Shown one piece after another: positions 1 through 64,000 of a DNA stretch of 64,000 nucleotides. Numbering within the stretch: position 1 is the first letter of the stretch; each line of letters opens with the position of its first letter. The stretch lies in the sequence record PZ402301.1, one strand, 5' to 3'. The stretch is from a phage. Made by a program: the position numbers and the translations under genes. A model generated the notes under the pieces. It was not told the origin of the DNA. It saw only the letters and a program-made list of their open reading frames with translations, and made no database searches.

Positions 1-357
1 TATTCTTTCCGCCCTAAAAACTTAAACTATTTTGTTGATATTATAGCATATGAAGGAAAATTACCTTCAACAATAAGCGAAAAATCACTTGGAGGATATC
101 CTGTTGATAAAACTATGGATGAATATGCAGTTCATTTAAATGGACGTCATTATTATTCCGACTCAAAATTTGCTTTTTTACCAACTAAAAAGCCTACTCC
201 CGAAATAAATTACATGTACAGTTGTCCATATTTCAATTTGGATAATATCTATGCTGGAACAATAACCATGTACTGGTATAGAAATGATCATATAAGTAAT
301 GACCGCCTTGAATCAATATGTTCTCAGGCGGCCAGAATATTAGGAAGGGCTAAATAA
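1..357 (+). CDS. t: holin T, C-terminal part (5' end lies outside the window)
   Basis: Frame 1 is open from base 1 to TAA at 355-357; it is the only credible plus-strand gene at this end and sits directly upstream of asiA as in the T-even map. Confidence 0.55.
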   Translation, partial: YSFRPKNLNYFVDIIAYEGKLPSTISEKSLGGYPVDKTMDEYAVHLNGRHYYSDSKFAFLPTKKPTPEINYMYSCPYFNLDNIYAGTITMYWYRNDHISNDRLESICSQAARILGRAK

Positions 358-630
358 TTATTTGTTTGTATACATCTCTAGATATCGATATACACCCTCA
401 AAACCCTCGTTGAATTCGTCGATGAGGGTTTTCTTATCTTCTTGGGTTAATTCAGAAACAATTTTACGGAATGAATTCTGATTTAACTTTCTACCTTCAT
501 GCGTTACTCCAATCTCATTCAGAAATGCAATAAAATTAGCACGATTCTCAACAATATCTTCTCTGGAAAATTTAATCAAAATAGACGCAACAGTAATAAT
601 TTCACGAACTGTATCAATGTTTTTATTCAT
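358..630 (-). CDS. asiA: anti-sigma70 factor AsiA
   Basis: 90 aa starting MNKNIDTVREIITVASILIKFSRED, which matches the recalled T4 AsiA sequence and length. Confidence 0.9.
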   Translation of the reverse strand: MNKNIDTVREIITVASILIKFSREDIVENRANFIAFLNEIGVTHEGRKLNQNSFRKIVSELTQEDKKTLIDEFNEGFEGVYRYLEMYTNK

Positions 631-791
631 TAACTATACCACTCAATTAGTTGACTTTATTATAATATCATCAGACACTTGATTTGTAAACTGGTCTGTG
701 TTATTTTCTTCAAAAATTTTTTCTACGAATTCCTTGAACGACTCGCGTTCCTGAGCTACATTATGCTCGATTACCTTTTCAAGATTATGAC

Positions 792-1070
792 TCATTCAAA
801 ATAATCTTCAATTTCGTAATCATGGACATAAATCATTATAGTTTTTAATACATCATCAATACTTTTTCCTGGAGCTGGAATTACGTAAAAATATCCTGCT
901 TTTGAGAGGTCTTTATAAGTTCCAACCAAGAAATCATTATTCTCGAGATGTAGTTCTTCAACTAATTCATTAACAATTGAGTGGTATAAATTTGGTAGAA
1001 GCTTATATAGCTTTTCTAGAATATCAATTTTGATTGTATATTGAACCACAGATTGAGAATCAATAATCAT
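792..1070 (-). CDS. acidic 92-aa protein, Arn-like by position
   Basis: 92 aa, rich in D/E, lying between asiA and motA where T4 carries arn; assignment is by position and length only. Confidence 0.4.
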   Translation of the reverse strand: MIIDSQSVVQYTIKIDILEKLYKLLPNLYHSIVNELVEELHLENNDFLVGTYKDLSKAGYFYVIPAPGKSIDDVLKTIMIYVHDYEIEDYFE

Positions 1071-1153
1071 AGACCTTCCCCTTATGTTTCTGTTTGCGAT
1101 TAGATTCTTTAAACGCTTTCTTCTTATCCTTATGGACAGAAGCTTTATTAAAA

Positions 1154-1372
1154 TTATGTTTTGCGACTAAATTGTTCATAGTGCTGAATTACCTCTCTTA
1201 AACATTTGCATGTGAATGAAAACTTTTTAGCTACACCACATTCAAATATATGTTCTCTTAAATCACGTGTGTCAGTATATCCCATCTCAACAATAAAATG
1301 CCGTATTAGATTTTTATCTTTATCGTTGAGGGAATTAAAATAATCGGATTTTGAATTAATTTCCCTGGCCAA
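1154..1372 (-). CDS. hypothetical protein (72 aa)
   Basis: Minus-strand ORF in a co-oriented, tightly packed block; contains a CxxC pair. Confidence 0.4.
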   Translation of the reverse strand: MAREINSKSDYFNSLNDKDKNLIRHFIVEMGYTDTRDLREHIFECGVAKKFSFTCKCLREVIQHYEQFSRKT

Positions 1373-1652
1373 ATTGAATCACCTTCAGTTGACGTTTTAG
1401 TTCTTTTATCATTTCTTCGTTCATCGCAATATAAAGATCGCGTAAAGCAGGTTTTAACATTCCATTTACTGGAGAACTAAATGGACATACATAATCTTTT
1501 CCTACAAGCTTTTTAGTTAATTCCATATCACAAAACTGAAATGCGGGTTCATTGGCATAAATTCCCCAATTAGTTGACATCATTTTATTGGCATATTCCA
1601 ATGCCTGGATTTGATTCATAATTCCATCAATTTGAAACTTTTTAATATTCAT
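1356..1652 (-). CDS. hypothetical protein (98 aa)
   Basis: Minus-strand ORF whose start abuts the stop of the upstream gene. Confidence 0.4.
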   Translation of the reverse strand: MNIKKFQIDGIMNQIQALEYANKMMSTNWGIYANEPAFQFCDMELTKKLVGKDYVCPFSSPVNGMLKPALRDLYIAMNEEMIKELKRQLKVIQFGQGN

Positions 1653-2113
1653 TAGTAAAGGTCCTCAGAGTAAAGTTCTTTTTCACTACCGCCGCGTTCG
1701 ATACGTACTTGTCCAGCGTAAGTTGCAATAATCATTGCTTCTTCACGGGTCCAATAATTACTATATTGGTCAATAAACCCTTGGTCATCATCACAAACTT
1801 GTTGAGTAACTAATTGAGGTTTAACTACATCTAAAACTTCTGCCATATCTTTAGAATAATGACGAGCGCCTGGAATAACAAGAGTTCGTCCATCTTTTAA
1901 TCTAAAACGGTTGGCTGCGCAAACAATCCGTCGTTGGTACTTTTGGTTTTCATCCCAATATGCAGACTGCCAACAGATTTCAGGAACTTCTTTTAGAATA
2001 TCTTCTTCTGTGCATTTATAACCATGTGCTTTAAATTTTTCAGCAAGACTTTCTGGAGTCTCACGAGATAAAGGAACATTCAGCATTTTTAAACGATTAA
2101 TAAATGGATTCAT
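1652..2113 (-). CDS. hypothetical protein (153 aa)
   Basis: Minus-strand ORF with stop/start overlap to both neighbours. Confidence 0.45.
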
Positions 2114-2439
2114 TTAAACCATCCTTTAATACGTTGCCACAAAGTTTTCTGTTGAGCTTTGTTAACACCAATTGATCGAATAACTGGTTGAGATTCCTGG
2201 AATTCTTTATAATCAGCAAGGTAAATTTCGTAAGCTGAATCAGTAAAGGAACTTATCGCTGCCATGAAATTATTGCGAATACCTACTGGAGCATCTTTAC
2301 TTTCACGAATAATCATGTATTTGCCAGTCTTAATCTTTACGATGGTTCCAAGATAAGCTCCGTGGTACCAGATATCCCACCCCTCTTGAGTGGGTTCTGC
2401 ACAACGACGAAGTTCATTAACAATTTCTAACTTGTTCAT
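2110..2439 (-). CDS. hypothetical protein (109 aa)
   Basis: Minus-strand ORF overlapping the neighbouring stop (ATGA type). Confidence 0.45.
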
Positions 2440-2449
2440 TATTTATTCC

Positions 2450-3085
2450 TCACAGTTCAGATGCTACGGTGATTACTGCTTCAATGTTTTCTGCAGAGCG
2501 TTTAATGTCAAGATACACATTACCATTTTTAGCGATTTTGCATGACATTCCGATATCAGTAAATTTCTGAATATGATGTTCCATCATTTTGTATCCAAAA
2601 ATTCGCATATTTCCATTGTTGTTAATTTCAAAATTACGAATTCCGTGAGTGCGTTTTTCTAAAATAGCGAGATAGTTACTACGATAAGTTTCAACCTTTT
2701 TAAGAACAAATCCATTTTCATCTAAAAGTTTTAACATGAAGTCTTTATCTTCTTCCATATCGGAAGTAATCTCACGAGCTTTACGGGTTGCTCGTTTTTT
2801 CAGTAGTTCCGGAGCATTTTCCTGTGCGTATAAAGTTGCTGCATTTGAAATAATATCCTGAGCTTCACCAGTAATGATTAATCCATCACCAGATTTCTCC
2901 ACCAGGCCTTTTTTAATCAATACCCCAATATTACTATTAACTACTGCGTTACCTAAATCTGGATGCACCTCACGAACTTCTGCAGCTGTAATGAAATCTT
3001 TCTTAGCAATGGTAATTAAAATCGCAGCAGTTTTTTCATTCAGAACATCGTTAGAAGCTTTGATGATGTAAGTTACTTTAGACAT
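2450..3085 (-). CDS. motA: middle-transcription activator MotA
   Basis: 211 aa starting MSKVTYIIKASNDVLNEKTAAILITIAKKDF, matching recalled T4 MotA in length and N-terminus. Confidence 0.9.
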   Translation of the reverse strand: MSKVTYIIKASNDVLNEKTAAILITIAKKDFITAAEVREVHPDLGNAVVNSNIGVLIKKGLVEKSGDGLIITGEAQDIISNAATLYAQENAPELLKKRATRKAREITSDMEEDKDFMLKLLDENGFVLKKVETYRSNYLAILEKRTHGIRNFEINNNGNMRIFGYKMMEHHIQKFTDIGMSCKIAKNGNVYLDIKRSAENIEAVITVASEL

Positions 3086-3107
3086 TTTCTAATCTCCGTA
3101 ATTCTGT

Positions 3108-3177
3108 ATCAGTAGTTGATAGTTGTATAGTACCACAGTATGCTTTGGTTGTAAACCGTTTTGTGAAAAAAATTTTG
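3108..3177 (-). promoter_or_regulatory. T4-type early promoter upstream of motA
   Basis: Minus strand reads A/T-rich UP region, GTTTAC (-35), 18 nt, TGGTACTATACAACT (-10 block); the same ~65-bp block recurs at about 6973, 34711 and 61548. Confidence 0.6.
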
Positions 3178-3187
3178 AAATAAAAAA

Positions 3188-3207
3188 GGGAGAGCCTCGG
3201 CTCTCCC
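3188..3207 (-). terminator. GC-rich stem-loop followed by T-run (minus strand)
   Basis: gggagagcc-tcgg-ctctccc hairpin immediately downstream of the small ORF at 3214. Confidence 0.5.
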
Positions 3208-3213
3208 TAAAAT

Positions 3214-3363
3214 TTACTGCATGACTGTGATAACTGTCATGATAACACGTTGAATTCCGAACGCAAGAAGACCTCCTGCTACGGCTGGAACAACACCTAA
3301 ACCCGCCAGTAAAATGCTACCGGATACTAATGCAGCGCTTGTAATACCAATGAATGGACTCAT
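3214..3363 (-). CDS. small hydrophobic membrane peptide (49 aa)
   Basis: Hand-found ORF MSPFIGITSAALVSGSILLAGLGVVPAVAGG...; its ATG overlaps the gp52 stop; below the track length cutoff. Confidence 0.4.
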   Translation of the reverse strand: MSPFIGITSAALVSGSILLAGLGVVPAVAGGLLAFGIQRVIMTVITVMQ

Positions 3364-4688
3364 TTGATTTCCTCTAAATCTTTAGTGTATTCTGTAACTA
3401 CATCAGTAGTTTTCCAATATTCGTTTTCTTCTTTTTTAGCTTTAGCTTCTTCAGCAAGTTTCTTTGCTTCGTCGGAAGTCATATGAAAAATGTTCATTCC
3501 AACTAGTTTATCAACATAAGAAGAATACATATCAATTTTAGAAAGTTCTTCAGTCAGTTCTTTGCGAGTTTTACCTTGTACAACAATTTCACCTGAAATC
3601 ACTTTCTTAATGAAATGTGCCTTGGCAAAGGCTAAACGAAATGCTGATTCAGTTTCTTTGATTTTATTATCAATTCGTTTTTGGACATAAGTTTTACGAA
3701 CTTCAACGAAGTCTTTGATTAAATCAACTACGTTATCGTAAACTTGCAGCTTTCCTTTCTCATTAATGACGGTAATATTCTGAGAACGACGCTCAATCAA
3801 TCCAAAGTCTTTCATAATTTTTGCATGGCGTTCTTCTTCGTTATCGCTCAAAGAATATTCTTTACGGAATTTAACTTTGAAGCCAAAACCATGCTCACCA
3901 CAAGCATCATCCCATGTAATGAAGCCTTTATCTTCAAGCGGGTCTAAGATTTTACTCACGTAAGTTTCACGATCATACTTATACGGAATCTCAGTGATAT
4001 TCATTTGAGTTCGTGAAGTAAACTTGTACGTTCCACGAATTTCATATTGACCGTCAATTTCAACGACTTCACCACGAAATTCTGGGAATTCTACCTTCGG
4101 TTTAGTTACTTTCTTTCCTTGAAGAGCTTGTAGTACAGCTTTCTTGACAGAAGAAACACTATGAGGAAGAATGTAAGTTGCATAACCAGTTGCAATACCG
4201 GAAACGCCATTAAGAAGAACAGTAGGAATAATAGGCAAATAGAAAGCAGGCGGAATGTGTTCTTTATCTTGATGTACCGGAGCATATTCAGTATCTTTAT
4301 ATACGCTATAGAAATTTTTACTTACACGAGCAAAAATATAACGGCTTGCAGCTGCTTTTTGAACGGTACGAGAACCAAAGTTTCCTTGACCATCTAACAA
4401 AGGAAAGTTATTATTCCAAGTATTAGCCATCAAAGCCCCCGCGTCTTGCGCAGAGTTTTCACCATGATGATATCCAAGGTCAGCTACACCACCTGCAATA
4501 GAAGCGAGCTTGTGAAACTTATCTTTATTTCCTCGCGCCAAATCAAGAGCTCGAGCAATAACAAACCGTTGAACTGGCTTAAATCCATCAATCATATTTG
4601 GAATAGCACGATTTTCAACCGTGTACATAGCATAAGCCAATGCTTCATTATCAATGATACTTTTTAAATCGCGATTATTCAGTTGCAT
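3360..4688 (-). CDS. 52: DNA topoisomerase II medium subunit (GyrA-like)
   Basis: 442 aa with GyrA-type N-terminus (AIPNMIDGFKPVQRFV) and the T4 gp52 length. Confidence 0.9.
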   Translation of the reverse strand: MQLNNRDLKSIIDNEALAYAMYTVENRAIPNMIDGFKPVQRFVIARALDLARGNKDKFHKLASIAGGVADLGYHHGENSAQDAGALMANTWNNNFPLLDGQGNFGSRTVQKAAASRYIFARVSKNFYSVYKDTEYAPVHQDKEHIPPAFYLPIIPTVLLNGVSGIATGYATYILPHSVSSVKKAVLQALQGKKVTKPKVEFPEFRGEVVEIDGQYEIRGTYKFTSRTQMNITEIPYKYDRETYVSKILDPLEDKGFITWDDACGEHGFGFKVKFRKEYSLSDNEEERHAKIMKDFGLIERRSQNITVINEKGKLQVYDNVVDLIKDFVEVRKTYVQKRIDNKIKETESAFRLAFAKAHFIKKVISGEIVVQGKTRKELTEELSKIDMYSSYVDKLVGMNIFHMTSDEAKKLAEEAKAKKEENEYWKTTDVVTEYTKDLEEIK

Positions 4689-4692
4689 AAAT

Positions 4693-4833
4693 TTACCATA
4701 CTAGTGAATGTAGTGCCATAATAACATCAGAAATGAAAAGCACGACTTGAATTAATCCGAACATTACTCCATAATATAGTGCTACCAATAAAGTAGCAAG
4801 GGCTAATGAATAGCCCAAGATTTTCTTAATCAT
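4693..4833 (-). CDS. small membrane peptide (46 aa)
   Basis: Hand-found ORF MIKKILGYSLALATLLVALYYGVMFGLIQVV...; start overlaps the stop of the next peptide. Confidence 0.4.
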   Translation of the reverse strand: MIKKILGYSLALATLLVALYYGVMFGLIQVVLFISDVIMALHSLVW

Positions 4834-4984
4834 TGGTAGATAACAACACAAATGTTAAATATGCACACATACCCTGGGCTAAAGCTTGTGAAAACACACT
4901 ACTAGCATCGATACAGATAGTTAAAACACATGCTACTATCCAACAAATAAATGAAATAACTCCTAATAGTTTTGCAATATTCAT
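4826..4984 (-). CDS. small membrane peptide (52 aa), ac-like by position
   Basis: Hand-found ORF MNIAKLLGVISFICWIVACVLTICIDASS... preceded by AGGAAA; T4 has ac (51 aa) at this position. Confidence 0.4.
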   Translation of the reverse strand: MNIAKLLGVISFICWIVACVLTICIDASSVFSQALAQGMCAYLTFVLLSTND

Positions 4985-4991
4985 ATTTTCC

Positions 4992-5072
4992 TCACTGGCG
5001 TCCGAAGACGCCTTTAGTTTTAAGATTGTTACGATAGAACTGCATTACATGTTCGTTATGGAAATTACTCAT
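4992..5072 (-). CDS. stp: Stp peptide, 26 aa (anticodon-nuclease activator in T4)
   Basis: Hand-found [29 protein letters not shown]; 26 aa at the ndd-proximal position; its ATG overlaps the ndd stop (TAATG). Confidence 0.7.
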
Positions 5073-5527
5073 TAGTATGCCTGCAAAACAAATTTAAAGT
5101 TATCAGCCAACATACGATTCATTTCTTCAAGCGTTTGATACTCAGAATGATGATTACGAGTAAACGCTAAAGCTAACTGACCTTTTCCAAATCCCGTCGT
5201 CAGAGGTTTCATCTTAGAAGCAGGTAGATAAAATACCGTGTATGGAACATTGTTATTTGCAATAGTACGCGCAAGCTGAGATCGACGCTGGCGAATATGA
5301 CTTAGAACTGCACTGAATCCTTGCTTAGAACGCTGATTACCTACATAAAATCGCGCAGATACACACGGACTATCAAATGGACCACCAAATTTGCTTACTA
5401 AAAAGTAAAATCCAGGGTTAGACAAAATGTCTTTATGTGGAGTTCCAAAAACCCATTCACCGCCCTTGATTGTACCAATAACAGTTGCGCCTGCATTATT
5501 CAAATCAGTAACAGTCATATATTTCAT
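5072..5527 (-). CDS. ndd: nucleoid disruption protein Ndd-like
   Basis: 151 aa, the T4 Ndd length, directly upstream of stp; assigned by synteny. Confidence 0.5.
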
Positions 5528-5586
5528 GTTATTTTCCTCTAATTATTTTCTACTCCAAGGCCGCATGAATACACACGGCCGATAAA

Positions 5587-5802
5587 TTAATCGTCGCAGT
5601 CGACGCTCAATTCCCAGAACTCTTCTACGGTATAAGTTTCAGTATCATTTTCAATACAGAAACGTTCATTACTGTTATTTGCTAAAGTAGCGTTAACTGT
5701 CATTTTCTCGCTAGTGCTTTTAAGAGGTGAAATACGAATTAACTGATCACCATTATCTAAACAGAAAATTTCACCGACCTTTACATCTTTAAAAATTTTC
5801 AT
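5587..5802 (-). CDS. hypothetical protein (71 aa)
   Basis: Minus-strand ORF in the ndd-denB variable block. Confidence 0.4.
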   Translation of the reverse strand: MKIFKDVKVGEIFCLDNGDQLIRISPLKSTSEKMTVNATLANNSNERFCIENDTETYTVEEFWELSVDCDD

Positions 5803-5917
5803 AATTCACCTCAAGGAGTATAAAATCCAAACGCAGTTGTTGACCATCCCATCCAGTATGGGAAATTTGCACCAATGTAAAACATAAGAATATAAAACCA
5901 ACCACTCAGCAAATTCA

Positions 5918-6136
5918 TCATTTTACACCATTCCAAATTGTTTCAACCACAGATTTTAAGCCATTTTGATGAATGTCCATTCCGACAACTGCCATCAAAT
6001 AGATTCCAACTACAGCTGAACCTAAGGCGAAAATCAGCATGAAAATGAATAAAGCTGGAAAAATATTATCGAAAAACCATTCCATAAATGTAAAAGCACT
6101 ACGTTTACGCTTCATATTTTCCTCACATAAATCCAA
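5918..6136 (-). CDS. hypothetical membrane protein (72 aa)
   Basis: Minus-strand ORF with a hydrophobic core (IFPALFIFMLIFALGSAVVGIYLMAVVG). Confidence 0.4.
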   Translation of the reverse strand: MDLCEENMKRKRSAFTFMEWFFDNIFPALFIFMLIFALGSAVVGIYLMAVVGMDIHQNGLKSVVETIWNGVK

Positions 6137-6236
6137 AATAAGCGTTTAATACATCAATCATTAAAACGATTGGGAATATACTCAAAACTACTAGTATTAT
6201 AACTACATTCCATATAGCTTTAACAATCTTTTTCAT
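6123..6236 (-). CDS. tiny membrane peptide (37 aa)
   Basis: Internal ATG with GAGGAA SD just downstream of the promoter at 6243-6290; the 82-aa track ORF 6123..6371 runs through that promoter and is probably over-extended. Confidence 0.4.
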   Translation of the reverse strand: MKKIVKAIWNVVIILVVLSIFPIVLMIDVLNAYFGFM

Positions 6237-6242
6237 TTTCTG

Positions 6243-6290
6243 TTCCTCTGTAGTTGATAGGGTAATAATACCACAGAGGAACAGTCTTGT
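6243..6290 (-). promoter_or_regulatory. early promoter inside an inverted repeat
   Basis: Minus strand: GTTTAC, 18 nt, TATTAT; the spacer (ctgttcctctg) is complementary to the downstream SD region (cagaggaacag); near-identical copy at 60104-60150. Confidence 0.55.
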
Positions 6291-6479
6291 AAACAACTTT
6301 TTTAAAAATATTCGTAATAAATGTGAATGCCAATCACTACTGCCGAAACTTGCGCAACCCACCATGCACAAGCAATAAGTACAGAATTCAAAATTTTCAT
6401 AATAACCTCATCACAAAAGTAAATGTTAAACAAATTAATGGAATACTAATTAACCAAATAAAACACCACCACAATGAAC

Positions 6480-6752
6480 TCATAGTTCAATCTCAGCGAT
6501 TTTCATTTCATTATTATTAATAGCCGCTTTAAGACTATCTGAAAGAATTACATCCCAGTGGTCATTCATATGACCATTAACTAAACGTGTAATTTCTTCG
6601 GGAGTTGAAAAATAAGGCGTATCAGACTCCCAATGCGATAGTCCCAAGCGAGTATAAATCATACCTTCATCATCGCTAGAATATTCAACTGACACAAACT
6701 CATCAGTTATTTTATGTTTAGCGTAATAAAATTTAAATTTCATTTTACTCAA
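6480..6752 (-). CDS. hypothetical protein (90 aa)
   Basis: Minus-strand ORF overlapping the upstream stop. Confidence 0.45.
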   Translation of the reverse strand: MSKMKFKFYYAKHKITDEFVSVEYSSDDEGMIYTRLGLSHWESDTPYFSTPEEITRLVNGHMNDHWDVILSDSLKAAINNNEMKIAEIEL

Positions 6753-6955
6753 TAATCCGCTAAAAGATCGACGATTGCATCACGAAGACACTTATTCGCA
6801 ATACGTTTAAGAGCAATTTCAGTTTCTGGAGCATTTTGAATAATCATTGAATTCAATTCAGCCTCAGCAAACTGAAGTTCTTTGACTAATTCAGCTTTAT
6901 ATTTTCCTTGCCCTTTCTTAGCTTTTGCTCGTTTTAATTCAGCTGTAGTAAACAT
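6749..6955 (-). CDS. hypothetical protein (about 68 aa)
   Basis: Start placed at the internal ATG (MFTTAELKRAKAKK...) preceded by GGAGAA; the track ORF 6749..7054 extends through the promoter. Confidence 0.4.
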   Translation of the reverse strand: MFTTAELKRAKAKKGQGKYKAELVKELQFAEAELNSMIIQNAPETEIALKRIANKCLRDAIVDLLADY

Positions 6956-6972
6956 TTTATTCTCCAAATCTA

Positions 6973-7040
6973 TATCAGTTGATAGTTGTATAGTACCACA
7001 GTCCTTGTGGTATGTAAACCGTTTTGTGAAATTTTTTAAA
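6973..7040 (-). promoter_or_regulatory. T4-type early promoter
   Basis: Copy of the conserved block (UP region, GTTTAC, TGGTACTATACAACT, then GGAGAATAAAATG). Confidence 0.55.
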
Positions 7041-7593
7041 TGGAAAGATACCATCCGTTGTAGTTGCTTTTTCTTACAACTTTACGAAGGTCTTCTCTAT
7101 CACCGATGAACTTCGGAGTGTACTGGATGACACCTGGATGAATTTCTTTAGTGTTGAATATAATTATACAGTCAGCGACTTGATGATTTAGAATGGGCCC
7201 TAGATTTATTCCAGAACCGTATGGATACTCTCCGCTGCATCCGGTTGTTACCGAAATCCAACGTGAGTCAGTTTGATGTGTTTTGACTTCTACACGAAGC
7301 CCGCAGTATCTTGGGTGCGCCAGTACATCCCACGCATATGTATACGGGTCATTAACATCCTCTTGGCCTTTGTTAACATACCCGCTTAGCCAATCTGCTA
7401 CAAAAAACTCTGCATACACAGCGATACGACATCTTTCAATGACTTCTGCTTTATCCTGGTTCGGGTTTTGTTTTAAAGAGTATCTTGCTGTATCAGCAAT
7501 TTTGACCTTCATTTCACTAGTCAAATCATTGTTCGATAGGGTAAATGTCGGAATCTGAAATAGTCTCTGTAAACCTGGATTCGTTTTCTGCAT
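7036..7593 (-). CDS. endonuclease IV DenB-like
   Basis: 185 aa, the T4 DenB length, in the rIIB-proximal block; assigned by position only. Confidence 0.4.
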   Translation of the reverse strand: MQKTNPGLQRLFQIPTFTLSNNDLTSEMKVKIADTARYSLKQNPNQDKAEVIERCRIAVYAEFFVADWLSGYVNKGQEDVNDPYTYAWDVLAHPRYCGLRVEVKTHQTDSRWISVTTGCSGEYPYGSGINLGPILNHQVADCIIIFNTKEIHPGVIQYTPKFIGDREDLRKVVRKSNYNGWYLSI

Positions 7594-7855
7594 TTAGACT
7601 TTCCTTTTTACCACTAAGATAAGCGTTATGTACTTTAAGAGTGCCGTAATAAATTCGATCATTTTCATGTAAAGACTCACTGTCAAGTTCATCGAGTTTC
7701 TTTTTATCCATGACTATAACATCATTACAATAAAGAAACCCAAGTTTTTCGTGACCAAACTCGAATTTATTGCAGTACACAATATTAGCGTGATGATTTC
7801 CGTGCAGTTTAATCTCTTTTATGTCGGAATCACCGATATTCATACAATAAATCAT
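7526..7855 (-). CDS. hypothetical protein (109 aa)
   Basis: Minus-strand ORF; its 3' end overlaps the next ORF by 68 nt, so one of the two starts may be wrong. Confidence 0.4.
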   Translation of the reverse strand: MIYCMNIGDSDIKEIKLHGNHHANIVYCNKFEFGHEKLGFLYCNDVIVMDKKKLDELDSESLHENDRIYYGTLKVHNAYLSGKKESLNAENESRFTETISDSDIYPIEQ

Positions 7856-7873
7856 AATTTTTCCTTAAAACAA

Positions 7874-7890
7874 AAGGGCCGAAGCCCCTT
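7874..7890 (-). terminator. GGGC-UUCG-GCCC tetraloop hairpin (minus-strand RNA)
   Basis: Plus-strand gggccgaagccc followed by a T-run, directly downstream of the ORF ending at 7894. Confidence 0.5.
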
Positions 7891-7893
7891 ATT

Positions 7894-8088
7894 TTATTTA
7901 AATTGTGCAATTCTTTTCTCTAAACAATCCGCGTAAGATTTCATTGAGATGAACTGCGAAAGCAACAGTTCTTGCTCAACTGCATTAACCGTTGAAAACT
8001 TTTCACTTTCTAAAAATTTGCTCAGTGCATTAATTTTGAGCATTAATTGATCGTATTCTTCTTTTACTCGTGCTTGATAACCTAACAT
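7894..8088 (-). CDS. hypothetical protein (64 aa)
   Basis: Minus-strand ORF bracketed by two UUCG hairpins. Confidence 0.45.
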   Translation of the reverse strand: MLGYQARVKEEYDQLMLKINALSKFLESEKFSTVNAVEQELLLSQFISMKSYADCLEKRIAQFK

Positions 8089-8102
8089 AATTTTCCTTAG
8101 TT

Positions 8103-8118
8103 AAGGGCCGAAGCCCTT
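8103..8118 (-). terminator. UUCG tetraloop hairpin downstream of rIIB
   Basis: Plus-strand gggccgaagccc followed by a T-run, just past the rIIB stop. Confidence 0.5.
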
Positions 8119-9055
8119 ATTTAAATTGTTCAGTAACGTCTTCAACTACTTCGTATTGGCAGGTACGCATTTTAGCGTCGTTATAATCAATCGGAATTGA
8201 TACTACATCGCGAGGATGTACTTTAACTTTTACAACTCGGCTGGTTGAACTGCCAAAGTGACGAATATAAGATTTAGAACACACATGCAGACCACGAGAA
8301 CAAGTTTGTGTATCATCGTCATTCACACGAGTACGTGGCATTTTAACTACTTTGCCAGGACTGTTATCAAAAGTATTTGAATGACAGTCAAAGTAATTAC
8401 TGCGAACTACTTTCCAAGCATAGAAGTAACCGTCTTCTGTAATTTCAATATCGTTTGCTACCAAAAAATCAAAGAGTCGAGATACTGCTTTTTGGCTTGG
8501 GTTTTCCAGCAGATTTTCCAAGAACGGAAAATAAAATTCAAAGTTTTCGCCTTTTTCCATCGAATCAAGAATACGATCAACTAAACCAGATCGCAATTCA
8601 ATATTTTGATAGAACAAGCTTCCACCTTCAATTCGAACATCACCGGAAATATATTTTTCAACAGCGCGACGAACGTTAATTTTTTGCGCTGCTTCTTCCA
8701 ATTTATCTGCAACAAGCAGATTAAGAATTTCTTGGAAGTTTGAATGAGTATTAGGAGTTGCGTTATAAGTTACACCGTCAACAGTAATTGAAATGAATTT
8801 TTTAGATGCATTCCAAATAATGTCAGATTTAGCAACTGGAGCAATAGCTGCATCGCTCTTAACTGTAACTGTAATGTCACCGCTAATGGTAACTTTGGAG
8901 CGCTCAGCTTCTTCAGCATTTTTCAAAACACGACGGATTGTGTCAACCGATACACCTTGCCAATCAGCCAATTCCTGTTGGGTATAATTACCACTTGAAT
9001 ACAATTTAACAATTTCAGCTTGTTCGTTTTTGGTCAGGCATTTAATATTGTACAT
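8117..9055 (-). CDS. rIIB: rIIB protein
   Basis: 312 aa, the T4 rIIB length, immediately downstream of rIIA. Confidence 0.85.
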   Translation of the reverse strand: MYNIKCLTKNEQAEIVKLYSSGNYTQQELADWQGVSVDTIRRVLKNAEEAERSKVTISGDITVTVKSDAAIAPVAKSDIIWNASKKFISITVDGVTYNATPNTHSNFQEILNLLVADKLEEAAQKINVRRAVEKYISGDVRIEGGSLFYQNIELRSGLVDRILDSMEKGENFEFYFPFLENLLENPSQKAVSRLFDFLVANDIEITEDGYFYAWKVVRSNYFDCHSNTFDNSPGKVVKMPRTRVNDDDTQTCSRGLHVCSKSYIRHFGSSTSRVVKVKVHPRDVVSIPIDYNDAKMRTCQYEVVEDVTEQFK

Positions 9056-9066
9056 AATTTTCCTTA

Positions 9067-11244
9067 TTAGGCCGCAAGGGCCTTCATAGTTTTAGCGATT
9101 TGGGAAACTTCATCATCACTTAAAGAATTGCGATAACCGATGAAGTCGGAAACAATACGGAATTTCTTGGTAAACTCAGCAACCATTTTATCACTGTTTT
9201 TTGAAGCATTATTTGATAATACATCAAAAAGATTAGTTACCGTCCAGATGTCATGACCGATGGTATCTTTTCCACCGTTGAAATATACACCCTGTAATGA
9301 ACTAACCATATTAGCGAGTCGTGTATATTCTTCGGAAACTTCATCTACACTGAAGTACTTCATCATAAAATCTAACTCAGGATACTTGATAATTTTATCA
9401 ATATATCGTTTAGCTGAACTTGAATAACCTACATACTTATCATAATCTACATCATCAAAAGCATCTACATATAAATCACGCAAAGTTTCAAAAATACATT
9501 GACACTGACCAAGTTCTTTTACCTTTTTCTGTAAAAGTGGACGAATAACATAAAATTCATTAATGCCAATAAGATTAGCCATACGAATCAAAATATTCGT
9601 AGATGGATGACAAAGCGATGTAGTACCATCCATAGAGAAAATATCAGAACGATGCATGTATGCTACATAACCAGTAATTTCATCTGCTTCTGACGTAAGT
9701 GTAAACAATTCCTCTTTTTCCCAGCGCCCGTCTTTAATTTCAAACTTAAATGCAGTAGCAGTTTTAGGACGAGGAGCTGTACTTTTTACTGCCTTTGGAA
9801 TATAACTTTTAACTAAAGCTTCGATTTCTGACAAATAATGAATGTTAACTTCATCACTTTCAAACATTGCCATAATATCAGGAAGCAAATCAATCTGCGA
9901 TTCTACTTCTGGATTAATAAACAGAAGCCGCTCATTGTGATGAATATTTAATGCGTTATTAAATTCACTATCATCTAACGCGCGTGCTAATCCACGGACA
10001 ATATTAACACGATTTTTAGTATTATCAATAACAATATTAATTTTTGTCGTATTAATACCAAACAGACGATAGCTTGATGCAACGGCTGAAGTTTCATGAC
10101 TTTGCTTAATGCGTTTCAGTCGAGGGTCAAGATTTACTTCATACACAACCCCTGCATTGCATAACTTACTGTCAGGTTCAAACATGCTCTGCATCTTTTT
10201 ATATGACAGATTTTTAGTCGTAAATTTGACTGAATTACTAATCATATAATCTCGAGCAGAATACCCCATCTTCATCAATTCACGGTATGTATGACGAGGA
10301 GATGTAGATTCTTTAAATCGTTTTACATCTTCATTAAATGCCTGCTCACTGAGCTCTTTAACACGCTCAATAATATTTTTACGAGTACGATCATCCAGCG
10401 AAAGAGCCTCACGCGATGGAGCAATATCAAGTGAACCCATTGGAAACTTAATATAATTCACTTCATTGCGAATGCTTAACCAGTTACGGTCTCTAATAAC
10501 ACCATCAATAGGATAAACAATACCACCATAGATAGCGTACAATCCACCACGATCTGGCCAGTATCTTTCTGGATTTACACCGTAATAGTCATCAAAATCC
10601 GGAAAATAATCAATTTCGCGGTCAAGACCATTAATAATAGCCAAATCTTTGAATGGTCGCATGATATAAGAAACTTCATAAGCAAAGTTTCTAAAGTCTT
10701 TTTCTTCAACCGGAACTACGATTTCAATGCCAGTTTTATCGTCTGGACCCATTTCTTTTACGAATGTAGGTTTAATCTGCGGACCGTCACCATCCATGTA
10801 AGCTACATAACCACGAATTTCACCTTTATGATATGAAGTAATACTAAATGTATCAGTATAACTAAACGGAGATTTAGAACCTAAACCAAATCCACCAATG
10901 AAATCATTAGATTCAGCCTTAGATGAACTAAAGTATGAATTATACAACCCAGGAGAATTATCATCACCCTGAATATCAAAATCGCTCATACCTGGACCAA
11001 AATCTCGGCAAACAAATCGCGGATCTAATCGTCCTGGAACTTGAATGATAAATTTTTCAGGATTTCCATTAAGAGCATGGGCATCAATCATGTTGGTAAT
11101 CAATTCACGGACTACTGCGCGAATCTTGTTTGTATACAAATCAGATGACAGAATTTTAAATACTTTAGGAGATGCTGTGATGCTAAATGCTTTTGATTTA
11201 GAACCATTGCCAAGAATTGTTTCTTTTTCAGTGGTGATAATCAT
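9067..11244 (-). CDS. rIIA: rIIA protein
   Basis: 725 aa, the T4 rIIA length, with an N-terminal GHKL-type ATPase-like motif ([10 protein letters not shown]). Confidence 0.85.
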
Positions 11245-11254
11245 AATTTCCTCA

Positions 11255-11458
11255 TTAATTCATATTGCGTTTAATAACTTCAGCAACTTCTAGTAGTTCA
11301 TCTTTAGTTGCGGTGTCGGATTGAATTTTATCTCTAATATCCTTAAAGCGGTTTTTAAACTCTTCGGCTTCTCCCATATCGAAAAAGCGTTGAATGATTC
11401 TATATTCTCGATGAACTGCTTTATCAAAAAGTTCTAAATTTACTCTGTATGATTTCAT
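11255..11458 (-). CDS. hypothetical protein (67 aa)
   Basis: Minus-strand ORF between an early promoter and rIIA. Confidence 0.5.
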
Positions 11459-11483
11459 TTCAATGTCCTCATTTGCCCAATTA

Positions 11484-11513
11484 ATTATACCGCATCCTTG
11501 TGGTAAAGTAAAC
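11484..11513 (-). promoter_or_regulatory. early promoter (GTTTAC ... TATAAT)
   Basis: Minus-strand GTTTAC overlapping the gp39 stop, then an 18-nt spacer and a perfect TATAAT. Confidence 0.55.
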
Positions 11514-13333
11514 TATTGGCTCATCCATTCTTTACGAAGGTCAGCATTATCTCCCATGAGCATTTCAAAAAGCTCTTTCCAGTTCTCAGGAAGTTTAACA
11601 ACATCATATACTGGATTTTGAATCATCTCACGATATTCAGATTTTTCCAAAGAGCCAAGTCCTTTAATATAACGGATGCTATGTTTAGGTAGAGCATCTT
11701 TAGCACTCTCATATTCAGCGACTGTATAAAACCATTCTTGTTTTTTACCGACCTGAGCGATGATTACAGGAGTTTTGACAAAGCGAATTCTTCCTTGTTC
11801 AAACAGTTCTGGCCAATTACTGAAAAATCCGAGCAGAGAAGGATAAATGCTTCCTAGACCATCGTGGTCAGCGTCAGTCATAATAGCAATATTATGATAA
11901 TTCAAGTTTTCGGCTTTTTCACCAAGAACTAATCCAGTGATTGCGCAAATATCAAACAGTTCTTTGTTTTTAAGCATATCAGCATATGACATACCCCAAC
12001 TGTTGAGAACTTTACCACGTAATGGATAACCACCATGAAGTTCTTTATCACGAACATCAATAAGATATCCGATAGCGGAATCACCCTCAGTCAAGAAAAG
12101 AGTAGTGTCAGCATCTTTACCACAAAGATTCGCTTTAATATGTTTATGAACCTTAGCTTTAGAAGCCTTTTTAGCTGCTTTAGTTTCTGCTGCTTTTTCT
12201 GCCGCCAATTTACGAGCCAAGGCAGCTTCAATGATTGGCATTAAAATTGCTTCATTGTTTAAAATAGCGCGTGAAATCTTTTTAGCATCAAGCTGAATAT
12301 GACTACGAATTTCACCAAAAGGAGAAGTCAAACGCTCTTTAGTTTGAGAATCAAATCGCATGTTTTTCATATCACGAACAAACATAACGATAGTCAAACA
12401 TTCTTTAACGCGTGCTTTAGTTACATCAATTTTAAATTTACGTTTGATTTGTGGAATAAGGTCTTCACAAATATCATCCATAACACAGTCAATGTGATGA
12501 CCACCATTCTTAGTATGAATGTTATTGACGTATGTTAATTGACGAAAACCATCCGGTGAACGACCAACCGCAATAGAGCAATTTTCCTGTTCTTGAACGA
12601 TAGCATGCTCATCATACTGGCGTGCATACTTCTTAAAATTGCCCTGAACCTTTTTACCATTAAAGGTAAATTGAATATCAGGATAAACTACTGCAAGTGT
12701 CTGGAGACGATCTAGTGTAATGTCAAGATAAACTTGAGATAGCTCATTAGTTTCAAATGACATAAAATCAGGAATGAAAGTAACGCGAGTTCCTTTCCAT
12801 TTTCCAGGAATAGTTTCCCATGATTTATTTTCCATGCCGTTTGAACAACGAACTACAATATTATTTTGACCGTCGCCAGTTTCACCGACAAACATCACAG
12901 AAAAAATGTTAGTTAAACTAGAACCAACACCGTTCATACCGCCAGTGACGCGTTCTTTGTCATCACCGAAGTTACCACCTGCTTTTGGAATAGTCCAGGC
13001 AGCAACAGGACCAGGAATTTCTTCACCAGTAGGTGTTTTAACCATCGCTTGTGGAATACCGCGACCGTTATCTTCAACTGTTACTTGATTGTTTTTGATA
13101 GTAACATTAATTTTATTTGCGAATTTAAACTTAGTACGAATACCTTCATCTACTGAGTTATCGATAATTTCATCAATAAGCTTAACAAGACCAGGTACAT
13201 ACTGAACACTTTCCCATTTACCAAACAGAAAGCGCTCATGCATTTCATTAGCAGAAGAGCCAATATACATGCCGCTACGCTTTTTGATATGTTCAATATC
13301 GCTCAGAATTTTAATTTCATTCTTAATCATCAC
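11513..13333 (-). CDS. 39: DNA topoisomerase II large subunit (GyrB-like), unsplit
   Basis: 606-aa single ORF with GHKL ATPase and Toprim regions; the length equals T4 gp39 plus gp60 combined. Confidence 0.9.
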   Translation of the reverse strand: MMIKNEIKILSDIEHIKKRSGMYIGSSANEMHERFLFGKWESVQYVPGLVKLIDEIIDNSVDEGIRTKFKFANKINVTIKNNQVTVEDNGRGIPQAMVKTPTGEEIPGPVAAWTIPKAGGNFGDDKERVTGGMNGVGSSLTNIFSVMFVGETGDGQNNIVVRCSNGMENKSWETIPGKWKGTRVTFIPDFMSFETNELSQVYLDITLDRLQTLAVVYPDIQFTFNGKKVQGNFKKYARQYDEHAIVQEQENCSIAVGRSPDGFRQLTYVNNIHTKNGGHHIDCVMDDICEDLIPQIKRKFKIDVTKARVKECLTIVMFVRDMKNMRFDSQTKERLTSPFGEIRSHIQLDAKKISRAILNNEAILMPIIEAALARKLAAEKAAETKAAKKASKAKVHKHIKANLCGKDADTTLFLTEGDSAIGYLIDVRDKELHGGYPLRGKVLNSWGMSYADMLKNKELFDICAITGLVLGEKAENLNYHNIAIMTDADHDGLGSIYPSLLGFFSNWPELFEQGRIRFVKTPVIIAQVGKKQEWFYTVAEYESAKDALPKHSIRYIKGLGSLEKSEYREMIQNPVYDVVKLPENWKELFEMLMGDNADLRKEWMSQ

Positions 13334-13382
13334 TTATCCTCGTTTGGTTTCGGGAATATTATACTCCGGTAATCATAAAGCT

Positions 13383-13400
13383 AAAGGCCCGAAGGCCTTT
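13383..13400 (-). terminator. UUCG-type hairpin
   Basis: aaaggcc-cgaa-ggccttt followed by a T-run. Confidence 0.5.
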
Positions 13401-13657
13401 TATTTAAAACGGATAGTTGAATCCTTAAAGAACAGCCCAGAACACACAGTTCCTTCTACTTTCTGCCCGGTAGGTCCAATAGCACGAAATCCAGTATGCT
13501 GGAAATCATTTTCAGAGCAACCGAACCAGTTGTATCCAGTGATTTCAATATTAGTAAAACCGCTTGAAGACAAAACTTTGGTTGCGTTATCAGCATCAGT
13601 ACATCCTACTAAAGATACTGCTAATACTAATGCCGCGATAGAACGATTAACATATTT
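13400..13657 (-). CDS. predicted lipoprotein
   Basis: Signal peptide with lipobox (MKYVNRSIAALVLAVSLVGC); start taken at the internal Met. Confidence 0.45.
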   Translation of the reverse strand, partial: KYVNRSIAALVLAVSLVGCTDADNATKVLSSSGFTNIEITGYNWFGCSENDFQHTGFRAIGPTGQKVEGTVCSGLFFKDSTIRFK

Positions 13658-13664
13658 CATAATT

Positions 13665-14036
13665 TCACTCAAATTTAATGGCTTGAAGGAGACTAATAAT
13701 TCTCAAGCGACTTCTTTCATCTTTAACTGTAAAAGAAAGAGGGTCACCAGATTTCATAGTGATAGTGCATTCAAAATCAAAATCTTCAGGAACTTCTTCG
13801 AAGAAGTCAAATTCTTCATCATAAATTAGAACATTACTCTGAAAACTGTGAAGAATTTTTCCATCATTTCCAGATGCTGTACTAATCATTGTAACATTAT
13901 GGCCTTTCATATCTTCAACGATAAATTCGCTTGTAGATATTACGGCATTAATAGAACTATTCCTATAAATAGAAGAAAGTAAATATTTCTTTTCTTCACC
14001 TTCGCGAACACGATATTTCTTACCAATTTTAAACAT
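13665..14036 (-). CDS. hypothetical protein
   Basis: Minus-strand ORF; the track start is a GTG, and the ATG two codons in (MFKIGKKYRV) is more likely. Confidence 0.45.
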   Translation of the reverse strand: MFKIGKKYRVREGEEKKYLLSSIYRNSSINAVISTSEFIVEDMKGHNVTMISTASGNDGKILHSFQSNVLIYDEEFDFFEEVPEDFDFECTITMKSGDPLSFTVKDERSRLRIISLLQAIKFE

Positions 14037-14038
14037 AA

Positions 14039-14215
14039 TCACCCTTTAAGTAAGTCGTAAAATCCACCATTCACATGCTTAGGAGCAGAAGGCCGACGAG
14101 TAGACAAACGATGACATTTAGGGCAAACATCATTTTCTCGTTCAGAAATCTTTTTAATTTTTTCATATTCATGCCCACAATCTTCGGATTGGCATTTATA
14201 ATCATACATTGGCAT
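14039..14215 (-). CDS. FmdB-type zinc-ribbon protein (58 aa)
   Basis: Hand-found ORF MPMYDYKCQSEDCGHEYEKI...CPKCHRL: two CxxC pairs in the MPxYxYxC pattern typical of FmdB-family zinc ribbons; overlapped stop/start with both neighbours. Confidence 0.5.
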   Translation of the reverse strand: MPMYDYKCQSEDCGHEYEKIKKISERENDVCPKCHRLSTRRPSAPKHVNGGFYDLLKG

Positions 14216-14217
14216 AA

Positions 14218-14637
14218 TTATTCCTTAAAATGTGCTTTCAACATCTGATACAAGGACCATGCCTGTTCATTATTTTCAATAGTAACTTTCATTACCGGGA
14301 ATTCTGTGAAATCTTCTATTTGTTCTTGCTCTTCCTGCTCTTGTTCTTCAGCAGCCTGATATGGATTTTCCACTTCATCAAAGAACCCAGCTTCGTTAGT
14401 AGAGAGCCAGATAAAGTTTTCATCAAGGATATCACCGCCGGCACAACGTTTGAGTACACCTATGGATGTCATAATTTTAGTAGGACGCCCAAGATAATCA
14501 GCATCTAAAATTTTAAAAGGCTCCATACCTAAACGTCGTGCATAGATTCCGTTATCAGTATGGTCTTTAATAAAATTTTCTTGAGCTTGTTTATTTTTAA
14601 ATTGATACCATTTATTAACTTCAAATTTAATAGCCAT
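14218..14637 (-). CDS. hypothetical acidic protein (139 aa)
   Basis: Minus-strand ORF with an [10 protein letters not shown] acidic low-complexity tract. Confidence 0.45.
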
Positions 14638-14852
14638 TAATAAATTTCCTTCCAGTAAGTTGTACCGTCTTCAGTAATTTCACGAAATACACCATAAATT
14701 GGCTGTTTATCACCGACTTTCTCATACACATAAACAGAAGTCAAGTGAGTAAACTTGCTAGTATGTTCCTTTTGAACTACTACCAAATCTGGATCAAATA
14801 ATACATCTTCAAATTCGTCATTAGTGCAGTTCTGAACAATTTTACGTTTCAT
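14637..14852 (-). CDS. hypothetical protein (71 aa)
   Basis: Minus-strand ORF; stop/start overlap with the downstream gene. Confidence 0.4.
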
Positions 14853-14865
14853 TACAATTTCCTCA

Positions 14866-15135
14866 TTAATTGAACAGTGGAGCGATGCGTTTCAGAAGAG
14901 TAGCAGCACCTTTGGCGAATTTTACATCATGAAAAACAGTTTCTTCTTCCGTTACAACACGAACTTTAATGTTTTCACAATCCCAATTTTTGCGAACAAT
15001 CTTCAAAAGCTGCAGTAAATCTTTACATTCAGCAATATCGATAACACATCCACGAGAATCTTCCATTATCGCACGATAACCATAAGCCATACCATAATCG
15101 TTGAAAGATTGTTCGATGATAATTAAGTTTTCCAT
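14866..15135 (-). CDS. hypothetical protein (about 89 aa)
   Basis: Start placed at the ATG after GGAGAATAAA (MENLIIIEQSF...); the track ORF extends a few codons further. Confidence 0.45.
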   Translation of the reverse strand: MENLIIIEQSFNDYGMAYGYRAIMEDSRGCVIDIAECKDLLQLLKIVRKNWDCENIKVRVVTEEETVFHDVKFAKGAATLLKRIAPLFN

Positions 15136-15232
15136 TTTATTCTCCAAGTTATTTTCTGTATCAGTAGTTGATATTGATATAGTACCATAATCAACTACTG
15201 ATGTATATAGTTTTATGAAAAAATTTTAAACT

Positions 15233-15730
15233 TTATGCACAGCGGGCTTTGCTATAGTGTTTAATCCAACTTTCAGGAATGGCTTTGTATGTTCCTAAAA
15301 ATACCGCGTTGTACAACTTAACGCCATCTTCTACCCATTGATCGGTAATGTATGCACACATAGCGCGAGTACGACGTTTTTGAACAACCCCTTCTTCGTC
15401 TTCGGTAAATTCAAATTCATAAGGAGCGACGAACTTAATAGCTTGACCGAGTTTCCACTTAAAGTCTACGCCTACATGCGAAGTATCAATCGTTTCAATT
15501 CCTTTAGCAGGAACAGCTTTCAAAAAAGCAGACTCAAGAAATTTCGCACGAACATAGCCAAACTGAGGTTTAGACTTTCCATCTTTAGGAATGATACGCA
15601 CTTTTACTTCAGAATCTTCATCTTTAACGCCATGTTTAAGCTGAATGCTTACAATTTCGACCAATTTTCCTGCTGCTTTAGAACGGGATTTATCAGATAC
15701 ACGAGCAATTTCACCAATATTAATAATCAT
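15233..15730 (-). CDS. hypothetical protein, paralog A (165 aa)
   Basis: C-terminal block CAYITDQWVEDGVKLYNAVFLG resembles that of the adjacent ORF 15807..16349. Confidence 0.5.
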   Translation of the reverse strand: MIINIGEIARVSDKSRSKAAGKLVEIVSIQLKHGVKDEDSEVKVRIIPKDGKSKPQFGYVRAKFLESAFLKAVPAKGIETIDTSHVGVDFKWKLGQAIKFVAPYEFEFTEDEEGVVQKRRTRAMCAYITDQWVEDGVKLYNAVFLGTYKAIPESWIKHYSKARCA

Positions 15731-15806
15731 AGTTATCTCTCACTTGTTAAAAAGATTTTATACTCCACGGGACCATTATACTCTGATCCCAAGAGTTTGT
15801 AAACTA

Positions 15807-16349
15807 TTAATTTAAAATAGCTACCACCGCACTACGAGGTACTACACTAAAATCGCCTGCATGCACAACATTCAGAAGTTCAACGCCATCTTCAATCCAT
15901 TGGTCTGTTACCCAACCACAGACCGAAATAAATGGGGTCTTGATAGCTACAGCACGAGTTAAAAGGTCGGTAGGGTCTTGTTCTTCAACTTCTTGGAACA
16001 GGATGAACTCTGCTTCATAAACCAGGATTTTCTCTATTTTGTTATTGTCTAAACGACGACCGTGAATGACGTAAGATTTGGCAAACCAGCCACTTTTGGC
16101 AAATTCTTCAACAATAAATTCGCCTTCGCCAAAAACATCAGTCAAAGTTTTATGGCCGGAAATCAAGGCATTAGTTTTAATTTCAGGTTCAACCAGTTTG
16201 TAGGTTTTGCCGATTTCAATAGCGGTAGTCATAGTAGGTTCCTTAATTTCCAGTGGTTCAACAGGGCATACATAAGTGCTTACAACATCAAAATCAATCA
16301 GTTTAGCTACCGGATTTGGTGTGTATTCAGGATTATAATTAAATTTCAT
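15807..16349 (-). CDS. hypothetical protein, paralog B (180 aa)
   Basis: C-terminal block CGWVTDQWIEDGVELLNVVHAG resembles that of ORF 15233..15730. Confidence 0.5.
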   Translation of the reverse strand: MKFNYNPEYTPNPVAKLIDFDVVSTYVCPVEPLEIKEPTMTTAIEIGKTYKLVEPEIKTNALISGHKTLTDVFGEGEFIVEEFAKSGWFAKSYVIHGRRLDNNKIEKILVYEAEFILFQEVEEQDPTDLLTRAVAIKTPFISVCGWVTDQWIEDGVELLNVVHAGDFSVVPRSAVVAILN

Positions 16350-16351
16350 AT

Positions 16352-16852
16352 TTATCTCATTTCAATAAAATCTACGAGTTCAGCATGCGATTTGCGGAAC
16401 ATTACTTGGTGCCCGCCAATGATAACTTCATCTTCAGGAACTTCATATACAGCAAGATAAAATCCTTTAGAAGATAATTCTTCACGTTCTTCTCGTGTGA
16501 ACCATCTCATCATATCATATTCACTAGCGAAAGCAAAATGATAAAGAGCTATAAACCATCCTGGAATATGATATTCTACTCCAACATAATCTTTCTTGAA
16601 CTTAGTATTAATTACTATATTAGCGTTTTTAACTAATAGTTTATCTTCGTGCGGTAAAGGAATTCTTTTATTATTATCGCTATGATGCATAAAATTAGGT
16701 CTATCATAACCTACGTGTAATAACCACTCTTCGCTCCATGAATCTATTATACTCCTGTACGGCGTTATTTGAACACAAAGATTTCGACGTATTGTTATAG
16801 CATCTTCATGATTAAGAATACTAAAAGATGATTCAACACGATAAATTTTCAT
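16352..16852 (-). CDS. hypothetical protein (about 166 aa)
   Basis: Start placed at the ATG after GAGGATAATAAA (MKIYRVESSF...); the track ORF begins at a TTG inside the promoter. Confidence 0.45.
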   Translation of the reverse strand: MKIYRVESSFSILNHEDAITIRRNLCVQITPYRSIIDSWSEEWLLHVGYDRPNFMHHSDNNKRIPLPHEDKLLVKNANIVINTKFKKDYVGVEYHIPGWFIALYHFAFASEYDMMRWFTREEREELSSKGFYLAVYEVPEDEVIIGGHQVMFRKSHAELVDFIEMR

Positions 16853-16864
16853 TTTATTATCCTC

Positions 16865-16915
16865 AGTAGCTATGATGTTATAATACCACAACTAACCGAG
16901 GAAGTAAACAACTTT
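16865..16915 (-). promoter_or_regulatory. early promoter (GTTTAC, 18 nt, TATTAT)
   Basis: Minus strand GTTTACttcctcggttagttgtggTATTAT; the spacer carries a UCCUC anti-SD complementary to the downstream GAGGA. Confidence 0.55.
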
Positions 16916-17599
16916 TTATCGTTTTGTTGGAAGAGACAGAGGATCGCACTCTTCCTCTGACGGAGCATCTTCAAGACCCATAGCATATCGCAAAGCATAC
17001 TTCATCATCAGGATGTCTTTCGCACAGTCATGAATAGAATCATGTGCAACGAATCCATCTAAAGTTCCCTTTGGAAGAGGACATGTGGTCATATCACGAA
17101 CAAGAAGAAGTGCTTCAATTCTGGTACGAATATCACGCTGATTCCAGAATTTACATGGTTCTAACTTAAACGTGTCAAGCTCATTCTCGGAAACGCCGTT
17201 AAGACGTTGAATATCGCGAATGAGATCGACTAAAATTGGAAAATCAAACGACATTCCACGGCACCAACCCTGAGATTTCCAAGGATCGATATTATGCGCA
17301 TTGATGTAATCATTAAATTTTACAATACCATCGATAGTGCTTACATCTTCATCTGATGGCGCAATATTTTTTCGAGCTTCAGGAGACTGATTTTTCCACC
17401 ATTCGATAGTGCTTTTAGTAAAAAGACGATGTCCTTTTTGGCTTTTTAAATCAAACTTGATTTTAATGCCGCGTGAAACTAATTCATCGAATGTTTCAAC
17501 TACTTCTGGATTAGGGTCAAAGGCAATAACAGCCAAATCAATAACAGCTGCCTTTTCACCGCTTCCCATTGTTTCAAAATCTATAATAAAATCAAACAT
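16916..17599 (-). CDS. dexA: exonuclease A (DnaQ-like 3'-5' exonuclease)
   Basis: 227 aa with the Exo I motif (FDFIIDFETMG) and the T4 DexA length and position. Confidence 0.8.
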   Translation of the reverse strand: MFDFIIDFETMGSGEKAAVIDLAVIAFDPNPEVVETFDELVSRGIKIKFDLKSQKGHRLFTKSTIEWWKNQSPEARKNIAPSDEDVSTIDGIVKFNDYINAHNIDPWKSQGWCRGMSFDFPILVDLIRDIQRLNGVSENELDTFKLEPCKFWNQRDIRTRIEALLLVRDMTTCPLPKGTLDGFVAHDSIHDCAKDILMMKYALRYAMGLEDAPSEEECDPLSLPTKR

Positions 17600-17874
17600 T
17601 AAATTTTCCTCGCTAAATCACGAATTTGACCTACAGTATAATCTTGGATATAAACTTTATTAATGGGCTCATCAATAAATTTTGCCATAGATTCAATATC
17701 TTTTTGTATCTCTTCAAGACTGTATACTATCTTTAAAGCTTTTTCGCGAATAGTAACATTATCAGGTCCTGAATTTTCTTGAATGACAGCTTTAACATTT
17801 GCCATAAGAGATTTAAACTGATGCAAACTTAATTCAATCATTAATAACCGCCTTATAAAGATGGCTAATTTCAC
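17599..17874 (-). CDS. hypothetical protein (91 aa)
   Basis: Minus-strand ORF with stop/start overlap. Confidence 0.4.
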   Translation of the reverse strand: MKLAIFIRRLLMIELSLHQFKSLMANVKAVIQENSGPDNVTIREKALKIVYSLEEIQKDIESMAKFIDEPINKVYIQDYTVGQIRDLARKI

Positions 17875-18079
17875 CTAAAACATAATCACTGATTGTAACA
17901 GTTTTCACTTCACCGCAAAAGAATTCTAATGCAATCAAATCTCGTTCAATTTCTTCCAATTGAAGCATTAACTTTCCCGATTCAATTTTCACGTTTTTGC
18001 GATTTTTACTATAAGCTATTTCATAAATTTCGCTCACTTTATCTTGAAGTAGATAAAACTGGTCTTTAGTTATTTCCAC
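17834..18079 (-). CDS. hypothetical protein (81 aa)
   Basis: Minus-strand ORF between dda and dexA. Confidence 0.4.
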   Translation of the reverse strand: MEITKDQFYLLQDKVSEIYEIAYSKNRKNVKIESGKLMLQLEEIERDLIALEFFCGEVKTVTISDYVLGEISHLYKAVIND

Positions 18080-18100
18080 GAATAGCTTCCTCGAATTTAA

Positions 18101-19420
18101 TCATACGTAAAACACATCATAACGACCACGAGTGACACCAACATAAAGAAGCTGCTGAGCTAGTTCAGCATCTGCATAATGGATACAAGGCGTATAGATA
18201 AAAGCACGGTCTACAGACATGCCCTGAGCTTTATGGAATGTTGATGCAGGAAGTGCTTTCACTTTACTAAACTGCGATTTAGCATCCCAAAAATCACTCC
18301 ACGGAGCTTTTCCACCTTTATTCCAATTTTTATAAGTTTCTGCCGTTTTACCTAAAAATAAGTTAAACTTATACAGCTCTTCATCAGATGAAATTATTTT
18401 AATCTTTTCACGATAATATTCATCATCGCCGTAAGTTTCTACTGTTAAATCCCAATGACGAATTAGATATTCTCCAGAAACACCACGAGCTTTAACAAAC
18501 GTCGATGTATACTCTGCTTCTATAATACGAACTAATTGTCCGTTATTAAAAATAATTTCTGACACAGGCTTTCCATCAATTTTATATGTTTTAATTAATG
18601 GTTCCTGCATTACAATAATTTCACCAACGATAAAATCTTTATCAGTTTCAAAAATCTTTTTGCGAATAATGTTATTTAACTTATCAACAGATTTATTCGT
18701 AAATGCCATTACACGATTTTCAAACAAATCATCTAGTGATTTTACGATTGAAAAATAATTTACCATAAAATCGCGTAAAGCGGTATCACCGGTAAATCCA
18801 CGTACTCCATGTCCGTCAATAATTTTATCATAAATCCACTTACCGTTACGAACATCAGTAGCTACATCAATAATAGGAGCATTACTGCGTTTAACTTCAG
18901 TGAGTTCACATTGATAAAAATCTTTGTGCGTAAAGAATGGACTGATATAAGCAGTGTTTTCTCCTGGGTCAACAGGTCTAATTTGCTTATTATCGCCTAT
19001 TCCAATTATAGTACACCATGGCGGGATAGTCGAAAGCAGAATTTTAAATAGCTTTCTATCGTACATTGACACTTCGTCGCAGATTAATACTCTACATTTA
19101 GCCAAATCCGGTACTTCTTTTTGTTCAAAAAGAACGTTTTCTTCATATGTTACTGGGTTAATTTTGAGAATACTGTGAATAGTACTCGCTTCTTTCCCTG
19201 ACAGTTTTGAAAGAATCTTTTTAGCCGCATGTGTAGGAGCTGCTAAAATAATTCCAGTTTCGCCTGTAGATATTAAAGCTTCAATGATGAACTTAGTAAG
19301 AGTAGTCTTACCAGTACCGGCAGGTCCATTAATAGTTACATGATGTTTCTTTTCTTTAATAGCCCTCATAACGATGTTAAAGGCATTTTTCTGACCTTCG
19401 GTCAAATCATCAAATGTCAT
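18101..19420 (-). CDS. dda: Dda DNA helicase (SF1)
   Basis: 439 aa with Walker A (GPAGTGKTT) and the T4 Dda length. Confidence 0.9.
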   Translation of the reverse strand: MTFDDLTEGQKNAFNIVMRAIKEKKHHVTINGPAGTGKTTLTKFIIEALISTGETGIILAAPTHAAKKILSKLSGKEASTIHSILKINPVTYEENVLFEQKEVPDLAKCRVLICDEVSMYDRKLFKILLSTIPPWCTIIGIGDNKQIRPVDPGENTAYISPFFTHKDFYQCELTEVKRSNAPIIDVATDVRNGKWIYDKIIDGHGVRGFTGDTALRDFMVNYFSIVKSLDDLFENRVMAFTNKSVDKLNNIIRKKIFETDKDFIVGEIIVMQEPLIKTYKIDGKPVSEIIFNNGQLVRIIEAEYTSTFVKARGVSGEYLIRHWDLTVETYGDDEYYREKIKIISSDEELYKFNLFLGKTAETYKNWNKGGKAPWSDFWDAKSQFSKVKALPASTFHKAQGMSVDRAFIYTPCIHYADAELAQQLLYVGVTRGRYDVFYV

Positions 19421-19728
19421 CGTAAATTCCCTGCAATTGGTATACTAACAATACGCCCAGTATCTAAAATTCGCCGATATAATCTTTGTGTGTCTACATC
19501 AGGCTTAACATGTTTAACTTCTATTTTATTAAACCAAAACTTGCGTGGAGTCTCAACTAATCTCGGAATTCCCATACCTAAAGCTAGTCGATACTGATCT
19601 TTAAGAGTTGTAAATACTTTATCAGCAATCTCCCTTTCAAAAAATACAGCAGGACGATGTTCATCAAGAGGAACAGGCACCGCAAATCCATCTTTATCTC
19701 TATACACTATCGCATATACATAAAACAT
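19417..19728 (-). CDS. hypothetical protein (103 aa)
   Basis: Minus-strand ORF overlapping the dda start. Confidence 0.45.
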   Translation of the reverse strand: MFYVYAIVYRDKDGFAVPVPLDEHRPAVFFEREIADKVFTTLKDQYRLALGMGIPRLVETPRKFWFNKIEVKHVKPDVDTQRLYRRILDTGRIVSIPIAGNLR

Positions 19729-19729
19729 A

Positions 19730-20476
19730 TTATCCTCGGATAAGTTTAAAAATTGAACAATTTAGCGGGTATCCTCTTTTCAGTTTAAGTTTATCAATAA
19801 AAGACAAGTTTTGATACCGCTCTACACCTTGAATAATTTTATCACACATATCATATTGCATTTCTGCTTCTGACAACTTTTTCACGGTTTTCCAATCTGA
19901 GCCTTTAAGAAGAACGTTTAATTTAACAACTTCAGCGCCTTCTGCTATACGAGAACCATCAATACGAGCTTTAAGTGCTATAATCGTTAGCTTAACGTCA
20001 GAAGTTTGTTTTGATTTAGAAAGCTGAGAAATGTGCTCAATTCGGTTTTCACGTTTTTTCTGTATAGCTTTAATTTGATTATAAGTCTTTTTGATTTTAG
20101 CCCATTTCTTTTCATCTAAATTTAGTTTATGAACTTTTTTCGCAGATGAACGACCAATTCGCAAAGCAAATAAATCACGCTTTTCAATCAACTCTTCTAA
20201 AGTATAATCAGAACGAAATGTATTATACTTTTTCTTTACTGCAATAACATTCCCTTTAATGTATCCAACGTTATTATCAAAACGTTCTAATGATAATTTC
20301 TCTCCTTCAATACGATTATCAAAAGGTTCTCCTGAGTAAGCGCAAACTTTCTGATCTAAAATGTTCTTAATGTAATTGAAGTCTAAGTTAAAATCTTTAG
20401 AACGTCTTTTAGCAGATGCCTGAGTATGCTCTAGACGACGTGTAATTTTACGAATTTGATTTTTAGACAGTTTCAT
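19730..20476 (-). CDS. basic 248-aa protein, Srd-like by position
   Basis: Lys/Arg-rich ORF between dda and modA where T4 has srd; preceded by an early promoter; assignment by synteny only. Confidence 0.4.
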   Translation of the reverse strand: MKLSKNQIRKITRRLEHTQASAKRRSKDFNLDFNYIKNILDQKVCAYSGEPFDNRIEGEKLSLERFDNNVGYIKGNVIAVKKKYNTFRSDYTLEELIEKRDLFALRIGRSSAKKVHKLNLDEKKWAKIKKTYNQIKAIQKKRENRIEHISQLSKSKQTSDVKLTIIALKARIDGSRIAEGAEVVKLNVLLKGSDWKTVKKLSEAEMQYDMCDKIIQGVERYQNLSFIDKLKLKRGYPLNCSIFKLIRG

Positions 20477-20592
20477 ATTTTTCTCACGGACGGGTTAACT
20501 ACTTATACTATAACATTTTTACTTCAGCTTGTAAACAACTTTATGAAAAATGCTTTAAAACTTTCATGGTATAATGAATCTAAGTCCTTCCA

Positions 20593-21195
20593 TTATAGAT
20601 TAAATCCTTCAAAATCAAGAGTATAGATAGTGTATGTTGAATACTTTTTATACTCATATCTATCTGCAATTCTAAATACACTTCCAGCTGGTATCATTAC
20701 TTCTTGTTCATCTGAAACTAATTCCATATTACGATAGCGATGGCTATCTGGAAATTTAAAACTCGGACTATATTCTTTACAACGTAAAGCTTTTATAGCA
20801 TACTCCTGGAAATTAAATACCATAGGAGCTTTGAATTCAAAAATAACTTGCGTGTTGTATTCTAATCCAGAAGCAAAATGCAGAGCTATATTTTTATCAT
20901 ATGAAGCTGATACTACTTTATCAAATGTAATAATATCAATTCCTTGATTTAATACCTGCTTAGTCTCAACTGGAACACCTCTCCAAAGAGGTTTATCGTT
21001 TGGAACCAAACGAGATTTGATTATTTCATTTAACCAAGAATGATCGTCTGGCTTATTAGTAATACAATGAATTAAAAGTTCAATTTCAGATAAATTAAAT
21101 CCTTCAGAAAGTAATTCTTCACGAATAGAAGCACGCACCGATGCATCCATTGATTTGATTTTAAAATCTTTTAATTGCATTGCTGAATATTTCAT
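20593..21195 (-). CDS. modA: ADP-ribosyltransferase ModA
   Basis: 200 aa with R (LWRG), S-x-S-like and E-x-E (EQEVMIP) motifs; paralogous to the adjacent ModB. Confidence 0.6.
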   Translation of the reverse strand: MKYSAMQLKDFKIKSMDASVRASIREELLSEGFNLSEIELLIHCITNKPDDHSWLNEIIKSRLVPNDKPLWRGVPVETKQVLNQGIDIITFDKVVSASYDKNIALHFASGLEYNTQVIFEFKAPMVFNFQEYAIKALRCKEYSPSFKFPDSHRYRNMELVSDEQEVMIPAGSVFRIADRYEYKKYSTYTIYTLDFEGFNL

Positions 21196-21815
21196 TCAAC
21201 TACCTCGATATCATACACTTTAAATGTTCCAAATGAATCGTGTAATTTTTCTTTTGAAATAGAAGTTATTTTATACTTTCCAATTGGAATCATCCATTCT
21301 TGTTCACGTACAATCATCATTAAGTTATCAGTACGTTCTGAATCTAATCCATCAGTATCTTCATATGTATACTTAAACTCAGTATTAGGAGAAGAAAGTA
21401 TAATATCGCTGATATGGTCAGAGTAATTAAAAGCTTTATCAGTTTTTAAGCGAAATATTATTTCAGTGGAATATTCAACATAAGAAAAACCGCATGCTGT
21501 GTGCAAACTAGTAGTAAATGAATCTACTCTGTTCGTTGAAAACACTTCTCCAACTTGTAAATCTTTAATGAGTTCTTTTGTCGATTTTGATATACCACGA
21601 TATAACTGATAAGGTGATTCAGTTAAATGCTTTTTAACGATTTTATTCAACTGCCGATGAAGAGCTTCATTCTTTTTGGCTTCCATACATTGCCAAAGAA
21701 CTGACTGTTCAAAGTCAGTAAATTTTTCACAGACCTTTTTATACATATCATATTGAAAATCGACACTTTCAGCTTTTATAGATAACTGTTCAACATCTGC
21801 AAGATTAATAATCAT
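21192..21815 (-). CDS. modB: ADP-ribosyltransferase ModB
   Basis: R (LYRG) and E-x-E (EQEWMIP) motifs; start taken at the ATG with GGAGG SD, giving 207 aa (track ORF runs to 21827). Confidence 0.6.
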   Translation of the reverse strand: MIINLADVEQLSIKAESVDFQYDMYKKVCEKFTDFEQSVLWQCMEAKKNEALHRQLNKIVKKHLTESPYQLYRGISKSTKELIKDLQVGEVFSTNRVDSFTTSLHTACGFSYVEYSTEIIFRLKTDKAFNYSDHISDIILSSPNTEFKYTYEDTDGLDSERTDNLMMIVREQEWMIPIGKYKITSISKEKLHDSFGTFKVYDIEVVE

Positions 21816-21882
21816 GATAGCCTCCATATACTTCAGAAGCTATCATATCATTGTTAGGAAGGAAAGTAAACAACTTTTTGAA

Positions 21883-22065
21883 TTATTTTGCCCAGGGAGC
21901 CCAGGGCGGAGGGTCAAGATGGTATGAAGCCAGTTCTTCTAGAAGAGCATCTGGGGCTTCAATTCCATAATTCTGTAATACTATACGGTACTCTTTCTTA
22001 TAATCACTAGAATCATTCTGGATATTCGTAGAATGATTATCTTCTAACATCTCAAATAAATCCAT
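21883..22065 (-). CDS. hypothetical protein (60 aa)
   Basis: Minus-strand ORF downstream of an early promoter. Confidence 0.4.
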   Translation of the reverse strand: MDLFEMLEDNHSTNIQNDSSDYKKEYRIVLQNYGIEAPDALLEELASYHLDPPPWAPWAK

Positions 22066-22073
22066 ATTAATTC

Positions 22074-22544
22074 CTAGCGATAAAAACCAAAATAACGATT
22101 AGCTTCAATAATCTTTCTTTCTTCTTCGGACATTCTCCAGCGTAGTCCAACATCAAAATGAGCCCAGACCATCTTAACAAATGCATTTATATCTTTAATA
22201 TCTTCAATAATGAATGTTTTACTTTTAGAAGGTTGACTCGCTAATTTAACTTTATCGTCTTCAAACAGGTCAAAAAGACCATATTCATGAGCTCTTTTAT
22301 AGCCTTTAATAGTTAAAGCTTCAGAAGAAGAAAATGGTGAATCAGTATTCTGCAAAATATCTTCAGTATGCTTTATAATTAGAATAACATTTTCTGGATA
22401 TTTTCTTTCTTTTATATCTTTAATTAAAATATCTGGATTTTCTGCTAAAGGAATAATTAATGAGCACTTTTTGTCAAGTGTATTTACCGATTTACCTTCT
22501 TTAGACATAAATTCTATTGAATAATGTTTTGCTACTTCAATCAT
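22074..22544 (-). CDS. hypothetical protein (156 aa)
   Basis: Minus-strand ORF in the modB-soc block. Confidence 0.45.
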
Positions 22545-22697
22545 GTGATTTCCTTTTGCCTACTAATGGGCCGTCAGGAATTTTGTTTTCCTGGATATAT
22601 TTCTCATTTTCTTCCATCATTTTACTGCCAATTTTAAGAAGCAAATCCAATGCTTCATTTGCTTTAGCCTTGGCCTCTTCTAGCGCCATATCTCTGT

Positions 22698-22901
22698 TCA
22701 TGATTTATCCCCATAGATGTCTCTCATCAATTTAAGCGCTGAGCGTTCTAATTTCTTTTCTTTCTCAACGCTAATCATTGATTTCATCCATTCTTCTGAT
22801 TCATTCTGCATTTCTTTATTTGCTTGTTCAACCCAACCATCGTCAATGTACATTGAGTTTGGTCTACTGAACCATTCAAGCATTTTCTTCAGAACTTTCA
22901 T
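22698..22901 (-). CDS. hypothetical protein (67 aa)
   Basis: Minus-strand ORF with stop/start overlap. Confidence 0.4.
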
Positions 22902-23394
22902 TTGTTTTACCTAAAACAACAGTAGGAGCATCATCAAATTCATGAATTTTGAGTAAATTTGGATGTAAACTATTCCACACAGAAGAAATAAAGTATGATA
23001 ACGCATCTTCACTCGCAATTATAAATTTATTTCCTTTATCTATTTTCCAACTATATAATGAATCATACGAATAGAAAGATAAAGGTTTATCATTATATTG
23101 TTCTGCACTAACATTAATGTATTCGGATTTAGTAAATGCTTCAATTGCTCTAAACGGAATATTTGGTACAGTTTCAATAATACCAATCTTTTTAAGCTTT
23201 ATTTCAGCATCTTCTGGAACTGGCATTGAAACGAAATTTTCTACTAGATACATTGGGTCACAATAACCCTTATCAATCATTACTGCTACTGTAATTGGAA
23301 TATCTTTAGCAAACGCCATGCTATCACTGCTAATATACATTTCAAACAAAATCGCTTCCATAATTTTCCTCAATCGCAAGATGTAGATGAACAA
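22876..23394 (-). CDS. hypothetical protein (172 aa)
   Basis: Minus-strand ORF; the true start may be an internal Met. Confidence 0.4.
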
Positions 23395-23711
23395 CTAGAA
23401 TCACAAGAACTTCCACATGAATCGCCCGTCCATGCATGAACAGGAACATTAGTGTCATATGAATCAGAACTAGACTGTGTATTCTGCGTATTAGATGATG
23501 TAGTAGGTGTTGACCAACGCCAAGGATTTTTATAATATTCCTGGGCTTCTTCATAAGTCATAGTAACCGCTTCTACTGTTCCATCTCTCATATAAACATA
23601 TTCAACTACAGTTAAAGGAAGGTAGTCATTTGAAATAGGAACTACACCTTCTCCAGGAGCTGTAGAGAAAAAATCCGTAAAGAAACTTTTAAACCAATTA
23701 AAGATAAACAT
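23370..23711 (-). CDS. hypothetical protein with Cys/Ser-rich C-terminal tail
   Basis: 113 aa ending [20 protein letters not shown]. Confidence 0.45.
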
Positions 23712-23923
23712 TACAAAAAGCCTCTTTGAAATTCGACTCTTTGAAATCCACCCCAGTCAGTGTATCGCATTTCAGCATTGAACTCGACTGAACCATCTGC
23801 ATGCATCATGAATGAATGCGTGACGATATCACAATCCCAGCTTTTCATACCCCATTTATCAGAGATAGCTTTATCAAGAACCTTCTGGAGGTCTTCATTT
23901 GGTTTAATCCAACGATTTAACAT
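23711..23923 (-). CDS. hypothetical protein (70 aa)
   Basis: Minus-strand ORF whose stop overlaps the downstream start. Confidence 0.45.
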   Translation of the reverse strand: MLNRWIKPNEDLQKVLDKAISDKWGMKSWDCDIVTHSFMMHADGSVEFNAEMRYTDWGGFQRVEFQRGFL

Positions 23924-23994
23924 AGTGCTCTCCTCTATAAGATAATTCTATTATACCATACTCATTGTGGAAAGTAAACCGGTAAAATGAAAAA

Positions 23995-24012
23995 GGACTC
24001 CCGAAGGAGTCC
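23995..24012 (-). terminator. hairpin downstream of soc
   Basis: ggactcc-cgaa-ggagtcc followed by a T-run, just past the soc stop. Confidence 0.5.
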
Positions 24013-24018
24013 CTGAAT

Positions 24019-24264
24019 TTATTCACCAGTTACTTTCCACAAATCTTCGTTTGCAGCAATCCACGCAGCGCGTTGATTTTCTTCATATACTGTAGAATAT
24101 GCTGCTTTTTCTGAAGGGAATGTCTGGTAATGAGCGCCAGAAATTTTGTGAACGTCAGAATAAAGAGGGAAAGCTACAGAAATTTCCTTTCCTTCAATTT
24201 TCTTATTTCCATCTAATTTCTGCTCAAACGTTTTGATATTAACATAACCGCGAGTACTAGCCAT
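24019..24264 (-). CDS. soc: small outer capsid protein Soc
   Basis: 81 aa (MASTRGYVNIKTFEQ...) with the T4 Soc length and position, and a late-promoter motif upstream. Confidence 0.75.
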   Translation of the reverse strand: MASTRGYVNIKTFEQKLDGNKKIEGKEISVAFPLYSDVHKISGAHYQTFPSEKAAYSTVYEENQRAAWIAANEDLWKVTGE

Positions 24265-24292
24265 GTAATTCTCCTTTTATTTAAATTACATG

Positions 24293-24305
24293 ATTATTTA
24301 TAATA
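24293..24305 (-). promoter_or_regulatory. late promoter (TATAAATA) for soc
   Basis: Plus-strand tatttata, i.e. TATAAATA on the minus strand, about 30 nt upstream of the soc start. Confidence 0.5.
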
Positions 24306-24346
24306 ATTCTCGCGGCTTTTAAGTCGTCGTTTAAATAAACAAGCTA

Positions 24347-24865
24347 TTAATAACCTCGGTCTTGACGAGCGAAGTTTTCAGCATTTTTCAGATAATAAAG
24401 TTTAAAGATTTCTTCAGCAGTAAGGCCGAGACCTTGGAACATGTTCAGAACGAAATGAAGAATATCAATCATTTCGAATTTAATTTCCAACTGGTCTTGT
24501 GGAGACAAATCAGTAATTAGAGTTTCACGGCGTTCACCATGCTGTGACTTCCAAGGCTTCCATACAGCAGATGCATCTTTTTCACCATTGCTCATACCAC
24601 CAAGAGAAGTCAGAAGTTCGCGGAATTCATCATCAATGTAATCTTTCTGATTACGCAACCAATCAACAACTTCACCTGCAGTAGCCAAATCATCAGGATG
24701 ACGGTTATATTCAGGTTTATCTTTAGCTAAACGAACCTGCAAAGATTTCTGCATATCAAGCATAACCTGCAGCGGGTCTTTTTCATCACCGAGAATATCC
24801 CAGTATTCATTTTGAGCTTTATCAGCGCCTTCGATCAGTTGACTACATTCGTTAAAGTATGCCAT
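24347..24865 (-). CDS. 56: dCTPase/dUTPase gp56 (MazG-like)
   Basis: Position and MazG-like composition; start taken at the ATG after AAAGGA, giving about 171 aa (track ORF starts at a TTG). Confidence 0.75.
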   Translation of the reverse strand: MAYFNECSQLIEGADKAQNEYWDILGDEKDPLQVMLDMQKSLQVRLAKDKPEYNRHPDDLATAGEVVDWLRNQKDYIDDEFRELLTSLGGMSNGEKDASAVWKPWKSQHGERRETLITDLSPQDQLEIKFEMIDILHFVLNMFQGLGLTAEEIFKLYYLKNAENFARQDRGY

Positions 24866-24925
24866 TATTTTTCCTTTCAATTCATTAATAAGTTAAATAA
24901 TTATATCATTTGAATATATAAGCAA

Positions 24926-26265
<1,340 letters not shown>

Positions 26266-26274
26266 TATATTATC

Positions 26275-26325
26275 CTCAGCAGTTTATTTTATAATACCAC
26301 AACAAGCTGAGAAAGTAAACAAATT
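26275..26325 (-). promoter_or_regulatory. early promoter (GTTTAC, 18 nt, TATTAT)
   Basis: Minus strand GTTTACtttctcagcttgttgtggTATTAT; the spacer (ctcagc) is complementary to the downstream gctgagga SD region. Confidence 0.55.
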
Positions 26326-26369
26326 TTGTAAAATTTGCGATAAATATTTAATTTAAAGGAGGACGACGC

Positions 26370-26570
26370 ATGGTACAAAAATTAATGGCACTTGTTAATG
26401 CCATCAAAGGTAATAAAAAACGTATAGCTTTTACTATTTCTGCTATGATAGGAATTTTACTTTGGAATTTTGTTTTATCGCCAATTGCTATTGCTCATGG
26501 CGTTAATATTCCAGTAATTACTCTTGATACATTCGTAGATTTAGCATTTGCTTTGGTTGGGTTAATTTAA
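26370..26570 (+). CDS. plus-strand small membrane protein (66 aa)
   Basis: ATG preceded by AAAGGAGG at ideal spacing; two hydrophobic segments; lies in an intergenic gap and ends at the gp61 stop (convergent). Confidence 0.4.
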   Translation: MVQKLMALVNAIKGNKKRIAFTISAMIGILLWNFVLSPIAIAHGVNIPVITLDTFVDLAFALVGLI

Positions 26571-27595
26571 ATCTTAGCATATTTAGATAGCCGCATTTTA
26601 GCCATCAACCCTTGGGCAATATTATTTTTCATATATTCCATAATTTGTTCAGGGGTTGCACCTTCCTTTCTAATCATATCATTAACATCTTTTGATTTCC
26701 AGGGAGATTTATCCCAAAACATAACCCTTTCTCCTGCATCAACTAATTTAGTCATTCGTTTAATAGTGTCAGGATGACGAGGTTCATTATCTAAAACCCA
26801 TACACGTCTATCTTTAAATGGAACAATTTCTAGGTCTAATTGACCACCTGTAATAGCTATACCATTTTCAATAAAAAGTGAATCTATAGGTCCTTCTAGA
26901 ACATATACATCACCATCTTTGACCCGTTCAACGCCATAGATTTTTGTTGCCTCAGGATAAGCTTTGATGGTGATATATTTTTGAGGAGCATCTTTCTTTA
27001 ATGCACGGCCTTGAAAAGACTCAGCTTTTCCATTAGCATTATAAATTGGAATAACAAGACGAGGCTCAGGTATTTCCTTTTTATATGTTCCTGGCGCTAT
27101 ACTATTAACTAATTTAGGCCATTCAGTTGTAAACCAAAGATATTTCCATTTATCCTTTGGAATACAACGGGCTTTTACATATTTTATAATTGGATGGTCT
27201 TCCGCCAGTTTATCTAATCTAACGCATGACGGAAGAGATTTAATTATTTTCTTCTCAGGTTGTTTAGGAAGTTCTTTAGGTTTTTCTACTGGACGACTTT
27301 TACCTTTTTCTTTTCTTATTTCAAAGATATACTCACGATATAAATCAGGTTCAAACTCCTTTAAATATATTCCGATTGGTGCATGATAGTTACAGTTATA
27401 ACAATGAATATTTCCTTCATTATTATCGCCGTAATACCATCCACGGGCTTTATTTTGGTCGGTTTTTGAATCTCCACAAACAGGGCATCTAAACCGCAAT
27501 TTAAAAGTTGAACTATTATTTACTTGTGTGAATTTAGGTAAATGAGCTAATGCACGGTATGCAAACTCATTATCAATCCAAGGTATTGATGACAT
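26567..27595 (-). CDS. 61: DNA primase gp61
   Basis: 342 aa with N-terminal zinc ribbon (CPVCGDSKTD...CYNC) and a Toprim-like region (VLEGPIDSLF). Confidence 0.9.
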   Translation of the reverse strand: MSSIPWIDNEFAYRALAHLPKFTQVNNSSTFKLRFRCPVCGDSKTDQNKARGWYYGDNNEGNIHCYNCNYHAPIGIYLKEFEPDLYREYIFEIRKEKGKSRPVEKPKELPKQPEKKIIKSLPSCVRLDKLAEDHPIIKYVKARCIPKDKWKYLWFTTEWPKLVNSIAPGTYKKEIPEPRLVIPIYNANGKAESFQGRALKKDAPQKYITIKAYPEATKIYGVERVKDGDVYVLEGPIDSLFIENGIAITGGQLDLEIVPFKDRRVWVLDNEPRHPDTIKRMTKLVDAGERVMFWDKSPWKSKDVNDMIRKEGATPEQIMEYMKNNIAQGLMAKMRLSKYAKI

Positions 27596-27763
27596 TTTTA
27601 CTCTTCTTTTTCTTTAGATTCCTCTTTTTTCTTTTTAGGAATCTGTTCAGGACCTTTATTTACTACAGCACCTGACGTTGTTCCAGTAGAGATATTTTCA
27701 GGATTACCACCTGAATCTCCAGCGACCATATCTTCTTTGATAAATTCTTTATATGTTTTCATA

Positions 27764-28120
27764 TTAACCTCTATTCATAAAAGCATTAAAAATTTGGTCA
27801 TCAATCGATGGAATAGCAACCTTTTCGGCATCATTTAGCAAATCATTAATTTCATCAGATAGCATAACGCATGTACCTTTATTTCCTGTAATTGTTACTG
27901 CACAATTACGAACGTTTTCTTTATCAAATTTTAGGTTAATATTTTCGTAGTGAAAATCCTTTAATGCCGAATATATTTTTAAAATGAAATTGTCTTTTAC
28001 TACAATAAACCCAACCTCACTATTAAAACGTGGTTCATGGAAACTGTAATAAACCTTTTCATCTATAAAATCGTATGAAATTTTTTCCATTTTTAAATAT
28101 GAAAATTCAGAACTATACAT
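27764..28120 (-). CDS. hypothetical protein (118 aa)
   Basis: First of five small minus-strand ORFs between gp61 and gp41, matching the T4 61.1-61.5 arrangement. Confidence 0.45.
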   Translation of the reverse strand: MYSSEFSYLKMEKISYDFIDEKVYYSFHEPRFNSEVGFIVVKDNFILKIYSALKDFHYENINLKFDKENVRNCAVTITGNKGTCVMLSDEINDLLNDAEKVAIPSIDDQIFNAFMNRG

Positions 28121-28132
28121 ACTAACCTCTAA

Positions 28133-28426
28133 TTACTCACCTACCACTTCAGCGATGATATTTTTATTATTGAAGTTTTTATCACAATACAGAACGTAAT
28201 TATACTGCATTACACCACCAGACTTAAGCTGTTTTTGTACTTCAGCTTTCATTTCAGGGCGATCACGCTCAACGATATTCATAATATCTGCTTCAATCTG
28301 AGTTTCAACCTCAGTCTGATCTGCGGTCATAGACCATTCACACAAATCTTTATCATAACCTGCCATAGCAGGCTGAGCAGCACAAGAAGCCAAAGCAAAA
28401 ATTGCAGCAAAAACAAATTTTTTCAT
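28133..28426 (-). CDS. secreted periplasmic protein, Spackle-like
   Basis: 97 aa with a cleavable signal peptide (MKKFVFAAIFALASCAAQPAMA); size and location fit the T4 superinfection-exclusion protein Sp. Confidence 0.45.
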   Translation of the reverse strand: MKKFVFAAIFALASCAAQPAMAGYDKDLCEWSMTADQTEVETQIEADIMNIVERDRPEMKAEVQKQLKSGGVMQYNYVLYCDKNFNNKNIIAEVVGE

Positions 28427-28483
28427 GATAATCTCCTCAGTAGTTTATGTTTATATAATATCTCAATTTCCAACAAAAGTAAA

Positions 28484-28738
28484 CTATTTTATTTTCTCAA
28501 GTTCGTTAATCAATAAAAGTTCTCTGACGCTAAAAACAAAGAAAAATGTGTTTCCATCAACCAGAGCATGACCGCTAATAGAACACCCTCTGCGGAATTT
28601 AGAAACTTCACAATCTAGAACTGTAAAGGGTTTTAATCCTATGACTTTAGCTGTGCGTCTATTCAGTTCACAACCACTTGCGAATTTTTCCAAATCTTCT
28701 TCTGATTTAAACTGATATTCTCTATTAACTAGCATCAT
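28484..28738 (-). CDS. hypothetical protein (84 aa)
   Basis: Minus-strand ORF in the 61.x block. Confidence 0.45.
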   Translation of the reverse strand: MMLVNREYQFKSEEDLEKFASGCELNRRTAKVIGLKPFTVLDCEVSKFRRGCSISGHALVDGNTFFFVFSVRELLLINELEKIK

Positions 28739-28822
28739 TTTCTTTTCTCCGCGATTAGCTGATAGAATTACTATAACACAACTCTATCAGCTTGTAAACT
28801 ACTATTTTACTAGCATCAATAA

Positions 28823-29086
28823 CTATTTCTCTAACTTGACGATTTTACGAAAGTATCTTTTGCATTGACGAATCTGTCGCTTCGTAGGGCGCACAGCAAA
28901 CTTAATAAATTCCACTCGACCAAATGGAGGGCTTTCTTCTGCTGGAATATCTAACACCAATTCCCACGTATCTGCAACAAGTGCTTTGAATTGAGTATTT
29001 TTCCTGACATTATACGGAGTAGGTTTAAATAAAACAATGTGCATATTATCCTCGGCAATCCACTTCGCATACTTTCTTGTCATCAA
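28823..29086 (-). CDS. hypothetical protein (87 aa)
   Basis: Minus-strand ORF in the 61.x block. Confidence 0.4.
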   Translation of the reverse strand: MMTRKYAKWIAEDNMHIVLFKPTPYNVRKNTQFKALVADTWELVLDIPAEESPPFGRVEFIKFAVRPTKRQIRQCKRYFRKIVKLEK

Positions 29087-29228
29087 TGAAAGCTTTAACT
29101 AATGCTTTATTAACTTCAGCATATTGAGTAGTAGCCCATTGAACGTCGTCTTTCATCATTGTGATTTCTTTAGTAAACATGCTTTCATTCTTAAACCACC
29201 CCATAAAAACTACCTTTACCAATTCCAT
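29046..29228 (-). CDS. Dmd-like 60-aa protein
   Basis: 60 aa directly downstream of gp41, where T4 has dmd (61.5, 60 aa); called by size and synteny. Confidence 0.45.
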   Translation of the reverse strand: MELVKVVFMGWFKNESMFTKEITMMKDDVQWATTQYAEVNKALVKAFIDDKKVCEVDCRG

Positions 29229-29286
29229 AACAATCTCCTCATTTAACCAACAAGACTACTATACCATAGTCTTGTCAGCTTGTAAA

Positions 29287-30714
29287 CTAAAATTTTAATT
29301 CATTTGCCAAAGCATCTAACTGGGCTCGAGTAGATTCGTTTCTTTGATAGCGATTCTGCTCAGCCTGAATCTGCTGTGAACCTGCTACTTCGTTAACTTC
29401 AGTTGGAGTAGAATCTTGCTCAATTTCTACCCATTTTTGATTTCCTTTTTGAACACCCATCAAAAACTTATTCCATTTATTCTTATCACCATATCGTGAT
29501 TTGATTTGCTTAATGAGTTGTTGTTCAGCAGCTGCTAACTCCTCGGTTTCAATGACCGCAAGCATAAAATCAGCTGTTGCTGGAAGACCGGCGGATTCTG
29601 CAATATCGCTCATGTTAACATCAGAAGAATCCCAAGCTTGCTTACCAACCTGTGCTGCAGTCCAAAGAACAGTTTCGGTTTCAACAGCCAGAGCACGCAA
29701 TTCCTCTGCGATAGCTTTAACAGTTGTGTAACTATTTTCTGAATAAACTCTGATGCGACAAGATTTACAAATACCCAGATAGTCAACAATAATGATTGTT
29801 GGAACAAAATTCTTCTTGAGCTTCAATTCGTTCAAAAGAGAACGAAATGTATTAGCGTCTGCTCCACCAGTAGGATACTGTTTGACGATTAAACGTCCAA
29901 GAGTAGATTTCTCACGCCATTTTTCCATTTTTCCTTTATACTCAGCGTAAGAAATATGCCCATCATCAATGTCATCAAGAGAAACGTCAAGCATATTAGC
30001 ATCAATACGTTTAGCACAGACTTCTTCTGCCATTTCCATGGAAATGTAAAGAACATTATGTCCGAGCTGCAAATAATCTGCTGCTAATGAACACAATCCT
30101 AATGACTTACCAACGTTAACACCAGCCATTAAAACGTTCAGTGTTCCAGTTTCAGCTCCGCCTTTAGTAATTTTATTTAGAATTTTGAGTTTAAATGGAA
30201 CTTTACGAGCTTTATTCATATAAGATAGCCAACGTGCTTCGTAGTCATCCATCCAATCATGACCGACGTAGCTATCAAATGAAATTGATAATGCTTGGCG
30301 CATGATGTCAGGAATAGCACCTACATCTGGCATTTTCTTATTTCGTTTTTCTGGAGGAAGCTCAGCATTGGTTTGGATTTCAATTATTTTAGATGTGGCG
30401 TTAAACATCGCCCTTTGCTGAACATATTTTTCTGTTTCTTTTACTAACCAGCTGTGGTCTTCCGGAGAATCGGTTAGTTTCGAAATAAGTGTTTTTACAC
30501 CAGAATATTCTGTTTCAGTAAATGAACTATTTTCTAATGCAACATTTAACGCATTAATAGATGGAACGCTATGGTACTCATTGACATGAGATTTAATTAA
30601 TTTGAATGTATTTTTAGCTGGACCACTTTCAAAATATTCTGAATCCATATATGGCCAAACTTTTGAAAAATAAGCTTGATCAAATATGAGATGAGAAAGA
30701 ATAATTTCTACCAC
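29287..30714 (-). CDS. 41: replicative DNA helicase gp41 (DnaB-like)
   Basis: 475 aa with Walker A (GVNVGKS) and the T4 gp41 length. Confidence 0.9.
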   Translation of the reverse strand: MVEIILSHLIFDQAYFSKVWPYMDSEYFESGPAKNTFKLIKSHVNEYHSVPSINALNVALENSSFTETEYSGVKTLISKLTDSPEDHSWLVKETEKYVQQRAMFNATSKIIEIQTNAELPPEKRNKKMPDVGAIPDIMRQALSISFDSYVGHDWMDDYEARWLSYMNKARKVPFKLKILNKITKGGAETGTLNVLMAGVNVGKSLGLCSLAADYLQLGHNVLYISMEMAEEVCAKRIDANMLDVSLDDIDDGHISYAEYKGKMEKWREKSTLGRLIVKQYPTGGADANTFRSLLNELKLKKNFVPTIIIVDYLGICKSCRIRVYSENSYTTVKAIAEELRALAVETETVLWTAAQVGKQAWDSSDVNMSDIAESAGLPATADFMLAVIETEELAAAEQQLIKQIKSRYGDKNKWNKFLMGVQKGNQKWVEIEQDSTPTEVNEVAGSQQIQAEQNRYQRNESTRAQLDALANELKF

Positions 30715-30723
30715 ACTTACTCC

Positions 30724-31068
30724 TTAAAATAATTTAAATTTTTTCTTTGACCTTTTATTAAATGCATCTTGTAGTTGCATTGTAATACATTTTTCTACAT
30801 GAGGAGCTAACTCAGCTTTTCTTTCTTGGTCAAGAACAGCAAAGTCCATTACGACTTTTCCATCAACCCAATCTAATTTTGTCACATACACAATGTGTGT
30901 AGAACCGTCTTCTAGTTTAATGACAATCTCCTGGATAACATTTTCCATAGCAGATTTAATTATCTTAAGAGATTCATTAAAAAGACGTTCTTTTCTTTCT
31001 TCTTCCCCCTCCGAAGAGGGGGATTCATCGATAATTTCTAGATCTAAATCTAAATCATCTTTATTCAT
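30724..31068 (-). CDS. 40: gp40-like protein (head vertex assembly in T4)
   Basis: Acidic ORF between uvsX and gp41; start probably at the internal Met, giving about 114 aa. Confidence 0.5.
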   Translation of the reverse strand: MNKDDLDLDLEIIDESPSSEGEEERKERLFNESLKIIKSAMENVIQEIVIKLEDGSTHIVYVTKLDWVDGKVVMDFAVLDQERKAELAPHVEKCITMQLQDAFNKRSKKKFKLF

Positions 31069-32242
31069 TAAATTCTTCCATATCACTTAACTGATCTAGG
31101 TCAGTTTCTAAATCAGCTGCTGATTTACTTTTACTTTCTGGAGATTTAAATTTTTCAACCTTTGAGTTAATCAATTCATCAACTTCAGCTTCAACAATTT
31201 CATTACTATCAATAGCACCTAACTGATAAGCGCGTTTAATAGCATCTCGGAATGGTTGATGCTTAAATAAAGGACCCCAGAATGTAGTACAGTTGGTATC
31301 TTTTGCACGCCAAGATTTTTCTTCGCGAATCATCTCGCCGGTTTCTTCATCAAGAAATTCACGAGCATACCAGCCATTTTTAGGTTTTACTACAAATCCT
31401 AATTCAAGAGCCATATCTAACAATCCAGAATAAGGATCGATACCACCGTCAAATTTAACATCAATAAAGAATTTACTTTTTTCTTTAACAGTACGAGATT
31501 TTTCTACATTTAGAACAAATTGATACCCCTGAAGATCAGAACCATCTTTAATCTGGCGCTTACCGATAATGAATACAGTATCAGCCGAATACATTACGCC
31601 TGTACCACCTGTCATCACGGTTTTACTAAACATTTCAATTGTTTCAATTGTATGGTTAACCGCAACACATGGAATGTTTTTAATACTAAAATAAGGAGTA
31701 ACAATACGGAATAATGACTTCAGTGATTTAGCACGAGTCATATCTGCCACAGATTTTTCATTCAAGGCATCTTCCGTTTCTTTCTTAGAAGCCATATTAC
31801 CGATTGAGTCGATGAATACAATAACTTTTTCACCGCGCTCGATAGCTTCAAGCTGATTCACCATATCAATTTTCAGTTGTTCAACTGACTGAATTGGCGT
31901 ATGAATTACTCGTTCAGGGTCAACTCCCATGGACCGCAAATAAGCTGGAGTAATACCAAATTCGCTATCATAAAATAGACAAACCGCGTCAGGATATTTG
32001 TTCAAATACGCCGCAACCATAGTCAAAGACATATTTGATTTAAAGTGTTTAGAAGGACCTGCAAAAATAGTTAAACCAGACTGCATACCACCATCAATCG
32101 CGCCAGAAATAGCGATATTAAGCATTGGGATTTTTGTACGGATTACATCCTTTTCATTAAAGAATTTAGATGTAGTCAGTTCAGCAGTCATTTTAGAAGT
32201 GGAAGCTTTAATCAAACGGGATTTTAAATCTGCAATAGACAT
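31061..32242 (-). CDS. uvsX: RecA-like recombinase UvsX
   Basis: 393 aa with RecA-fold P-loop (GPSKHFKS) and a C-terminal acidic tail. Confidence 0.9.
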   Translation of the reverse strand: MSIADLKSRLIKASTSKMTAELTTSKFFNEKDVIRTKIPMLNIAISGAIDGGMQSGLTIFAGPSKHFKSNMSLTMVAAYLNKYPDAVCLFYDSEFGITPAYLRSMGVDPERVIHTPIQSVEQLKIDMVNQLEAIERGEKVIVFIDSIGNMASKKETEDALNEKSVADMTRAKSLKSLFRIVTPYFSIKNIPCVAVNHTIETIEMFSKTVMTGGTGVMYSADTVFIIGKRQIKDGSDLQGYQFVLNVEKSRTVKEKSKFFIDVKFDGGIDPYSGLLDMALELGFVVKPKNGWYAREFLDEETGEMIREEKSWRAKDTNCTTFWGPLFKHQPFRDAIKRAYQLGAIDSNEIVEAEVDELINSKVEKFKSPESKSKSAADLETDLDQLSDMEEFNE

Positions 32243-32319
32243 TCATTTTTTCCATAGGCATCATTATATTTTCCTCACTGGTTAAAGATAGGGTAATTAT
32301 AACACAATAAATTTAGGCA

Positions 32320-33168
32320 TTAATCAACTGCTATTGGATGAATAGCATTAAACTTATGAAACGCTTCTGATTTTTCTTTGCGCGAAACACACATGCGAAG
32401 AACCTTTAATGGCTCGTCTTCTTCACCTAATGATTTTCGTTTTTCAATATTAGAAGTTTTCCAACGAGCTTGCTCTGGAAACTCTTTATTGATTTGCTCA
32501 AGAGCTCTATTATGTTTTGAATTACTACGAATTGAACTACATCCGCCTGGAGCTTGTGCTTTTCCAGATACAACCAGATATTTGAACAAAGCCAAATGCG
32601 GATAACCTTGATTAATTAAATTGAGAAATGCATACATATCTTCGCATAAATCAATTTTTCCATACCCAATTTGTTCTGTTGTAAGTTTTCCAAGGTCATA
32701 CCAGGTATTCGTGAATCCATATGAATTTTCACGATAATTACCCCAAGATGAAGTAATTTTAAAAATAGGTAGACGAGCATGACCGTGATAATACCCACAA
32801 TCCATGGCATCTTCAACGTATTGAATTAATTCATAGAACTGTTCACGGGTTAATTGATTAATTTTATCTACGCAGCGACGATCATCTTTCTTTCGCATTG
32901 AACTCATACGAATAGTAGTATCATCGTCAATCATCCAAATTCGTTGACCTGCATACATATCAGTAATTGCTTTACGAGTACCAGCAATTCCATTGACATC
33001 ATCAGGAATAGTTATAATTTTAGCTCTAGACCCATAAGCGTCATAATAAGCTTTTTCTTCGTGTTCACGTACTACAATATGTGGTTCATACTCAGTCGGA
33101 AACATATCAAGGGCAGAAACTGCCCCTACGCGTTGATAGCTTGGAATTACGAATTGAATCATTTCCAC
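32320..33168 (-). CDS. GT-A-like glycosyltransferase at the beta-gt locus
   Basis: 282 aa with FVIPSYQR and a DxD-type motif (RIWMIDDDTTI); lies between uvsX and gp42; does not resemble recalled T4 beta-gt (351 aa). Confidence 0.5.
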   Translation of the reverse strand: MEMIQFVIPSYQRVGAVSALDMFPTEYEPHIVVREHEEKAYYDAYGSRAKIITIPDDVNGIAGTRKAITDMYAGQRIWMIDDDTTIRMSSMRKKDDRRCVDKINQLTREQFYELIQYVEDAMDCGYYHGHARLPIFKITSSWGNYRENSYGFTNTWYDLGKLTTEQIGYGKIDLCEDMYAFLNLINQGYPHLALFKYLVVSGKAQAPGGCSSIRSNSKHNRALEQINKEFPEQARWKTSNIEKRKSLGEEDEPLKVLRMCVSRKEKSEAFHKFNAIHPIAVD

Positions 33169-33899
33169 TCACCGTTATAATCTTTTTTCGCAATATGAGT
33201 TTCGCCAGTTTTCCACCAATGGTCAACCAAATAAAAATGACGGGAATACACGTGAAGGCTCCCGACGTTCCATATAATGGAACCTGCTTTATACTGACGA
33301 GTTGAATCACCTGCATTCAAATCAGATACTAATTTATCTAGTACGTATTTTTGCCATGCATAATCATTACGGAATCCGAAGACCACGTCATTTGAACGCA
33401 TGCTTACTACTGCATTGACTTTCTTATCACGAATCAGATACTGTACTGTATTCGTACACATGAAATCTGACATGCCATCTTTATTGTAGTCAAACTGCAT
33501 GGATGGACGAGTATAAATCATGATACCACGTCGAGAATCAGGATTTTGACCAAGTTCAGCTAAACACATATCATATTGGGCATAGTTATCTTCTGACCAG
33601 ATGGCCCAACCATAATTCGAGTTAATTTCGCCTTTAGAAGATGCTACCTGCTGCCAAATCTTTGGTGTTTCACCTGGAATATCTTTAACAAACAAACTTT
33701 GAGACTTATACCATTCAAGTTCACGCTGAATGTATTCATCATTAAGAGCGCCAAAAATAAAAGGTTCATCTGCTACAAATGATGCACCAATAATTTCAAT
33801 AGTTTTAACACCGGTTTTATCAATTACGAAATCTTTTTCCTTTAATGCAAGACCCAAATCAAGACGGATTTCTTCAACTGTCATATAATCGTTAATCAT
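33159..33899 (-). CDS. 42: dCMP hydroxymethylase gp42
   Basis: 246 aa, thymidylate-synthase-like, with the T4 gp42 length. Confidence 0.9.
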   Translation of the reverse strand: MINDYMTVEEIRLDLGLALKEKDFVIDKTGVKTIEIIGASFVADEPFIFGALNDEYIQRELEWYKSQSLFVKDIPGETPKIWQQVASSKGEINSNYGWAIWSEDNYAQYDMCLAELGQNPDSRRGIMIYTRPSMQFDYNKDGMSDFMCTNTVQYLIRDKKVNAVVSMRSNDVVFGFRNDYAWQKYVLDKLVSDLNAGDSTRQYKAGSIIWNVGSLHVYSRHFYLVDHWWKTGETHIAKKDYNGEWK

Positions 33900-34052
33900 T
33901 TAAACCTCAATTGATGCATTCATATTTAACTTGTAACAGTAATAAACTCCACCCTATAATAAGCGTTGGAATCATACAAGGAACTGTTACGCTATAGTAT
34001 ATACTTATTATAATCATCAAGATTAAAAGCAATACTGCTAAAATTTTGCTTT

Positions 34053-34304
34053 TCATTCCTTCTCTCTGATGATAATTACTTGATTTTGCTGTACAGATTT
34101 TTTAGTTTCACCTGCAATTGACCAAATAAAGGTAATAAACCAACCAATAATTGACCAGTTAAACAGTAAAGACGTGAAAAAGATTCCTACTGTCGATTTT
34201 GACCCACGCATCAAGGCGATGAACCACGGAAGCATGTATATAATAATAGCCAACACGCCTGAAACTAAAACCATAAAAATTGAACCTGCTACTAAAGTTT
34301 CCAT
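34053..34304 (-). CDS. imm: immunity (superinfection exclusion) membrane protein Imm
   Basis: 83-aa two-helix membrane protein at the T4 imm position. Confidence 0.8.
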   Translation of the reverse strand: METLVAGSIFMVLVSGVLAIIIYMLPWFIALMRGSKSTVGIFFTSLLFNWSIIGWFITFIWSIAGETKKSVQQNQVIIIREKE

Positions 34305-34311
34305 GTTTTCC

Positions 34312-34692
34312 TCACTTAGTCAAATTTTTTACACATGAATTATAAGAATTCACTACATACTCCATCGGAGCATTTTTACCAGTACGCCATTGGTAATTAT
34401 TAGCCCAATTAGCCCAAAGTTCAGCACAGTAATTTTCAATTTTTTCTTCACGCGTAATCACATCTGAATTACGATATGCTTGTGCAGATTCATCTGGACG
34501 AATAGCTTCGTCAAAATTCGCCTGCATTTGTTCTACTGTCTGTTTTGGAGCCTCTTTATAACACTTGACGTTAGGATTATAAAATTTGCTTGAACAGTTT
34601 ACAATTTTTCCTACATCAGACTGATTTACTACTGGTCCTTGAGCTACACAACCAGTAAGACCCAATGCAATAACCAAAATAGCGATTTTCAT
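34312..34692 (-). CDS. predicted lipoprotein
   Basis: Internal ATG after GGAGAA gives MKIAILVIALGLTGC (lipobox); the track ORF 34312..34881 runs through the promoter. Confidence 0.5.
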   Translation of the reverse strand: MKIAILVIALGLTGCVAQGPVVNQSDVGKIVNCSSKFYNPNVKCYKEAPKQTVEQMQANFDEAIRPDESAQAYRNSDVITREEKIENYCAELWANWANNYQWRTGKNAPMEYVVNSYNSCVKNLTK

Positions 34693-34710
34693 TTCATTCT
34701 CCAAATCCGC

Positions 34711-34776
34711 ATCAGTTGATAGTTGTATAGTACCACAAAGGAACCGGGATGTAAACAGTTTTGTGAAAAAATTTTT
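34711..34776 (-). promoter_or_regulatory. T4-type early promoter
   Basis: Copy of the conserved block (UP region, GTTTAC, TGGTACTATACAACT). Confidence 0.55.
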
Positions 34777-34844
34777 AATGAATTCCAGATGCCCAGAATC
34801 ATCTATTTTTCCTAAGTATAGATTTATATTACTTGTATGAAAAA

Positions 34845-34860
34845 GGGACCCGGAGGTCCC
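34845..34860 (-). terminator. hairpin downstream of gene 43
   Basis: gggacc-cgga-ggtccc followed by a T-run. Confidence 0.5.
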
Positions 34861-34873
34861 TAGATTTATTCTA

Positions 34874-37570
34874 TCAGCCAAACAAGAAGTCTAACGAAGC
34901 TTTTTCCTCATAGTCCATACCTGCCGATTCACACATGCCCGCAAGCGGTTTAACAAACGATTTTTGGAACAAAGTTGAGTAGTCAATCCAAGACAGTACA
35001 TCAGAACGAATTTCTTTTGGAAGTTCCGTACCCGACGGCCAAGCAATGCACTTGTCACCAAATGGATTTCCCTCACGTAATGGAAGAACCATTACCTTAT
35101 TTCCATCCAAAATTGGAGCTACACCTAAACCACTAACAGCTCGACGATAAGTTAGCACCCCACGAATGTGGAACGGGCATTTAAATCCTGGCCAACCTTT
35201 ATCGTCATATTTCGCTATATCGTTCGCGGTTTTTACTTCAGCAATAACTTTATAGTCAAGTTGACGATATTCTTTCTCAAAGTTCTTGTAGTATTCTTGG
35301 ACAGACTCTTCGCCTTCCTGAAGAATACGACGAATACTTTCTTCGAGAGCTTCTTGTACTGCTTTTGGTGTTGAACTCTGCTGAGTTTCCATACCCATGA
35401 TTTTTAGATGCGGTTCAGCAAATCGTTTATCTTCCATATCATAAACGTTCAGAGCATAACGTTTTTTCGCTTTCCAAAATCCACCAACACCCTTTGAACC
35501 AAGTGGAGGGCAAGAAATAGCTTCACGGTCCATATGCATCAGATGCTCGCGGTTATTCATATAATCACATAACTCACGATATGCAACATCAATCATAGGT
35601 TCCATCTTTTTCTTACCAAACTGATTCATAAATTCAACTAAATCATTTTGTTCTTTAAAGCGGTCAAGACCTACTTTTTCAATAACTTTATCTACACAAA
35701 CATATACCGAATCAGTATCACCCGCTGCGATGAAATCTTCACCATCAGTTCCACACACTTTATTCAGATATTCATTAATTTTACGAGCAATCCACTGAAT
35801 ACCAACTTGACCAAAAATTGTGATAGCAGTAGCATTTCGCAAATCATAATAGCGGAAATGAATATTACCAAGAGCACCATAAAGACTGTTGATAAGAATT
35901 TTACGGTTCAGCTGATTTGTGTTAGCAAGTGTAGCTGCTTTTTCACATTCTTCGATCAGACTATTAAGAACAGATTCAGTGTAATTCGATAATTCGTTTA
36001 AGAAATCATCATTGAATTTAACATATCGTTCAACTTCTGGTTTAGTTGAACAAGACCCTGCACCTTTCATAATAATCTTTTTAATAGCTTCGGCATTCAT
36101 TTCTTCAGCGAACATTTTCTTTTTCCAATCTTTACGTTGGAAAAATACTTTAGCGATTTCCTTTGGAATGATACCTTCTTGATGCTTATCATACATCCAT
36201 CCATTAGGAGAACAAGAATATTCATCACTTGGCTTAGGAGCTGTTCCTGCGATATATTCATGAATTGGATGAACTTTAAACTGCCCACGAATAGTCTCAG
36301 GACTAATGTTAACCTGACGAATAATGCTAGGATACAGAGACGTCAAGTCAAAACTCATAATGTATCGACGAGCAATCGGTTTAGGTTCAAATACAAATGC
36401 ACCTGGAAAACTCTGTTTAACGTGCGAACCTTGTTGAGGAATAACCTTATGTTCGCCTTTCAGTGAGTTAAAAATAATAGCGTCCCAAGTTTTAATAGGA
36501 CTCATTACACCAGAAAAAGGCATTTTAGCGTAATAAGACATACTTAAAACTAGATCAATAAACCCACGAATTTTATCAATTGCTTGAACTGATTCTACGT
36601 CAATGATGTTATAACTAATGTATCGTTGATGATTAGTCTCACGAAGTTTATTAATAGGACCATCGTACGGCAATTTACCTTTTTTGGTTTCGTGCTGAGC
36701 AACTGATTCCAAAGAGAATGATGGCAAATTAGTAAATGCGAATTTTTTGTACAAATCTAAATAATCAAGAATAGATACGCCATCAATAGAATAAATTTCT
36801 TTGCTACCGTACATATTTTGAATTAGTTTAGATTTTACTCGACCGATTGGAGAGAAGCGTTTCATACTACGTTCACCGAGAACCATTTTAACACGATTCA
36901 TGATATACGGAACGTCAAATCCCTCAATATTCCAACCGGTAAAAATAGCAGGTCGTTTCTGTTCCCAGAGATTAATATATTCCATGAGCATATCGCGCTC
37001 ATTATCAAATGGCATATAAATTACTCGGTCAAGAATTTCTTGAGGAACTTCATCACCACCTTCACAGTCAAGCTTAGCAGCTAACTTTGCATCCCATTTT
37101 GATACTGAACCGTACATTGAATTCAACAAATCAAAGACGTAAAAACGGTCGTCAATTGAATCATAATGAGTGATAGCATCAATTTCATATTCTGCTTTCA
37201 TTGGGTCAGGAAATTTATCACCAGTAACCTCAATGTCACAGTTAGCTACACGAACAAATTTTCGGTCATAAACAATTTCTGAACCATATGTATCACTGAT
37301 ATAAGCGAGTTTAAAATCGTTCATACCAAGAGCTTCGAGACCGATGTCTTCCATTCGCTTCATCCAGTCTCGTGCATCTTTCATTGATGGAAATTTTTGA
37401 GGAGCGCAATTTTTACCGTAAATGTCTTTGTACTTTGACTCTTCCTTACAATGCCTAAACATAGTCGGAAGATATTCTACTTCACGAGTACGTTCCTTTC
37501 CGTTTTCATCAATATAACGCTCAACAATATTATTTCCGACTGTTTCGATAGAGATATAAAATTCTTTCAT
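34874..37570 (-). CDS. 43: DNA polymerase gp43 (family B)
   Basis: 898 aa with exonuclease and polymerase motifs (DTDS), matching recalled T4 gp43 almost throughout. Confidence 0.95.
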   Translation of the reverse strand: MKEFYISIETVGNNIVERYIDENGKERTREVEYLPTMFRHCKEESKYKDIYGKNCAPQKFPSMKDARDWMKRMEDIGLEALGMNDFKLAYISDTYGSEIVYDRKFVRVANCDIEVTGDKFPDPMKAEYEIDAITHYDSIDDRFYVFDLLNSMYGSVSKWDAKLAAKLDCEGGDEVPQEILDRVIYMPFDNERDMLMEYINLWEQKRPAIFTGWNIEGFDVPYIMNRVKMVLGERSMKRFSPIGRVKSKLIQNMYGSKEIYSIDGVSILDYLDLYKKFAFTNLPSFSLESVAQHETKKGKLPYDGPINKLRETNHQRYISYNIIDVESVQAIDKIRGFIDLVLSMSYYAKMPFSGVMSPIKTWDAIIFNSLKGEHKVIPQQGSHVKQSFPGAFVFEPKPIARRYIMSFDLTSLYPSIIRQVNISPETIRGQFKVHPIHEYIAGTAPKPSDEYSCSPNGWMYDKHQEGIIPKEIAKVFFQRKDWKKKMFAEEMNAEAIKKIIMKGAGSCSTKPEVERYVKFNDDFLNELSNYTESVLNSLIEECEKAATLANTNQLNRKILINSLYGALGNIHFRYYDLRNATAITIFGQVGIQWIARKINEYLNKVCGTDGEDFIAAGDTDSVYVCVDKVIEKVGLDRFKEQNDLVEFMNQFGKKKMEPMIDVAYRELCDYMNNREHLMHMDREAISCPPLGSKGVGGFWKAKKRYALNVYDMEDKRFAEPHLKIMGMETQQSSTPKAVQEALEESIRRILQEGEESVQEYYKNFEKEYRQLDYKVIAEVKTANDIAKYDDKGWPGFKCPFHIRGVLTYRRAVSGLGVAPILDGNKVMVLPLREGNPFGDKCIAWPSGTELPKEIRSDVLSWIDYSTLFQKSFVKPLAGMCESAGMDYEEKASLDFLFG

Positions 37571-37588
37571 AGATATTCCTTAGTTTAT

Positions 37589-37607
37589 AGCCCGAGTTAT
37601 TAGGCTC
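37589..37607 (-). promoter_or_regulatory. gp43 translational operator hairpin
   Basis: Minus-strand GAGCCUAAUAACUCGGGCU hairpin just 5' of the gene 43 SD and ATG, matching the known T4 autoregulation site. Confidence 0.6.
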
Positions 37608-37628
37608 TTGATATATTATACTCCAAAT

Positions 37629-37646
37629 AAGGGGCCGAAGCCCCTT
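37629..37646 (-). terminator. UUCG tetraloop hairpin
   Basis: ggggccgaagcccc followed by a T-run, between the 87-aa ORF and the gene 43 leader. Confidence 0.5.
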
Positions 37647-37648
37647 GC

Positions 37649-37912
37649 TTAAATTAATACCATTTGTCGGTGAAAAATTGTCAATCCATCTGCATTAATT
37701 GACTTAACCACTGCGGTAAAGTGTTTTTGTTCTGGGTGAACTAATTTTTGAAATTCTACCTGAAATTTTAGTTGGAGATTTTCTGGTAAATCAAAAAGTG
37801 TTTCTGTTGCAGAAAGATTATATTTTTCTTTAAGAGACGCCATGTATTCTTGTGGGGTTATAGCAGTCATATTAATTACCAATCGTATATTTTGGAACGA
37901 GTTTCCATTCAT
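37649..37912 (-). CDS. hypothetical protein (87 aa)
   Basis: ORF filling the 300-bp regA-43 gap; its 5' end overlaps the regA 3' end by about 40 nt; weakly supported. Confidence 0.3.
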   Translation of the reverse strand: MNGNSFQNIRLVINMTAITPQEYMASLKEKYNLSATETLFDLPENLQLKFQVEFQKLVHPEQKHFTAVVKSINADGLTIFHRQMVLI

Positions 37913-38240
37913 GTTTTTGTTTAAAAGAAATAACTCGGAAGTTATTGGTTAAATCTTTCATAAAAGTTCTTTGACCAGGAACGATTTCAATCAGTCCCCA
38001 ATCTTCTAACAGCCATGCAATCGAATCACGACGAACTTCATCTTCTTCTGTCATTTCAACCTGGCGACCATCCATACGAAGCATTTCTTTAAAATGAACG
38101 ATATAGTATAGTCCTTTTTTCTGAAGAATATGACAGGACTGATACAGAACTTTATCTTTATTATTAGCAATTCCCATGCGAGTCAAAGTTTCTTTTACTT
38201 TCAGAAAATCTTCAGGTTTTTTAAGAGTAATTTCAATCAT
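37872..38240 (-). CDS. regA: translational repressor RegA
   Basis: 122 aa (MIEITLKKPEDFLKVKETLTRMGI...) with the T4 RegA length and position. Confidence 0.85.
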   Translation of the reverse strand: MIEITLKKPEDFLKVKETLTRMGIANNKDKVLYQSCHILQKKGLYYIVHFKEMLRMDGRQVEMTEEDEVRRDSIAWLLEDWGLIEIVPGQRTFMKDLTNNFRVISFKQKHEWKLVPKYTIGN

Positions 38241-38241
38241 T

Positions 38242-38805
38242 TTACCATTCCACTGCTAGTTTTTTGAGTTGTTTCTGTTCTTTTACGTTCTTAGTCACTT
38301 CTTTCAAAAAATCATCCGTGACTAAACCTTTTAGTTCTTTTAATACTAAAGGAAGTTTTCCATTTTTAGTAAGAATTGATTTATAGTTAATTGCATCATT
38401 TGTATTAACTTGATACCGCTTAGCAAGTAACTTAATAATCAATACTTCGGTAGAATCTTCAACCAGTTTTGCCCATTTACCGTATCTTTTACCCCGAGGA
38501 ACAGCAGCCATCAGATAATTAAAATGGGCTTCATCGCTTAAACCTGATCCAATTAAATTCATAGCATATACAGCTGGCATGCACTCAGGAAATTGTGATA
38601 ATGCATTCTCAACCATGTATTTTGAATAATCTTTTTGAGTAATAGAGCATTTAGTTTTATTATTAATAGCTCCAATTATTTCAAAAAACTCATTTTCGGC
38701 TTTTTCTTTAAAAGAATCAGCAGCAGATTGGACAGCTGTCCAATCTTTTGAATACCAAGCAACTTGATGCTCGTTTAATTGAATATCATCTTCAAATAAG
38801 CTCAT
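38242..38805 (-). CDS. 62: clamp loader small subunit gp62
   Basis: 187 aa, immediately downstream of gp44. Confidence 0.85.
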
Positions 38806-38806
38806 A

Positions 38807-39766
38807 TCACTTCCACTGCATTTCGCATGCCAATTGAATGAAAAGATATGCTAAATGTAATTCCGTATTAGCCGCAATTCCGTGATACTGGTTATTTTCA
38901 CCAACAATTTCATACATACGAATAATACTTTGTGGAGTTACGCGTGTATAGATTTCTTCGGCAAGTTTACCAACGAACCACGAATAATCAGCCGCATATT
39001 TTGGTGCTAAAGCTCTGAGCTGTTTAACATCTTTATTTTTGAGAGATTCAAGAACATCATCAATAGCACCACGATCGTTAGTAACCAGTGATAAAATACC
39101 AGCATCCAAAACACCTTTAGACGAATAACTATCGAGCTCACCAATAGTTTTACGAAAATCAGGAAAATTCTTTTTAACCAAAGCTGCTACAACTTTCATA
39201 TCAGCTATAGCAATTCCTTCATGCTTACAGATTTCAGTCAATCGACGAATCATCTGCTTCATCATTTCAATTTTATCTTCATCGGTCGGTTGACCGAACG
39301 TAATAACTCGGCAGCGTGACTGAAGCGGTTTAATAATACCATCAATATTGTTAGCAGTAATAATAATACTACAGTTTGAACTATAAGCTTCCATAAAGGA
39401 ACGAAGATGTCGCTGAGACTCTGCTAACCCTGAACGGTCAAATTCATCAATAACGATTACTTTTTGACGACCATCAAATGAAGCTGCACTAGCAAAATTA
39501 GTCAAAGGACCGCGAACGAAATCAATTTTACAATCTGACCCATTCACAAACATCATATCAGCATTTACATCATGACACAATGCTTTTGCTACGGTTGTTT
39601 TACCTGTTCCTGGAGAAGGAGAATGAAGAATAATATGTGGAATCTTACCTTTACTTGTAATAGATTTAAAGGTTTCTTTATCAAAGGCGGGAAGAATACA
39701 TTCATCGATAGTAGATGGACGATATTTCTGTTCAAGAATGTGTTCTTTTTCATTTACAGTAATCAT
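38807..39766 (-). CDS. 44: clamp loader large subunit gp44 (AAA+)
   Basis: Walker A ([10 protein letters not shown]) and Walker B (VIVIDEFD); start probably the second Met, giving about 319 aa. Confidence 0.9.
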
Positions 39767-39798
39767 AATTTCCTCATTCAAGTTTTAGTGTAAATTAT

Positions 39799-39816
39799 AA
39801 AGGGCCGAAGCCCTTT
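39799..39816 (-). terminator. UUCG tetraloop hairpin downstream of gene 45
   Basis: aaagggccgaagcccttt followed by a T-run. Confidence 0.5.
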
Positions 39817-39817
39817 A

Positions 39818-40504
39818 TTAAAAGTCGTGGGTAGAATCAGCTTCAAGAGCTACTACATAATTCGCGTGTTCACCTTCAAATTTAGCAGCACCTTGTTTAC
39901 CTTTTGCCCAGAGCAGAAGTTTATAATTTCCTGGTTGCATTTTCATATTTGCCATATTGATAATGAAATTAAATGTATTTTCACCATCATAATCACCAAG
40001 AGTCAAAGAATATTTAACACGGGTCAAAGCAGAATCTTCTACTTTATTAAAACCGTTAATTACGATTTTACCTTCTTTTACTGTGATAGCAATTGTATCA
40101 ATCTGCAGACCGCGAGATACACGCAACAGCTGTTGAAGGTCTTCAGCTTTAATTTCAGTAACAACAGATGCTACCGGGAATGGAATTGGTTTATTAGGAG
40201 CAACTACTGTACTCGGATCAGCTGCTGGCCAAAAAATTGTTGAACGGGCATCAGCAATTTTAATATTTCCATCTTCTGACTGGGAAATTTCTGCATCGTC
40301 ATTAACTAGAGACAGAATACCGAGAAAACCGTTCAAATCGTAAATCGCTACATCAAAATCAATAGTGTCAGAAATATTTGCTTCTGCATAAGTTGTACCA
40401 TTAACCGCGCGAGTCATAATAAATTGACCGGATTTAAGCATAATACCAGAGTTAATAGTAGCGAAATTTTTGAGCAGAGCAGTGGTATCTTTAGACAGTT
40501 TCAT
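39818..40504 (-). CDS. 45: sliding clamp gp45
   Basis: 228 aa with the T4 gp45 length and position. Confidence 0.85.
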   Translation of the reverse strand: MKLSKDTTALLKNFATINSGIMLKSGQFIMTRAVNGTTYAEANISDTIDFDVAIYDLNGFLGILSLVNDDAEISQSEDGNIKIADARSTIFWPAADPSTVVAPNKPIPFPVASVVTEIKAEDLQQLLRVSRGLQIDTIAITVKEGKIVINGFNKVEDSALTRVKYSLTLGDYDGENTFNFIINMANMKMQPGNYKLLLWAKGKQGAAKFEGEHANYVVALEADSTHDF

Positions 40505-40531
40505 GTAATTTCCTTCAATTCAAATGAGATT

Positions 40532-40561
40532 TAATTTTATAACTAATTTAATAAAGCAATT
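40532..40561 (-). promoter_or_regulatory. middle promoter (MotA box plus -10) for gene 45
   Basis: Minus strand aaTTGCTTTAtt, 12 nt, then TATAAAAT. Confidence 0.5.
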
Positions 40562-40949
40562 AACGATTAAAATCAGCAGCAATTGTTTCCGCAACAATTT
40601 GAGCAGCGACAATTAGGCGTTCATCTGCATTACCGCAATAATCATCTTCAAGGCGTTCACCGCATGAAGTCATAATAAATTTAGCACCAGCATTTAGAGA
40701 TTCTGCAGTATGTTTGCGCATTAGTTCAATCCATTTATCACTCACTTCACGATCGATAGCTTCATAATACGCATGACGAGCAGGTGCAGATTTAATTTTG
40801 TTCTGAATAACTTCCATTGCGTTATCAGAAAGAGACAAAACCCATGCTCGACGAATTTTATTTTGGTTTTGTGGATTTGATTCAGAACGCACGTGTTTTG
40901 GCTGAATATCTTTTACATCAACAGTATAATTCACAGTAATTTTAGTCAT
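40560..40949 (-). CDS. rpbA: RNA polymerase-binding protein RpbA-like
   Basis: 129 aa between gp46 and gp45; assigned by synteny and length. Confidence 0.5.
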
Positions 40950-40958
40950 AATACACCT

Positions 40959-41147
40959 TTAGTCATAATAATCAGTAACAGTCCAAGCTTCATTTCTGTT
41001 GGACATTATTTTCGTATATTCTGATTTAAATGCATTCTTAAGCATAGATTCAGTAACTATATGCTCTTCATTAGAAAAATTATTTCTCAGAATATATCGT
41101 TTTATTTCAGGAATAGTTAATAGATGCTGTCCAGTTGAATATTCCAT
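40959..41147 (-). CDS. hypothetical protein (62 aa)
   Basis: Minus-strand ORF between gp46 and rpbA. Confidence 0.4.
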   Translation of the reverse strand: MEYSTGQHLLTIPEIKRYILRNNFSNEEHIVTESMLKNAFKSEYTKIMSNRNEAWTVTDYYD

Positions 41148-41202
41148 GTTTTTCCTCCATAGAGATTATACTCTAATAAATTAAAGCATAATCTCTTATA
41201 AA

Positions 41203-42885
41203 TTAAACCATTACAGTAAACCGACCAACTTTCTTCATTTGAAGATGCTGACCATATGCTTGTGGGTCATGGTCTCTATGCGAAATAACAAAAACGTTAG
41301 TATTTTTTAAACTATCTAAAATAGTTGAAATAGCTTTTACACCTTCAACATCAGTTGCTGAATCAAAAACTTCATCAAGAATTAGTGTGTTTATTTTAAC
41401 ACCTGAAACTTTTTCAGCAATATCACGCCAAGTAAATAAAAGAGCAATATCAATTCGTGCTTTTTCACCTTGACTAAATGAAGCATAACTAAAATCTTCA
41501 CGACCACGGGATTTAATTGTCTCATTAAATTCTTCATCTAATGTAAACACATAATCCGCTTCCATTATTTTAAGATAATGGTTAATCTGCTTATTAAATA
41601 ATGGAATGTACTTTTTAATAATAGCACCTTTAATACCAGAATCTTTGAGCATATCAGTCAAAATTCCTCTGTGGTATTTTTCCATTACTAAATTAGTTTT
41701 TGTCTTAACAATTTTATCAAGTTCTTCTTGAAGCAGTGCTATTTCATCAGCATGGTCAATAAACTCAGATGATGCTTTTTCTATAGCTGCTTTAACTTTT
41801 TTAGCTTTATCTACCGTCGTGATTAGAGATTGCTTTTTATTGCGAATATCATTTGCCAACGTCTGCTGGGTTTTAATATTATCTCGGTATTCATCAACAA
41901 GAACTTTTAAATTATCACGATGTGTTGAAAGCTGTTCAAACGAATGCGTGCATTCAGAAACTTTATCTTTAATTTTAGAAACAACTTTATCACCGGAACT
42001 TAATTGTGACAAACAGGTTGGACATAATCCACCTTCGTGATACATATTAATGACTTTATTATACGAGTCAATTTTTGATTTAATCAAAACTGCTTCTTGA
42101 CCGATTTTATTAAATGCATCAGTCGGGTCTTCATCCAAAACAATATTAACTAATCTTTCATTAGCTTCTTCTATTTCCGATTTTAACGTTCTAGCTTCTT
42201 TTGCCAAATCATCATACATATTCTGTAGACGAGTAAGGTTATCACCAGTTAATTTTTTCTGGCGTTCAACGTTATCATTATATATTTTAATTTGCTGGAT
42301 AATACTATCTTTTTTAACATCAAGCACTTGGTTTTGTGAATTTAATTCACGTATTAGTGCTTTATTAAGCTTATCCATTTCAGCTAATGTTCCTACCTCA
42401 AGCAGGTCTTCCACAAGCTTTCTTCGCGCAGGGGTCGACAAACCCATGAAAGGGGTATACCCTGCTGTACCAAGGACAACAATTTGCTTGAAACTGGCAT
42501 ATGACATTCCGATAAGCTGTTCAAATTCTGCTTGGAAATCTTTACTGCTGGCAGATTCATTAAGACGTGTACCGTTAACGGTGATTTCGAAAACGTTTGG
42601 TTTTTGTCCTCTTTTGATATAGTACTTTTTCTCATCATATTCCATCCACAGTTCAACTAAAAGTTCTTTCTTATTTGTGCTGTTTATTAATTGACCTTTC
42701 TTTACATCACGAAATGGCTTGCCAAAAAGCCCAAATGTGATGGCTTCTAACATAGTAGACTTACCACCGCCATTTCGTCCAGTAATAAGAGTTTTTTGAA
42801 CCTTATCTAATTGAATGTCAATAGGATTTCCACCTACTGACATTATATTTTGATACCTAACTCGGTTTAGTTTAAAATTCTTCAC
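41203..42885 (-). CDS. 46: recombination nuclease ATPase subunit gp46 (SbcC/Rad50-like)
   Basis: 560 aa with Walker A (GRNGGGKST), coiled-coil middle with CPTC zinc hook, and C-terminal signature and D-loop. Confidence 0.9.
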   Translation of the reverse strand: MKNFKLNRVRYQNIMSVGGNPIDIQLDKVQKTLITGRNGGGKSTMLEAITFGLFGKPFRDVKKGQLINSTNKKELLVELWMEYDEKKYYIKRGQKPNVFEITVNGTRLNESASSKDFQAEFEQLIGMSYASFKQIVVLGTAGYTPFMGLSTPARRKLVEDLLEVGTLAEMDKLNKALIRELNSQNQVLDVKKDSIIQQIKIYNDNVERQKKLTGDNLTRLQNMYDDLAKEARTLKSEIEEANERLVNIVLDEDPTDAFNKIGQEAVLIKSKIDSYNKVINMYHEGGLCPTCLSQLSSGDKVVSKIKDKVSECTHSFEQLSTHRDNLKVLVDEYRDNIKTQQTLANDIRNKKQSLITTVDKAKKVKAAIEKASSEFIDHADEIALLQEELDKIVKTKTNLVMEKYHRGILTDMLKDSGIKGAIIKKYIPLFNKQINHYLKIMEADYVFTLDEEFNETIKSRGREDFSYASFSQGEKARIDIALLFTWRDIAEKVSGVKINTLILDEVFDSATDVEGVKAISTILDSLKNTNVFVISHRDHDPQAYGQHLQMKKVGRFTVMV

Positions 42886-43145
42886 AAAAGATTCCTTTTA
42901 ATGTATCTTTTAGACCATTCTATCATATCATCATAATCTAAAAAGTATTCATCAAATTCAGCCATGCAAACAACACCTTGTGCTGCTTTTGATGTGATAT
43001 AAATTATTCCAACATATCTAGAATCTTCTTCGGTGTATTCAATATTTGCTATGAATTCATCGTTAATGTCAAATGTCGAAAACTTCACAGTATGCATCCT
43101 TAATACAAGATACAGCCATATCTTGTAATGATTTAGGTGTGTCAT
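42882..43145 (-). CDS. hypothetical protein (87 aa)
   Basis: Minus-strand ORF overlapping the gp46 start. Confidence 0.4.
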   Translation of the reverse strand: MTHLNHYKIWLYLVLRMHTVKFSTFDINDEFIANIEYTEEDSRYVGIIYITSKAAQGVVCMAEFDEYFLDYDDMIEWSKRYIKRNLL

Positions 43146-43332
43146 TATCTAAAATGTTGAAGTTAAAAGATACAGCCCAGTCAGTGCAGACCGTGACCTT
43201 TTTAATACAATTATCTTCAATCTCTAGCGGTTCAAACCAATATTCAATAATTTCTTTATGCCCAATATCATCTTTTACTTCGCATTCAAAATGCTGACTC
43301 ATCATAACATTTTTAAATTCATCAAAAGTCAT
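43069..43332 (-). CDS. hypothetical protein (87 aa)
   Basis: Minus-strand ORF; overlaps the previous ORF by about 75 nt, so one start may be wrong. Confidence 0.4.
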   Translation of the reverse strand: MTFDEFKNVMMSQHFECEVKDDIGHKEIIEYWFEPLEIEDNCIKKVTVCTDWAVSFNFNILDNDTPKSLQDMAVSCIKDAYCEVFDI

Positions 43333-44348
43333 TGTGTTGCCTCTACATATAACTGATTTGCATATTGAATAAGTGCTTCGCGGTCAGAATCAGTGATGTC
43401 TGGAATTGCATTAATGTATTCTTCCATCAACGTCTGAAGAGATTGAACTTCAACTTCTTCACTATCATCTGACTCGACAGAGTTATCAATCTTTGACACA
43501 ACTCGTAATGAATGCACAACTTTTTCTAGTTCAGATTCGAACTTCGTTAGATTTTTGTCTACCTCAGTTACTATAACACGTACTGATAGATTTGTAAAAT
43601 CTTTATAGTCAATTTTTCCCTTAAATGGATATTGAATTCGACGATGCCAGGTGGTGTTGTTTGGAATAAATTCCATTCGTTCTGTTTCTGTATCAAACAT
43701 CCAGAACCCGCGAGGGTCATTCTCGTCACCTGCAGTTAGTGTCCATGGTGTCCCAATATATCTGACGTTAGCAGCCTCAGAGATAGTATGGAAGTGACCA
43801 GACCACACCTCTTTATAAGTCTTAAGGAAATCAGGTTCAAGACCGTGAGATTTCATTCCTTTATAAAAATAAAATCCATTCAGTTCCCAGTGACCAACGC
43901 AAAAAGAAGCAGATGAAGTTTTGATGTGTTCAAGAATTTCACCAGTATTTTCTTCGCACATCCAAGGAATTAAATCAATCAAACATCCGTCAAAATCTAC
44001 TGTAGTAGGCTTATCATATACTTTAACATTAGGATATTTAGCCAAAAGCTCAGTAGAAGCATTTGGAGTTAAAGTATTTTTAAAGTGCATATCATGGTTT
44101 CCTACAACAGTATGTAGGGTAATACCAGCATCATCAAGCATTTGAACTATTTCACGAGCGAACTCCATAGTTTTATGCGTGATTGCTTTTCGCACATCAA
44201 AAATATCGCCGTATTGAATCCATGTAGTAATTCCATTTTTCTTAGAATATTCTATTGCTTGTTTAATTCCATCCAACTGAATGGATTGAACCCACTCATC
44301 ATCGGCTTTAACACCTAAATGCCAATCACCTAAATTTAAAATTTTCAT
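43329..44348 (-). CDS. 47: recombination nuclease subunit gp47 (SbcD/Mre11-like)
   Basis: 339 aa with phosphoesterase motifs (LNLGDWHLG, GNHD). Confidence 0.9.
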   Translation of the reverse strand: MKILNLGDWHLGVKADDEWVQSIQLDGIKQAIEYSKKNGITTWIQYGDIFDVRKAITHKTMEFAREIVQMLDDAGITLHTVVGNHDMHFKNTLTPNASTELLAKYPNVKVYDKPTTVDFDGCLIDLIPWMCEENTGEILEHIKTSSASFCVGHWELNGFYFYKGMKSHGLEPDFLKTYKEVWSGHFHTISEAANVRYIGTPWTLTAGDENDPRGFWMFDTETERMEFIPNNTTWHRRIQYPFKGKIDYKDFTNLSVRVIVTEVDKNLTKFESELEKVVHSLRVVSKIDNSVESDDSEEVEVQSLQTLMEEYINAIPDITDSDREALIQYANQLYVEATQ

Positions 44349-44485
44349 ATATCAAGAACCGTCATTGAAATGCAAAATAAAATTATTGAAATAAATCCAT
44401 CTGGAGTGCTAAAGAACCCAATCCAACATGCTCTAGTGAATAGATAAAATGCGAGAAAAAGTATCACATATCCAAGAAATATCAT
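44345..44485 (-). CDS. small membrane peptide (46 aa)
   Basis: Hand-found ORF MIFLGYVILFLAFYLFTRACWIGFF...; its stop overlaps the gp47 ATG. Confidence 0.4.
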   Translation of the reverse strand: MIFLGYVILFLAFYLFTRACWIGFFSTPDGFISIILFCISMTVLDI

Positions 44486-44508
44486 TATATCAAACTCCGT
44501 ATAAAGCT

Positions 44509-44526
44509 AAAGGGCCGAAGCCCTTT
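44509..44526 (-). terminator. UUCG tetraloop hairpin downstream of alpha-gt
   Basis: aaagggccgaagcccttt followed by a T-run. Confidence 0.5.
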
Positions 44527-45727
44527 ATTTTGTAATAATGTCAAACTGTTCTTTAAAGCAGAAGCTTGAATCTTGATGCTGATACAAAAATTCATAAGCT
44601 TTTTCGCGTTCACGGTCATAAAGAGCTCGGTCAGATGACAGTTCTTTAATACGCTCAAATGTTGATTCCATGTCATTTTCATCAAACCAAACGATACCGC
44701 TATCATGAGAAATTAACGGAGTATTATCAACACGGAATTTTAAATTTTCGCCAGTAGATTTCCAAAATACTGGAATTGTTCCACATGCACCAAGCTCGAG
44801 ATGAGTGTATTCTAAAGAACGTTGCAGATATTTTTTGTCCAACTTGCTCAGCTGATAACCAAATCCGGATTTACTCATGCGTTCAAGCATTTCGCTATTT
44901 ACATAACGGTCAAGAATTTGCGTCGGCAAATTAGGAGCAATTTTAATTTGGTCTACTTGATGAAGACGATAATACTCGTATGGAATTCCTTTTTCTTTAA
45001 TAGGAATGAACGCTGGAGAACGTTCCAGACCTTCCATAATAGTACTTAGTCCTGCAGGTTTAAGATGTTTTTCGTGAAAATCAAACATCTGATAAAAGCC
45101 TTTCCATGTAGTAGTACGACCAATCCAACGGTTGATATTCATGTTAATTTCAGAAACATCTTTCCAGTAGGTTGATCGAACTTTCGCAATATCCATAGGA
45201 GGCTGGAAGTTATATACGGTCGGTGCTTCTTCAATATCATCAAACAAAGAAACTGTTTCTGGATACCATTCTTTCATTAAAACTTTATTAAAATCACCAT
45301 TATCAGAATGGCTAAAAATAACATCAGCTCGACGAACAGTTTCTTCTAATCCCAAATTTCGGCGTAAAGAAAGAGAAGAATGGTCATGCTGATAAACTAC
45401 AACACGAACCGAAGGTTTAATGTTATCAATAATTTTTTTATAGTTATTAATCGTGTCTTCTTCGACTGAAGTAGCAGGAACTGAATTGATAATTAGAATA
45501 TCACAATCATTTACCAGCTTAAGGGTTTTATCGTATTCTTTTGCCAATAAAACCGGAATTGAAAATGACTTATAATCATGTGCGCAATTACGAGTAAAAG
45601 ATTTATCTTTAGCATAAACCAAAGTTACTTCATGACCATTTTTAATAAACCAATCACGCTGCTCAAGAGAAAATTTAGTTACACCACAACCTTCAAGACC
45701 TCGAGCCATAAAAATGCATACTTTCAT
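44525..45727 (-). CDS. a-gt: DNA alpha-glucosyltransferase
   Basis: 400 aa at the T4 alpha-gt position with a GT-B-like layout. Confidence 0.7.
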   Translation of the reverse strand: MKVCIFMARGLEGCGVTKFSLEQRDWFIKNGHEVTLVYAKDKSFTRNCAHDYKSFSIPVLLAKEYDKTLKLVNDCDILIINSVPATSVEEDTINNYKKIIDNIKPSVRVVVYQHDHSSLSLRRNLGLEETVRRADVIFSHSDNGDFNKVLMKEWYPETVSLFDDIEEAPTVYNFQPPMDIAKVRSTYWKDVSEINMNINRWIGRTTTWKGFYQMFDFHEKHLKPAGLSTIMEGLERSPAFIPIKEKGIPYEYYRLHQVDQIKIAPNLPTQILDRYVNSEMLERMSKSGFGYQLSKLDKKYLQRSLEYTHLELGACGTIPVFWKSTGENLKFRVDNTPLISHDSGIVWFDENDMESTFERIKELSSDRALYDREREKAYEFLYQHQDSSFCFKEQFDIITK

Positions 45728-45972
45728 TTAATATCCTCATTGTTTTGGTTTATTTTACCAAAAAAATTTATAAAGCAATATAGGAGCCGAGGCTCCTATC
45801 CACATAATACGCCATACAGAGGCTCATTAGAGCTTCTAAATTTTATACGCTTATATGTTATAGTTCCTTCTGCTTTAGCTTTATCGTGAGCCTCTTTAAA
45901 GCGTCTCATCATTTCTACTTTAGAGGAACGAATTTTATTATAATCTATTTCAGAAGTCTGGGTGTTCATCTT

Positions 45973-46179
45973 TCACAGTTGCCACCATTTTTTGACTTGA
46001 TAGGAATCAACCCACACTTTCATATTAGGGTCTGCTCTTACAATAGGAGGATTAACTTCTTTGATTGAACTATCATGGTATTCTTTTTCAGAAATTTTCA
46101 CGCAAAGATGACCATTCAAAGATTCAGTAAATCCTGCATTAATTTTAAGACGCTTGAATTTTACGTGTGTAAGCATCAA
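45973..46179 (-). CDS. hypothetical protein (68 aa)
   Basis: Minus-strand ORF between gp55 and alpha-gt. Confidence 0.4.
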   Translation of the reverse strand: MMLTHVKFKRLKINAGFTESLNGHLCVKISEKEYHDSSIKEVNPPIVRADPNMKVWVDSYQVKKWWQL

Positions 46180-46462
46180 TCATATCCTCAATCTGCGATC
46201 TAGTAGTCTTCCAAAGAATACTAATGAGTTCATCGTTATATGGCTGTTTTAGAATATCCCGACTTTTCTTGATAGCATATTCGTATTGAGCAAAATTATT
46301 GTTTTCAGCTGCAATCTGAGCGTGTTTATAAAGACGGTTCAGTTCGCGTTTATTTTTAGACAATAACTTATTTGCTTTTCTTTCTGCTTCAAGACGGTTC
46401 TTTTCTTCAATAGAAGAAATAAGCTTTTCCACTTCATCATTAATTTCGGGTTTATCAGTCAT
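46145..46462 (-). CDS. hypothetical protein (105 aa)
   Basis: Minus-strand ORF. Confidence 0.45.
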   Translation of the reverse strand: MTDKPEINDEVEKLISSIEEKNRLEAERKANKLLSKNKRELNRLYKHAQIAAENNNFAQYEYAIKKSRDILKQPYNDELISILWKTTRSQIEDMIDAYTRKIQAS

Positions 46463-46463
46463 A

Positions 46464-46682
46464 TTATTTCTCTAATATAAAATAAAAATCATCATCTGTT
46501 AAATGATACCGATAGTTTAATTCTACACCATTAGATTTAAAAGCGGTATCATACGGATTTTCTGGATCAATATCAATGTCAAGAGCTAAAACTTCCCTGA
46601 GATACATTTTAAGTAAATAGGGAATAGCTTCAACTTCAGGTATTTCTTCCAAGAATCCGGAGAGGTTAATCGTTAGCCTCAT
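46464..46682 (-). CDS. hypothetical protein (72 aa)
   Basis: Minus-strand ORF directly downstream of gp55. Confidence 0.45.
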
Positions 46683-47223
46683 ATAAAAAATCCAAACTAG
46701 GAGAATCGTCTACAACACTTTTCTTTTCAGCCCCTGGTGTTCTATAGGTTGATTCTTCGTAATGCGTCATTTTATCGTAGATGTCTTGAATAAAAGTTTC
46801 ATCTACTAACGCAACCATATCGTCGTCACGACTGTCATAGACATTGTGAACGAAGTAACTATATTTCTTTGCAACTTCCTTACGTTCTTTTTTAATACGT
46901 TGGACGAATGCATTAAAACAAGCTTGAGTTATATATGCATGTGGGTTTTTATATTTCGTTTCATCAAAATTATGAAGCCCCTTAATAGAAGCTTCTATGC
47001 CATCTGCAATCATTTCTTGTTTCCAAGACTGGGTATATCCTGAAAAGTTGAAACGTTTAGATAAGCCTTCTGCAATAAGCATAATGGCTAATCCGATAGT
47101 ATCATTCTGACGAACTACTTTATTTGGGTCTTTATTATTTGCTAATTCTGTTTTCCAATCAATAATAGCTTGTAAAAGCTCTTTATTGTTTACGTAATTA
47201 TATTTAGGCTTAGTTTCTGACAT
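46666..47223 (-). CDS. 55: late-transcription sigma factor gp55
   Basis: [24 protein letters not shown]...; start taken at the second Met, giving 185 aa. Confidence 0.85.
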
Positions 47224-47301
47224 TTTCACCTCTTAGCTCAATTCATAGATCTATTATATCATAATATTTGAAGATCTATCTTAAAGCATAGAGGATATCA
47301 G

Positions 47302-47571
47302 TTATCTAAGTAAACAGTATGCTTGGAACACTTTCTCCATCATCTTTTTAAATTCATGAATATCTATGTAATGACTAGTTAAATCAGCATGATATAAAAA
47401 GTCTAAAAACTTTTCATGTGTGCTAACATATTCGCTTTCATTTAATTCAGAAACATGGCTTTCCCAATATCCAACACCAGTCTTATTTGGGAAAAATGAA
47501 ATTTTCATATATTGGTCAACATAGAAAATTCCATAATTTTCAATAGTAATAGAAATATTAATAAATTTCAT
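47302..47571 (-). CDS. hypothetical protein (89 aa)
   Basis: Minus-strand ORF in the 55.x block. Confidence 0.4.
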   Translation of the reverse strand: MKFINISITIENYGIFYVDQYMKISFFPNKTGVGYWESHVSELNESEYVSTHEKFLDFLYHADLTSHYIDIHEFKKMMEKVFQAYCLLR

Positions 47572-47783
47572 GCATTCATCAACTTAGCCGCTTCAAGAGC
47601 TGCATCTAGTGAATCAAATTGGTCAACGTATTCAATCAATTCGCCATAATTAGCATATAACCACCATTGGCTAAATTCATACTCAAGGATGAATCCATTT
47701 CCTTCAATTTGAGTTAAACCACTGCCGTTTGTATTTACTTCATATCCGGCAAGACGCAAATCGTTAATAAGAGCTTCGTTCAT
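47568..47783 (-). CDS. hypothetical protein (71 aa)
   Basis: Minus-strand ORF with stop/start overlap. Confidence 0.45.
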   Translation of the reverse strand: MNEALINDLRLAGYEVNTNGSGLTQIEGNGFILEYEFSQWWLYANYGELIEYVDQFDSLDAALEAAKLMNA

Positions 47784-47785
47784 AA

Positions 47786-48112
47786 TTATGCCTTAGTAAT
47801 TTTCAGGTCAGCAAATTTTTTCTTGCGTTGATTTTTCATACGACGAATAGTTTTATCAGAAATTTCATGCTTTTGATAAGCTTTAGATTCTACGCCAAAA
47901 GCTTTAACATCAAATTCAGACAAGATATATTGAACCAACAATTCGCGGATAGTATTTCGTCCAATTTTCTGATCATTCTGTTTCATCATCTGATGAAGCT
48001 CTTTTTCCCATTTATCCAAAATTTGAGGAGTTACAATATCGCCTTTTTCTAGCAAAGAAACTACTTTATCATATGCGTAAGAATTGATGGCGTTTTTAAT
48101 TTGAATAGTCAT
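47786..48112 (-). CDS. hypothetical protein (108 aa)
   Basis: Minus-strand ORF. Confidence 0.45.
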   Translation of the reverse strand: MTIQIKNAINSYAYDKVVSLLEKGDIVTPQILDKWEKELHQMMKQNDQKIGRNTIRELLVQYILSEFDVKAFGVESKAYQKHEISDKTIRRMKNQRKKKFADLKITKA

Positions 48113-48150
48113 ACATTATCCTCAATTACGTTAAAATTTTATTATCCAAA

Positions 48151-48166
48151 AAGGGCCGAAGCCCTT
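48151..48166 (-). terminator. UUCG tetraloop hairpin
   Basis: gggccgaagccc followed by a T-run. Confidence 0.45.
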
Positions 48167-48365
48167 AGCTAAACTGTTTGGCACCCTTCCAGCCTTCGTA
48201 CATCATTGCAGCTGATATTAATATTGCTCCTGCGCATTTTGAATATTTGTGATTCCAAAACCAGTTCAGAAAAACTTCGTCATCAATACCTTGGGCTATC
48301 ATATTTTCAAAGAACTGGCGACGAGCTTCAGCAATTCGTTGCGATAATTTAGATTCAGGATTCAT
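48165..48365 (-). CDS. hypothetical protein (66 aa)
   Basis: Minus-strand ORF. Confidence 0.4.
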   Translation of the reverse strand: MNPESKLSQRIAEARRQFFENMIAQGIDDEVFLNWFWNHKYSKCAGAILISAAMMYEGWKGAKQFS

Positions 48366-48581
48366 TTAAATTTTCCAGTTACCGTTTTCATCAATAAATT
48401 TAATCCAGTCATTTACTGACCACTTGGTCGTATCGCCTTTTGGAGCAATATTTAAAGTGTATAATCCTTGTTTAAAAAGCATGCGTTTGGTATTCATATT
48501 TTCCTCAGCTGTAACGATAGCACTCGTTTGATTTACGTTTAGCAACTCGTTGAGAAGTATTATAATCAAAATCATCGTCAA
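48366..48581 (-). CDS. hypothetical protein (up to 71 aa)
   Basis: Minus-strand ORF; the true start may be an internal Met. Confidence 0.35.
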   Translation of the reverse strand: MTMILIIILLNELLNVNQTSAIVTAEENMNTKRMLFKQGLYTLNIAPKGDTTKWSVNDWIKFIDENGNWKI

Positions 48582-48843
48582 TGTAAACTGATTTTTTCAA
48601 CTTTCTTACTTCACTACGTAATTGACGATTTAGCTCATCTTTAACTTCTGAATCAATGCCTTTCATTCTACGCCATTTATCAGAGCGAAAAATGTTTTCA
48701 ACCATATCTTTATGACTTACACCATCAGGAGCTTTACGCTTTCCGAAATAGTCATAATCACGTACTTTTAAATCTTTACGACGATACGTTTTACCCATGG
48801 AGTTTAATTTCCTTAGCAACTGAACTAAATACAGCACGATCAC
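48505..48843 (-). CDS. hypothetical basic protein
   Basis: Minus-strand ORF; likely real start is the internal Met (MGKTYRRKDLK...) near 48798. Confidence 0.4.
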   Translation of the reverse strand: MIVLYLVQLLRKLNSMGKTYRRKDLKVRDYDYFGKRKAPDGVSHKDMVENIFRSDKWRRMKGIDSEVKDELNRQLRSEVRKLKKSVYIDDDFDYNTSQRVAKRKSNECYRYS

Positions 48844-48973
48844 AAATCATCTGTTTATGTAACTTGAGTATAAGATAATAAACTTCAAAGCCGTTTACAT
48901 AAGTAACACGAACAACACTACCATTAATAAAATAATATTGTCCCTTTTTAATTTCTTTATCAACCACAACCAT
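48791..48973 (-). CDS. hypothetical protein (60 aa)
   Basis: Minus-strand ORF downstream of an early promoter near 49000. Confidence 0.4.
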   Translation of the reverse strand: MVVVDKEIKKGQYYFINGSVVRVTYVNGFEVYYLILKLHKQMICDRAVFSSVAKEIKLHG

Positions 48974-49110
48974 ATCAAATCCTCAAAGGCAATTCATGTG
49001 TTAATAATACCACAGTTTGAACTGGTTGTAAACAACTTTGTGAAAATTATTTGGAACGATAAGAAGTGAATGATAGTTAGAATGGTAATATACAGAATGC
49101 GAGAAAGAAA

Positions 49111-49123
49111 GGCCCAGAGGGCC
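49111..49123 (-). terminator. GC hairpin downstream of nrdH
   Basis: ggccc-aga-gggcc followed by a T-run. Confidence 0.4.
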
Positions 49124-49127
49124 CGTC

Positions 49128-49451
49128 TTAGTCTTCTATGATATCTCTATCATATCCAAGTGAAATGAGAGTTTCTTTGAAGTGTTTAATGTTCTTTTGT
49201 CTAGAATCATTGATGAAAATGACTGGATAACGAATGTTAAGAGATGTGAATCCAGCGCGTTTAGCAAGAGATACAATCAGTGGACGATCATACTCAATCT
49301 TACCATTATTTGTAAGAACTTTATAGAAAGTAAAAGGAGCATTGAGCTCCTTTAGAAGTTTTGTAACTGATTGACATCCAGGACAACGACCTACTTCTTC
49401 GGGGATGCCATAGATTTCAATCTTATTCTTTAAGTTCGAGTTTTGTTCCAC
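49128..49451 (-). CDS. nrdH: glutaredoxin-like NrdH
   Basis: CxxC redox motif (GRCPGCQSV); the track ORF (49128..49580) would overlap the upstream gene by about 160 nt, so a GTG start near 49451 is more likely. Confidence 0.5.
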   Translation of the reverse strand: MEQNSNLKNKIEIYGIPEEVGRCPGCQSVTKLLKELNAPFTFYKVLTNNGKIEYDRPLIVSLAKRAGFTSLNIRYPVIFINDSRQKNIKHFKETLISLGYDRDIIED

Positions 49452-49734
49452 GAGAAATAATTCCTTGATAAGCCCAGTATGGCGGGTTAACAGAATCATC
49501 GCCAGAATTTTCTTCAGGAAAATAAACCTGGATAACAAATCCAGATGCATCAAAGGTAAAATAAACCGTAGGTAATTCACCTAACAATTCAGCACGGTTA
49601 TTAATTTCTTCGAGTTCTCGTTCTCGTCCAGCCCAAAAACTAGGATTTAGACTACATTCATAAAAATAATAGTCATTACCGAACATATCAAAACCCTTCC
49701 AACTCTCTACCACGTACCGCTCAAAACTAATCAT
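49423..49734 (-). CDS. hypothetical protein (103 aa)
   Basis: Minus-strand ORF. Confidence 0.4.
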   Translation of the reverse strand: MISFERYVVESWKGFDMFGNDYYFYECSLNPSFWAGRERELEEINNRAELLGELPTVYFTFDASGFVIQVYFPEENSGDDSVNPPYWAYQGIISRGTKLELKE

Positions 49735-49736
49735 AA

Positions 49737-49976
49737 TTAAGCCTTTTTATCAAGAACCGCATTCAGTTTGTTAGTAATTTTATCCAGACGCTCATTGAAT
49801 TCGCTAGAAGATAAGCCTTTTTCTGGAGAAATCAAACTAATCACGAAAAATATAGCAATAAAAGGAATAAGAAAAATAGCTCCAACTGCCATAAACAAAA
49901 AGAATGTTACAGTTGTAAGAAAATCAGCTAAACCTTTACGAAATTTATACATATTTACCCTTAATTGATTAACCAA
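49737..49976 (-). CDS. hypothetical membrane protein (79 aa)
   Basis: Hydrophobic segment TVTFFLFMAVGAIFLIPFIAIFFVISLI. Confidence 0.4.
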   Translation of the reverse strand: MVNQLRVNMYKFRKGLADFLTTVTFFLFMAVGAIFLIPFIAIFFVISLISPEKGLSSSEFNERLDKITNKLNAVLDKKA

Positions 49977-50066
49977 GCATTGATAAGCACTAAACTATAT
50001 TGCGAATAAAATTCTGGACCAAAATGAAAAATCATATCATTTATAGTGTCCATAATATAATTCAAT

Positions 50067-50537
50067 TTAATCATGTTTCCACACCCCATCGGTATTTGAC
50101 CAAAGTCGCTGATTATCTGATCCTCGCCACAGCTTTTTGGTCGGAAGATTTTTCTCATACTTCCCATCAATAATAACATCAACATATTTAAGCATTTCTA
50201 GTTGTTTAATATCTTCAAACTTATATCCTGTCCACAACCAAATGCTTTTATTGGGATAAAGATTTTTTACTGTTTGAACAATGCAATGAACAACATCTCG
50301 GTTATCAGGATAGAGAGGGTCTCCTCCAGTTATAGTTAATCCTTCTATATAATCATTATTCAAACATTCAATTAATTGTTCTAGTGTTTCACCAGTGAAT
50401 GGAACACCATTTCTAGCATTCCATGTTGATTTATTATAACACCCTTCGCATTTATGCAAACAACCTGTAACGAAAAGAACGACCCTGCATCCAGGGCCAT
50501 TCACAAAATCGCAGGGATAAAATCTATCGTAATTCAT
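50067..50537 (-). CDS. nrdG: anaerobic ribonucleotide reductase activase NrdG (radical SAM)
   Basis: 156 aa with CxxxCxxC cluster motif (CLHKCEGC). Confidence 0.9.
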   Translation of the reverse strand: MNYDRFYPCDFVNGPGCRVVLFVTGCLHKCEGCYNKSTWNARNGVPFTGETLEQLIECLNNDYIEGLTITGGDPLYPDNRDVVHCIVQTVKNLYPNKSIWLWTGYKFEDIKQLEMLKYVDVIIDGKYEKNLPTKKLWRGSDNQRLWSNTDGVWKHD

Positions 50538-52428
50538 TGGTGTTTAACCCTATGCATGATTTCTTTATTTTTGCCAAGATTAAATCCGCGCTCGTTCGGA
50601 TTTCCCAAATAACCGCAAGTTCTTCTTATGGTGTTCATCTTTTTAGGATCAGTTTCTCCACAAATAGAACAAACAAATCCGTTTTCAGTAGGAGTCATTT
50701 CATGGGTACTTCCGCATGTAAAACATTTATCTACTGGCATATTAACACCAAAATAATCTAAATGTTGTGCAGCATAATCCCATACAGCCTCAAGACCTTT
50801 TAGGTTATTTTTCATATCAGGAAGTTCAACATAAGAAATGTGACCACCTGTCGCAATGAAATGATACGGAGCTTCGCGAGAAATCTTTTCAAACGGAGTA
50901 ATATTTTCTTCTACTGAAACGTGGAAACTGTTAGTATACCAGCCTTTATCGGTAACATCTTTTACACTTCCATATTTTTCGGTATCAAGTTTACAGAAGC
51001 GATAGCACAGGTTTTCAGCAGGAGTAGAATATAAGCTAAAAGCAAAACCAGTTCTTTCAGTCCATTGTTTAAGATGAATATTCATTTTAGTTAAAATTTC
51101 TTGTCCAATATCACGACCGACAAGAATATTCAATTCGTGAATACCAATGTATCCTAGGGACACTGAACTTCTACCGTTTTTAAATAACTCAATTATATCG
51201 TCATCAGGTTTAAGACGAACCCCGAATGCACCTTCTTGATAAAGAATAGGAGCAACAGTAGCTTTAACCCCTTTTAAGGAACTAATTCTACACATCAAAG
51301 CTTCAAAACATAAATCCATTCGCTCATTGAACAATTCAGTAAATTTCTGTTCATTGAACTGTGTTCCAATATAAGAATCTAACGCAATACGAGGAAGATT
51401 CAGTGTTACAACACCAAGATTATTACGTCCATCAAGAATTTCATTACCAGTCGAATCTTTCCATACGCCCAAGAAACTACGACAACCCATTGGAGAAACA
51501 GGAATAGATGAACCGGTGATAGCTTTATTGTTCTTAGCCGAAATGATGTCAGGATACATTCTTTTACTTGCACACTCTAGAGCAAGCTGCTTAATATCAT
51601 AGTTCGGATCGTCTTTATAAAGATTAACACCTTCTTCAACGAACATAACAAGTTTAGGGAAAATAGGAGTTATCCCGTCACGACCAAGGCCTTTAATACG
51701 ATTTTTCAGAATTGCTTTCTGAATCATTCGTTCAGTCCAGTCAGTTCCCATGCCAAATGTAATTGTTACAAAAGGCGTTTGTCCGTTTGAACTAAAGAGA
51801 GTATTTATTCAGTCCAGTCAGTTCCCATGCCAAATGTAATTGTTACAAAAGGCGTTTGTCCGTTTGAACTAAAGAGAGTATTTAGTTCATATTCATAAGC
51901 TTGGAATGCATCGTATACGTCTTTTTCTGTTTTAGATTGGGCATAATTCAACGCATCAGCGATTTGCCATTTTTCTGCATCCTCAATATGTTTTGCATAG
52001 GTGCGTTTAACATAAGGAGAAAGGACTTTATCTACATTCGCAAAAGTCGTTCCACCATATTGATGGGAAGCAACCTGTGCAGTAATTTGTGCCATAATTG
52101 CAGTAGCAACACCGATTGATTTAGGAGTTTCAATCTGTGCATTACCGAGCTTAAATCCGTTCTCAAGCATTCCTTTTAAATCTACTAAACAGCAATTAGT
52201 AAATGGAAGAGCAGGGGAATAATCAATATCATGGAAATGAATAATTCCGCTTTCATGCGCTTTCATAATAAAAGACGGGACCATATTTTTGGCAATGTGT
52301 TTAGACACAATACCAGCCATAAGGTCCCGTTGAGTTGGAAAAACACGAGAATCTTTATTAGCATTCTCGTTTAAAAGGTCTTTATTAGTTTTATGAATCA
52401 ATCCTTCAATTTCTTTTTCAATTGTCAT
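50534..52428 (-). pseudogene. nrdD: anaerobic ribonucleotide reductase nrdD, split by a frameshifting tandem duplication
   Basis: Two collinear ORFs (207 aa and 405 aa): the first ends ...FGMGTDWTE and the second begins MGTDWTERMIQ; the C-terminal part carries the glycyl-radical motif (RRTCGYLG) and a Cys4 zinc ribbon. Confidence 0.7.
51731..51884. repeat. perfect 77-bp tandem direct duplication inside nrdD
   Basis: ttcagtccagtcagttcccatgccaaatgtaattgttacaaaaggcgtttgtccgtttgaactaaagagagtattta occurs twice in tandem; 77 is not a multiple of 3, and the junction creates an in-frame TAA. Confidence 0.8.
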
Positions 52429-52898
52429 TTTAAACTCTTTCTAAGCTGCTTCTTAAATGAAGCTATTAATTGTGTTTTAGTGTCAGATTCATTATATTCA
52501 AATCCTCTTTGAAGCATCTCAGCCATCATTTCCTCTTTTCCTAAACGAGAAAATTCCTTTGATTTATCTCCAACGAAGTTAGGGTGAATATTATTTTGGG
52601 TGTAATCGGATTTTAAATAAGTAAGTAAATTTTCTAGCCATTCAAGATAATCAACACCTTGTCCCTTTAAGCCAGAACGATTGAATTTATGCTTCATTTG
52701 ACCTTCTGCAGCATTACAGAGATTACATAGCAACCCACGTACCTTTCCTGCTTTTGGTCCATTTAATTCATGGTCATGGTCAAGGTGATTAGCTTGAACA
52801 TCAGGATTTAGTTCTCGTTGGCAAATTAAGCATTTACCGTTTTGTGCATCATAAAATTTCTGTTTTTCTTCTTTGTATAATTTGCCAGTCAATAACAT
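52425..52898 (-). CDS. 49: endonuclease VII (Holliday junction resolvase) gp49
   Basis: 157 aa with zinc-binding Cys cluster (CLICQRE...CNLCN) and HxDH region, matching T4 gp49 length. Confidence 0.85.
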   Translation of the reverse strand: MLLTGKLYKEEKQKFYDAQNGKCLICQRELNPDVQANHLDHDHELNGPKAGKVRGLLCNLCNAAEGQMKHKFNRSGLKGQGVDYLEWLENLLTYLKSDYTQNNIHPNFVGDKSKEFSRLGKEEMMAEMLQRGFEYNESDTKTQLIASFKKQLRKSLK

Positions 52899-52947
52899 AA
52901 TAAAACCCTTACCTTGAATAGATAAGGGTATTTATTATTTTCAAGTA

Positions 52948-53412
52948 TTAAAATGCTCGGTCAGAAAAAGAAATTTGAGTTTCAAGCCATTCAATATATT
53001 CTGCCGCAGCTTGCATCAAATTTCCTTCATAACCATCGTTATTTTCTTGTGCAGCTAATTTAGCTAATGCATATGAAATGCGTTCACCTTGAAAAGCGGC
53101 TTTAGGTTTATGAATAACTTGATCAACTCGTTCTACGACCTCTTCAATTTCGCCATTTTCTACTGATTCAGTATTCCACAAGCACCAATACGTAATTGGC
53201 TTATCGTAGATGTTAATAATCTTTCCATCAGAAAGTTCAATTTCAATAATTCCAGTATCAGGTTCTATATCATCTTCGCATTCTTTTGCAAGTTCACGAA
53301 CTTTAAAGACAGCACCTGCACTAAGTTCCGGCCAGTAATTACACAGCCCTGTATCAGCACGATTAATTCTAAACCACTTATCTACTGTAATCATGTCCCA
53401 TCTCCATATCAA
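52948..53412 (-). CDS. hypothetical acidic protein (154 aa)
   Basis: Minus-strand ORF beside gp49, near the T4 pin position; no recognisable motif. Confidence 0.4.
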   Translation of the reverse strand: MIWRWDMITVDKWFRINRADTGLCNYWPELSAGAVFKVRELAKECEDDIEPDTGIIEIELSDGKIINIYDKPITYWCLWNTESVENGEIEEVVERVDQVIHKPKAAFQGERISYALAKLAAQENNDGYEGNLMQAAAEYIEWLETQISFSDRAF

Positions 53413-53517
53413 TTAAGTCATTTATCGTTGGTTCATTATATACTGTTTCTTCATCAGTGTAAACCGGTTCTTCCGGCTCTGGCTCTACTGTTTTCCATCT
53501 AGCCGCCCACCAAGGTT

Positions 53518-53838
53518 TTATAGCGTAATCCATTCTCGTATTGTCTGAGTTACTACACGTTCACGGGGCTCGACTAGTTCAACAGTCGGAACTGCATAAT
53601 ACCAGTCAGAATGGTAAGAACCTGAGCGAGATTCATTTACGGAAACATGTACATTATGTTTCGGACTAAAATAAACGCACTGCCGATATTGGCATTTGCC
53701 ATCTTGTACCCAATCTTCTATTTCGACAGGTTTAAGATAATCCGAAAAATCGAAATCATAATTTTCTGAAAATGCATCATGGTCTTCGATGATTTCACTC
53801 AGAACTGCATCAACATCTAATTTATTTTCAATAGTCAT
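53518..53838 (-). CDS. hypothetical protein (106 aa)
   Basis: Minus-strand ORF. Confidence 0.4.
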   Translation of the reverse strand: MTIENKLDVDAVLSEIIEDHDAFSENYDFDFSDYLKPVEIEDWVQDGKCQYRQCVYFSPKHNVHVSVNESRSGSYHSDWYYAVPTVELVEPRERVVTQTIREWITL

Positions 53839-53849
53839 TTGTCACCACT

Positions 53850-54059
53850 TTAATTTCGCAATTTATTAAGTTCTTCATAATCAATCCAGGATTCTAATCC
53901 TGATGGCAAATCAGATTCAATTTCCCAAAGAAGCTCTTCAATTTTCTGAAGACGATCTAATTCTTCGGCTGGAATAGTAACCATTGACGGAGTTCTTGAT
54001 ACACTAATATCGTAAATCATATTTACCCCAGTTTGACCATGCAATCGCCGTATTTCCAT
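53850..54059 (-). CDS. hypothetical protein (69 aa)
   Basis: Minus-strand ORF. Confidence 0.4.
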   Translation of the reverse strand: MEIRRLHGQTGVNMIYDISVSRTPSMVTIPAEELDRLQKIEELLWEIESDLPSGLESWIDYEELNKLRN

Positions 54060-54238
54060 TTAGAAATAGACTTTTCACCGTTAGAATAATAAACTTCGAG
54101 TTTAGCACGATTATTTTTAATTTGAATAACCTTTGCTGTCATCAAAGTTCCATATCCATAATAAACTGCAACCTCATCGCCTACATATACCGCGCTTCCG
54201 CGGTAGTCATGGATATAATCAGTTCCTTCGAGCATCAT
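54023..54238 (-). CDS. hypothetical protein (71 aa)
   Basis: Minus-strand ORF overlapping the nrdC start. Confidence 0.4.
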   Translation of the reverse strand: MMLEGTDYIHDYRGSAVYVGDEVAVYYGYGTLMTAKVIQIKNNRAKLEVYYSNGEKSISKWKYGDCMVKLG

Positions 54239-54498
54239 TTAAAGTATTCCCGCAATTGGTCAAATCCACCAATATGACTTCCATCAGGAGCAAATACTTG
54301 TGGCATTGTCAGCCCAATTTGAGTATCACGACCCAGTTTAGTTAGAAGCTCAGCGATTTTCTCATCATCAAAAACACCTTTTTCCGGCATAATGTTGATA
54401 AATTCAAACGGCTGTTTCTTCACAGTCAAGAGACGTTTTGCATTATCGCAATACACACATTTATGGATGTTGCTATCATAACCATATACTTTAAACAT
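54235..54498 (-). CDS. nrdC: thioredoxin/glutaredoxin NrdC
   Basis: 87 aa with CxxC (CVYC) near the N-terminus. Confidence 0.8.
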   Translation of the reverse strand: MFKVYGYDSNIHKCVYCDNAKRLLTVKKQPFEFINIMPEKGVFDDEKIAELLTKLGRDTQIGLTMPQVFAPDGSHIGGFDQLREYFK

Positions 54499-54499
54499 A

Positions 54500-54742
54500 T
54501 TATTCCTTAATTCCTAGTACTTGTTTAAAAGCCTCGTCGTAATCAAGACTTTGACCCGTTTGTTCTTTATGTTTGTATATAATATCACTTACTTCTGATA
54601 GCATATTTTTATATGAACGAGTTAAAGCAGATTTAAGCACGCTGTATCTATCAGGAAATTTACCGTGTTCATTATAATACGCTATTGCTAATTCACGGAC
54701 TGCCTTTTCAGCAATCTCCATATATTCTTTACGCTTTGTCAT
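54500..54742 (-). CDS. hypothetical protein (about 80 aa)
   Basis: Start taken at the internal Met ([13 protein letters not shown]...) just after the stop of the upstream ORF. Confidence 0.4.
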
Positions 54743-54743
54743 T

Positions 54744-55133
54744 TTAATCCAAAATATTATTAGGCATTGGTTGAACACTCGCAAGTTCTTTAAAGAACTC
54801 AGTAGAGTCAGGTAATTTAACCATTTCCGGAGCATGCTTACTAAATTTATGTTTGCAATGACGGCATTTATATTCAAGTTCCGGTTTACGCCAGTTAATC
54901 AATTGAACCTGTTCAGTACCGCATTCAGGACAATTAGGAACGTTTTTAGAAGCCCTTTCGCGACGTTCAACCATAGCCATAATAGCATCCCAGGCTGGAG
55001 GTTTAAAATCTAAATCGTCACAACCATGAATCTTTCCACGCATTTCTAAATCGTCTTCTTCACCAGCCATAATAATTTTAATTAGACTGGAATTACTTGA
55101 AGCTGCAATATCTTCTAATAGACGCTTTTTCAT
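54744..55133 (-). CDS. zinc-ribbon protein (129 aa)
   Basis: Two CxxC pairs (CPECG ... CRHCKH). Confidence 0.45.
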
Positions 55134-56059
55134 TTCAGTACCTCAATAGCATTACGTAAACCATTTGCTTTTGCATTAAGAGCTTTTAACAATTTAGTGT
55201 GTTCGGCAATTTGGGCTTCAACTTCAATCAAACGAGCATTGAGATATTCGCGTTCTTCGCTCAAGCTATCAACCTTTTCTACTTTAGGTTCTTTTACAAC
55301 TGGCTTATATGTATTAGGGTTCTTCAGTTTAATTAGAATACGTGAACTGTATAACATTGAACCATTATTTTCGATTTCGTCATACATTTCTACTACGTCC
55401 ATGATTTTTAACATCATGCGGAGTTTATAAGATAACGAACGAATAGTTTTGTTGTGCTTATTAATTTCTCTAGCTGTCATGGTGCCGAGATTACGTGAGT
55501 AATAATAAGGAACCTGGATATTAATTAATACTGATGAACCACCTGGCTTGTGTGTTACTTCATCAGCAATAACCCAGTCCTTAACATGAACTGTATTTGT
55601 ACGGTCATCGCCCGCGGTAAATAGTTTACGAGCATGCTTAAAAAGCATATTCACTTGGTCATTGAATTGACAAGCAAATTTATCAGCAAATTTAGTTTCA
55701 GGAATGGTAGATAACCAATCAGCCAAATGGGTCTTTTTAACATCGTTAACAATAGTAAATTCAACTAAATCGGTTATAGATGTCGTAGATTTAATGAAGC
55801 TCGGCTTCATAAAGTTTTCAATGTTATCACGAGCTACAGTAGAAGATAACATACGAGAACGTTTAAACCATTCAAGCAAATTGCCTAACGAATAAGAATA
55901 AGCGTTTTGAGTATCTTTACAGATATGATTTTCCTGGCCAACATATTGAAGGAAATCACGAAGAATATTATTGATTACTGCTCTGTGTCCGATCTGATAA
56001 TTACGGTGTTTAGTAATAAGACTGTCAAAATAATCAATATAATGTTTACGAGTTTTCAT
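55130..56059 (-). CDS. paralog family member 1 (309 aa), C-terminal coiled coil
   Basis: Starts MKTRK; ends in a heptad-like tail ([39 protein letters not shown]). Confidence 0.5.
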   Translation of the reverse strand: MKTRKHYIDYFDSLITKHRNYQIGHRAVINNILRDFLQYVGQENHICKDTQNAYSYSLGNLLEWFKRSRMLSSTVARDNIENFMKPSFIKSTTSITDLVEFTIVNDVKKTHLADWLSTIPETKFADKFACQFNDQVNMLFKHARKLFTAGDDRTNTVHVKDWVIADEVTHKPGGSSVLINIQVPYYYSRNLGTMTAREINKHNKTIRSLSYKLRMMLKIMDVVEMYDEIENNGSMLYSSRILIKLKNPNTYKPVVKEPKVEKVDSLSEEREYLNARLIEVEAQIAEHTKLLKALNAKANGLRNAIEVLK

Positions 56060-56111
56060 GTTCTTCTCACTTGGTTAATGATTTATACTCCGAGCCATCC
56101 TTGGCTTTAAA

Positions 56112-57114
56112 TTACTTAATTAACTGTAAAGCTTGTTCAAGACGATCCAGGCGATTAACAGATTCTTCCCAAATCCTTTTAGCCTGCTCATATTCTTTCT
56201 GCGCTTTATTAGAAATTTCTAGAACTTCTTTATAAGTCTTTTCTAGTGCAATAACTTCTGGACGAATTTCTACAGGTTCAGGCGAATCATCAAGATTATC
56301 CATTAGTTCCTCAAGTGTAATTTCTTCTTTAGGAGTATTCACAATTTCATCACATTTTTGTTGGTAAATTTCTTTATCAGTCGGTGAGTATGCACATTTC
56401 ACTTCACGAAGACTAACTACAATTTTATATCCTTCCCAACCGCATATATTCTTAAAAGGATACGTATGAATATTTTCTACTGTTTCCATACAAAGTAATG
56501 CGGTTTCTAATTGACGAGTTATAGTGCTAGCAATTGAGAAAAATTTATTAATGTTCTTTTGGTTAGTTTCTGGTGTAAAAAATCCATAATTCACAAAAAT
56601 AGATACTTTATTTTTATCAAGTTCATATTCTTTTATGATAATCATATCAGAAGCCAAAGGATGAATTTGACGATAATTGCCATAACATAATTTAGAAGCT
56701 GATTTTAGAATTTGCTTTTTGAAAAGTCTGAAATTACTAATCCAACGACGAGTAAAAATATTCTCAGGGTCTTCTTTATTATTAAGATGATAAGAATTAA
56801 CATCACCGAACCAATTATATCCTACTACATCTTTGGTTCGTTTAATTTCTTTCCCAAAATTACCAAGAATATCCCGATTAACCAAATATGAAAGAAGACG
56901 AGAACCTTTAAAGGTTTTCTTAATGTCATCTTTATCCGTACGACTAGAAATTTCACGAACTTCGTGAATAAATTTGCTGGAAGAAACAATGCTTACATCA
57001 ATATTATTGAGCCATCGATTGATAATGGAAATAACGATATTCTGACTAGTCATAGGTTTAACTTTATCATCAATAACGCTATTGAATGATTTGATATATT
57101 CGTTACGAGTCATA
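56112..57114 (-). CDS. paralog family member 2, C-terminal coiled coil
   Basis: Probable start MTRNEYIKSF (track ORF runs to 57164); tail KEYEQAKRIWEESVNRLDRLEQALQLIK. Confidence 0.5.
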
Positions 57115-57170
57115 TTAATCTCCTCAGTAGAAAGTAAGAACATTATACCACATCCTTGTGGCAAAGTAAA

Positions 57171-58199
57171 CTAGTTTAGTGCATTTAGTGCATTGTTCAG
57201 TTTAGAACGTTGCTTCGTGAGATTTTTGACTTTTTCTTGAGCTTTTTCTAGCATCTTTTCAGCTTCTAACACTTCATTAGTTGCTTTAACGAGTTCATCA
57301 TCTACTGCCTTGATAGACTTCTCAATCGCATCGGCATGCCATTTTTCAACAGGTTTAAGACTCGGATTTTCAACAGGAAGAAAATTCACTTTATTGAATT
57401 TCCATGCATCCTTATTACCTGAACTATACATCCAAAATTTAGGATCGTTTGATGAGTAATTGGATAAATTTAAATTTAAGTTATCTTGCACTTCCTGCTT
57501 TTTCTCTTGCGGGACTTCGTCCTTTCTCAAAAATTCATATTTAAATGAAACGATCATATCAAGTTCATATGTTGTTGTGTCTAATTTAAATCGTTCGAAA
57601 TGTTGTGAAATCTTAGACTGAACAGCAGCAACAACATCCATATACTTAAATGCTTCTGTCAACTGCGATTTAAGGCATTCGCAAATTGAAAGAGAATTTT
57701 TTGTATTAGGTTTAAAGCTAATTCGTGCAGTTCTGTTATTTTCTTTTAATGGTCTTACTTCCATCTGAAGAGTATAACCATCAAATTTCAGGTTCTTTAA
57801 GTTAATGTCAGAACCTTTTAATCGACTAGCCGTCGACAAAATTTGCTTTAATTGTCTACGGAACAGAGCAATAAATCTCCATTCAATACGATAATGATTT
57901 GGATTGAAAAATCCAGATGATAAATCGACCTTACTTTGACCAACGCCTTGAACAAATAGAGGATTTTTATAATCAATGGTTTTACAGAAATCGGTGAGTT
58001 GCTCACGAGCAGTCATTTGTGTAATATACCCCGCTTTACTAAAATGACGTAACCATTCACTGCTATTCGTATACTTAAAGTGATGAATAACACGATTAAC
58101 TTTATCAGGGTCTAAATTATTTTCACACAAAAATGTCATAACATCACGAGTATAGCTGGCGTTACGAACCATATCTTCAATTTGAGAACGAGTTTTCAT
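57171..58199 (-). CDS. paralog family member 3 (342 aa), C-terminal coiled coil
   Basis: Starts MKTRS; shares an MDVV block with member 1; tail EAEKMLEKAQEKVKNLTKQRSKLNNALNALN. Confidence 0.5.
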   Translation of the reverse strand: MKTRSQIEDMVRNASYTRDVMTFLCENNLDPDKVNRVIHHFKYTNSSEWLRHFSKAGYITQMTAREQLTDFCKTIDYKNPLFVQGVGQSKVDLSSGFFNPNHYRIEWRFIALFRRQLKQILSTASRLKGSDINLKNLKFDGYTLQMEVRPLKENNRTARISFKPNTKNSLSICECLKSQLTEAFKYMDVVAAVQSKISQHFERFKLDTTTYELDMIVSFKYEFLRKDEVPQEKKQEVQDNLNLNLSNYSSNDPKFWMYSSGNKDAWKFNKVNFLPVENPSLKPVEKWHADAIEKSIKAVDDELVKATNEVLEAEKMLEKAQEKVKNLTKQRSKLNNALNALN

Positions 58200-58207
58200 G
58201 GTGTTCC

Positions 58208-59134
58208 TTAAGATTTAAGTAAATCAACAATTTTAATTAACTTTTCACGCTCAGATTTAGCTTTACTACTCAATCCAGATAGTCTGAAAATTTCATCGTC
58301 ATATTGTTGAATAGAAATATTCAGCTCTTCAATCTGTTTATTAAAATAATCAATTTGTTCAGAATGTTTTTCGTTACTACGAACTGGTACAGGTTTTGTA
58401 GGCAATGTAGTTGAACTGGATTCATCCGGGCGATAAATTAAAATACAACTTGAACCAATAGGGCATTTTGCACCAGATGAATATTCTAATGTTCCAGCTT
58501 CTTTTAAAACTTCAAAAGCTAAACAGAGATGATGCCCCATATTAACATAATCTGTAGAGTGAGCTCTGATGTAATAATCATCGCCACGAATACTAAATTT
58601 AAAGCATTTAAGGTCTTCTGTATTATTGGTCTTAAAAATCATCTGTTTATCTAGACCTTTAGCTAATCGAGCGCCCAATGCTAATAATCGTCGCTGATTT
58701 TCCCACAAATCCGCAATCATTTGGTCGAATGATAATTTTGGCATTAGTCGACCATAAAGGTCATATCCTTTATTGTAATTACGAAGGATTTCACTCGCGT
58801 TAATACGAGACAATGCTCCAATTTTATTAAGGGCTTTCATAATGCGATTAGATAAACTCATTCCAGATCCATTTGTTCGCTGTAAATGTTTTTCTAATCC
58901 AAATCCAATATCAACTTTAAACTTATCTAAAATTTCTGCATGAACATCTCTGTCAATAACATTCAAATCCAAAGTTGGGTTAAATCTATGAAAAAACTTA
59001 TCTGGCTCTCCACGGCGAAATACAGTCCATTCATTCATCATTTTTTTATTAGCTAAAGATTTAATTACTGCATTGACATTATTAATTACTACTGACATAT
59101 TTTCCTCACTCAATTTCAATTTTACTAAATACAC
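58208..59134 (-). CDS. paralog family member 4 (308 aa), C-terminal coiled coil
   Basis: Similar size and layout; tail IEELNISIQQYDDEIFRLSGLSSKAKSEREKLIKIVDLLKS. Confidence 0.45.
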   Translation of the reverse strand: MYLVKLKLSEENMSVVINNVNAVIKSLANKKMMNEWTVFRRGEPDKFFHRFNPTLDLNVIDRDVHAEILDKFKVDIGFGLEKHLQRTNGSGMSLSNRIMKALNKIGALSRINASEILRNYNKGYDLYGRLMPKLSFDQMIADLWENQRRLLALGARLAKGLDKQMIFKTNNTEDLKCFKFSIRGDDYYIRAHSTDYVNMGHHLCLAFEVLKEAGTLEYSSGAKCPIGSSCILIYRPDESSSTTLPTKPVPVRSNEKHSEQIDYFNKQIEELNISIQQYDDEIFRLSGLSSKAKSEREKLIKIVDLLKS

Positions 59135-59513
59135 AGAATATGATTGAACAGACTACATAAGCACCACACACAGATTGAACTAATACCATCCCAAAGAACC
59201 AAACAATATTATCAAACAGTGTCTGTTTTACGTCGAAAGGACGTAAACTTACAGTAATATTATCACCTTTTTCTATTGAAGAATACATCTCTGGGGAAAT
59301 ATATTCACTAAATCTATAACCGTCTTTGAGTTCATATACGGCAATAAACGATAAACTAGACCCTTTTCCTTGTGTTCCTGTAATGGTATTAACTACAGTA
59401 ACATCATAATCTTTATAATGCATATAATCATTAATTGCGTAATAACCGTATGCAACTACTACACATAAACAACATATCAATAAATTCAATCTTTTAATTA
59501 TCAACTGTTTCAT
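59106..59513 (-). CDS. hypothetical membrane protein (135 aa)
   Basis: N- and C-terminal hydrophobic segments; downstream of an early promoter near 59520-59560. Confidence 0.45.
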   Translation of the reverse strand: MKQLIIKRLNLLICCLCVVVAYGYYAINDYMHYKDYDVTVVNTITGTQGKGSSLSFIAVYELKDGYRFSEYISPEMYSSIEKGDNITVSLRPFDVKQTLFDNIVWFFGMVLVQSVCGAYVVCSIIFCVFSKIEIE

Positions 59514-59568
59514 AATAATCTCAATTAAAAGGGCTTAGAACCATTATACCATCCTTGGTATAAAGCGG

Positions 59569-60096
59569 TTATGCGAGTACCGTCTTTAACCGTTCTTCAA
59601 ACTTCCGAAGAGTATTTTGGCGTTCAGCTCTTTGCTTTTTGTAAGTTTCAATACGCTCTGAAATGAGAGTGTATCGTTCATTTACTGATTCTTTCATAAA
59701 ATCAGGAATTTCACGAGAAGCTTTAATCTCGTCAAATTTATCAATAACAGCTTGCTCTTCAGCAATTAAGTTATCATACATTAAAATATCTTTCTTGATG
59801 AACTCAATATCTTCTTGAGTTACACGAGATAATTTAGATGCTTTATCCTTTTTGTACTGTTCGTTAGTATCACGAGACCAGTGTAATGTACGATTTTTAT
59901 TCGTATTTTTGTAAATTTCTACAATACCAATCTCATCAATAATAACGATCCAATTCCAACGGGATTTGTAAATTTGTCCTCCATCAACTGTGATTTCACC
60001 TCCGATTGAGATGTCGTTAAAGAACTTGCTTTGTGCTTCAGATTTAAATTTACCATCGTTGTAATTTACCAAGTTGAAAATATCTTTAGCGTTCAT
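59569..60096 (-). CDS. hypothetical protein with coiled-coil tail (175 aa)
   Basis: ATG preceded by GGAGGAACAGAAA; tail ERIETYKKQRAERQNTLRKFEERLKTVLA. Confidence 0.5.
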   Translation of the reverse strand: MNAKDIFNLVNYNDGKFKSEAQSKFFNDISIGGEITVDGGQIYKSRWNWIVIIDEIGIVEIYKNTNKNRTLHWSRDTNEQYKKDKASKLSRVTQEDIEFIKKDILMYDNLIAEEQAVIDKFDEIKASREIPDFMKESVNERYTLISERIETYKKQRAERQNTLRKFEERLKTVLA

Positions 60097-60103
60097 TTTC
60101 TGT

Positions 60104-60150
60104 TCCTCCGTAGTTGATAGTTGTATAGTACCACAGAGGAACAGTCTTGT
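60104..60150 (-). promoter_or_regulatory. early promoter inside an inverted repeat
   Basis: Near-identical copy of the 6243-6290 module (GTTTAC, TGGTACTATACAACT, flanking ctgttcctc / gaggaacag inverted repeat). Confidence 0.55.
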
Positions 60151-60156
60151 AAACCA

Positions 60157-60471
60157 CTAAAAGAAACTTCTTTCACAATTTTTTCCACTGAACCATGCAC
60201 TTACCGCTTTCTTAGTCTCGGGAGCAGTGTTATCCATAAACCATTCAAAGGCAGCCTTTTTATGATTCTGGAGGGCTTCTCGGGCTTTAATCTGCTCACG
60301 GTCTATTAACACTAACATATGAGCCTTTCTTGTCACCATGGGCTTCTTATGATTTTTTGAATATTCCCAGTCATTTGTCCATCGCATTGTCGTTGCGAAC
60401 TGAAATACTGCTTCTTTAATTTTAGTTTCGTAAATTTCACGAGCCTTTGAGTATAACATCACTACCTCCAT
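60157..60471 (-). CDS. hypothetical protein (104 aa)
   Basis: Minus-strand ORF. Confidence 0.45.
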   Translation of the reverse strand: MEVVMLYSKAREIYETKIKEAVFQFATTMRWTNDWEYSKNHKKPMVTRKAHMLVLIDREQIKAREALQNHKKAAFEWFMDNTAPETKKAVSAWFSGKNCERSFF

Positions 60472-60560
60472 TCACCAGTTTAATTCTAGTCATCTTTTTG
60501 ATGGCAGTCCATATAATCTATTTCTGAACTGCCTTTTTGTCATAGAAGTCCTCTTATGAA

Positions 60561-61529
60561 TTATTTCAGAAGAGTAACCTCAGCAATTTCTTCCCAACCG
60601 TTTTTGTCGGTCATAATAAAGTCAGCAAGATAAAGAGCAGTACGCAGTGAAACATTGCGTAAACGGTTAACATTAACTTTCATCCATGATAATGCTTTAT
60701 AAGTTTCTTCATCAGAAAGACCACGCTTTTGCATCATGTCAGTTGAAAGAATAACATCTTCAACCCTGACCATAATTTCTTCATTAGTGTGAACACCCAA
60801 ATCCAAATAAACCGAGCGGGACACTAATGCTTGTAAATGTGGAGCAAGTTTAGTACCACGGTCTAATTCGCGGTCAATGTCAACGTTTGTGATAAAAACA
60901 ATCGTTCCTTTAAATTCAAACTCACGGTCAATGCCTTTTTCTTCTAAGTAAGAAGATGCAGTGCTCCAGCAGACTTTACGGGTCTCTCCGGTGTCCAGAG
61001 CGGCTTTTAGAAGATTAAGAATGTCCATATCAGAGAAAACATCCACATCATCAATCAAAAGGACAGAATTCTCTTCACGATTATTCCAAAGCTGTTCATA
61101 AAGACCAATACCAGAGATTTTACCATTAATGCTTTTATATTCAATGTATCCAATATCATTTGCTTTATTTAAAGCTTTATCTAAAGAATACGTTTTACCA
61201 ATACCTGCTGCGCCAGAGATAATCAATGAACGAATATTTCCGTTAATAATACCATTCGTCATCATTCCCATAACATTAAATCTTTTATTAATGCGGGTTT
61301 TCATATCTTCATACGATTCTTTAACTTCTTCAACTTTTACACCATCATATGAAATATCTGATTTGTAAACCCAAACACCGCGACGTTTACCGTCAATTTC
61401 AACAAAAACTTTACCATCTCCTTGTGCATCTACCGGAGCATTATCTGGGAACCATTCGCCTAAGAGCTCAAAAGTTCCAGAGATTTCTTTACCGAAGTAG
61501 ATACCCTTATTGATAGTTACAGTTTTCAT
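60561..61529 (-). CDS. P-loop ATPase (AAA+-like)
   Basis: Walker A (GAAGIGKT) and Walker B (VLLIDDVDV); start taken at the ATG after GGAGAATAAA (track starts at an upstream TTG). Confidence 0.6.
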   Translation of the reverse strand: MKTVTINKGIYFGKEISGTFELLGEWFPDNAPVDAQGDGKVFVEIDGKRRGVWVYKSDISYDGVKVEEVKESYEDMKTRINKRFNVMGMMTNGIINGNIRSLIISGAAGIGKTYSLDKALNKANDIGYIEYKSINGKISGIGLYEQLWNNREENSVLLIDDVDVFSDMDILNLLKAALDTGETRKVCWSTASSYLEEKGIDREFEFKGTIVFITNVDIDRELDRGTKLAPHLQALVSRSVYLDLGVHTNEEIMVRVEDVILSTDMMQKRGLSDEETYKALSWMKVNVNRLRNVSLRTALYLADFIMTDKNGWEEIAEVTLLK

Positions 61530-61547
61530 TTTATTCTCCAAATCCGT

Positions 61548-61615
61548 ATCAGTTGATAGTTGTATAGTACCATAAAGCTTTATGCCTGTAAACCGTTTTG
61601 TGAAAAAATTTTAAA
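61548..61615 (-). promoter_or_regulatory. T4-type early promoter
   Basis: Copy of the conserved block (UP region, GTTTAC, TGGTACTATACAACT). Confidence 0.55.
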
Positions 61616-61623
61616 ATAAAAAA

Positions 61624-61641
61624 GGGAGCCCGAAGGCTCCC
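61624..61641 (-). terminator. UUCG-type hairpin
   Basis: gggagcc-cgaa-ggctccc followed by a T-run, downstream of the ORF ending at 61644. Confidence 0.5.
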
Positions 61642-61643
61642 TA

Positions 61644-62657
61644 TCATTTATAATAACTTCGATGGTTTTCAAGATAAACCCTCTCAAGGAAGTCATCCCA
61701 GAAACCCATGTCTACTTTTTGCTGCATACCGTTCTTAGAAGCTTCAATAGATGCTGCTTCTACTTGATCGACCACATCTTCCAAAAACTCTTGAACAGTT
61801 TTAAATGGATGCTTACCCAGCTTCACGTCGAGAATAAATGGAGCGTCTTGAAGTGGATAAACTAAGTCACCGGTTTTGTAAATTTCCAATAGTTGGAGTC
61901 CACCACGACAAGCATGACTCAGAGCTTTCCAGTCAATACCCTCATTCGCTTCAGCTTTACGAGCACGTTCACCATATTCAGCATCAAGTTTATTCAAAGA
62001 CTGCTTAAGCTCAATAAGAGAAAGTGTAGTCTGATATTTACGACCCAACACAGTGTAAAACGTTTGTGGGCCTGTTTTCTCATGATTATGGAATACCCAT
62101 TCGCAGAACTCGTTTTCTGGAAGACGATGCTTAATATCTTCAACTTTAGTGCGACGAAGTCTATCAGGGATTCCTTCTTGATAGTCGACCCACTGGTCAG
62201 GGATTTGATTAACTACTTTCAATACATCACGCAATGCGGCCAAACGAGAACCCTTGACACCATATTTAGAAGCTTGCTTGCGGACATATCCTAAATAAGA
62301 TTTCATGTTAGTTGTATAAAAACGAGAACGATTGTCTTGAATAAACTTCCATACATCAGGCAAATCAGATTTAACTACCAGTTCAGGTGGAGTGTGAAGC
62401 ATATCCAATGCTACAGTTTCACCATCTGCTGCTAATTTAAAGAAATACTTAAGACTGTATAGTTCATGGTCAATATCATCTTTAGTGTTTTTAGATGATG
62501 TGTTGTTAGTGTTTTTGCTCATATGCTCTTTAACATTTCCAATAAGAATATCACGAGCAGGAGGAACAAAGATTTCTTTAAAATCTACATCAGATTCTGG
62601 AGTAGAAGTTCCATAAAGATGACTACCAAAATAGCTTTTCATTACTGTTTTCATCAT
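61644..62657 (-). CDS. nucleotidyltransferase-fold protein (pol-beta superfamily-like)
   Basis: N-terminal GS-x9-DxD pattern (YFGSHLYGTSTPESDVDF) typical of minimal nucleotidyltransferases; 337 aa. Confidence 0.5.
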   Translation of the reverse strand: MMKTVMKSYFGSHLYGTSTPESDVDFKEIFVPPARDILIGNVKEHMSKNTNNTSSKNTKDDIDHELYSLKYFFKLAADGETVALDMLHTPPELVVKSDLPDVWKFIQDNRSRFYTTNMKSYLGYVRKQASKYGVKGSRLAALRDVLKVVNQIPDQWVDYQEGIPDRLRRTKVEDIKHRLPENEFCEWVFHNHEKTGPQTFYTVLGRKYQTTLSLIELKQSLNKLDAEYGERARKAEANEGIDWKALSHACRGGLQLLEIYKTGDLVYPLQDAPFILDVKLGKHPFKTVQEFLEDVVDQVEAASIEASKNGMQQKVDMGFWDDFLERVYLENHRSYYK

Positions 62658-63115
62658 TCAGCCTTATATTCAATAACAGGACATACTTTAGCTTTACGCG
62701 TTTTTAAAAATTCGACGATAATAGATTTCTTTGGTTGAATAGGAGGTAAACCTTTATACGCCCTATCAATATTTTCTACATGTAAAGAGTAATCCTTTTT
62801 CCATTTATAATCTTTATATTTTTCATGCAGTTGTGCGGGAATAACAAATGAACCGATAATAAGTAAAACAAGCAAAATAGCAAGTATAAATGCTGATGGA
62901 ATAAGAGTCCATAAACTACCAAAAATAAGCCATTTCTGTATGATTTCTGCACAGATGATAGTTAGACCTGCGAGTATAGTACATCCGAAAAAAGAAACGA
63001 AAAATGTAGGAATAACAATAGACCAAAAATACGCGCATAGTGTCTTAGGTCGTTTCCATTCATCATTAAACATTTTGAATAATTTATAGTGCCAAGAGCT
63101 TTCATTAATAATCAT
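62654..63115 (-). CDS. hypothetical membrane protein (153 aa)
   Basis: Several hydrophobic helices (IVIPTFFVSFFGCTILAGLTIICAEII; LIPSAFILAILLVLLIIGSFVI). Confidence 0.45.
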   Translation of the reverse strand: MIINESSWHYKLFKMFNDEWKRPKTLCAYFWSIVIPTFFVSFFGCTILAGLTIICAEIIQKWLIFGSLWTLIPSAFILAILLVLLIIGSFVIPAQLHEKYKDYKWKKDYSLHVENIDRAYKGLPPIQPKKSIIVEFLKTRKAKVCPVIEYKAE

Positions 63116-63117
63116 AA

Positions 63118-63639
63118 TTATCCTTTCATTGAAGGTGTAACAGTTGTTAAATACTTAATCATAGCTTCAGCTTCTGATTTTGATAATGAAATTTCTCCAT
63201 TGTTTTGACGAATAGAAATAAAATCCGGATGACGGTCACCACCAGCTTTCAAAACACACATATAAGTATCAGTTTCATCTTCAATATTTGAAATGATTGA
63301 AGCAGTTCCACATGAATGTGGTTTTTGATAAATCAATGCAGCTTTTCTTCCACCGTTTGACTGTTCATAAACTTTTAATACATCAAACAAATCACTTCTT
63401 TTATCAATAGCTAAGATGTTGTTTTCATCTTCAATGTTAAATCCTTCGGATACTTCATAAAGTGTCACCCATAAATCACCTATATCGATAGTAGCATTTT
63501 CCTTTCCATGACTTTCAAGAGCATGACAAATTTTCTTGATTTCATCATAACTCATTTTAATAATATCATCTCCTTGAATAAGAAAGATGTCATTTTTAAA
63601 TTCAACACGAATTAAACCACTTTCACTTGAAATAAACAT
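63118..63639 (-). CDS. hypothetical protein (173 aa), paralog of the next ORF
   Basis: C-terminal block SKSEAEAMIKYLTTVTPSMKG resembles TKDEAIALKTYLDSVIPTMISK of ORF 63646..63945. Confidence 0.45.
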   Translation of the reverse strand: MFISSESGLIRVEFKNDIFLIQGDDIIKMSYDEIKKICHALESHGKENATIDIGDLWVTLYEVSEGFNIEDENNILAIDKRSDLFDVLKVYEQSNGGRKAALIYQKPHSCGTASIISNIEDETDTYMCVLKAGGDRHPDFISIRQNNGEISLSKSEAEAMIKYLTTVTPSMKG

Positions 63640-63645
63640 ATTTCC

Positions 63646-63945
63646 TCACTTTGAAATCATAGTTGGAATGACAGAATCAAGATAAGTCTTTAGCGCAATA
63701 GCTTCGTCTTTGGTAAATGTGACAATATGTGATCGAAAATCATCAATTTGACGAATAGTTAAGACATCTCCCTCTTCATAACATTTTGATACATTTAAAA
63801 GAGTTTCATCATTCTGATTGCAATCGTTAGTAATAATAGCATTGCAATTTTTGAGCCATTTTAAACTATGTTTTCTTTCATTAGAATAATAAAAATATTT
63901 AATCTTAGCTATAAAACTATCCCAATGAATAACTGATAAACACAT
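63646..63945 (-). CDS. hypothetical protein (99 aa), paralog of the previous ORF
   Basis: Shares the C-terminal block with ORF 63118..63639. Confidence 0.45.
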   Translation of the reverse strand: MCLSVIHWDSFIAKIKYFYYSNERKHSLKWLKNCNAIITNDCNQNDETLLNVSKCYEEGDVLTIRQIDDFRSHIVTFTKDEAIALKTYLDSVIPTMISK

Positions 63946-64000
63946 TGACTCACTTTTAATATTAAATCCTGGACATGAAGAATAAAAATGAATTTTGTGC

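Follow-up and report, generated by a model that had tools for sequence, protein, structure and literature searches.

The repeated units and their genes

The window, by which we mean the whole 64,000-nt stretch of phage DNA analysed here (PZ402301.1), is, judged from its sequence, the early region of a Tequatrovirus, a T4-like coliphage. In a database nucleotide comparison, positions 1-12000, which include motA, gene 52, rIIB, rIIA and gene 39, were ~97% identical to many Tequatrovirus phages, and essentially all genes of the window are carried on the minus strand. An earlier note on this DNA had reported a promoter cassette repeated at about 3108-3177, 6973-7040, 34711-34776 and 61548-61615, always in the same orientation. 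We found all four blocks at these places and every copy on the minus strand, so the common orientation held, but the letters quoted were the reverse complement of the true, minus-strand reading. Its count of at least four was sound as a minimum: these four are joined by a fifth copy in front of nrdC.8 and by looser relatives in front of ndd.4 and cef. The sequence GGAGAATAAAATG, which it gave as following the promoter, is exact in two copies only, with GGAGAATGAAATG in the imm.1 copy and GGAGATTAGAAAATG in the motA copy.

We defined the unit as extending from 26 nt upstream of the -35 hexamer through the ATG, and named the genes at the four loci from the T4 reference annotation and local BLAST (Table 1). 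The four full units were 75-84% identical in pairwise gapped alignment, the longest exact runs between them were 22-27 nt, and successive copies were separated by 3.9, 27.7 and 26.8 kb. An unbiased repeat search returned the four copies (family D2) and a family of eight members (D1) as the largest dispersed families of the window. The 23-nt core GTACTATACAACTATCAACTGAT was matched with at most three mismatches at five positions (3111, 6974, 34711, 60109 and 61548), all on the minus strand, against no match in 100 dinucleotide-preserving shuffles. Copy 1 has its T4 orthologue at 163650, and the 68-aa ORF behind copy 2 is of the RB32ORF266c type.

Table 1. Coordinates of the cassette copies, their relatives and the associated hairpins in the window
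Feature	Position	Strand	Length	Context and parts
Cassette copy 1	3083..3182	-	100 nt	In front of motA; UP 3182-3157; -35 GTTTAC 3156-3151; spacer 3150-3133; -10 TACTAT 3132-3127; predicted +1 A 3120; SD/RegB-type site GGAGATTAGAA 3097-3087; ATG 3085-3083
Cassette copy 2	6953..7045	-	93 nt	Just after denB, before 68-aa ORF 6955-6749; -35 7019-7014; -10 6995-6990; predicted +1 6983; GGAGAATAAAA 6965-6955; ATG 6955-6953
Cassette copy 3	34690..34782	-	93 nt	Downstream of gene 43, in front of imm.1; -35 34756-34751; -10 34732-34727; predicted +1 34720; GGAGAATGAAA 34702-34692; ATG 34692-34690
Cassette copy 4	61527..61619	-	93 nt	In front of nrdC.10; -35 61593-61588; palindromic spacer CATAAAGCTTTATG; -10 61569-61564; predicted +1 61557; GGAGAATAAAA 61539-61529; ATG 61529-61527
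Fifth copy, hybrid	60094..60180	-		In front of nrdC.8; TGG-TACTAT-ACAACTATCAACT block, different UP element
Looser relative	6234..6320	-		In front of ndd.4; -10 TATTAT then TACCCTATCAACT
Looser relative	15133..15234	-		In front of cef; cassette UP element, degenerate -35 ATATAC
Terminator hairpin AGGGAGAGCCGAGGCTCTCCCT	3187..3208	-		9-bp stem, 6 GC pairs; ends motA.1 transcription unit
Terminator hairpin AGGGACCTCCGGGTCCCT	34844..34861	-		After gene 43, ~60 nt upstream of copy 3
Terminator hairpin AGGGAGCCTTCGGGCTCCCT with T-run	61623..61642	-		After nrdC.11, directly upstream of copy 4
Hairpin family AAGGGCCGAAGCCCTT	7866-7895, 8103-8130, 13376-13405, 37622-37651, 39792-39821, 44502-44531, 48151-48178			

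For annotation, the consequence is that the true start codons lie directly 3' of the cassettes while ORF callers run through them. The earlier note had attributed such over-extension of several genes to TTG or GTG starts. TTG starts do extend ORFs 34312..34881 and 60561..61541, and ORF 6749..7054 begins at an upstream ATG; no GTG start was involved, and motA is not over-extended.

A locus-specific spacer between two conserved blocks

Read in the direction of transcription, the unit consists of an UP element, the -35 hexamer GTTTAC, an 18-nt spacer, the -10 hexamer, the start region, a leader, the Shine-Dalgarno sequence (SD) and the ATG. The A/T-rich UP element, TTTTCACAAAAC, lies directly before GTTTAC in the four copies, which have AAAATTTTTTCACAAAAC(G/T) in common. 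All four spacers are 18 nt long and end in TGG before the -10 TACTAT. The start region reads ACAACT-A(+1)TCAACT, with variants ACAACT-A-TCAACT(ACT)GATAC, and the SD and start codon of the copies read GATTTGGAGAATAAAATG; the block that the copies share spans TACTAT...CTATCAACT.

We compared the four copies with 13 other early promoters of the same window. The 16 nt after the -10 hexamer were 94% identical among the copies and 33% identical among the other promoters, and the UP block was 68% identical against 36%, which bears out the proposal that the copies share more identity than independent promoters would. The 18-nt spacer was 49% identical among the copies, 39% among the 13 others and 41% between copies and others. 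The spacer is thus no more alike than background, and the repeat is not a plain duplication but two conserved blocks around a locus-specific spacer. The exact runs are as short as they are because this unrelated spacer interrupts them.

A terminator hairpin lies 4-60 nt upstream in three of the four copies, and at copy 1 the T-run of AGGGAGAGCCGAGGCTCTCCCT continues into the UP element. Copy 2 has no terminator because its UP element overlaps the last denB codons (stop at 7036-7038).

Correspondence to T4 early promoters

Approximately 20 minus-strand promoters of the window fit GTTTAC-N18-TAnnnT, and the cassette copies form a sub-family of these. In all four, the arrangement GTTTAC-N18-TACTAT is equivalent to TTTACA-N17-TACTAT, and an independent consensus scan returned TTTACA-17-TACTAT with an upstream TG at each. 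T4 itself carries units at motA, ndd.6, imm.1, nrdC.10, nrdC.8, cef, ndd.4 and mobD.5. GenBank entry X75802 annotates the T4 orthologues of copy 2 (the denB-proximal copy) and of the ndd.4 relative as promoters, with boxes -35 GTTTACA and -10 TACTAT and with the feature ending at the A seven nt after the hexamer. The published T4 transcription map has a unit starting at map unit 27,044, which coordinate arithmetic places on the CTATCAA A of the T4 imm.1 copy. For the motA and nrdC.10 copies, the match to T4 units is by sequence orthology only.

T4 early promoters combine UP, -35, TGn and -10 elements with additional regions of consensus (Hinton 2010, PMC2988021). The copies resemble those described there and in X75802 in the UP element, -35 GTTTAC(A), TGn and -10 TAnnnT, and in strand, loci and predicted start (the A that follows the -10 hexamer by seven nt). 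They differ in forming a sub-family with -10 TACTAT, ACAACTATCAACT and a shared leader, a block that the other window promoters lack. Together, the T4 architecture, the T4 loci, the X75802 annotation and the mapped T4 start at 27,044 support the early-promoter role put forward earlier, and the copies are probably active promoters in this phage too. Transcription from the predicted starts (3120, 6983, 34720 and 61557) would give leaders of 35, 28, 28 and 28 nt, respectively.

A RegB/S1-type site in the leader

According to Durand 2006 (PMC1702504), RegB and ribosomal protein S1 cleave an 11-nt single-stranded site of consensus GGAGRAYARAA, usually within the SD and with GGAGAAUAAAA as the T4 optimum, and motA RNA is a good RegB substrate in T4; nrdC.8 RNA is documented as moderately cleaved. 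The 64 kb contain the exact optimum three times, each time on the minus strand: in copies 2 and 4 and in the cef relative. The sites of copy 3 (GGAGAATGAAA) and of the motA copy (GGAGATTAGAA) each deviate once, by a G at position 8 and by a U at position 6, respectively. As in the sites described by Durand et al., the optimum of copies 2 and 4 lies in the SD and in unstructured RNA. The predicted minimum free energies of the four leaders were -0.9 to -1.9 kcal/mol (z 0.3 to -0.35 against shuffles). The leaders thus fold no better than shuffled sequences, which led us to reject structured RNA as the reason for leader conservation; nothing in the 64-kb window matched an Rfam family.

With a RegB-type site at the SD, the 3' block of the cassette would be an SD doubling as a RegB/S1 site. 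By their sequence, the leaders of copies 2, 3 and 4 would probably be cleaved by RegB, whose gene should lie beyond the window end, going by the T4 map position.

Distribution among phages

A query with an 88-nt cassette returned 3320 places in 546 phage records, approximately six per genome and almost all in Tequatrovirus; the window has five to seven copies, all on the minus strand. A scan of IMG/VR for the core found it in five genomes, enough for an initial comparison but not for statistics. In a Mosigvirus a full copy precedes an e.8-like gene, and in a Gelderlandvirus the -10/leader block is present at 96% identity, while UP element and -35 are absent. Serratia phage Muldoon, of another genus, has retained TTTTCACAAAACTGTTTAC and GATACTATAACACTATCAAC in its motA promoter. 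Occurrence of the -10/start block outside the genus points to functional constraint on it, besides any copying.

The Gelderlandvirus block belongs to Salmonella phage STML-198 (NC_027344, 701-747), where it lies directly after a gene for a ModA-like ADP-ribosylase. The 3' end of this gene resembles the 3' end of T2_097, a gene inserted at the T2 nrdC.10 cassette. The resemblance suggests that a gene-plus-cassette module may have moved between genera.

Gene content differs between relatives at all four cassettes

We compared the flanking gene content of each cassette in related phages. At all four loci, related phages differed by ORF indels (gained on one side or lost on the other) or ORF replacements, abutting or inside the cassette. 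This agrees with the gene shuffling proposed before and fits the model of promoter early stem-loop (PeSL) elements discussed below.

At the denB locus, three different ORFs stand behind the same cassette in different phages, and 125 records contained the ORF of the window, compared with 501 in which the flanks were shared. The denB-proximal copy of T4 and the T4 imm.1 copy have 58 nt in common with one mismatch, and this match takes in the first 12 nt of the imm.1 ORF. In T4 (NC_000866, ~167019-166993; X75802, 1085-1111) there is here an unannotated ORF of eight codons, ATGAAAATCGCTGAGATTGAACTATGA (MKIAEIEL), which opens with the same 12 nt as imm.1 and whose stop overlaps the ndd.6 start (ATGA). 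On sequence grounds this mini-ORF looks like the scar of an exchange between copies 29 kb apart.

The gene 43/imm.1 locus was ~250 bp longer in 29 of 43 evenly sampled full-length matches, and phage Lutter has an extra 78-aa ORF between the cassette and imm.1. At the nrdC.10 locus, 17 of 26 sampled matches had an indel. In phage HY03, similarity to the window at this locus ends inside the cassette, after CAACTATCAA; two ORFs and a second promoter follow, with a leader that ends in the TTGGAGAATAAAATG of the cassette, and the module is bounded by a 13-nt direct repeat, CTATCAAAACAAA, beginning at CTATCAA. T2 carries an extra gene at this locus with terminator, UP element and GTTTAC on both sides.

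The motA locus was ~340 bp longer in 8 of 27 sampled matches. In phage 107, the cassette and motA are separated by a 75-aa ORF that has a promoter of its own; this module is bounded by a 23-nt direct repeat, CTATCAAATAAATGAACTGAAAC, that also begins at CTATCAA. Yersinia phage ZN18 (NC_054945, ~2640-2700) has only half a cassette, having lost the T-run, UP element and -35. The motA.1 terminator of ZN18 is fused directly to the spacer (AAAGCATACTG), and the -10/start block precedes an extra 75-aa ORF.

The spacers are locus-specific and retained across genomes, and so for the most part are the UP and leader variants. Locus-specific spacers mean that the copies have not been homogenised over their whole length. 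Our check for concerted evolution, which sought variants common to the copies of one genome but differing from those of other genomes, gave one candidate, a 3-nt ACT indel in the leader, absent in three window copies and present in two T4 copies; it lies in a slippage-prone ACTACT repeat, and the other variable sites were locus-specific.

A probable expression cassette and linker

We consider it probable (about 85%) that each block is a complete early expression cassette of the T4 type and also a linker at which small ORFs are exchanged, as in PeSL elements. Transcription from upstream would usually be ended by the terminator hairpin. A very strong sigma-70 promoter (UP, -35 GTTTAC, TGn, -10 TACTAT) would come next, which the unmodified host RNA polymerase could recognise right after infection, and transcription would start at the A of CTATCAA. 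The leader, of 28-35 nt and predicted to be unstructured, would hold the SD GGAG inside the 11-nt site preferred by RegB/S1. The outcome would be a short burst of early expression, with the gene on at once and its mRNA then inactivated. General recombination of the phage would insert, delete or swap small ORF modules at the cassettes. Since each genome holds about six copies of the UP/-35 and the -10/start/leader blocks, all in one orientation, these blocks would act as short patches of homology.

The earlier note had seen in the copies long dispersed repeats that serve as substrates for homologous recombination. Junctions do fall at the cassettes, but the uninterrupted blocks are at most 27 nt, and identity of 22-27 nt is short for efficient homologous recombination. 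Essential genes such as gene 52 and gene 43 lie between distant copies, so that crossovers there would not be viable, and viable shuffling would be local, between neighbouring promoters. The junctions were probably made by homologous recombination rather than by another process.

Could the copies instead be independent strong promoters kept alike by selection alone, with no role in recombination and with indels that are coincidental in plastic regions? Several findings would fit: spacers unrelated between copies and specific to their locus across genomes, UP and leader variants that mostly follow the locus and not the genome, exact runs of just 22-27 nt, and the Serratia phage motA promoter, in which retention of the UP/-35 and TACTAT..CTATCAAC blocks points to functional constraint. 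Much of the similarity between copies may indeed be kept by selection on function and not by exchange. However, equally canonical promoters of the same window differ in start region and leader (33%), so function alone is not enough. Moreover, direct repeats of the cassette core flank the modules at two loci, HY03 and one other genome (L016) have a junction within the cassette, and the first 12 nt of imm.1 carried by the T4 denB-proximal copy are a direct footprint of exchange. We regard selection alone as an unlikely account. Chance similarity, or an artefact of A/T-rich intergenic DNA, can hardly be credited: A/T-richness applies to the UP part only, whereas the core was never matched in shuffled sequence, identity after the -10 far exceeds background (94% against 33%), and the same units recur in 546 phage records.

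A more specific proposal is that the core TACTAT-N4-CTATCAA serves a sequence-specific recombination or DNA-binding protein as its dedicated site, giving integron-like gene capture. Genomes diverge immediately past CTATCAA at two unrelated loci, distant genera have kept the core, and Arbiol et al. (PMC2839356) raised a helper protein as a possibility. Yet the bounding direct repeats run 13-23 nt beyond CTATCAA, so that the crossover could have occurred anywhere in the repeat, and similarity across the whole family simply stops at CTATCAA; another block (terminator, UP and -35) flanks the T2 insertion, and the published systems have no identified recombinase (Arbiol 2010, PMC2839356). We judge this proposal highly improbable, and a site-specific crossover at CTATCAA in particular is unlikely because the repeats extend well past it. 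That the 17-nt core (-10 to +5) serves, in addition to its promoter function, as an attachment or recognition site for a phage factor is very doubtful; if it did, T-even phages would own a site-specific, integron-like means of capturing and expressing small ORFs.

The cassette as expression unit and linker is already known, in that the descriptions of T4 early promoters and of PeSL both fit it. PeSL are composite terminator/promoter/SD/ATG linkers for modular shuffling, described first in RB49/phi1 (Arbiol 2010, PMC2839356) and later for the T4/PST pair, where the consensus is TTTACW-N17-TAYWAT (Comeau 2014, PMC4122927). Among the published examples is the exchange of ndd.4/ndd.5 between T4 and PST, which concerns the copy 2 locus (Comeau 2014, PMC4122927). 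Like PeSL, the present units join a terminator or stem-loop to an early promoter, SD and ATG, occur in many copies of one orientation and are associated with ORF indels and replacements between relatives. Unlike them, copy 2 has no stem-loop, the T-even -35 is GTTTAC and not TTGACA, and the T-even stem-loops are plain terminators that precede the promoter; mini-circles have been demonstrated for RB49/phi1 only, and the present group is known from sequence footprints. Integron cassettes and morons, an analogy drawn by Arbiol et al. (PMC2839356), share with the units small ORFs that come and go with their own expression signals at recurrent sites. In contrast to integrons, the cassettes have no integrase and no attC-type site, and homology is supplied by the regulatory sequence itself; for morons, regulatory sequences are not believed to be the means of movement.

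What we add is minor: the block-by-block mosaic with an unrelated spacer, the 3' block as an optimal RegB/S1 site, and CTATCAA as a recurrent module boundary. The units are a clean example of a known principle, namely that a phage uses its regulatory signals also as linkers in the exchange of gene modules, and the small ORFs beside them are a variable, possibly host-adaptive part of the genome.

Related promoters with spacer-leader hairpins

In the nrdC.8 copy, the spacer CTGTTCCTCTGT and the SD region ACGGAGGAACAG are complementary, forming a predicted hairpin of 15 bp (-23.2 kcal/mol, z -5.3). The ndd.4 relative has the spacer and leader of the nrdC.8 copy (79% identity, 26-nt exact run; both in family D4). 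The cef relative belongs to family D1; its leader ends in GGAGAATAAAATG, and a perfect 13-bp inverted repeat, ATCAGTAGTTGAT/ATCAACTACTGAT, brackets its -10.

An 18-nt spacer strongly complementary to the leader of the same promoter just after the -10 was present in 9 of the 20 early promoters, with duplexes of -11 to -24.5 kcal/mol (P < 5 × 10−5, permutation of own against other leaders). These are the minus-strand promoters at 60180-60094, 6320-6234 and 15234-15133 and six whose GTTTAC begins at 29287, 28799, 26320, 16909, 15804 and 49033. Their hairpins span the -10 and have z-scores of about -5. Four of them (nrdC.8, ndd.4, 26320 and 16909) hold the SD within the 3' arm, so read-through RNA would hide the SD, and transcripts started at the promoter would carry one arm only. 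Stem-loops between or over promoter boxes in RB49/phi1 have been read as attenuators (Arbiol 2010, PMC2839356).

Other features of the window

A second dispersed family consists of near-identical terminator hairpins, AAGGGCCGAAGCCCTT, with GGGC/GCCC stems and the minus-strand loop UUCG (Table 1). Arbiol 2010 (PMC2839356) cites Mosig et al. 1998 for a GGGC/GCCC motif at T4 deletion end-points.

The minus-strand gene nrdD contains a 77-bp tandem duplication at 51726-51879, with copies 97% identical, exactly at the site of the T4 group I intron (I-TevII). It splits the gene into a 207-aa ORF (52428..51805, ending ...GMGTDWTE*) and a 405-aa ORF (51751..50534, starting MGTDWTERMIQ...). None of 30 related records sampled across the ranking had the duplication, the corresponding span being at most 244 bp against 321 in the window. 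A knock-out mutation, a two-piece gene and an error of assembly are all conceivable.

The large subunit of topoisomerase II is a single ORF of 606 aa (11513-13333, minus strand), for which database matches give the name 'gp60plus39'. T4 differs in having genes 39 and 60 split, with mobA and a 50-nt translational bypass.

Follow-up and report, generated by a model that had tools for sequence, protein, structure and literature searches.

In a 64,000-nucleotide stretch of phage DNA (sequence record PZ402301.1; referred to here as the window), the early promoters of ndd.4 and nrdC.8 were found to carry, in the spacer between their −35 and −10 elements, a sequence complementary to the Shine-Dalgarno (SD) region of the gene that follows. 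Evidence computed here from sequence geometry, from predicted folds and from evolutionary comparison points to a hairpin that would bury the SD in RNA read through from an upstream promoter and would not form in RNA started at the local one. Masking of read-through translation by this spacer-SD hairpin is the best-supported explanation for promoters of this class, and we consider it probably correct.

Two near-identical promoter cassettes in the window

BLAST against phage genomes assigned the window to Tequatrovirus, with 96 to 99% identity to phages Killian, ime09 and their relatives, and its genes run approximately through gene 52/ac/ndd, rIIB, rIIA, 39, motB, dda, modA/B, soc, 56, 61, 41 and the nrdC region. 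The minus strand is the coding strand of the window's early genes and of both promoters, so the plus-strand strings given in the original prediction for this DNA have to be reverse-complemented to give the functional strand; the minus-strand location of the genes and promoter had not been stated there. Read on the minus strand, site 1 (6294-6234) is GTTTACA-agaCTGTTCCTCTGTGG-TATTAT-taccctatca-ACTACAGAGGAACAG-aaa-ATG, with a 17-nt spacer, aga-CTGTTCCTCTGTGG, between GTTTACA and TATTAT, and site 2 (60154-60094) is GTTTACA-agaCTGTTCCTCTGTGG-TACTAT-acaactatca-ACTACGGAGGAACAG-aaa-ATG, which has TACTAT-acaact instead and one A-to-G change in the SD arm. Both are T4-type early promoters with a TGn motif and a spacer complementary to the SD region.

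At site 1, the −35 element GTTTACA (6288-6294, minus strand) belongs to the ndd.4 early promoter annotated in T4 record X75802 and follows the stop codon (6302-6304) of an upstream 32-43-aa ORF that is ndd.5-like. The 5′ arm CTGTTCCTCTGTGGT (6270-6284, minus) is located in the spacer, takes in the TGn extended −10 and extends as far as the first T of the −10 element TATTAT (6265-6270, minus), which falls within the hairpin loop. Transcription is predicted to start near 6258, given the usual 7-nt spacing, and the 3′ arm ACTACAGAGGAACAG (6240-6254, minus) contains the SD GAGGA (6244-6248), followed by the start codon (6234-6236, minus) of ndd.4 (6123-6236, minus; phrog_3098), a 37-aa predicted inner-membrane peptide according to T2/T4 annotation. 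At site 2, the −35 element GTTTACA (60148-60154, minus) belongs to the nrdC.8 early promoter, as in the SA20RB annotation and the −35/−10 signals of T4 record U76612, and the nrdC.9 stop codon is at 60157-60159, the site occupying the whole 60-nt gap between nrdC.9 and nrdC.8. Here the spacer holds the 5′ arm CTGTTCCTCTGTGGT (60130-60144, minus), the −10 element TACTAT (60125-60130, minus) is again in the loop, the predicted start lies near 60118, and the 3′ arm ACTACGGAGGAACAG (60100-60114, minus) contains the SD GGAGG (60105-60109) ahead of the start codon (60094-60096, minus) of nrdC.8 (59569-60096, minus; 175 aa; phrog_2274). Small ORFs of unknown function are present in both the ndd-denB and the nrdC region, and PHROGs gave ndd.4, nrdC.8 and nrdC.9 no label other than "unknown function." Across the whole window, Rfam covariance models returned no match at the gathering score.

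A repeat search of the window showed that the modules at sites 1 and 2 are 90% identical over 67 nt, with unrelated flanking genes. Allowing at most one mismatch, the 11-mer of the arms occurs in seven copies in the window versus 0.52 expected, a number that none of 100 shuffles reached. The arms share 12 bp of plain complementarity, extending to 15 bp in RNA once G·U pairs are counted, with one additional U·G pair at site 2. These results confirmed the original prediction of near-identical modules at 6243-6290 and 60104-60150 whose spacer complements the SD region. Phage T4 also carries both modules, and the module was found in approximately 590 GenBank genomes.

Read-through and local RNAs are predicted to fold differently

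In 76-nt segments, read-through RNA was predicted to fold into a 15-bp hairpin of −23.9 kcal/mol at site 1 (z −5.2) and into a hairpin of −28.5 kcal/mol at site 2 (z −6.5). The hairpin was retained in 146-nt contexts, and at both sites the SD was fully paired in the 76-nt and the 146-nt folds. Local RNA, with its start about 7 nt past the −10, was essentially unstructured at site 1 (0 kcal/mol) and only weakly structured at site 2 (−7 kcal/mol), which is the outcome that the folding check suggested with the original prediction had called for. According to the partition function, the probability that the ndd.4 SD is unpaired is ∼0.0005 in read-through RNA versus 0.73 to 0.82 in local RNA, and these values support the predicted contrast between masked read-through and open local transcripts; the local leader of nrdC.8 is partly structured, with a probability of ∼0.3. 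The hairpin loop comprises 15 nt, with the tail AAAAUGAA, and the 3′ arm lies at +5 to +19 with the SD inside it. As a positive control from the same window, the late promoter TATAAATA of soc lies inside a structure of −23.1 kcal/mol over the SD/AUG, placing the ndd.4 and nrdC.8 hairpins on the same scale as an accepted T4 case. The upstream stop codons are 17 nt (site 1) and 12 nt (site 2) ahead of the first paired base; considering these distances and the size of the ribosome footprint, a terminating ribosome should not melt the stem.

Alternatively, the hairpin could control RNA decay and not ribosome access as such, for example by shielding the SD GGAG of read-through RNA from T4 RegB, an endoribonuclease that attacks GGAG/U within early-mRNA SD regions (PMC3014915), or by creating a processing site; we regard this as very improbable. 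The site 2 SD, GGAGG, is indeed double-stranded in the folded read-through RNA, but the site 1 SD is GAGGA and holds no GGAG. Moreover, a 15-bp stem is short for RNase III, which counts against a processing site.

Other early promoters in the window

The repeat search also revealed that other early promoters of the window have their own, different inverted repeats at the equivalent place. For the 21 early promoters listed in the window, with only the spacer of each shuffled as the control, seven were more structured than the shuffles at p ≤ 0.007 and four further ones at p ≤ 0.05. Pairing of the spacer with the SD was found at ndd.4, nrdC.8 and motB.2 (16908) and weakly at the promoter at 26319. 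The motB.2 early promoter forms its spacer-to-SD hairpin (16860-16902, minus) from another sequence, TTCCTCGG.../...CTGAGGA, with −21.1 kcal/mol (p = 0.003 versus spacer shuffles), and the early promoter at 26319, which precedes a 186-aa ORF, has an 8-bp spacer-to-SD pairing (26273-26313, minus), TTCTCAGC/GCTGAGGA, with −12.1 kcal/mol (p = 0.05). At the modB early promoter (21870), the SD and AUG are paired with the −10/discriminator (21813-21847, minus), GATAGCTTC/GGAGGCTATC, with −15.4 kcal/mol, and the 5′ arm is upstream of the predicted start. All three loci had been proposed as weaker versions of the ndd.4/nrdC.8 module, a description that suits the marginal promoter at 26319 but understates motB.2, which is in fact strong, while at modB the occlusion of the SD holds and the partner is not the spacer sequence that had been claimed.

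Four further hairpins belong to classes that leave the SD free. At the dmd early promoter (29286), the spacer pairs with the −10/discriminator (29245-29280, minus; −18.9 kcal/mol) without including the SD. The promoter at 28798, serving an 84-aa ORF beside 61.4, pairs its spacer with the transcript start (28757-28792, minus), AGCTGATAGA/TCTATCAGCT, with −18.0 kcal/mol, and a degenerate early promoter at 15207, with an 89-aa ORF downstream, forms a 13-bp spacer/transcript-start hairpin (15160-15202, minus), ATCAGTAGTTGAT/ATCAACTACTGAT, with −20.2 kcal/mol. The motB early promoter (15803) has a spacer-to-discriminator hairpin (15762-15796, minus) of −21.8 kcal/mol.

Survey of T4-type early promoters reveals two hairpin classes

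The survey sample consisted of the window, T4-like DNA fetched via NrdC.8, two pattern scans and GenBank records, and comprised 126 distinct promoter-to-ATG sequences in 52 gene groups; the IMG/VR and metagenome pattern scans contributed 26 and 34 stretches, which came from a handful of T4-like genomes. Compared with spacer shuffles, 43 of the 126 early promoters were more structured at p ≤ 0.01, with 1.3 expected, although the survey sequences are phylogenetically related and p-values by sequence count are therefore optimistic. The hairpin z-scores ranged from −5 to −7.6. Among the 43 structured promoters, the spacer pairs with the SD in 20 (the SD class) and with the −10/discriminator, the SD being excluded, in 22. 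In all seven gene groups of the SD class, the probability of an unpaired SD was at most 0.04 in read-through RNA, compared with 0.25 to 0.74 in local RNA and 0.09 to 0.40 in shuffled-spacer controls. In the −10/discriminator class, it was 0.68 in read-through RNA versus 0.41 in shuffled-spacer controls (11 groups, p = 0.007), similar to that in local RNA. The two classes are thus predicted to affect read-through translation in opposite ways, and since about half of the promoter-embedded hairpins make no contact with the SD, SD masking cannot be the sole role of such hairpins.

The pairing of spacer and SD region is specific to each family. Across six unrelated SD-class families, a spacer paired with its own untranslated region (UTR) at −21.0 kcal/mol versus −13.2 kcal/mol with non-cognate ones, and the cognate pairing ranked best in 6/6 families (permutation p = 0.00125, as low as a test on six families allows). 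Moreover, sense RNA folded 5.2 kcal/mol better than antisense, compared with 0.7 kcal/mol in shuffled-spacer controls, and G·U pairs made up 14% of stem pairs. These comparisons are evidence that the pairing is under selection and acts in sense-strand RNA.

Conserved promoter and SD motifs could by chance produce part of this complementarity: the stem portion GUGGU/ACUAC derives from the conserved extended −10 TGTGGTA and the conserved transcript start CAACTAC, and pyrimidine-rich words such as TTCC and TCTCC are common right after the −35. The enrichment was nevertheless kept when the conserved TGTGG was fixed and only the variable 12 nt of the spacer were shuffled (42/126 at p ≤ 0.01), which, together with the cognate-pairing ranks and the excess of the 11-mer in the window, led us to reject a consensus artifact as extremely unlikely.

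Genomic context and relation to PeSL cassettes and terminators

In the terminator scan, no terminator was detected on the way from the next early promoters upstream, at 7018 and 61592, to sites 1 and 2, and read-through into both sites is therefore expected. Hairpins that act on read-through RNA would be expected at junctions where read-through cannot be avoided, and structured promoters of both hairpin classes do tend to abut the upstream gene: a gap of at most 15 nt between the stop codon and the −35 was observed in 16/18 structured versus 11/35 unstructured groups (Fisher p = 1e-4). An upstream terminator was found in 1/18 structured versus 9/35 unstructured groups (p = 0.14). For the SD class, the upstream gene is abutted in six of seven groups and an upstream terminator is present in one of seven; as a point against masking, a strong terminator stands immediately upstream of the SD-class promoter of Klebsiella phage KPV15.

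Like T4 intrinsic terminators of the AAGGGCCGAAGCCCTT type, the promoter-embedded elements are stable intergenic hairpins beside early promoters, and several such terminators occur immediately upstream of other early promoters in the window. However, T4 intrinsic terminators consist of a G+C-rich stem closed by a tetraloop and followed by a U-tract, whereas the promoter hairpins have a long loop that holds the −10 and are followed by no U-tract, the next 8 nt behind the structured-promoter hairpins containing a mean of 1.3 to 1.8 T and a maximum of 4. The consensus scan found no terminator at either site, and the reading of the hairpins as intrinsic terminators was rejected.

A closer relationship exists with promoter-early stem-loops (PeSLs), defined in RB49 and phi1 as early promoters with stem-loops in five positions, namely, in the upstream AT-rich region, over the −35, between the −35 and −10, over the −10, and just before the start, none of which reaches the SD (Arbiol et al. 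2010, PMC2839356). In these phages, the stem-loops are mostly between the −35 and −10 or over the −10, and they have been read as terminators/attenuators and recombination sites (PMC2839356). PeSLs were subsequently extended to PST and T4, where the stem-loops were assigned to positions immediately 5′ of the promoter (Comeau et al. 2014, PMC4122927). Sites 1 and 2 match the PST/T4 PeSL consensus TTTACW-N17-TAYWAT and, like PeSL cassettes, join a strong early promoter and its AT-rich upstream region to a stable promoter-associated stem-loop and, at the 3′ end, to an SD and ATG; both also lie in hyperplastic regions, adjoin small ORFs of unknown function or ORFans, and recur across the genome with traces of exchange among the copies. 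They differ in that the stem-loop is inside the promoter instead of upstream of it as in PST/T4, in that the stems are not G/C tracts and have no U-tract, and in that the 3′ arm at +5 to +19 takes in the SD and hence falls outside the five described positions, whereas the dmd and motB hairpins fit the "over the −10" position. The role proposed for PeSLs is termination/attenuation and recombination; here, translational masking is proposed.

The main rival to masking is accordingly a generic PeSL-type stem-loop that acts on the upstream transcript, by attenuating or pausing transcription, protecting the processed 3′ end of the upstream mRNA, or insulating neighboring cistrons, with the SD overlap incidental to fitting the 60-nt junction. 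We consider this rather unlikely for the SD class, although several observations are in its favor. Stem-loops in RB49/phi1 promoters have been proposed as terminators/attenuators, and one of them cut lacZ expression as much as rrnB T1 did (PMC2839356). In addition, the 22 of 43 structured promoters with a free SD show that a hairpin can be present at an early promoter without SD contact, both classes abut the upstream gene and seldom have a separate upstream terminator, and a non-SD hairpin is present at nrdC.8 itself in two survey sequences (L005 and L008), where the spacer has the −10/discriminator as its partner and the SD stays free. On the other hand, the missing U-tract and the empty terminator scan at both sites do not suit termination, and a 3′ arm that covers the SD requires a loop of 15 nt, larger than the one needed for pairing with the discriminator, yet this placement recurs in at least 6 to 7 unrelated sequence families and in several genera. 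Moreover, a helix of −24 kcal/mol over the SD would be expected to block initiation on two-armed RNA regardless of any other function.

Sequence variation and cassette exchange

Orthologous promoters were found to differ in their arms and yet remain complementary. For nrdC.8, the window has CTGTTCCTCTGTGGT/ACTACGGAGGAACAG where L009 has ATCTCCAGTAG/CTACTGGAGGT, and for motB.2, the arms of the window described above correspond to TTCTCCTCATG/CATGAGGAGAA in L013. Beyond these, the spacer is paired with the SD in KPV15, a member of Jiaodavirus, and in Serratia phage PS2 the −10/discriminator pairs with the SD. Compared with the window copy, T4 ndd.4 shows U-A to C-G, C-G to U·G and G-C to G·U changes, and in 11 variants of the ndd.4/nrdC.8 family every internal change keeps a standard pair, with 95.8% of cells paired. 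The outer one or two pairs are lost in T4 nrdC.8 and several other copies. Covariation among these 11 close variants was not significant, with a two-sided change in one pair, a value that 255 of 500 shuffles also reached; there is too little variation within this family, and we therefore relied on the between-family and between-orthologue comparisons.

The cassettes also bear traces of recombination. A −10/discriminator of the site 1 type is present at the nrdC.8 locus in L007, and one of the site 2 type at ndd.4 in L035. In the chimeras L014 and L048, an anti-SD spacer is joined to an unrelated UTR and the hairpin is lost, which indicates that the pairing is dispensable. The swaps and the chimeras fit crossovers in the conserved −10/CTATCAACT core, and such exchange accounts for the presence of the module at two loci 54 kb apart.

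Such exchange invites a DNA-level explanation, in which the inverted repeat serves as a recombination module (PeSL shuffling, mini-circles) or as a cruciform/hairpin affecting the promoter, and the two copies reflect cassette copying. The 90% identity of the modules despite unrelated flanking genes, the swapped cores and the chimeras that cross over in the core are all compatible with it, and PeSL-mediated exchange has been proposed for exactly the ndd.4/.5 region, given as an example of cassette exchange between T4 and PST (PMC4122927, Fig. 6A legend). Nevertheless, recombination requires direct homology between cassettes, not complementarity inside one, and cassette exchange accounts for the likeness of the two copies but not for the inverted repeat in each. 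The 14% of G·U pairs and the sense advantage of ∼5 kcal/mol, which is missing in the shuffled-spacer controls, would not be expected of a DNA structure and disfavor a cruciform or symmetric palindrome, as do the three G·T positions among the 15 of the T4 ndd.4 stem. Considering also that unrelated arm sequences retain cognate complementarity, we regard a DNA-level role as the explanation of the repeat as quite improbable.

Comparison with translational control in T4 and IS10

Inhibitory structures of this general type have been listed at T4 e, soc, 49 and I-TevI and also at I-TevII/III, segB and Aeh1 mobE (Uzan and Miller, PMC3014915), so the original prediction was correct in pointing to promoter-dependent translation control in T4. 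At e and I-TevI, the late promoter starts transcription inside the structure and translation is delayed until late (PMC3014915). As in the e/soc/49/I-TevI type, long transcripts from upstream are predicted to fold a stable helix over the SD and/or AUG at both sites, the promoter is inside the structure, and its transcripts, which lack the 5′ arm, are translated there and predicted to be translated here; the loop holds the −10, whose first base is also the last of the 5′ arm, placing the predicted start between the arms. The promoters differ, however, as e and I-TevI, and also soc in the window, embed a late promoter (TATAAATA), whereas ndd.4 and nrdC.8 embed a sigma-70-type early promoter (GTTTACA-N17-TATTAT/TACTAT with TGn) whose −35/−10 spacer is itself the 5′ arm. 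Since the embedded promoter of e and I-TevI is late, the ndd.4/nrdC.8 elements appear to be an early-promoter variant of the control known for T4 late genes, and their predicted effect is the mirror image, translation being confined to the earliest, own-promoter transcripts. Considered together with the PeSL features above, the elements seem to unite two ideas, a PeSL-like early cassette and a stem-loop that masks the SD.

A similar arrangement outside phages is the "fold-back inhibition" of IS10/Tn10, which Davis, Simons and Kleckner reportedly described in 1985 as shielding the transposase gene from external transcripts. The 5′ segment of external transcripts is said to pair with the ribosome binding site, while transcripts from the element's own promoter start downstream and are translatable. 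Unlike ndd.4/nrdC.8, IS10 is a bacterial insertion sequence in which the aim is low transposase and the 5′ arm is reportedly not a promoter spacer.

In the literature searched, no earlier account of spacer-SD pairing at T4 early promoters (ndd.4, nrdC.8 and motB.2) was found, although older T4 literature was little covered and a prior notice may exist; the same search yielded nothing relevant among descriptions of spacer hairpins and T4 start-site maps. The main text of a T4 omics paper makes no mention of these genes.

Proposed mechanism and implications

We propose that the cassette is a compact T4-type early promoter filling the ∼60-nt gap between two genes, in which the 17-nt spacer would be the only unconstrained stretch upstream of the start and may have evolved complementarity to the SD region lying 30 nt further down. 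A polymerase that comes from a promoter further upstream would transcribe both arms, and the read-through RNA would fold into a hairpin of 15 bp and about −24 kcal/mol, with the SD inside the stem and 3 nt between the stem and the AUG, preventing ribosome initiation on ndd.4 or nrdC.8. Polymerase that uses the local promoter would instead start in the loop, ∼12 nt downstream of the 5′ arm, and produce a 22-nt open leader that could be translated. Synthesis of Ndd.4 and NrdC.8 would be tied to their own early promoters and confined to a brief burst in the opening minutes of infection, with later read-through RNA silent for both genes. Three steps of this scheme are inferred: where transcription starts, whether and how much read-through RNA is made, and how translation responds.

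Timed phage gene expression has its reference system in T4, where promoters and terminators account only in part for the individual timing of the tightly packed small early genes. If the proposed mechanism is true, an anti-SD arm in the spacer would tie translation of a gene to its own promoter whatever transcription passes through, offering a simple way for a small and possibly harmful product, the ndd.4 membrane peptide for instance, to be made in a brief burst. PeSL cassettes, until now discussed as promoters, terminators and recombination sites, would gain a further function, and compact synthetic operons could take over the arrangement as a ready and testable rule for the insulation of their genes. 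Annotation of early promoters by the −35 and −10 alone would miss information that travels from gene to gene during cassette recombination.

More broadly, and only tentatively, the early-promoter spacer of T4-type phages may act as a programmable RNA arm that decides the fate of upstream RNA, with the SD class silencing read-through and the other class insulating the SD. Were this the case, the SD class would create "own-promoter-only" genes with a brief immediate-early pulse, while in the other class the closed hairpin would stop upstream sequence from touching the SD. About one-third of early promoters would then carry a second, post-transcriptional layer of information, which would be swapped between genes along with the promoter by cassette recombination.

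Promoter hairpins that leave the SD free

Besides the early promoters whose -35/-10 spacer pairs with the SD region, a second class of promoter-embedded hairpin was recognized, in which the -10/discriminator or the transcript start is paired with the spacer and the SD is left unpaired by the hairpin. In the window, such hairpins occur at dmd (29245-29280), at motB (15762-15796), and at 28757-28792 and 15160-15202, and the class was also detected at many loci in the comparison sequences L013-L072 from other T4-like phages. In read-through RNA, the predicted SD accessibility of this class was 0.68 versus 0.41 in controls in which only the spacer was shuffled (11 gene groups, p=0.007), and in these folding models the hairpins behave as though they were insulating the SD from upstream sequence. 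Several other early promoters (61564-61592, 57142-57170, 6990-7018, and 11484-11512) carry short palindromes (CATAAAGCTTTATG, CCACAAGGATGTGG, and ACCACAAGGACTGTGGT) confined to the spacer, and at 11512 full pairing of the palindrome (CCACAAGGATGCGG) is seen on the antisense strand only. A repeat search also returned a 77-bp unit present in two tandem copies with 97% identity at 51726-51879 (family D8).

Terminators and translation starts

The window contains a family of G+C-rich tetraloop hairpins with T-runs (AAGGGCCGAAGCCCTT and AGGGAGCCTTCGGGCTCCCT) at 3190-3203, 7866-7901, 8103-8130, 13376-13405, 37622-37651, 39792-39827, 44502-44537, 48151-48178, and 61623-61642. These are typical T4 intrinsic terminators, part of which are terminator-like on either strand, and several lie directly 5' of early promoters, the PeSL arrangement described for PST/T4 (PMC4122927). 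In Klebsiella phage KPV15 (positions 375-470 of the comparison sequence L073), a strong intrinsic terminator (AAAAAAGGACCTTCGGGTCCTTT) is immediately followed by an early promoter of the class with spacer-SD pairing; here predicted SD masking goes together with an upstream terminator, and a simple either/or picture does not fit.

In the T4 reference (NC_000866; positions 337-465 of the comparison sequence L077, corresponding to window 6123-6236), ndd.4 is annotated as a 42-aa protein from an ATG lying 15 nt upstream of the start of the 37-aa form. This upstream ATG arose by a C-to-T change within the SD arm (ACTATGGAGG) and is without an SD of its own, while the downstream ATG is preceded by GGAGGA; the real start looks like the downstream one, giving the 37-aa form. 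At soc (24264-24340, minus strand), a two-tier helix surrounds the translation start, with an outer (GCCGCGAG...CTCGCGGTT) and an inner (CATGTAATT...AATTACATG) tier and the late promoter TATAAATA between them at 24302, the classical T4 arrangement being conserved in this phage.

Probable exchange between promoter cassettes

Chimeric early-promoter cassettes were found in four comparison sequences (L014, L048, L007, and L035), at promoters orthologous to those at 34755, 60153, and 6293 in the window. In L014 and L048, the ndd.4/nrdC.8 module has kept its anti-SD spacer but is fused to an unrelated UTR, with loss of the hairpin. In L007 and L035, the -10/discriminator types of the two loci are exchanged: L007 has the ndd.4 type at nrdC.8, and L035 has the nrdC.8 type at ndd.4. 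Taken together, the chimeras and the swaps point to crossovers within the conserved -10/CTATCAACT core as their probable origin.

What the first reader, a model, noticed from the sequence alone, without database searches (positions are those of the whole stretch)
15233..16349. Adjacent paralog pair sharing a C-terminal TDQW-EDGV block
Two neighbouring genes (165 and 180 aa) end with closely related sequences (CAYITDQWVEDGVKLYNAVFLG versus CGWVTDQWIEDGVELLNVVHAG) while their N-terminal parts differ. This suggests a local duplication with a retained functional module.
Basis: seen in the sequence. Interest (0 to 1): 0.35.

Follow-up and report, generated by a model that had tools for sequence, protein, structure and literature searches.

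The report
T4 motB and motB.1 paralogs
The two neighbouring genes are motB and motB.1 of a T4-like phage; their shared C-terminal block is real and comes from an old gene duplication, but it was already described in print in 2021.

Summary
The window is a Tequatrovirus (T4-like) genome.

- **Genes.** The 165-aa ORF is MotB (Pfam PF17613, E 3e-98). MotB is the T4 early DNA-binding protein that acts on H-NS. The 180-aa ORF is MotB.1 (phrog_2333, E 3e-85).
- **Shared module.** They share a C-terminal module of about 50 residues (BLASTP 47% over 32 aa, E 1e-10; family profiles 98.3%, E 1.7e-14). AlphaFold2 models it as a small five-stranded beta-barrel in both.
- **N-terminal domains.** These show no sequence relationship: a KOW-like barrel in MotB, a GoF-family barrel in MotB.1.
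- **Origin.** Related phages fit an old tandem duplication followed by N-terminal domain replacement. Seven of 24 loci hold one KOW+CTD gene; the two inspected in annotated records lie between motB.2 and cef. Fourteen hold the pair and three hold three genes. DNA identity in the shared block is only 55%.
- **Prior work.** Viruses 2021;13:84 already reports the shared CTD, the differing NTDs and the duplication idea. The finding is therefore already known and of low interest.

**Side observation.** The T4 reference record carries one extra G that cuts MotB.1 to 119 aa in the middle of this block. The other T4-named records listed (11, plus T4T, RB55 and RB59) lack it, and MT984581 was checked to encode 143 aa. 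The published heterologous-expression and modelling work on MotB.1 used the truncated form.

The parts
15233..15730 (-). motB gene (165 aa plus stop): the T4 early DNA-binding protein that acts on H-NS
   Evidence: Pfam PF17613, E 3e-98, full length. phrog_1671, E 4e-75. Annotated as motB in the 99%-identical phage vB_EcoM_P8. Aligns to T4 motB.
15527..15730 (-). MotB N-terminal KOW-like barrel (residues 1-68); basic, pI 9.75
   Evidence: AF2 strands at 8-11, 23-30, 41-46, 56-61 and 65-67. Matches Pfam motB positions 1-68. Charge. The KOW assignment is from PMC7827196.
15254..15454 (-). MotB copy of the shared C-terminal barrel (residues 93-159), with a hairpin insertion at about residues 104-122
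   Evidence: hhalign, 51 aligned columns, 98.3%. AF2 strands at 97-112, 115-134, 137-144, 147-152 and 156-159; block-mean pLDDT 85-95 over residues 91-160.
15775..15803 (-). Sigma-70-type promoter-like site in front of motB (TTTACA, 17-nt spacer, TATAAT; 11 of 12 matches)
   Evidence: The site count in the region is no higher than in shuffles, so this is a consensus match only. The intergenic sequence is nearly identical in T4.
15807..16349 (-). motB.1 gene (180 aa plus stop). Its N-terminal domain differs from the T4 allele. The start lies 2 nt after the motB.2 stop.
   Evidence: phrog_2333, E 2.6e-85 over residues 1-180. 232 database homologues. BLASTP against intact T4 MotB.1 aligns only the last 79 residues, at 65% identity.
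16227..16349 (-). MotB.1 leader (residues 1-41), predicted disordered. It contains the conserved motif IDFDVVSTYVCPVEPL.
   Evidence: pLDDT below 50. The motif recurs between the N- and C-terminal domains in other family members.
15984..16226 (-). MotB.1 N-terminal GoF-family (LSm/SH3-like) barrel (residues 42-122)
   Evidence: phrog_622 (the GoF family), E 4e-5. AF2 pLDDT 76-88. LSm-like assignment for T4 MotB.1 is from PMC12152347.
15816..15965 (-). MotB.1 copy of the shared C-terminal barrel (residues 129-178); acidic
   Evidence: hhalign. AF2 strands at 133-137, 142-153, 156-163, 166-171 and 175-179. pI 4.2 for residues 123-180.

Best explanation
These are motB and motB.1, two early genes in the dispensable dexA-to-gene-39 region of a T4-like phage.

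**Shown here.** Both proteins end in the same small beta-barrel of about 50 residues. Its core motif is G-[WFY]-[VI]-[TS]-D-Q-W-[VI]-E-D-G-V-x-L-x-N-x-V. The N-terminal domains differ: a basic KOW-like barrel in MotB, and an acidic GoF-family barrel preceded by a disordered leader in MotB.1.

**Inferred from comparative data.** The pair arose from an old tandem duplication of a single KOW+CTD gene. In the upstream copy the KOW barrel was then replaced by a GoF-family barrel.

**From the literature.** MotB binds host DNA and modified T4 DNA without sequence specificity. It co-purifies with H-NS and StpA, changes how H-NS sits on DNA, and doubles T4 burst size.

**Inferred mechanism, low certainty.** The shared barrel is a common targeting or association module. 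It would bind the same partner in both proteins or let them self-associate or associate with each other. The N-terminal barrel would set what each protein does. The conserved face is acidic and MotB.1 as a whole is acidic (pI 4.7). MotB's non-specific DNA binding is therefore more likely to come from its basic N-terminal barrel than from the shared block.
For: **Identity.** Pfam and PHROG matches. The region is 99% identical to a Tequatrovirus record annotated with motB. Gene order matches T4: cef, motB, motB.1, motB.2, dexA, dda.

**Homology of the module.** BLASTP E 1e-10; hhalign 98.3%.

**Same fold.** AF2 gives the same run of five strands with a short helix before the last strand in both CTDs. 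Both whole models retrieve the same classes of tandem small-barrel PDB entries: 53BP1 tandem Tudor, SAWADEE and DSIF KOW6-7. The MotB.1 model also matches MotB-like and KOW-annotated phage proteins in BFVD (E 2e-6 and 4e-5).

**Duplication history.** Of 24 IMG/VR loci, 14 hold pairs, 3 hold triples and 7 hold a single KOW+CTD gene. In Edwardsiella phage PEi20 that single motB lies between motB.2 and cef. Single-copy KOW proteins carry a MotB.1-type CTD. DNA identity in the block is 55%.

**Restricted distribution.** A profile search of 1.84 billion representatives found 34 hits, 23 of them at E 1e-10 or better.

**Charges.** MotB pI 9.2; its N-terminal domain 9.75; MotB.1 4.66; its CTD 4.2.

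**MotB biology.** PMC6070864 and PMC7827196.
Against: - Nothing tested here shows what the shared barrel binds. No domain-level experiments were found in the papers read.
- The published HHpred analysis calls the MotB CTD an OB-fold that could itself bind DNA. MotB's own CTD is mildly basic (pI 8.6), so a DNA-binding role for it is not excluded.
- Structural matches to PDB entries are weak (best E 1.5e-3 and 7e-3, TM 0.2-0.4).
- The model coordinates could not be superposed.
- A motB.1 deletion in T4 showed no change in burst size or latent period.
- The direction of change (which CTD type is ancestral) rests on a midpoint-rooted neighbour-joining tree of about 60 columns.
Confidence: 0.9

Rival explanations
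1. The C-terminal similarity is a chance or low-complexity match between unrelated small phage proteins.
For: Only 32 residues align by BLASTP, and the rest of the proteins do not align.
Against: E 1e-10 pairwise. The Pfam motB model scores above its curated cut-off on the 180-aa protein. phrog_1671 gives E 3e-17. hhalign gives 98.3% over 51 columns. The motif is invariant across both families.
Confidence: 0.01
2. The module was not inherited through a whole-gene duplication. Only the 3' end of motB was copied, or recombined, onto a pre-existing goF-family gene (partial duplication or domain shuffling).
For: The region holds several GoF-family genes that could have acted as recipients: GoF at 14218-14637 and a 125-aa paralogue at 13665-14042. 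The MotB.1 family shows heavy module shuffling: one or two N-terminal barrels, extra N-terminal domains, and a linker motif in different positions.
Against: KOW proteins carrying a MotB.1-type CTD exist as the only copy in three groups of related phages; in PEi20 the gene sits between motB.2 and cef. The leader of the 180-aa protein carries the linker motif that sits between KOW and CTD in those proteins. That fits a full copy whose KOW barrel was later lost. The two routes differ only in the order of events, and the present data cannot fully separate them.
Confidence: 0.25
3. The shared CTD is an OB-fold nucleic-acid-binding domain, as proposed in print. Both proteins would bind nucleic acid through it.
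For: Published HHpred hits of MotB residues 69-149 to the eIF5A OB domain. MotB binds DNA tightly. MotB's CTD is mildly basic.
Against: In MotB.1 the module is only about 50 residues and is modelled as five consecutive strands with a short helix before the last one, as in SH3-like barrels. Tandem Tudor, SAWADEE, Agenet and KOW entries fill most of the top 50 PDB matches of both models, and no entry described as an OB-fold protein is listed. The MotB.1 CTD is strongly acidic (pI 4.2), as is the conserved D-Q-W-x-E-D-G face. The structural matches are weak, so this is not decisive.
Confidence: 0.2

Closest known systems
T4 MotB (Pfam PF17613, phrog_1671); Patterson-West et al. 2018 (PMC6070864) and the 2021 Viruses paper (PMC7827196)
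   Same: The 165-aa protein is an orthologue. It matches the model over its full length, has the same gene position, and aligns to T4 MotB along its length apart from a 3-residue insertion and substitutions in the CTD hairpin region.
   Different: Three extra residues in the CTD hairpin relative to T4 MotB (165 against 162 aa). Otherwise nothing notable.
T4 MotB.1 (phrog_2333); described as sharing MotB's CTD in PMC7827196, and as having an LSm-like N-terminal domain in PMC12152347
   Same: Same position immediately upstream of motB. The last 79 residues are 65% identical, including the CTD. Both match the same PHROG family.
   Different: The N-terminal domain is a divergent allele not alignable to T4's by BLASTP. 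There is also a 41-residue leader. It probably falls in the paper's second group of MotB.1-like proteins with 'another distinct NTD motif'. The T4 reference protein is 119 aa because of one extra G. Other T4 records encode 143 aa.
Tandem small beta-barrel readers (53BP1 and UHRF1 tandem Tudor, SAWADEE, Spt5/DSIF KOW6-KOW7)
   Same: Two consecutive five-stranded barrels. These are the best PDB matches for both AF2 models.
   Different: No sequence similarity. Foldseek E-values reach only 1e-3 to 1e-2 with TM 0.2-0.4. No evidence of an aromatic cage or of histone-like ligands. This is a resemblance of fold class only.

Membership tests
MotB (Pfam PF17613) | Full-length match to the family model above the curated cut-off | tested here: met
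   165-aa protein: 326.7 bits against a cut-off of 25, residues 1-163 on model positions 1-160.
MotB (Pfam PF17613) | Does the 180-aa protein match over the whole model, including the KOW-like N-terminal half? | tested here: not met
   Only residues 142-175 match, on model positions 120-153 (34.1 bits). hhalign of the KOW N-terminal profile against the MotB.1 N-terminal profile gives 0.85% probability. It is a paralogue sharing one domain, not a MotB.
MotB (Pfam PF17613) | Conserved genomic position between cef and dexA in Tevenvirinae | tested here: met
   Order in the window is cef, 93-aa ORF, motB, motB.1, motB.2, dexA, dda, as in T4.
MotB (Pfam PF17613) | Non-specific DNA binding, co-purification with H-NS and StpA, toxicity in E. 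coli | not testable with these tools
   Known for T4 MotB only. Inferred for the close orthologue in this window.
MotB.1 (phrog_2333) | Full-length match to the family profile | tested here: met
   E 2.6e-85, residues 1-180 on profile positions 1-210.
MotB.1 (phrog_2333) | GoF-family (LSm/SH3-like) N-terminal barrel | tested here: met
   phrog_622 (the family of GoF) matches residues 44-125 at E 4e-5. AF2 models a compact domain at residues 42-120 with pLDDT 76-88. Support from sequence is weak but consistent with PMC12152347.
MotB.1 (phrog_2333) | MotB-type C-terminal block, intact | tested here: met
   All 25 invariant columns of the family alignment are present.
OB-fold (published assignment of the shared CTD) | Five-stranded Greek-key barrel, usually with a helix between strands 3 and 4, and similarity to known OB domains | tested here: inconclusive
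   AF2 secondary structure shows consecutive hairpins with a short helix before strand 5. No entry described as an OB-fold protein is listed among the top 50 PDB matches. However, matches are weak and topology could not be inspected in 3D.

The most novel reading that the evidence does not exclude
MotB.1 may not be a redundant relic. It could be an acidic partner or antagonist of MotB. In this reading the shared barrel lets it pair with MotB or compete for MotB's host target (H-NS/StpA or the nucleoid), and so tunes nucleoid compaction. Its function would have been missed because the only overexpression and modelling work used the 119-aa form from the T4 reference, which lacks half of the shared barrel.
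Probability: 0.1. Interest if true: 0.5.

Novelty: already known. Interest (0 to 1): 0.15.

Why it matters
The finding itself adds little. The shared CTD of MotB and MotB.1, their differing N-terminal domains and the duplication idea are all in print (Viruses 2021;13:84).

Three things here may help people who work on these proteins:

1. **Single-copy relatives.** KOW+CTD genes in three groups of related phages (Kanagawavirus PEi20, Enterobacter CIP9-like, Klebsiella F48-like) point to the likely ancestral state. They show that the MotB.1-type CTD once sat on a KOW barrel.
2. **Fold of the module.** It looks like an SH3-type barrel and is acidic in MotB.1. That argues against it being the general DNA-binding surface.
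3. **Broken reference records.** The T4 and RB69 reference records both break motB.1 inside this module. Experiments based on the 119-aa T4 annotation therefore tested a truncated protein.

Tried and rejected
- **Solved structures by sequence.** No relevant hit for MotB, for MotB.1 or for the CTD profile, even at E 10.
- **Pfam on isolated domains at E 10.** Nothing beyond PF17613, plus sub-threshold hits for the MotB.1 N-terminal domain (DUF7632, Rrp44_CSD1, DUF4177).
- **Internal duplication.** Profile-profile tests asked whether the N-terminal barrels are related to each other or to the CTD. All were negative (probability 1% or less).
- **Recent duplication or gene conversion.** Rejected. 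The block is 55% identical in DNA and the longest exact run is 12 nt.
- **Programmed +1 frameshift at the T4 extra-G site.** Considered and rejected, because the other T4-named records listed, plus T4T, RB55 and RB59, lack the base.
- **Large repeat proteins among the profile hits.** Hits of 600-1400 aa with E 1e-7 to 1e-3 match in 4-7 short stretches. The one read (P0307) is a tandem repeat protein; the others were not read. All were treated as spurious.
- **Son et al. 2021 (NAR, PMC8450097).** Not held in the library, so it could not be read.
- **Limits of the tools.** The two models could not be superposed, and a MotB-MotB.1 complex could not be predicted.

Full report
**What is there**

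The window is a Tequatrovirus genome. Positions 14600-17700 are 99% identical to Escherichia phage vB_EcoM_P8, and 563 phage records match the stretch. All relevant genes lie on the minus strand. Going up in window coordinates the order is cef (14637-14852), a 93-aa ORF, the 165-aa ORF (15233-15730), the 180-aa ORF (15807-16349), motB.2 (16352-16891), dexA, two small ORFs and dda. T4 has the same order.

The 165-aa protein is MotB (Pfam PF17613, 326.7 bits, full length; phrog_1671). The 180-aa protein is the counterpart of T4 MotB.1 (phrog_2333, E 2.6e-85).

**Check of the observation**

The quoted strings are present. BLASTP between the two proteins gives one significant segment of 32 residues with no gaps. 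It is 47% identical and 72% similar, with E 1e-10.

The Pfam motB model hits the 180-aa protein only at residues 142-175, above the curated cut-off. I collected homologues of both proteins and aligned each family (A2 and A3). Profile-profile comparison gives 98.3% probability and E 1.7e-14 over 51 columns. It pairs MotB.1 129-178 with MotB 93-159, and MotB carries an extra hairpin.

The columns shared by both families are L, D, W, E, G, L, N and V of the motif G-[WFY]-[VI]-[TS]-D-Q-W-[VI]-E-D-G-V-x-L-x-N-x-V. The N-terminal domains show no sequence relationship to each other or to the CTD. The window holds exactly two copies of the module.

**Structure**

AlphaFold2 with these alignments gives the following models.

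| Protein | Mean pLDDT | N-terminal part | Linker or leader | C-terminal barrel |
|---|---|---|---|---|
| MotB | 80 | five-stranded barrel, residues 8-67 | disordered linker, 69-82 | strands 97-112, 115-134, 137-144, 147-152, 156-159 |
| MotB.1 | 72 | compact domain, residues 42-120 | disordered leader, 1-41 | strands 133-137, 142-153, 156-163, 166-171, 175-179 |

Both CTDs show the same run of strands with a short helix before the last strand. That pattern is typical of SH3-like barrels.

Both whole models retrieve the same classes of PDB entries: tandem Tudor domains, SAWADEE and the KOW6-KOW7 pair of DSIF. The E-values reach only 1e-3 to 1e-2. In the viral structure library the MotB.1 model matches other MotB.1 proteins. 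More weakly, it matches MotB-like and KOW-annotated proteins.

The published HHpred assignment of the MotB CTD as an OB-fold is not supported by these models. The evidence is too weak to overturn it.

**Distribution and history**

A profile of the module searched against 1.84 billion representative proteins finds 34 hits, 23 of them at E 1e-10 or better. All those read are small proteins that look phage-derived, apart from one repeat protein treated as spurious.

In 24 IMG/VR loci the arrangement is as follows:

- 14 loci hold the pair, with motB.1 directly upstream of motB.
- 3 loci hold three genes: motB.1, motB and a second motB, as in RB69.
- 7 loci hold a single gene with a KOW N-terminal domain plus the CTD.

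The single-gene loci belong to phages close to Klebsiella phage vB_Kpn_F48, Enterobacter phage CIP9 and Edwardsiella phage PEi20. In PEi20 the single motB sits between motB.2 and cef.

A neighbour-joining tree of the CTDs separates a MotB type (FKWxLG...KLYNIVF...PES) from a MotB.1 type (DPTDLL...ELLNVVH...PRS). The single-copy KOW proteins carry the MotB.1 type.

A short motif, [IVF]-D-x-D-[VI]-x-S-x-Y-x-x-P, lies in the linker of those KOW proteins. It lies in front of the N-terminal barrel in the 180-aa protein, and between the N-terminal domain and the CTD in 166-aa MotB.1 forms.

Within the window the two copies of the block are 55% identical in DNA, with 12 of 31 third codon positions identical.

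The simplest reading has three steps: one ancestral KOW+CTD gene, an old tandem duplication, then replacement of the KOW barrel in the upstream copy by a GoF-family barrel. The region supplies several GoF-family genes. A route through partial duplication and fusion is not excluded.

**Function**

From the literature, T4 MotB binds unmodified and glucosyl-hydroxymethylated DNA without sequence specificity. It is toxic in E. coli, co-purifies with H-NS and StpA, changes H-NS footprints and doubles burst size. No function is known for MotB.1, and a deletion has no effect on burst size or latent period.

Here MotB is basic (pI 9.2; N-terminal domain 9.75). MotB.1 is acidic (pI 4.66; CTD 4.2). I infer that the shared barrel is a common association or targeting module rather than the non-specific DNA-binding surface. 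I also infer that the N-terminal barrels set what each protein acts on. This step is inference only.

**Comparison with what is known**

The shared CTD, the differing N-terminal domains, the existence of several N-terminal domain categories and the duplication hypothesis are all stated in Viruses 2021;13:84. The LSm-like N-terminal domain of MotB.1 is described in Comput Struct Biotechnol J 2025;27:2051. The finding is therefore already known.

The window's MotB.1 is one of the alleles whose N-terminal domain does not align with T4's by BLASTP.

**Side observation**

The T4 reference (AF158101/NC_000866) has one extra G at position 346 of motB.1: ATTGGAAG instead of ATTGAAG. This ends the protein at 119 aa, right after T-D-Q-W-I.

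Thirteen other records align 509 bases of the reference to 508 at 99.8% identity: eleven named T4, plus RB55 and RB59. T4T aligns the same way at 99.6%. MT984581 annotates a 143-aa protein. The repaired 143-aa sequence is found exactly on 256 contigs, against 2 contigs for the 119-aa form.

The 2025 study had motB.1 synthesised commercially, cites NC_000866.4 for its T4 coordinates, and reports a 13.8-kDa protein. Its expression constructs and models therefore very probably lacked half of the shared barrel.

The RB69 reference has two extra T bases in the same block. This explains the '29-aa peptide' listed as a separate category in the 2021 paper.

**Verdict**

The feature is real and correctly interpreted, and it is already published. 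Interest is low.

Noticed in passing
L001 (T4 NC_000866) 2792-3151, equivalent to window 15807-16349: The T4 reference motB.1 (119 aa, '13.8 kDa') is truncated inside the shared block by one extra G. Eleven other T4-named records plus RB55 and RB59 align 509 to 508 bases (T4T likewise, at 99.6%), and MT984581 encodes 143 aa. The exact 143-aa protein occurs on 256 contigs. Published MotB.1 overexpression and AlphaFold work used the 119-aa form.
   Followed up: yes
L029 (RB69 NC_004928) 3377-3873: The RB69 reference motB.1 is broken by two extra T bases within the CTD-coding block, leaving a 132-aa ORF and an annotated 29-aa ORF. An RB69-like IMG/VR contig (L018) has the gene intact. Both old reference records have indels in the same 60-nt stretch. 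These could be sequencing errors, or mutations selected when a toxic gene was cloned. Which of the two applies was not resolved.
   Followed up: partly
window 16227-16349 (MotB.1 residues 1-41); also P0136, P0148 and P0297-P0305: A short conserved motif ([IVF]-D-x-D-[VI]-x-S-x-Y-x-x-P) lies in predicted disordered sequence and changes position between family members. It sits before the N-terminal barrel here, between the N-terminal domain and the CTD in 166-aa MotB.1 forms, and in the KOW-CTD linker of single-copy relatives. It may be a short linear binding motif.
   Followed up: partly
P0153, P0155, P0158 (251 aa); P0083, P0084 (248 aa); L006, L007, L013, L017, L019: Some MotB.1 relatives carry two tandem GoF-like barrels, or an extra N-terminal domain of about 70 residues, in front of the same CTD. 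The CTD is the constant part of a modular family.
   Followed up: partly
P0308 (43 aa): A natural fusion of the first 16 or so residues of MotB.2 to the last 28 residues of MotB.1 (MKIYRVESSFSILDYEDGVELLNVVH...). This implies a deletion of nearly all of motB.2 and motB.1 at a short YED/IED microhomology.
   Followed up: no
window 13665-14042 (-) and 14218-14637 (-): GoF and a 125-aa neighbour both belong to phrog_622. The 125-aa protein also weakly matches the MotB.1 N-terminal profile (E 7.5e-6). This region therefore holds three GoF-family barrels.
   Followed up: partly
window 14866-15147 (-): A 93-aa ORF (phrog_3720, unknown function) lies between cef and motB. T4 has only a 170-nt gap there.
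   Followed up: no
window 15160-15202: A perfect 13-nt inverted repeat (ATCAGTAGTTGAT ... ATCAACTACTGAT, 17-nt loop) lies just downstream of motB with no T-run after it. It is identical in T4. It may be an RNA hairpin or processing site.
   Followed up: no
L021 3661-4177: One metagenomic T4-like contig has motB.1 split by an extra A in an A-run in the linker. This may be a real frameshift or an assembly error.
   Followed up: partly

Follow-up and report, generated by a model that had tools for sequence, protein, structure and literature searches.

In bacteriophage T4, the late promoter is the octamer TATAAATA at positions -13 to -6, of which the T at -13 is the least conserved base, with nine of fifty T4 sites having A there and relatives having A or T (PMC2988020, PMC1524935). 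The early and middle transcripts of T4 all have one polarity, either strand is used by late transcripts only, and at several T4 sites both strands serve as templates, but not at the same time (PMC2988020). Here, we analyzed a 66-aa ORF on the plus strand of a 64,000-nt stretch of phage DNA (record PZ402301.1; the whole stretch is hereafter called the window), and compared it with the described systems that it most resembles.

A parallel in transcription is T4 soc, which lies about 2 kb away and, as would be the case for the 66-aa ORF, is driven by a late promoter from within the early-gene block; however, soc shares the strand of the early genes and its product is a soluble protein that decorates the capsid, whereas the 66-aa ORF is on the opposite strand and encodes a predicted membrane protein. 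As for the product, the T4 holin T, the antiholin RI, and the class I-III holins are small, late inner-membrane proteins that act via membrane-helix contacts, and the 66-aa protein can be likened to them, but it has no sequence or fold match to any and is not known to be linked genetically to lysis. Imm and Spackle are likewise small envelope proteins of T-even phages, and the Spackle gene (sp) belongs to this gene block as well, at a distance of about 2 kb; both, however, are early and encoded on the minus strand, and no similarity to them was found in an HMM search of the window and T4 1-100 kb. Finally, a short hydrophobic peptide whose gene would be fully covered by a convergent antisense transcript recalls type I toxin-antitoxin systems, with the difference that the antisense RNA here would be the tail of a protein-coding mRNA, and that the timing is already explained by a predicted late promoter.

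The ORF (26370-26570, plus strand; ATG at 26370, TAA at 26568-26570; 201 nt) translates to MVQKLMALVNAIKGNKKRIAFTISAMIGILLWNFVLSPIAIAHGVNIPVITLDTFVDLAFALVGLI, a predicted small membrane protein of PHROG 2024, a phage protein family without an assigned function. It is preceded, with a 7-nt spacer to the ATG, by the Shine-Dalgarno sequence AAAGGAGG (26355-26362, plus strand), whose match to the ribosome-binding consensus is unusually long for the window: AAGGAGG occurs a single time in the 64 kb, both strands counted, against 4.3 expected, and this occurrence is the Shine-Dalgarno of the 66-aa ORF. Either GGAGG or GGAG is retained upstream of the ORF in all homologues examined. The region belongs to Tequatrovirus, and over the 1.4 kb around the ORF many Escherichia and Shigella phages match it at 96-98.6% identity. 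A preliminary description of this DNA had reported an isolated plus-strand ORF of 66 aa with a strong, ideally spaced Shine-Dalgarno, set among minus-strand genes and converging on the 3' end of primase, and this is what we found: gp56 dCTPase (24347-24880), the Dam methylase gene dam (24926-25705), a 186-aa ORF between dam and the 66-aa ORF (25705-26265), and DNA primase gp61 (26567-27595; phrog_47 DNA primase, E 9e-107) are all on the minus strand, in the order gp56, dam, 186-aa ORF, gp61, 61.1, 61.2, and sp. The stop codons of the 66-aa ORF and primase overlap by 4 nt in the palindrome TTAA (26567-26570), and convergence on primase was seen at all loci homologous to the ORF. The isolation is in fact stronger than had been claimed, with every annotated T4 CDS from 12 to 77,337 on the minus strand, and the 66-aa gene would be the sole plus-strand gene in the first 77 kb of T4.

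By itself, the length of the ORF is not significant (another plus-strand ORF, of 64 aa, lies just upstream); it is the conservation, substitution pattern, Shine-Dalgarno, and promoter motif that are jointly well beyond chance. In hmmscan, the ORF gave a full-length match to phrog_2024 (E 8.2e-31, 106.6 bits), with residues 2-66 aligned to positions 1-65 of the 65-position profile. The locus was found in 505 phage records by DNA similarity and in 693 by tblastn with a 52%-identical metagenomic homologue as query, 685 of which had at least 80% of the protein in one uninterrupted alignment; overall, the gene is present in about 700 Tevenvirinae records, with tblastn finding a single place for the 66-aa protein per Tequatrovirus record. 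The frame was open in all 21 loci compared, which span several genera and include lineages down to 44-68% identity (the window, T4, T6, GEP001, Lutter, fPS-65, five IMG/VR contigs, five Logan metagenome contigs, Mosigvirus HX01 and two related contigs, Gaprivervirus VR26, and Yersinia phage P8; the IMG/VR scan contributed seven loci only). Within Tequatrovirus, pS was 0.20-0.23 against a pN of 0.02-0.04 (dN/dS 0.09-0.15), and the variable sites were distributed 7/1/12 over the three codon positions. Between genera, synonymous sites were saturated (pS 0.6-0.8) against a pN of 0.24-0.36, and Fisher tests on the substitution pattern gave p values from 2e-4 to 4e-9. No minus-strand ORF of at least 30 aa in the ORF list of the window overlaps 26370-26566, so that beyond the 4-nt stop overlap with primase this plus-frame pattern is not explicable by coding on the opposite strand. 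A leftover of a lost gene had been suggested as one origin of the ORF, with conservation and dN/dS across T-even genomes as a way to check it; because the frame is open, the family match is clear, and the ORF is under purifying selection, we reject the relic reading. Judged by these comparisons, the ORF is a genuine T4-type phage gene under strong purifying selection, and its product is very probably a small inner-membrane protein made late in infection.

The membrane assignment comes from the protein itself, which is hydrophobic overall (GRAVY +1.25), with a core at residues 19-42 where Kyte-Doolittle 15-residue means reach 2.07 and with a hydrophobic C-terminus. Direct reading of the sequence gives five Lys/Arg and no acidic residue in positions 1-18, and two Asp in the C-terminal part. 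An AlphaFold2 model (8-sequence alignment; mean pLDDT 75) has helices at residues 2-13, 16-42, and 52-62. One long membrane-spanning helix (the 27-residue 16-42) plus a short C-terminal helix is therefore what the model predicts, rather than two full spans. Of the earlier "two-helix hydrophobic protein", the hydrophobic character holds, while the two helices are better described as a single long span followed by a short helix; the more general "small membrane protein" agrees with the hydrophobic helix of 24-27 residues, the basic N-terminal flank, and the strong purifying selection. Because the N-terminus is basic, residues 19-42 are hydrophobic, and both Asp are C-terminal, the protein is predicted to be a single-pass inner-membrane protein with a cytoplasmic N-terminus and the short C-terminal helix at the periplasmic face; a helix of about 20 residues or longer and a positive cytoplasmic flank are both present by sequence and model prediction. 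The positions invariant in the group of homologues to which the 66-aa ORF belongs (group A) include AIKG, W32, N33, F34, P38, G44, P48, and V56-D57, and the membrane helix carries the conserved WNF..P.A. The conservation of Trp-Asn and Pro within a membrane helix suggests specific helix-helix contacts.

A second group of ORFs (group B) occupies the same spot, on the plus strand and convergent on primase, in Dhakavirus (JS98, JS10, and IME08), Marfavirus, Kanagawavirus (Q7622, CIP9, and PEi26), Gaprivervirus, and others, for a total of 130 records. These ORFs, exemplified by VR26 gp032 (YP_009213869.1), Marfa gp028, CIP9_133, and unannotated ORFs of JS98 and PEi26, are like group A in having the late motif and GGAGG upstream, and their products of 61-69 aa have in common with those of group A both the core W-N-[FL]-x-x-x-P-[IV]-A ... 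G-x-x-L-P-x-V and a basic N-terminal part. Identity between the groups is only about 27-30%, and the C-terminal helix is His/Gly-rich in group B but Asp-rich in group A; profile-profile comparison (hhalign) aligned the two with 97.6% probability (E 4e-12). Gaprivervirus VR26 has a second 66-aa ORF in tandem after the first (locus L018, 1501-1907), and in Yersinia phage P8 (locus L020, 1501-1816) a homing-endonuclease gene inserted beside primase has left only the last 33 residues of the second copy. Primase homologues were found in 2,279 records, including phages of Acinetobacter, Aeromonas, and Vibrio and cyanophages, and the tblastn matches to the small ORF, for both groups, came almost entirely from enterobacterial phages.

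Searches beyond these two groups returned the family alone, which is narrow and comprises 33 clusters at 90% identity. A profile search of 1.84 billion cluster representatives gave six matches, and since all of them belong to the same family or are fragments of its members, remote homologues provide no functional lead. No model of Pfam, NCBIfam, or PADLOC matched the 66-aa protein, even with the threshold relaxed to E 1; an HMM search with both groups against six-frame ORFs of the window and T4 1-100 kb recovered only the 66-aa ORF itself; and Foldseek with the AlphaFold2 model found no match in PDB and, in BFVD, only the family itself and the CIP9 group B protein (28% identity). Altered copies do occur. 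In T6 (NC_054907; locus L017, about 1192-1194), the start codon is ATT instead of ATG, which could reflect a weak start, a sequencing error, or a decaying gene, and the T6 annotators, given the ATT, called a 61-aa ORF from Met6. The OE5505 homologue lacks three residues of the membrane helix, one further copy is truncated to 56 aa, and another is frameshifted and 73 aa long. Since such copies exist, the gene is probably dispensable in culture.

The preliminary description had seen no canonical promoter upstream of the ORF, a statement that overlooked a variant of the T4-type late promoter, GATAAATA, at 26339-26346 on the plus strand, 23 nt 5' of the ATG. This predicted promoter has one mismatch to TATAAATA, a non-consensus G at the poorly conserved -13, and predicts a transcript start at about 26350-26355. 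In at least six genera, with upstream DNA that otherwise resists alignment, the core motif NATAAATA, of the gp55 late type, precedes the ATG by 15-23 nt and GGAGG by 8-14 nt. The base at -13 before it is G or A in Tequatrovirus, A in Mosigvirus, Dhakavirus, and the metagenomic lineage L005, C in Gaprivervirus, T in Marfavirus, and T or C in Kanagawavirus. The motif thus takes the form GATAAATA in T4, the window, and Lutter, AATAAATA in the T6 type, Mosigvirus, JS98, and L005, and CATAAATA in VR26, Yersinia phage P8, and PEi26, and a perfect TATAAATA precedes the small ORF in Marfa, CIP9, and Q7622; only lineages L008 and L009 have a mismatch inside the core (TATTAATA). The annotators of phage Lutter had labeled the same 8-mer as a promoter.

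Such words are rare in the window: ATAAATA has 8 sites against 38.7 expected on both strands, a depletion of about fivefold, with only two on the plus strand, and TATAAATA has 2 against 10.1 expected on both strands. With a probability of about 8e-4, a plus-strand ATAAATA would land by accident in the 26-nt slot where a promoter is expected. Since early and middle transcripts of T4 have one polarity (PMC2988020), a plus-strand gene at this locus should be late. Both features of a T4 late gene that we looked for, a TATAAATA-type element just upstream (a -35 element not being required) and a location on the strand that early and middle genes do not use, were found here, and late expression of the 66-aa gene is strongly inferred.

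The locus is also crossed by signals for the other strand. Codons 5-13 of the ORF hold a minus-strand hairpin that resembles an intrinsic terminator (26372-26407 with its T-run; hairpin 26382-26407), an 11-pair stem followed by TTTTTG, the RNA of which folds at -16.1 kcal/mol (z = -4.3). It is likely the terminator, and hence the 3' end, of the early transcripts of primase (gene 61), and the fPS-65 annotators marked a terminator at this site. The hairpin is retained in Tequatrovirus, has an analogue in L005, and is weak or absent in Mosigvirus and Gaprivervirus. Nucleotides 6-35 of the ORF are invariant across 11 Tequatrovirus loci, which fits a double constraint, by hairpin and protein, on this stretch. 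Because the likely terminator sits in codons 5-13, primase transcripts would be antisense to nearly the whole ORF, read-through from primase being predicted by the sequence to reach the hairpin at 26382-26407. The 104-nt spacer 5' of the ORF also contains a divergent early-type promoter, the sigma70-like TTTACT-17-TG-TATTAT (26291-26319, minus strand; extended TG), directed toward the 186-aa ORF and dam and recognized here by consensus match only; relatives have an early promoter annotated at the equivalent position.

A terminator scan of 25600-27700 found no plus-strand terminator, and since none follows the ORF, late transcripts probably continue antisense into gene 61. One could therefore ask whether this late antisense RNA, by helping to shut off primase, is the main function of the locus, with the ORF serving mainly to stabilize the 5' end of the RNA. 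Transcription of both strands at different times at several T4 sites, as introduced above, would agree with such an arrangement. Selection at the amino acid level and motifs shared by two paralogous groups, however, argue that the protein itself is constrained, and the hairpin and T-run between ORF and primase at L008 would limit read-through there. We consider this explanation improbable, even though it fares best among the alternatives, and an antisense role could coexist with a function of the protein itself. In L008, a divergent metagenomic lineage, the ORF and primase do not overlap; between them (4468-4490) stands the hairpin CTAGGGCTTGTCCCTAG and then ATTTTA, which could act as a terminator for the convergent pair.

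Another possibility is a real gene that is expressed early or in the middle period from a sigma70-type promoter, for which the preliminary description had named TTGTAA-17-TAATTT as possible. AT-rich DNA of this kind does yield weak plus-strand matches, such as that at 26307-26334 (9 of 12 positions), but sigma70-like matches in the region number 12 against 11.8 expected, which is chance level, and these hexamers vary between lineages, whereas NATAAATA is conserved; early and middle T4 transcripts, moreover, all come from the opposite strand (PMC2988020). We regard sigma70-driven expression as very unlikely, and late expression as the reading to be preferred.

A comparably small probability attaches to the protein being a holin, the name ("Holin") given to the OE5505 homologue in a single UniProt entry, A0A482MZV5. 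Small size, a membrane span, and probable late expression are what one would expect of a holin, but the C-terminus (...DTFVDLAFALVGLI) is hydrophobic to the last residue and is without the charged tail typical of holins, no holin model of Pfam or NCBIfam matched, and the name stands on that one automatic entry. Nor is the gene beside an endolysin gene, as T4 e is at 66,503-66,997 and the ORF at 17,738-17,938 with dam, gp56, and primase as neighbors, although the lysis genes of T4 are scattered and the linkage criterion is weak. T4, moreover, already has holin T. As the protein has neither the charged C-terminal tail nor the lysis-gene linkage, two of three features that define holins, we rejected the "Holin" label.

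The least probable alternative, an untranslated ORF conserved only as the 3' UTR and terminator of primase mRNA and the promoter region on the dam side, with the frame incidental or the relic of a dead gene, can draw on the terminator hairpin inside the ORF, the invariance of nucleotides 6-35 in Tequatrovirus, and the absence of the ORF from the T4 reference annotation, but we set it aside because changes outside the hairpin concentrate at third positions of the plus frame with a low dN/dS, the protein motif outlives both synonymous saturation and loss of the hairpin (in Mosigvirus, Gaprivervirus, and group B), the Shine-Dalgarno and start codon are retained, and there is no overlapping minus-strand ORF as described above.

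The gene is already catalogued, as PHROG 2024 and, in most relatives, as a hypothetical protein, but uncharacterized. Entries of this kind in GenBank represent the same gene (88-97% identity, 66 aa, convergent on primase, with the same Shine-Dalgarno and late motif), including RB32ORF030w (RB14/RB51), fPS-65 g034 (YP_010091340.1), and Lutter QLF82341.1, none of which has a function assigned. Two relatives (phages 107 and U115) have a homologue labeled "putative transmembrane protein". The label "putative head morphogenesis protein" in the T6 record was rejected, as the similarity notes of that record are scrambled (its dCTPase is "similar to ferredoxin"). In the records of T4, T2, PP01, JS98, JS10, IME08, and PEi26, the annotation is absent. 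T4 itself (NC_000866, 17738-17938, plus strand; locus L002, 3239-3439) has an intact 66-aa ORF with GATAAATA and AAAGGAGG that is unannotated. T4 is among the most closely studied viruses, yet its reference record is without this gene, and counts of reads or peptides made against annotated genes only would miss it. Shotgun proteomics may overlook the protein for a further reason, as LMALVNAIK is its sole tryptic peptide of suitable size and Lys and Arg are absent from the remaining 48 residues. In the literature on T4 ribosome profiling, small proteins, transcriptome and antisense transcription, CRISPRi-ART, HIDEN-SEQ, and ORF names, we found no mention of the gene. Adding it to the T4 annotation would help to close a small gap.

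As for how the gene may work, we propose that the locus is read in antisense only before late transcription, by primase transcripts ending at the hairpin in codons 5-13. Once replication is under way, RNA polymerase with gp55/gp33, activated by the gp45 clamp, would start a short-leader mRNA at about 26350-26355, and ribosomes would then load at the very strong Shine-Dalgarno. The 66-aa product would insert with its basic N-terminus (five Lys/Arg, no acidic residue) in the cytoplasm, the helix of about residues 19-42 with its invariant Trp-Asn and Pro would span the membrane, and the conserved G-x-x-x-P-x-V segment and the short acidic/hydrophobic C-terminal helix would lie on the periplasmic face. 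Beyond this point we can offer a guess, which is based on timing, size, and location only and which we hold tentatively: the conserved polar residues of the membrane helix may let the protein bind to or oligomerize with another membrane protein and thereby tune a late envelope event, such as the timing of lysis by holin and antiholin or lysis inhibition. Roles in membrane-linked anti-defense, exclusion, or head assembly are each somewhat less likely than lysis timing. It is a slightly more doubtful idea still that this uncharacterized Tevenvirinae superfamily, with two paralogous groups by primase and what would be the sole plus-strand gene in the first 77 kb of T4, represents a new late-acting membrane factor, such as an additional player in the timing or inhibition of lysis or a protein that shields the phage from membrane-based host defense. 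If the gene does affect lysis timing, exclusion, or evasion of defense, it would be a new component of a classic system; if not, it would be one more conserved phage membrane protein without an assigned role.

Several features of the surrounding DNA are worth recording in their own right. The low number of late-promoter words in the window fits with selection acting to keep stray late promoters out of the early region. A TATAAATA at 24295-24302 (minus strand) lies about 30 nt 5' of a soc-like gene (24019-24264, minus strand) and is the expected soc late promoter. A perfect TATAAATA also occurs at 13964-13971 on the plus strand, inside the minus-strand gene 13665-14042. No plus-strand ORF that follows it is convincing, and the site may either drive a late antisense RNA or have arisen by chance.

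The 186-aa ORF (phrog_8706, a family without an assigned function) is directly 5' of dam and shares 1 nt with the start of that gene. Two type II restriction-enzyme models, Pfam DpnII (E 0.002) and PADLOC REase_II (E 7.8e-5), match it weakly, in each case through their central part. Since GATC is the target of DpnII as well as of Dam, the ORF could have been left over from, or be a partner in, a DpnII-like restriction-modification pair. Alignments over at least 80% of 25600-27000, the 186-aa ORF included, were seen for about 146 of 504 Tequatrovirus records, and in T4 this ORF is deleted, with a 20-aa C-terminal remnant left.

Follow-up and report, generated by a model that had tools for sequence, protein, structure and literature searches.

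The gene between uvsX and gene 42 in the window, the 64-kb stretch of phage DNA analysed here, is almost certainly an intact T2/T6-type beta-glucosyl-HMC-alpha-glucosyltransferase (ggt, beta-alpha-GT, TAGT), which attaches a second glucose to alpha-glucosyl-hydroxymethylcytosine (alpha-glucosyl-hmC) and gives gentiobiosyl-hmC. The gene and family identity, fold class, motifs and partner genes, and the lack of beta-gt in the window, were established here; the reaction chemistry comes from classical T2/T6 enzymology and from LC-MS of related phages. The best match of the protein is that of phage PP01 (99.3% identity), annotated 'b-gt: beta-glucosyl-HMC-alpha-glucosyl-transferase', and direct comparisons gave 97% identity to T6, 98% to T2 and 97% to BGP; in a comparison of six sequences, D24E is the only substitution that the window alone shows. 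BGP (OZ035849.1) also ranks with the nearest relatives of the window across 26-40 kb, at 96.5% nucleotide identity. The gene is named ggt in RB18, and the product name beta-glucosyl-HMC-alpha-glucosyl-transferase is used in many other records. By tblastn, the protein was found in 690 of 50,697 phage records, 472 of them at an identity of at least 95%.

Locus, partner genes and start codon

The genes and codons concerned are as follows.

31061..32242, minus strand: uvsX, the downstream neighbour, a 393-aa ORF 90% identical to T4 UvsX (tblastn)
32320..33162, minus strand: transferase coding sequence (beta-glucosyl-HMC-alpha-glucosyltransferase, TAGT, PF20691), 280 aa with the ATG at 33162 as start, stop included
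33163..33168, minus strand: GTG GAA, the two codons by which the mechanical ORF is longer, within the end of gene 42
33159..33899, minus strand: gene 42, dCMP hydroxymethylase, a 246-aa ORF 95.5% identical to T4 gp42 (tblastn)
44525..45727, minus strand: alpha-gt, DNA alpha-glucosyltransferase, an intact 400-aa ORF with 91% identity to T4 alpha-gt across residues 1-400

The T4 queries (b-gt, a-gt, 42, uvsX and segA) were taken from NC_000866 and searched against the window, and the tblastn match of T4 alpha-gt (44528..45727) spans all 400 residues. A first-pass annotation of this DNA had placed the transferase between uvsX and gp42 and had listed alpha-gt and gp42 as present; both statements hold, as the neighbours and the partner are close to their T4 counterparts and the gp42 and alpha-gt ORFs are intact. 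PP01, T6, T2 and BGP share the order uvsX / transferase / gene 42.

The mechanical ORF listing and its translation give a frame at 32320..33168 (minus) with a GTG start and 282 aa, including the segment RIWMIDDDTTI. The third codon of this frame is an ATG (33162..33160) that forms an ATGA overlap with the TGA stop of gene 42. In PP01, T2 and BGP, the annotated transferase genes have a length of 843 nt, encode 280 aa and begin MIQFVIPSY, and a protein cluster of 485 members (P0001) likewise starts with MIQFVIPSY and has a 280-aa product. Because of this overlap and the shared start of homologues and annotated coding sequences, the ATG at 33162 was preferred to the GTG start. The codons GTG GAA are probably not translated in the transferase, and the real product is most likely a 280-aa protein translationally coupled to gene 42. 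Thus, the earlier description of a 282-aa protein with a DxD-type motif stands with regard to the ORF and the motif, and its start is replaced by the ATG two codons downstream.

Several further features of the region were observed. The spacer between uvsX and the transferase gene is only 77 nt long (32243..32319), and segA, a GIY-YIG homing endonuclease gene that sits here in T4, had no tblastn match anywhere in the window. A scan for promoters and terminators over 31900-34500 revealed no excess over shuffled sequence (11 against 11.9 expected, and 2 against 1.5). The gap between gene 42 and imm is exactly spanned by a strongly hydrophobic 49-aa ORF (MKSKILAVLLLILMIIISIYY...; 33907..34056, minus), the ATG of which forms an ATGA with the stop of imm. 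It is annotated in BGP only and is absent from the T4 reference annotation; its protein is conserved at 88-94% in T4, T2, T6, PP01 and BGP, but the DNA identity is 92-96%, so that conservation alone is no proof of coding. Upstream of imm, a 189-aa mechanical ORF (34312..34881, minus) contains an imm.1 homologue, in which the sequence from an internal Met starts MKIAILVIALGLTGC and, judged from the translation, looks like a lipobox-bearing lipoprotein signal peptide.

Family membership, fold and candidate residues

The transferase matches Pfam PF20691 (TAGT, TET-associated glycosyltransferase) at 38.8 bits, above the gathering threshold of 27.5 bits, and with full-length domain coverage (residues 5-209 against profile positions 2-205 of 205). 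The homologues found for it likewise carry PF20691, and PHROG 842, 'beta-glucosyl-HMC-alpha-glucosyltransferase', matches at E = 9.5e-90. NCBIfam holds no model for the protein, Pfam gave no GT2-type match even at E up to 10, and a sequence search of the PDB returned no relative (best E = 0.95, spurious); to our knowledge, no member of the TAGT family has an experimental structure. The enzyme agrees with T2/T6 ggt in close homology (97-98% identity and an equal length of 280 aa), in its uvsX-gene 42 slot directly downstream of gene 42, in its co-occurrence with gp42 and alpha-gt and in its DDD and ED motifs. It differs by a handful of conservative substitutions only, and the window copy is intact, whereas both public T6 records carry a lesion. 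A T2/T6-style second-sugar transferase had been offered as one example of what the locus might encode, and profile matches and alignment alike bear it out.

Three motifs stand out when the window protein is aligned with nine relatives from databases, the most distant of which is 32% identical.

33136..33147, minus strand: I-P-S-Y, codons 6-9, where the first beta-strand (E2-6 in the model) ends, invariant
32920..32928, minus strand: D-D-D (DxD motif), codons 79-81, at the C-terminus of model strand E74-79, invariant including the 32%-identical relative
32638..32643, minus strand: E-D, codons 174-175, at the start of helix H174-184 in the model, conserved in the alignment

The residues I6-P7-S8-Y9, D79-D80-D81 and D175 are invariant across the ten sequences and E174 nearly so; the transferase ORF and all invariant residues are intact in the window. 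The AlphaFold2 model, built from a shallow alignment, is of moderate quality (mean pLDDT 68, pTM 0.69): the N-terminal 125 residues mostly reach pLDDT 63-93, and residues 126-151 and the C-terminus are poor. Strands alternate with helices in this model, forming a single Rossmann-like nucleotide-diphospho-sugar transferase domain with the DDD directly after strand 74-79, and the end of a core beta-strand is the canonical position of the DxD in GT-A enzymes. The earlier reading of a GT-A-like glycosyltransferase with a DxD motif is therefore sustained by both the model and the alignment. The DDD is predicted to bind a divalent metal and the diphosphate of UDP-glucose. The IPSY motif appears to resemble the N-terminal nucleotide-binding motif of GT2 enzymes, 'IPxYN', and D175 is a candidate catalytic base for inverting transfer, by analogy with the 'ED/TED' motif of the same enzymes. 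Since a beta-1,6 product arises from a UDP-alpha-glucose donor, the configuration would be inverted, as in GT2-like GT-A enzymes. For the T6 enzyme, PMC13216743 describes an AlphaFold3 model with the GT-A fold that groups as sister to GT2.

The relationship to other inverting GT-A enzymes of the GT2 family (BcsA, TarP/TarS, GlfT2 and SpsA-like enzymes) is not accompanied by any Pfam GT2 sequence match; in contrast to these enzymes, the substrate of the window enzyme is a DNA-borne glucose, and its C-terminal 70 residues have no confident counterpart. The founders of PF20691, TET-associated glycosyltransferases from phages that oxidize 5mC in the TET/JBP manner, belong to the same family, and the match at 38.8 bits is full-length but distant. 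In TET-associated systems, hmC arises by TET oxidation in DNA, whereas in the window phage it is supplied by gp42 at the nucleotide level; moreover, the acceptor of the window enzyme is a sugar already on the base, unlike that of the TET-associated glycosyltransferases. How a GT-A enzyme reaches a base-attached glucose in duplex DNA is a question for the whole family rather than for this window.

T4 beta-gt occupies the equivalent slot downstream of gene 42 and likewise uses UDP-glucose, forms an inverting beta linkage and acts on phage DNA. However, it is a GT-B-fold protein (PF09198; CAZy GT63/72-type phage enzymes), whereas the window enzyme is of GT-A type, showing neither sequence homology to that family nor its two-domain fold. 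The claim that the protein has no resemblance to beta-gt was correct: BLASTP against T4 beta-gt and alpha-gt yielded noise (E of 2.4 or worse; best E against beta-gt = 15), and tblastn detected no T4 beta-gt homologue in the entire 64-kb window (best E = 1.3). The acceptors differ as well, being the glucose of alpha-glucosyl-hmC for the window enzyme and the hydroxymethyl group of hmC for T4 beta-gt, according to PMC13216743.

Expected DNA modification and alternative readings

The functions of gp42 and alpha-GT are established knowledge, and their genes are seen here. In the proposed pathway, gp42 would make 5-hydroxymethyl-dCMP, so that C in the phage DNA is replaced by hmC, and alpha-GT would then move glucose from UDP-glucose to hmC in DNA in alpha linkage. 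The window transferase would subsequently transfer a second glucose from UDP-alpha-glucose to the 6-OH of the first, with the DDD holding the metal and the UDP-sugar and D175 probably acting as the base, to give beta-1,6-linked gentiobiosyl-hmC. The resulting DNA would be a mix of hmC, alpha-glucosyl-hmC and alpha-gentiobiosyl-hmC without beta-glucosyl-hmC, unlike that of T4. A modification different from that of T4 had been predicted from the locus, and the joint presence of a ggt-type gene and alpha-gt, with beta-gt absent from the window, supports it. The T2/T6 genes were reportedly first cloned by Winkler and Rueger (Nucleic Acids Res 1993). Classical enzymology holds that ggt glucosylates alpha-glucosyl-hmC (refs 17, 18 and 21, as cited in PMC13216743), and that article (Nucleic Acids Res 2026) describes TAGT as adding glucose to an already alpha-glucosylated cytosine to yield 5-gentiobiosyl-methylcytosine.

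Related phages provide direct measurements of such DNA. HPLC/MS of the Tequatrovirus phages BGP, EL and Geo gave 5-hmdC, alpha-glc-mdC and alpha-gentiobiosyl-mdC at ~1:2:2, and seven other Tequatrovirus phages contained approximately one-third hmdC and two-thirds alpha-gentiobiosyl-mdC, with the beta-glucosylated form detected in none of the ten analysed (PMC13390438, Appl Environ Microbiol 2026). Gentiobiosyl-hmC is quoted in the same article as ~5% in T2 and ~72% in T6, though the enzymes are 98%-similar; hence, the fraction of disaccharide-bearing cytosine is not predictable from sequence, and the proportion in this phage is one that we infer. There is a small chance that the few substitutions of the window copy, or its expression context, might shift that fraction; if so, a comparison of natural variants could explain the difference between T2 and T6, a matter not specific to this window.

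The T2 figure also bears on whether the gene, though present, makes only a minor contribution and leaves the DNA essentially alpha-monoglucosylated, since the T2 gene is intact and 98% identical. This is unlikely, as all ten environmental Tequatrovirus phages contained 40-67% gentiobiosyl-hmC (PMC13390438) and the window ORF retains every invariant residue. A departure in chemistry, with a TAGT-family enzyme using another sugar (GlcNAc or a pentose) or another acceptor and producing a modification not seen in T2/T6, would be in keeping with the diversity of the family: homologues of 64-66% identity adjoin beta-gt, not alpha-gt, in CC31-, Merlin- and S16-type phages, and solitary TAGTs lacking any alpha-GT or beta-GT are described in PMC13216743, which points to specificity varying across the family. 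It is nevertheless highly improbable for a protein 97-99% identical to those of T2, T6, PP01 and BGP, with one private substitution and an alpha-gt partner of T4/T6 type, given that phages sharing this gene set were found on measurement to contain gentiobiosyl-hmC (PMC13390438).

That the enzyme functionally replaces T4 beta-gt, placing a single beta-glucose directly on hmC, is suggested by its position at the T4 beta-gt locus and by several GenBank records that say 'beta-glucosyltransferase', yet these labels are annotation transfers rather than tests. Neither sequence nor fold relates it to beta-gt, beta-glc-mdC went undetected in phages that have alpha-GT and TAGT (PMC13390438), and the acceptor in classical T2/T6 enzymology is alpha-glucosyl-hmC (refs 17, 18 and 21 of PMC13216743), so that such a replacement is scarcely credible. 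A T2/T6-type second-glucose transferase therefore remains the preferred reading.

Database records and biological meaning

Both public T6 genome records carry a ggt lesion, different in each, whereas the copies of the window, T2, PP01 and BGP are intact. In MH550421, CAG is changed to TAG at ggt codon 10 (4951-4953, minus, of the compared stretch), and the coding sequence is annotated only from Met20 (261 aa); in AP018814, ggt (2135-2974 of the compared stretch) lacks one GAT of the invariant DDD and encodes 279 aa. These lesions could be sequencing errors or lab-stock mutations, and they matter because MH550421 carries a truncated T6 ggt annotation. We take the RefSeq copy of the MH550421 ggt to be YP_010067197.1, the TAGT query in PMC13216743.

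In phages of the CC31 (GU323318 22120-24026), Merlin (NC_028857), S16 (HQ331142) and CF1 types, a 49-50% beta-gt homologue directly adjoins a 62-66% TAGT homologue, and the first glucose that goes with TAGT there is presumably beta-linked. What such a pairing of beta-gt and TAGT would make is a question likewise raised in PMC13216743. The product names of the two unrelated enzymes are also widely swapped in GenBank: the TAGT gene is labelled 'beta-glucosyltransferase' in SH7 and teqskov and 'alpha-glucosyl-transferase' in Ge15, while RB55 and 236Ecol005PP give the name 'beta-glucosyl-HMC-alpha-glucosyl-transferase' to a true T4-type beta-gt. Consequently, DNA modification inferred by name from these records is unreliable.

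In the phage collection in which the TAGT gene occurs in 690 records, a T4-type beta-gt occurs in only 126, 29 of them at an identity of at least 90%, so that the window shows what is usual in the genus, with T4 as the exception. Most T4-like coliphages carry ggt at this position; the enzyme has long been known, and the feature is a common one, textbook T-even biology re-described with modern data in 2026, to which the window adds nothing new. Its consequence lies in annotation: in the DNA of this phage, alpha-glucosyl- and alpha-gentiobiosyl-hydroxymethylcytosine are to be expected instead of the alpha/beta mixture of T4. PMC13216743 names alpha-glucosyl-hmC as the target of Brig1, and both glucosyl forms as well as gentiobiosyl-hmC as targets of GmrSD-type nucleases. 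The expected modification is thus relevant to the predicted sensitivity of the phage to glucose-specific or modification-dependent host defences and to the handling of its DNA with restriction enzymes.
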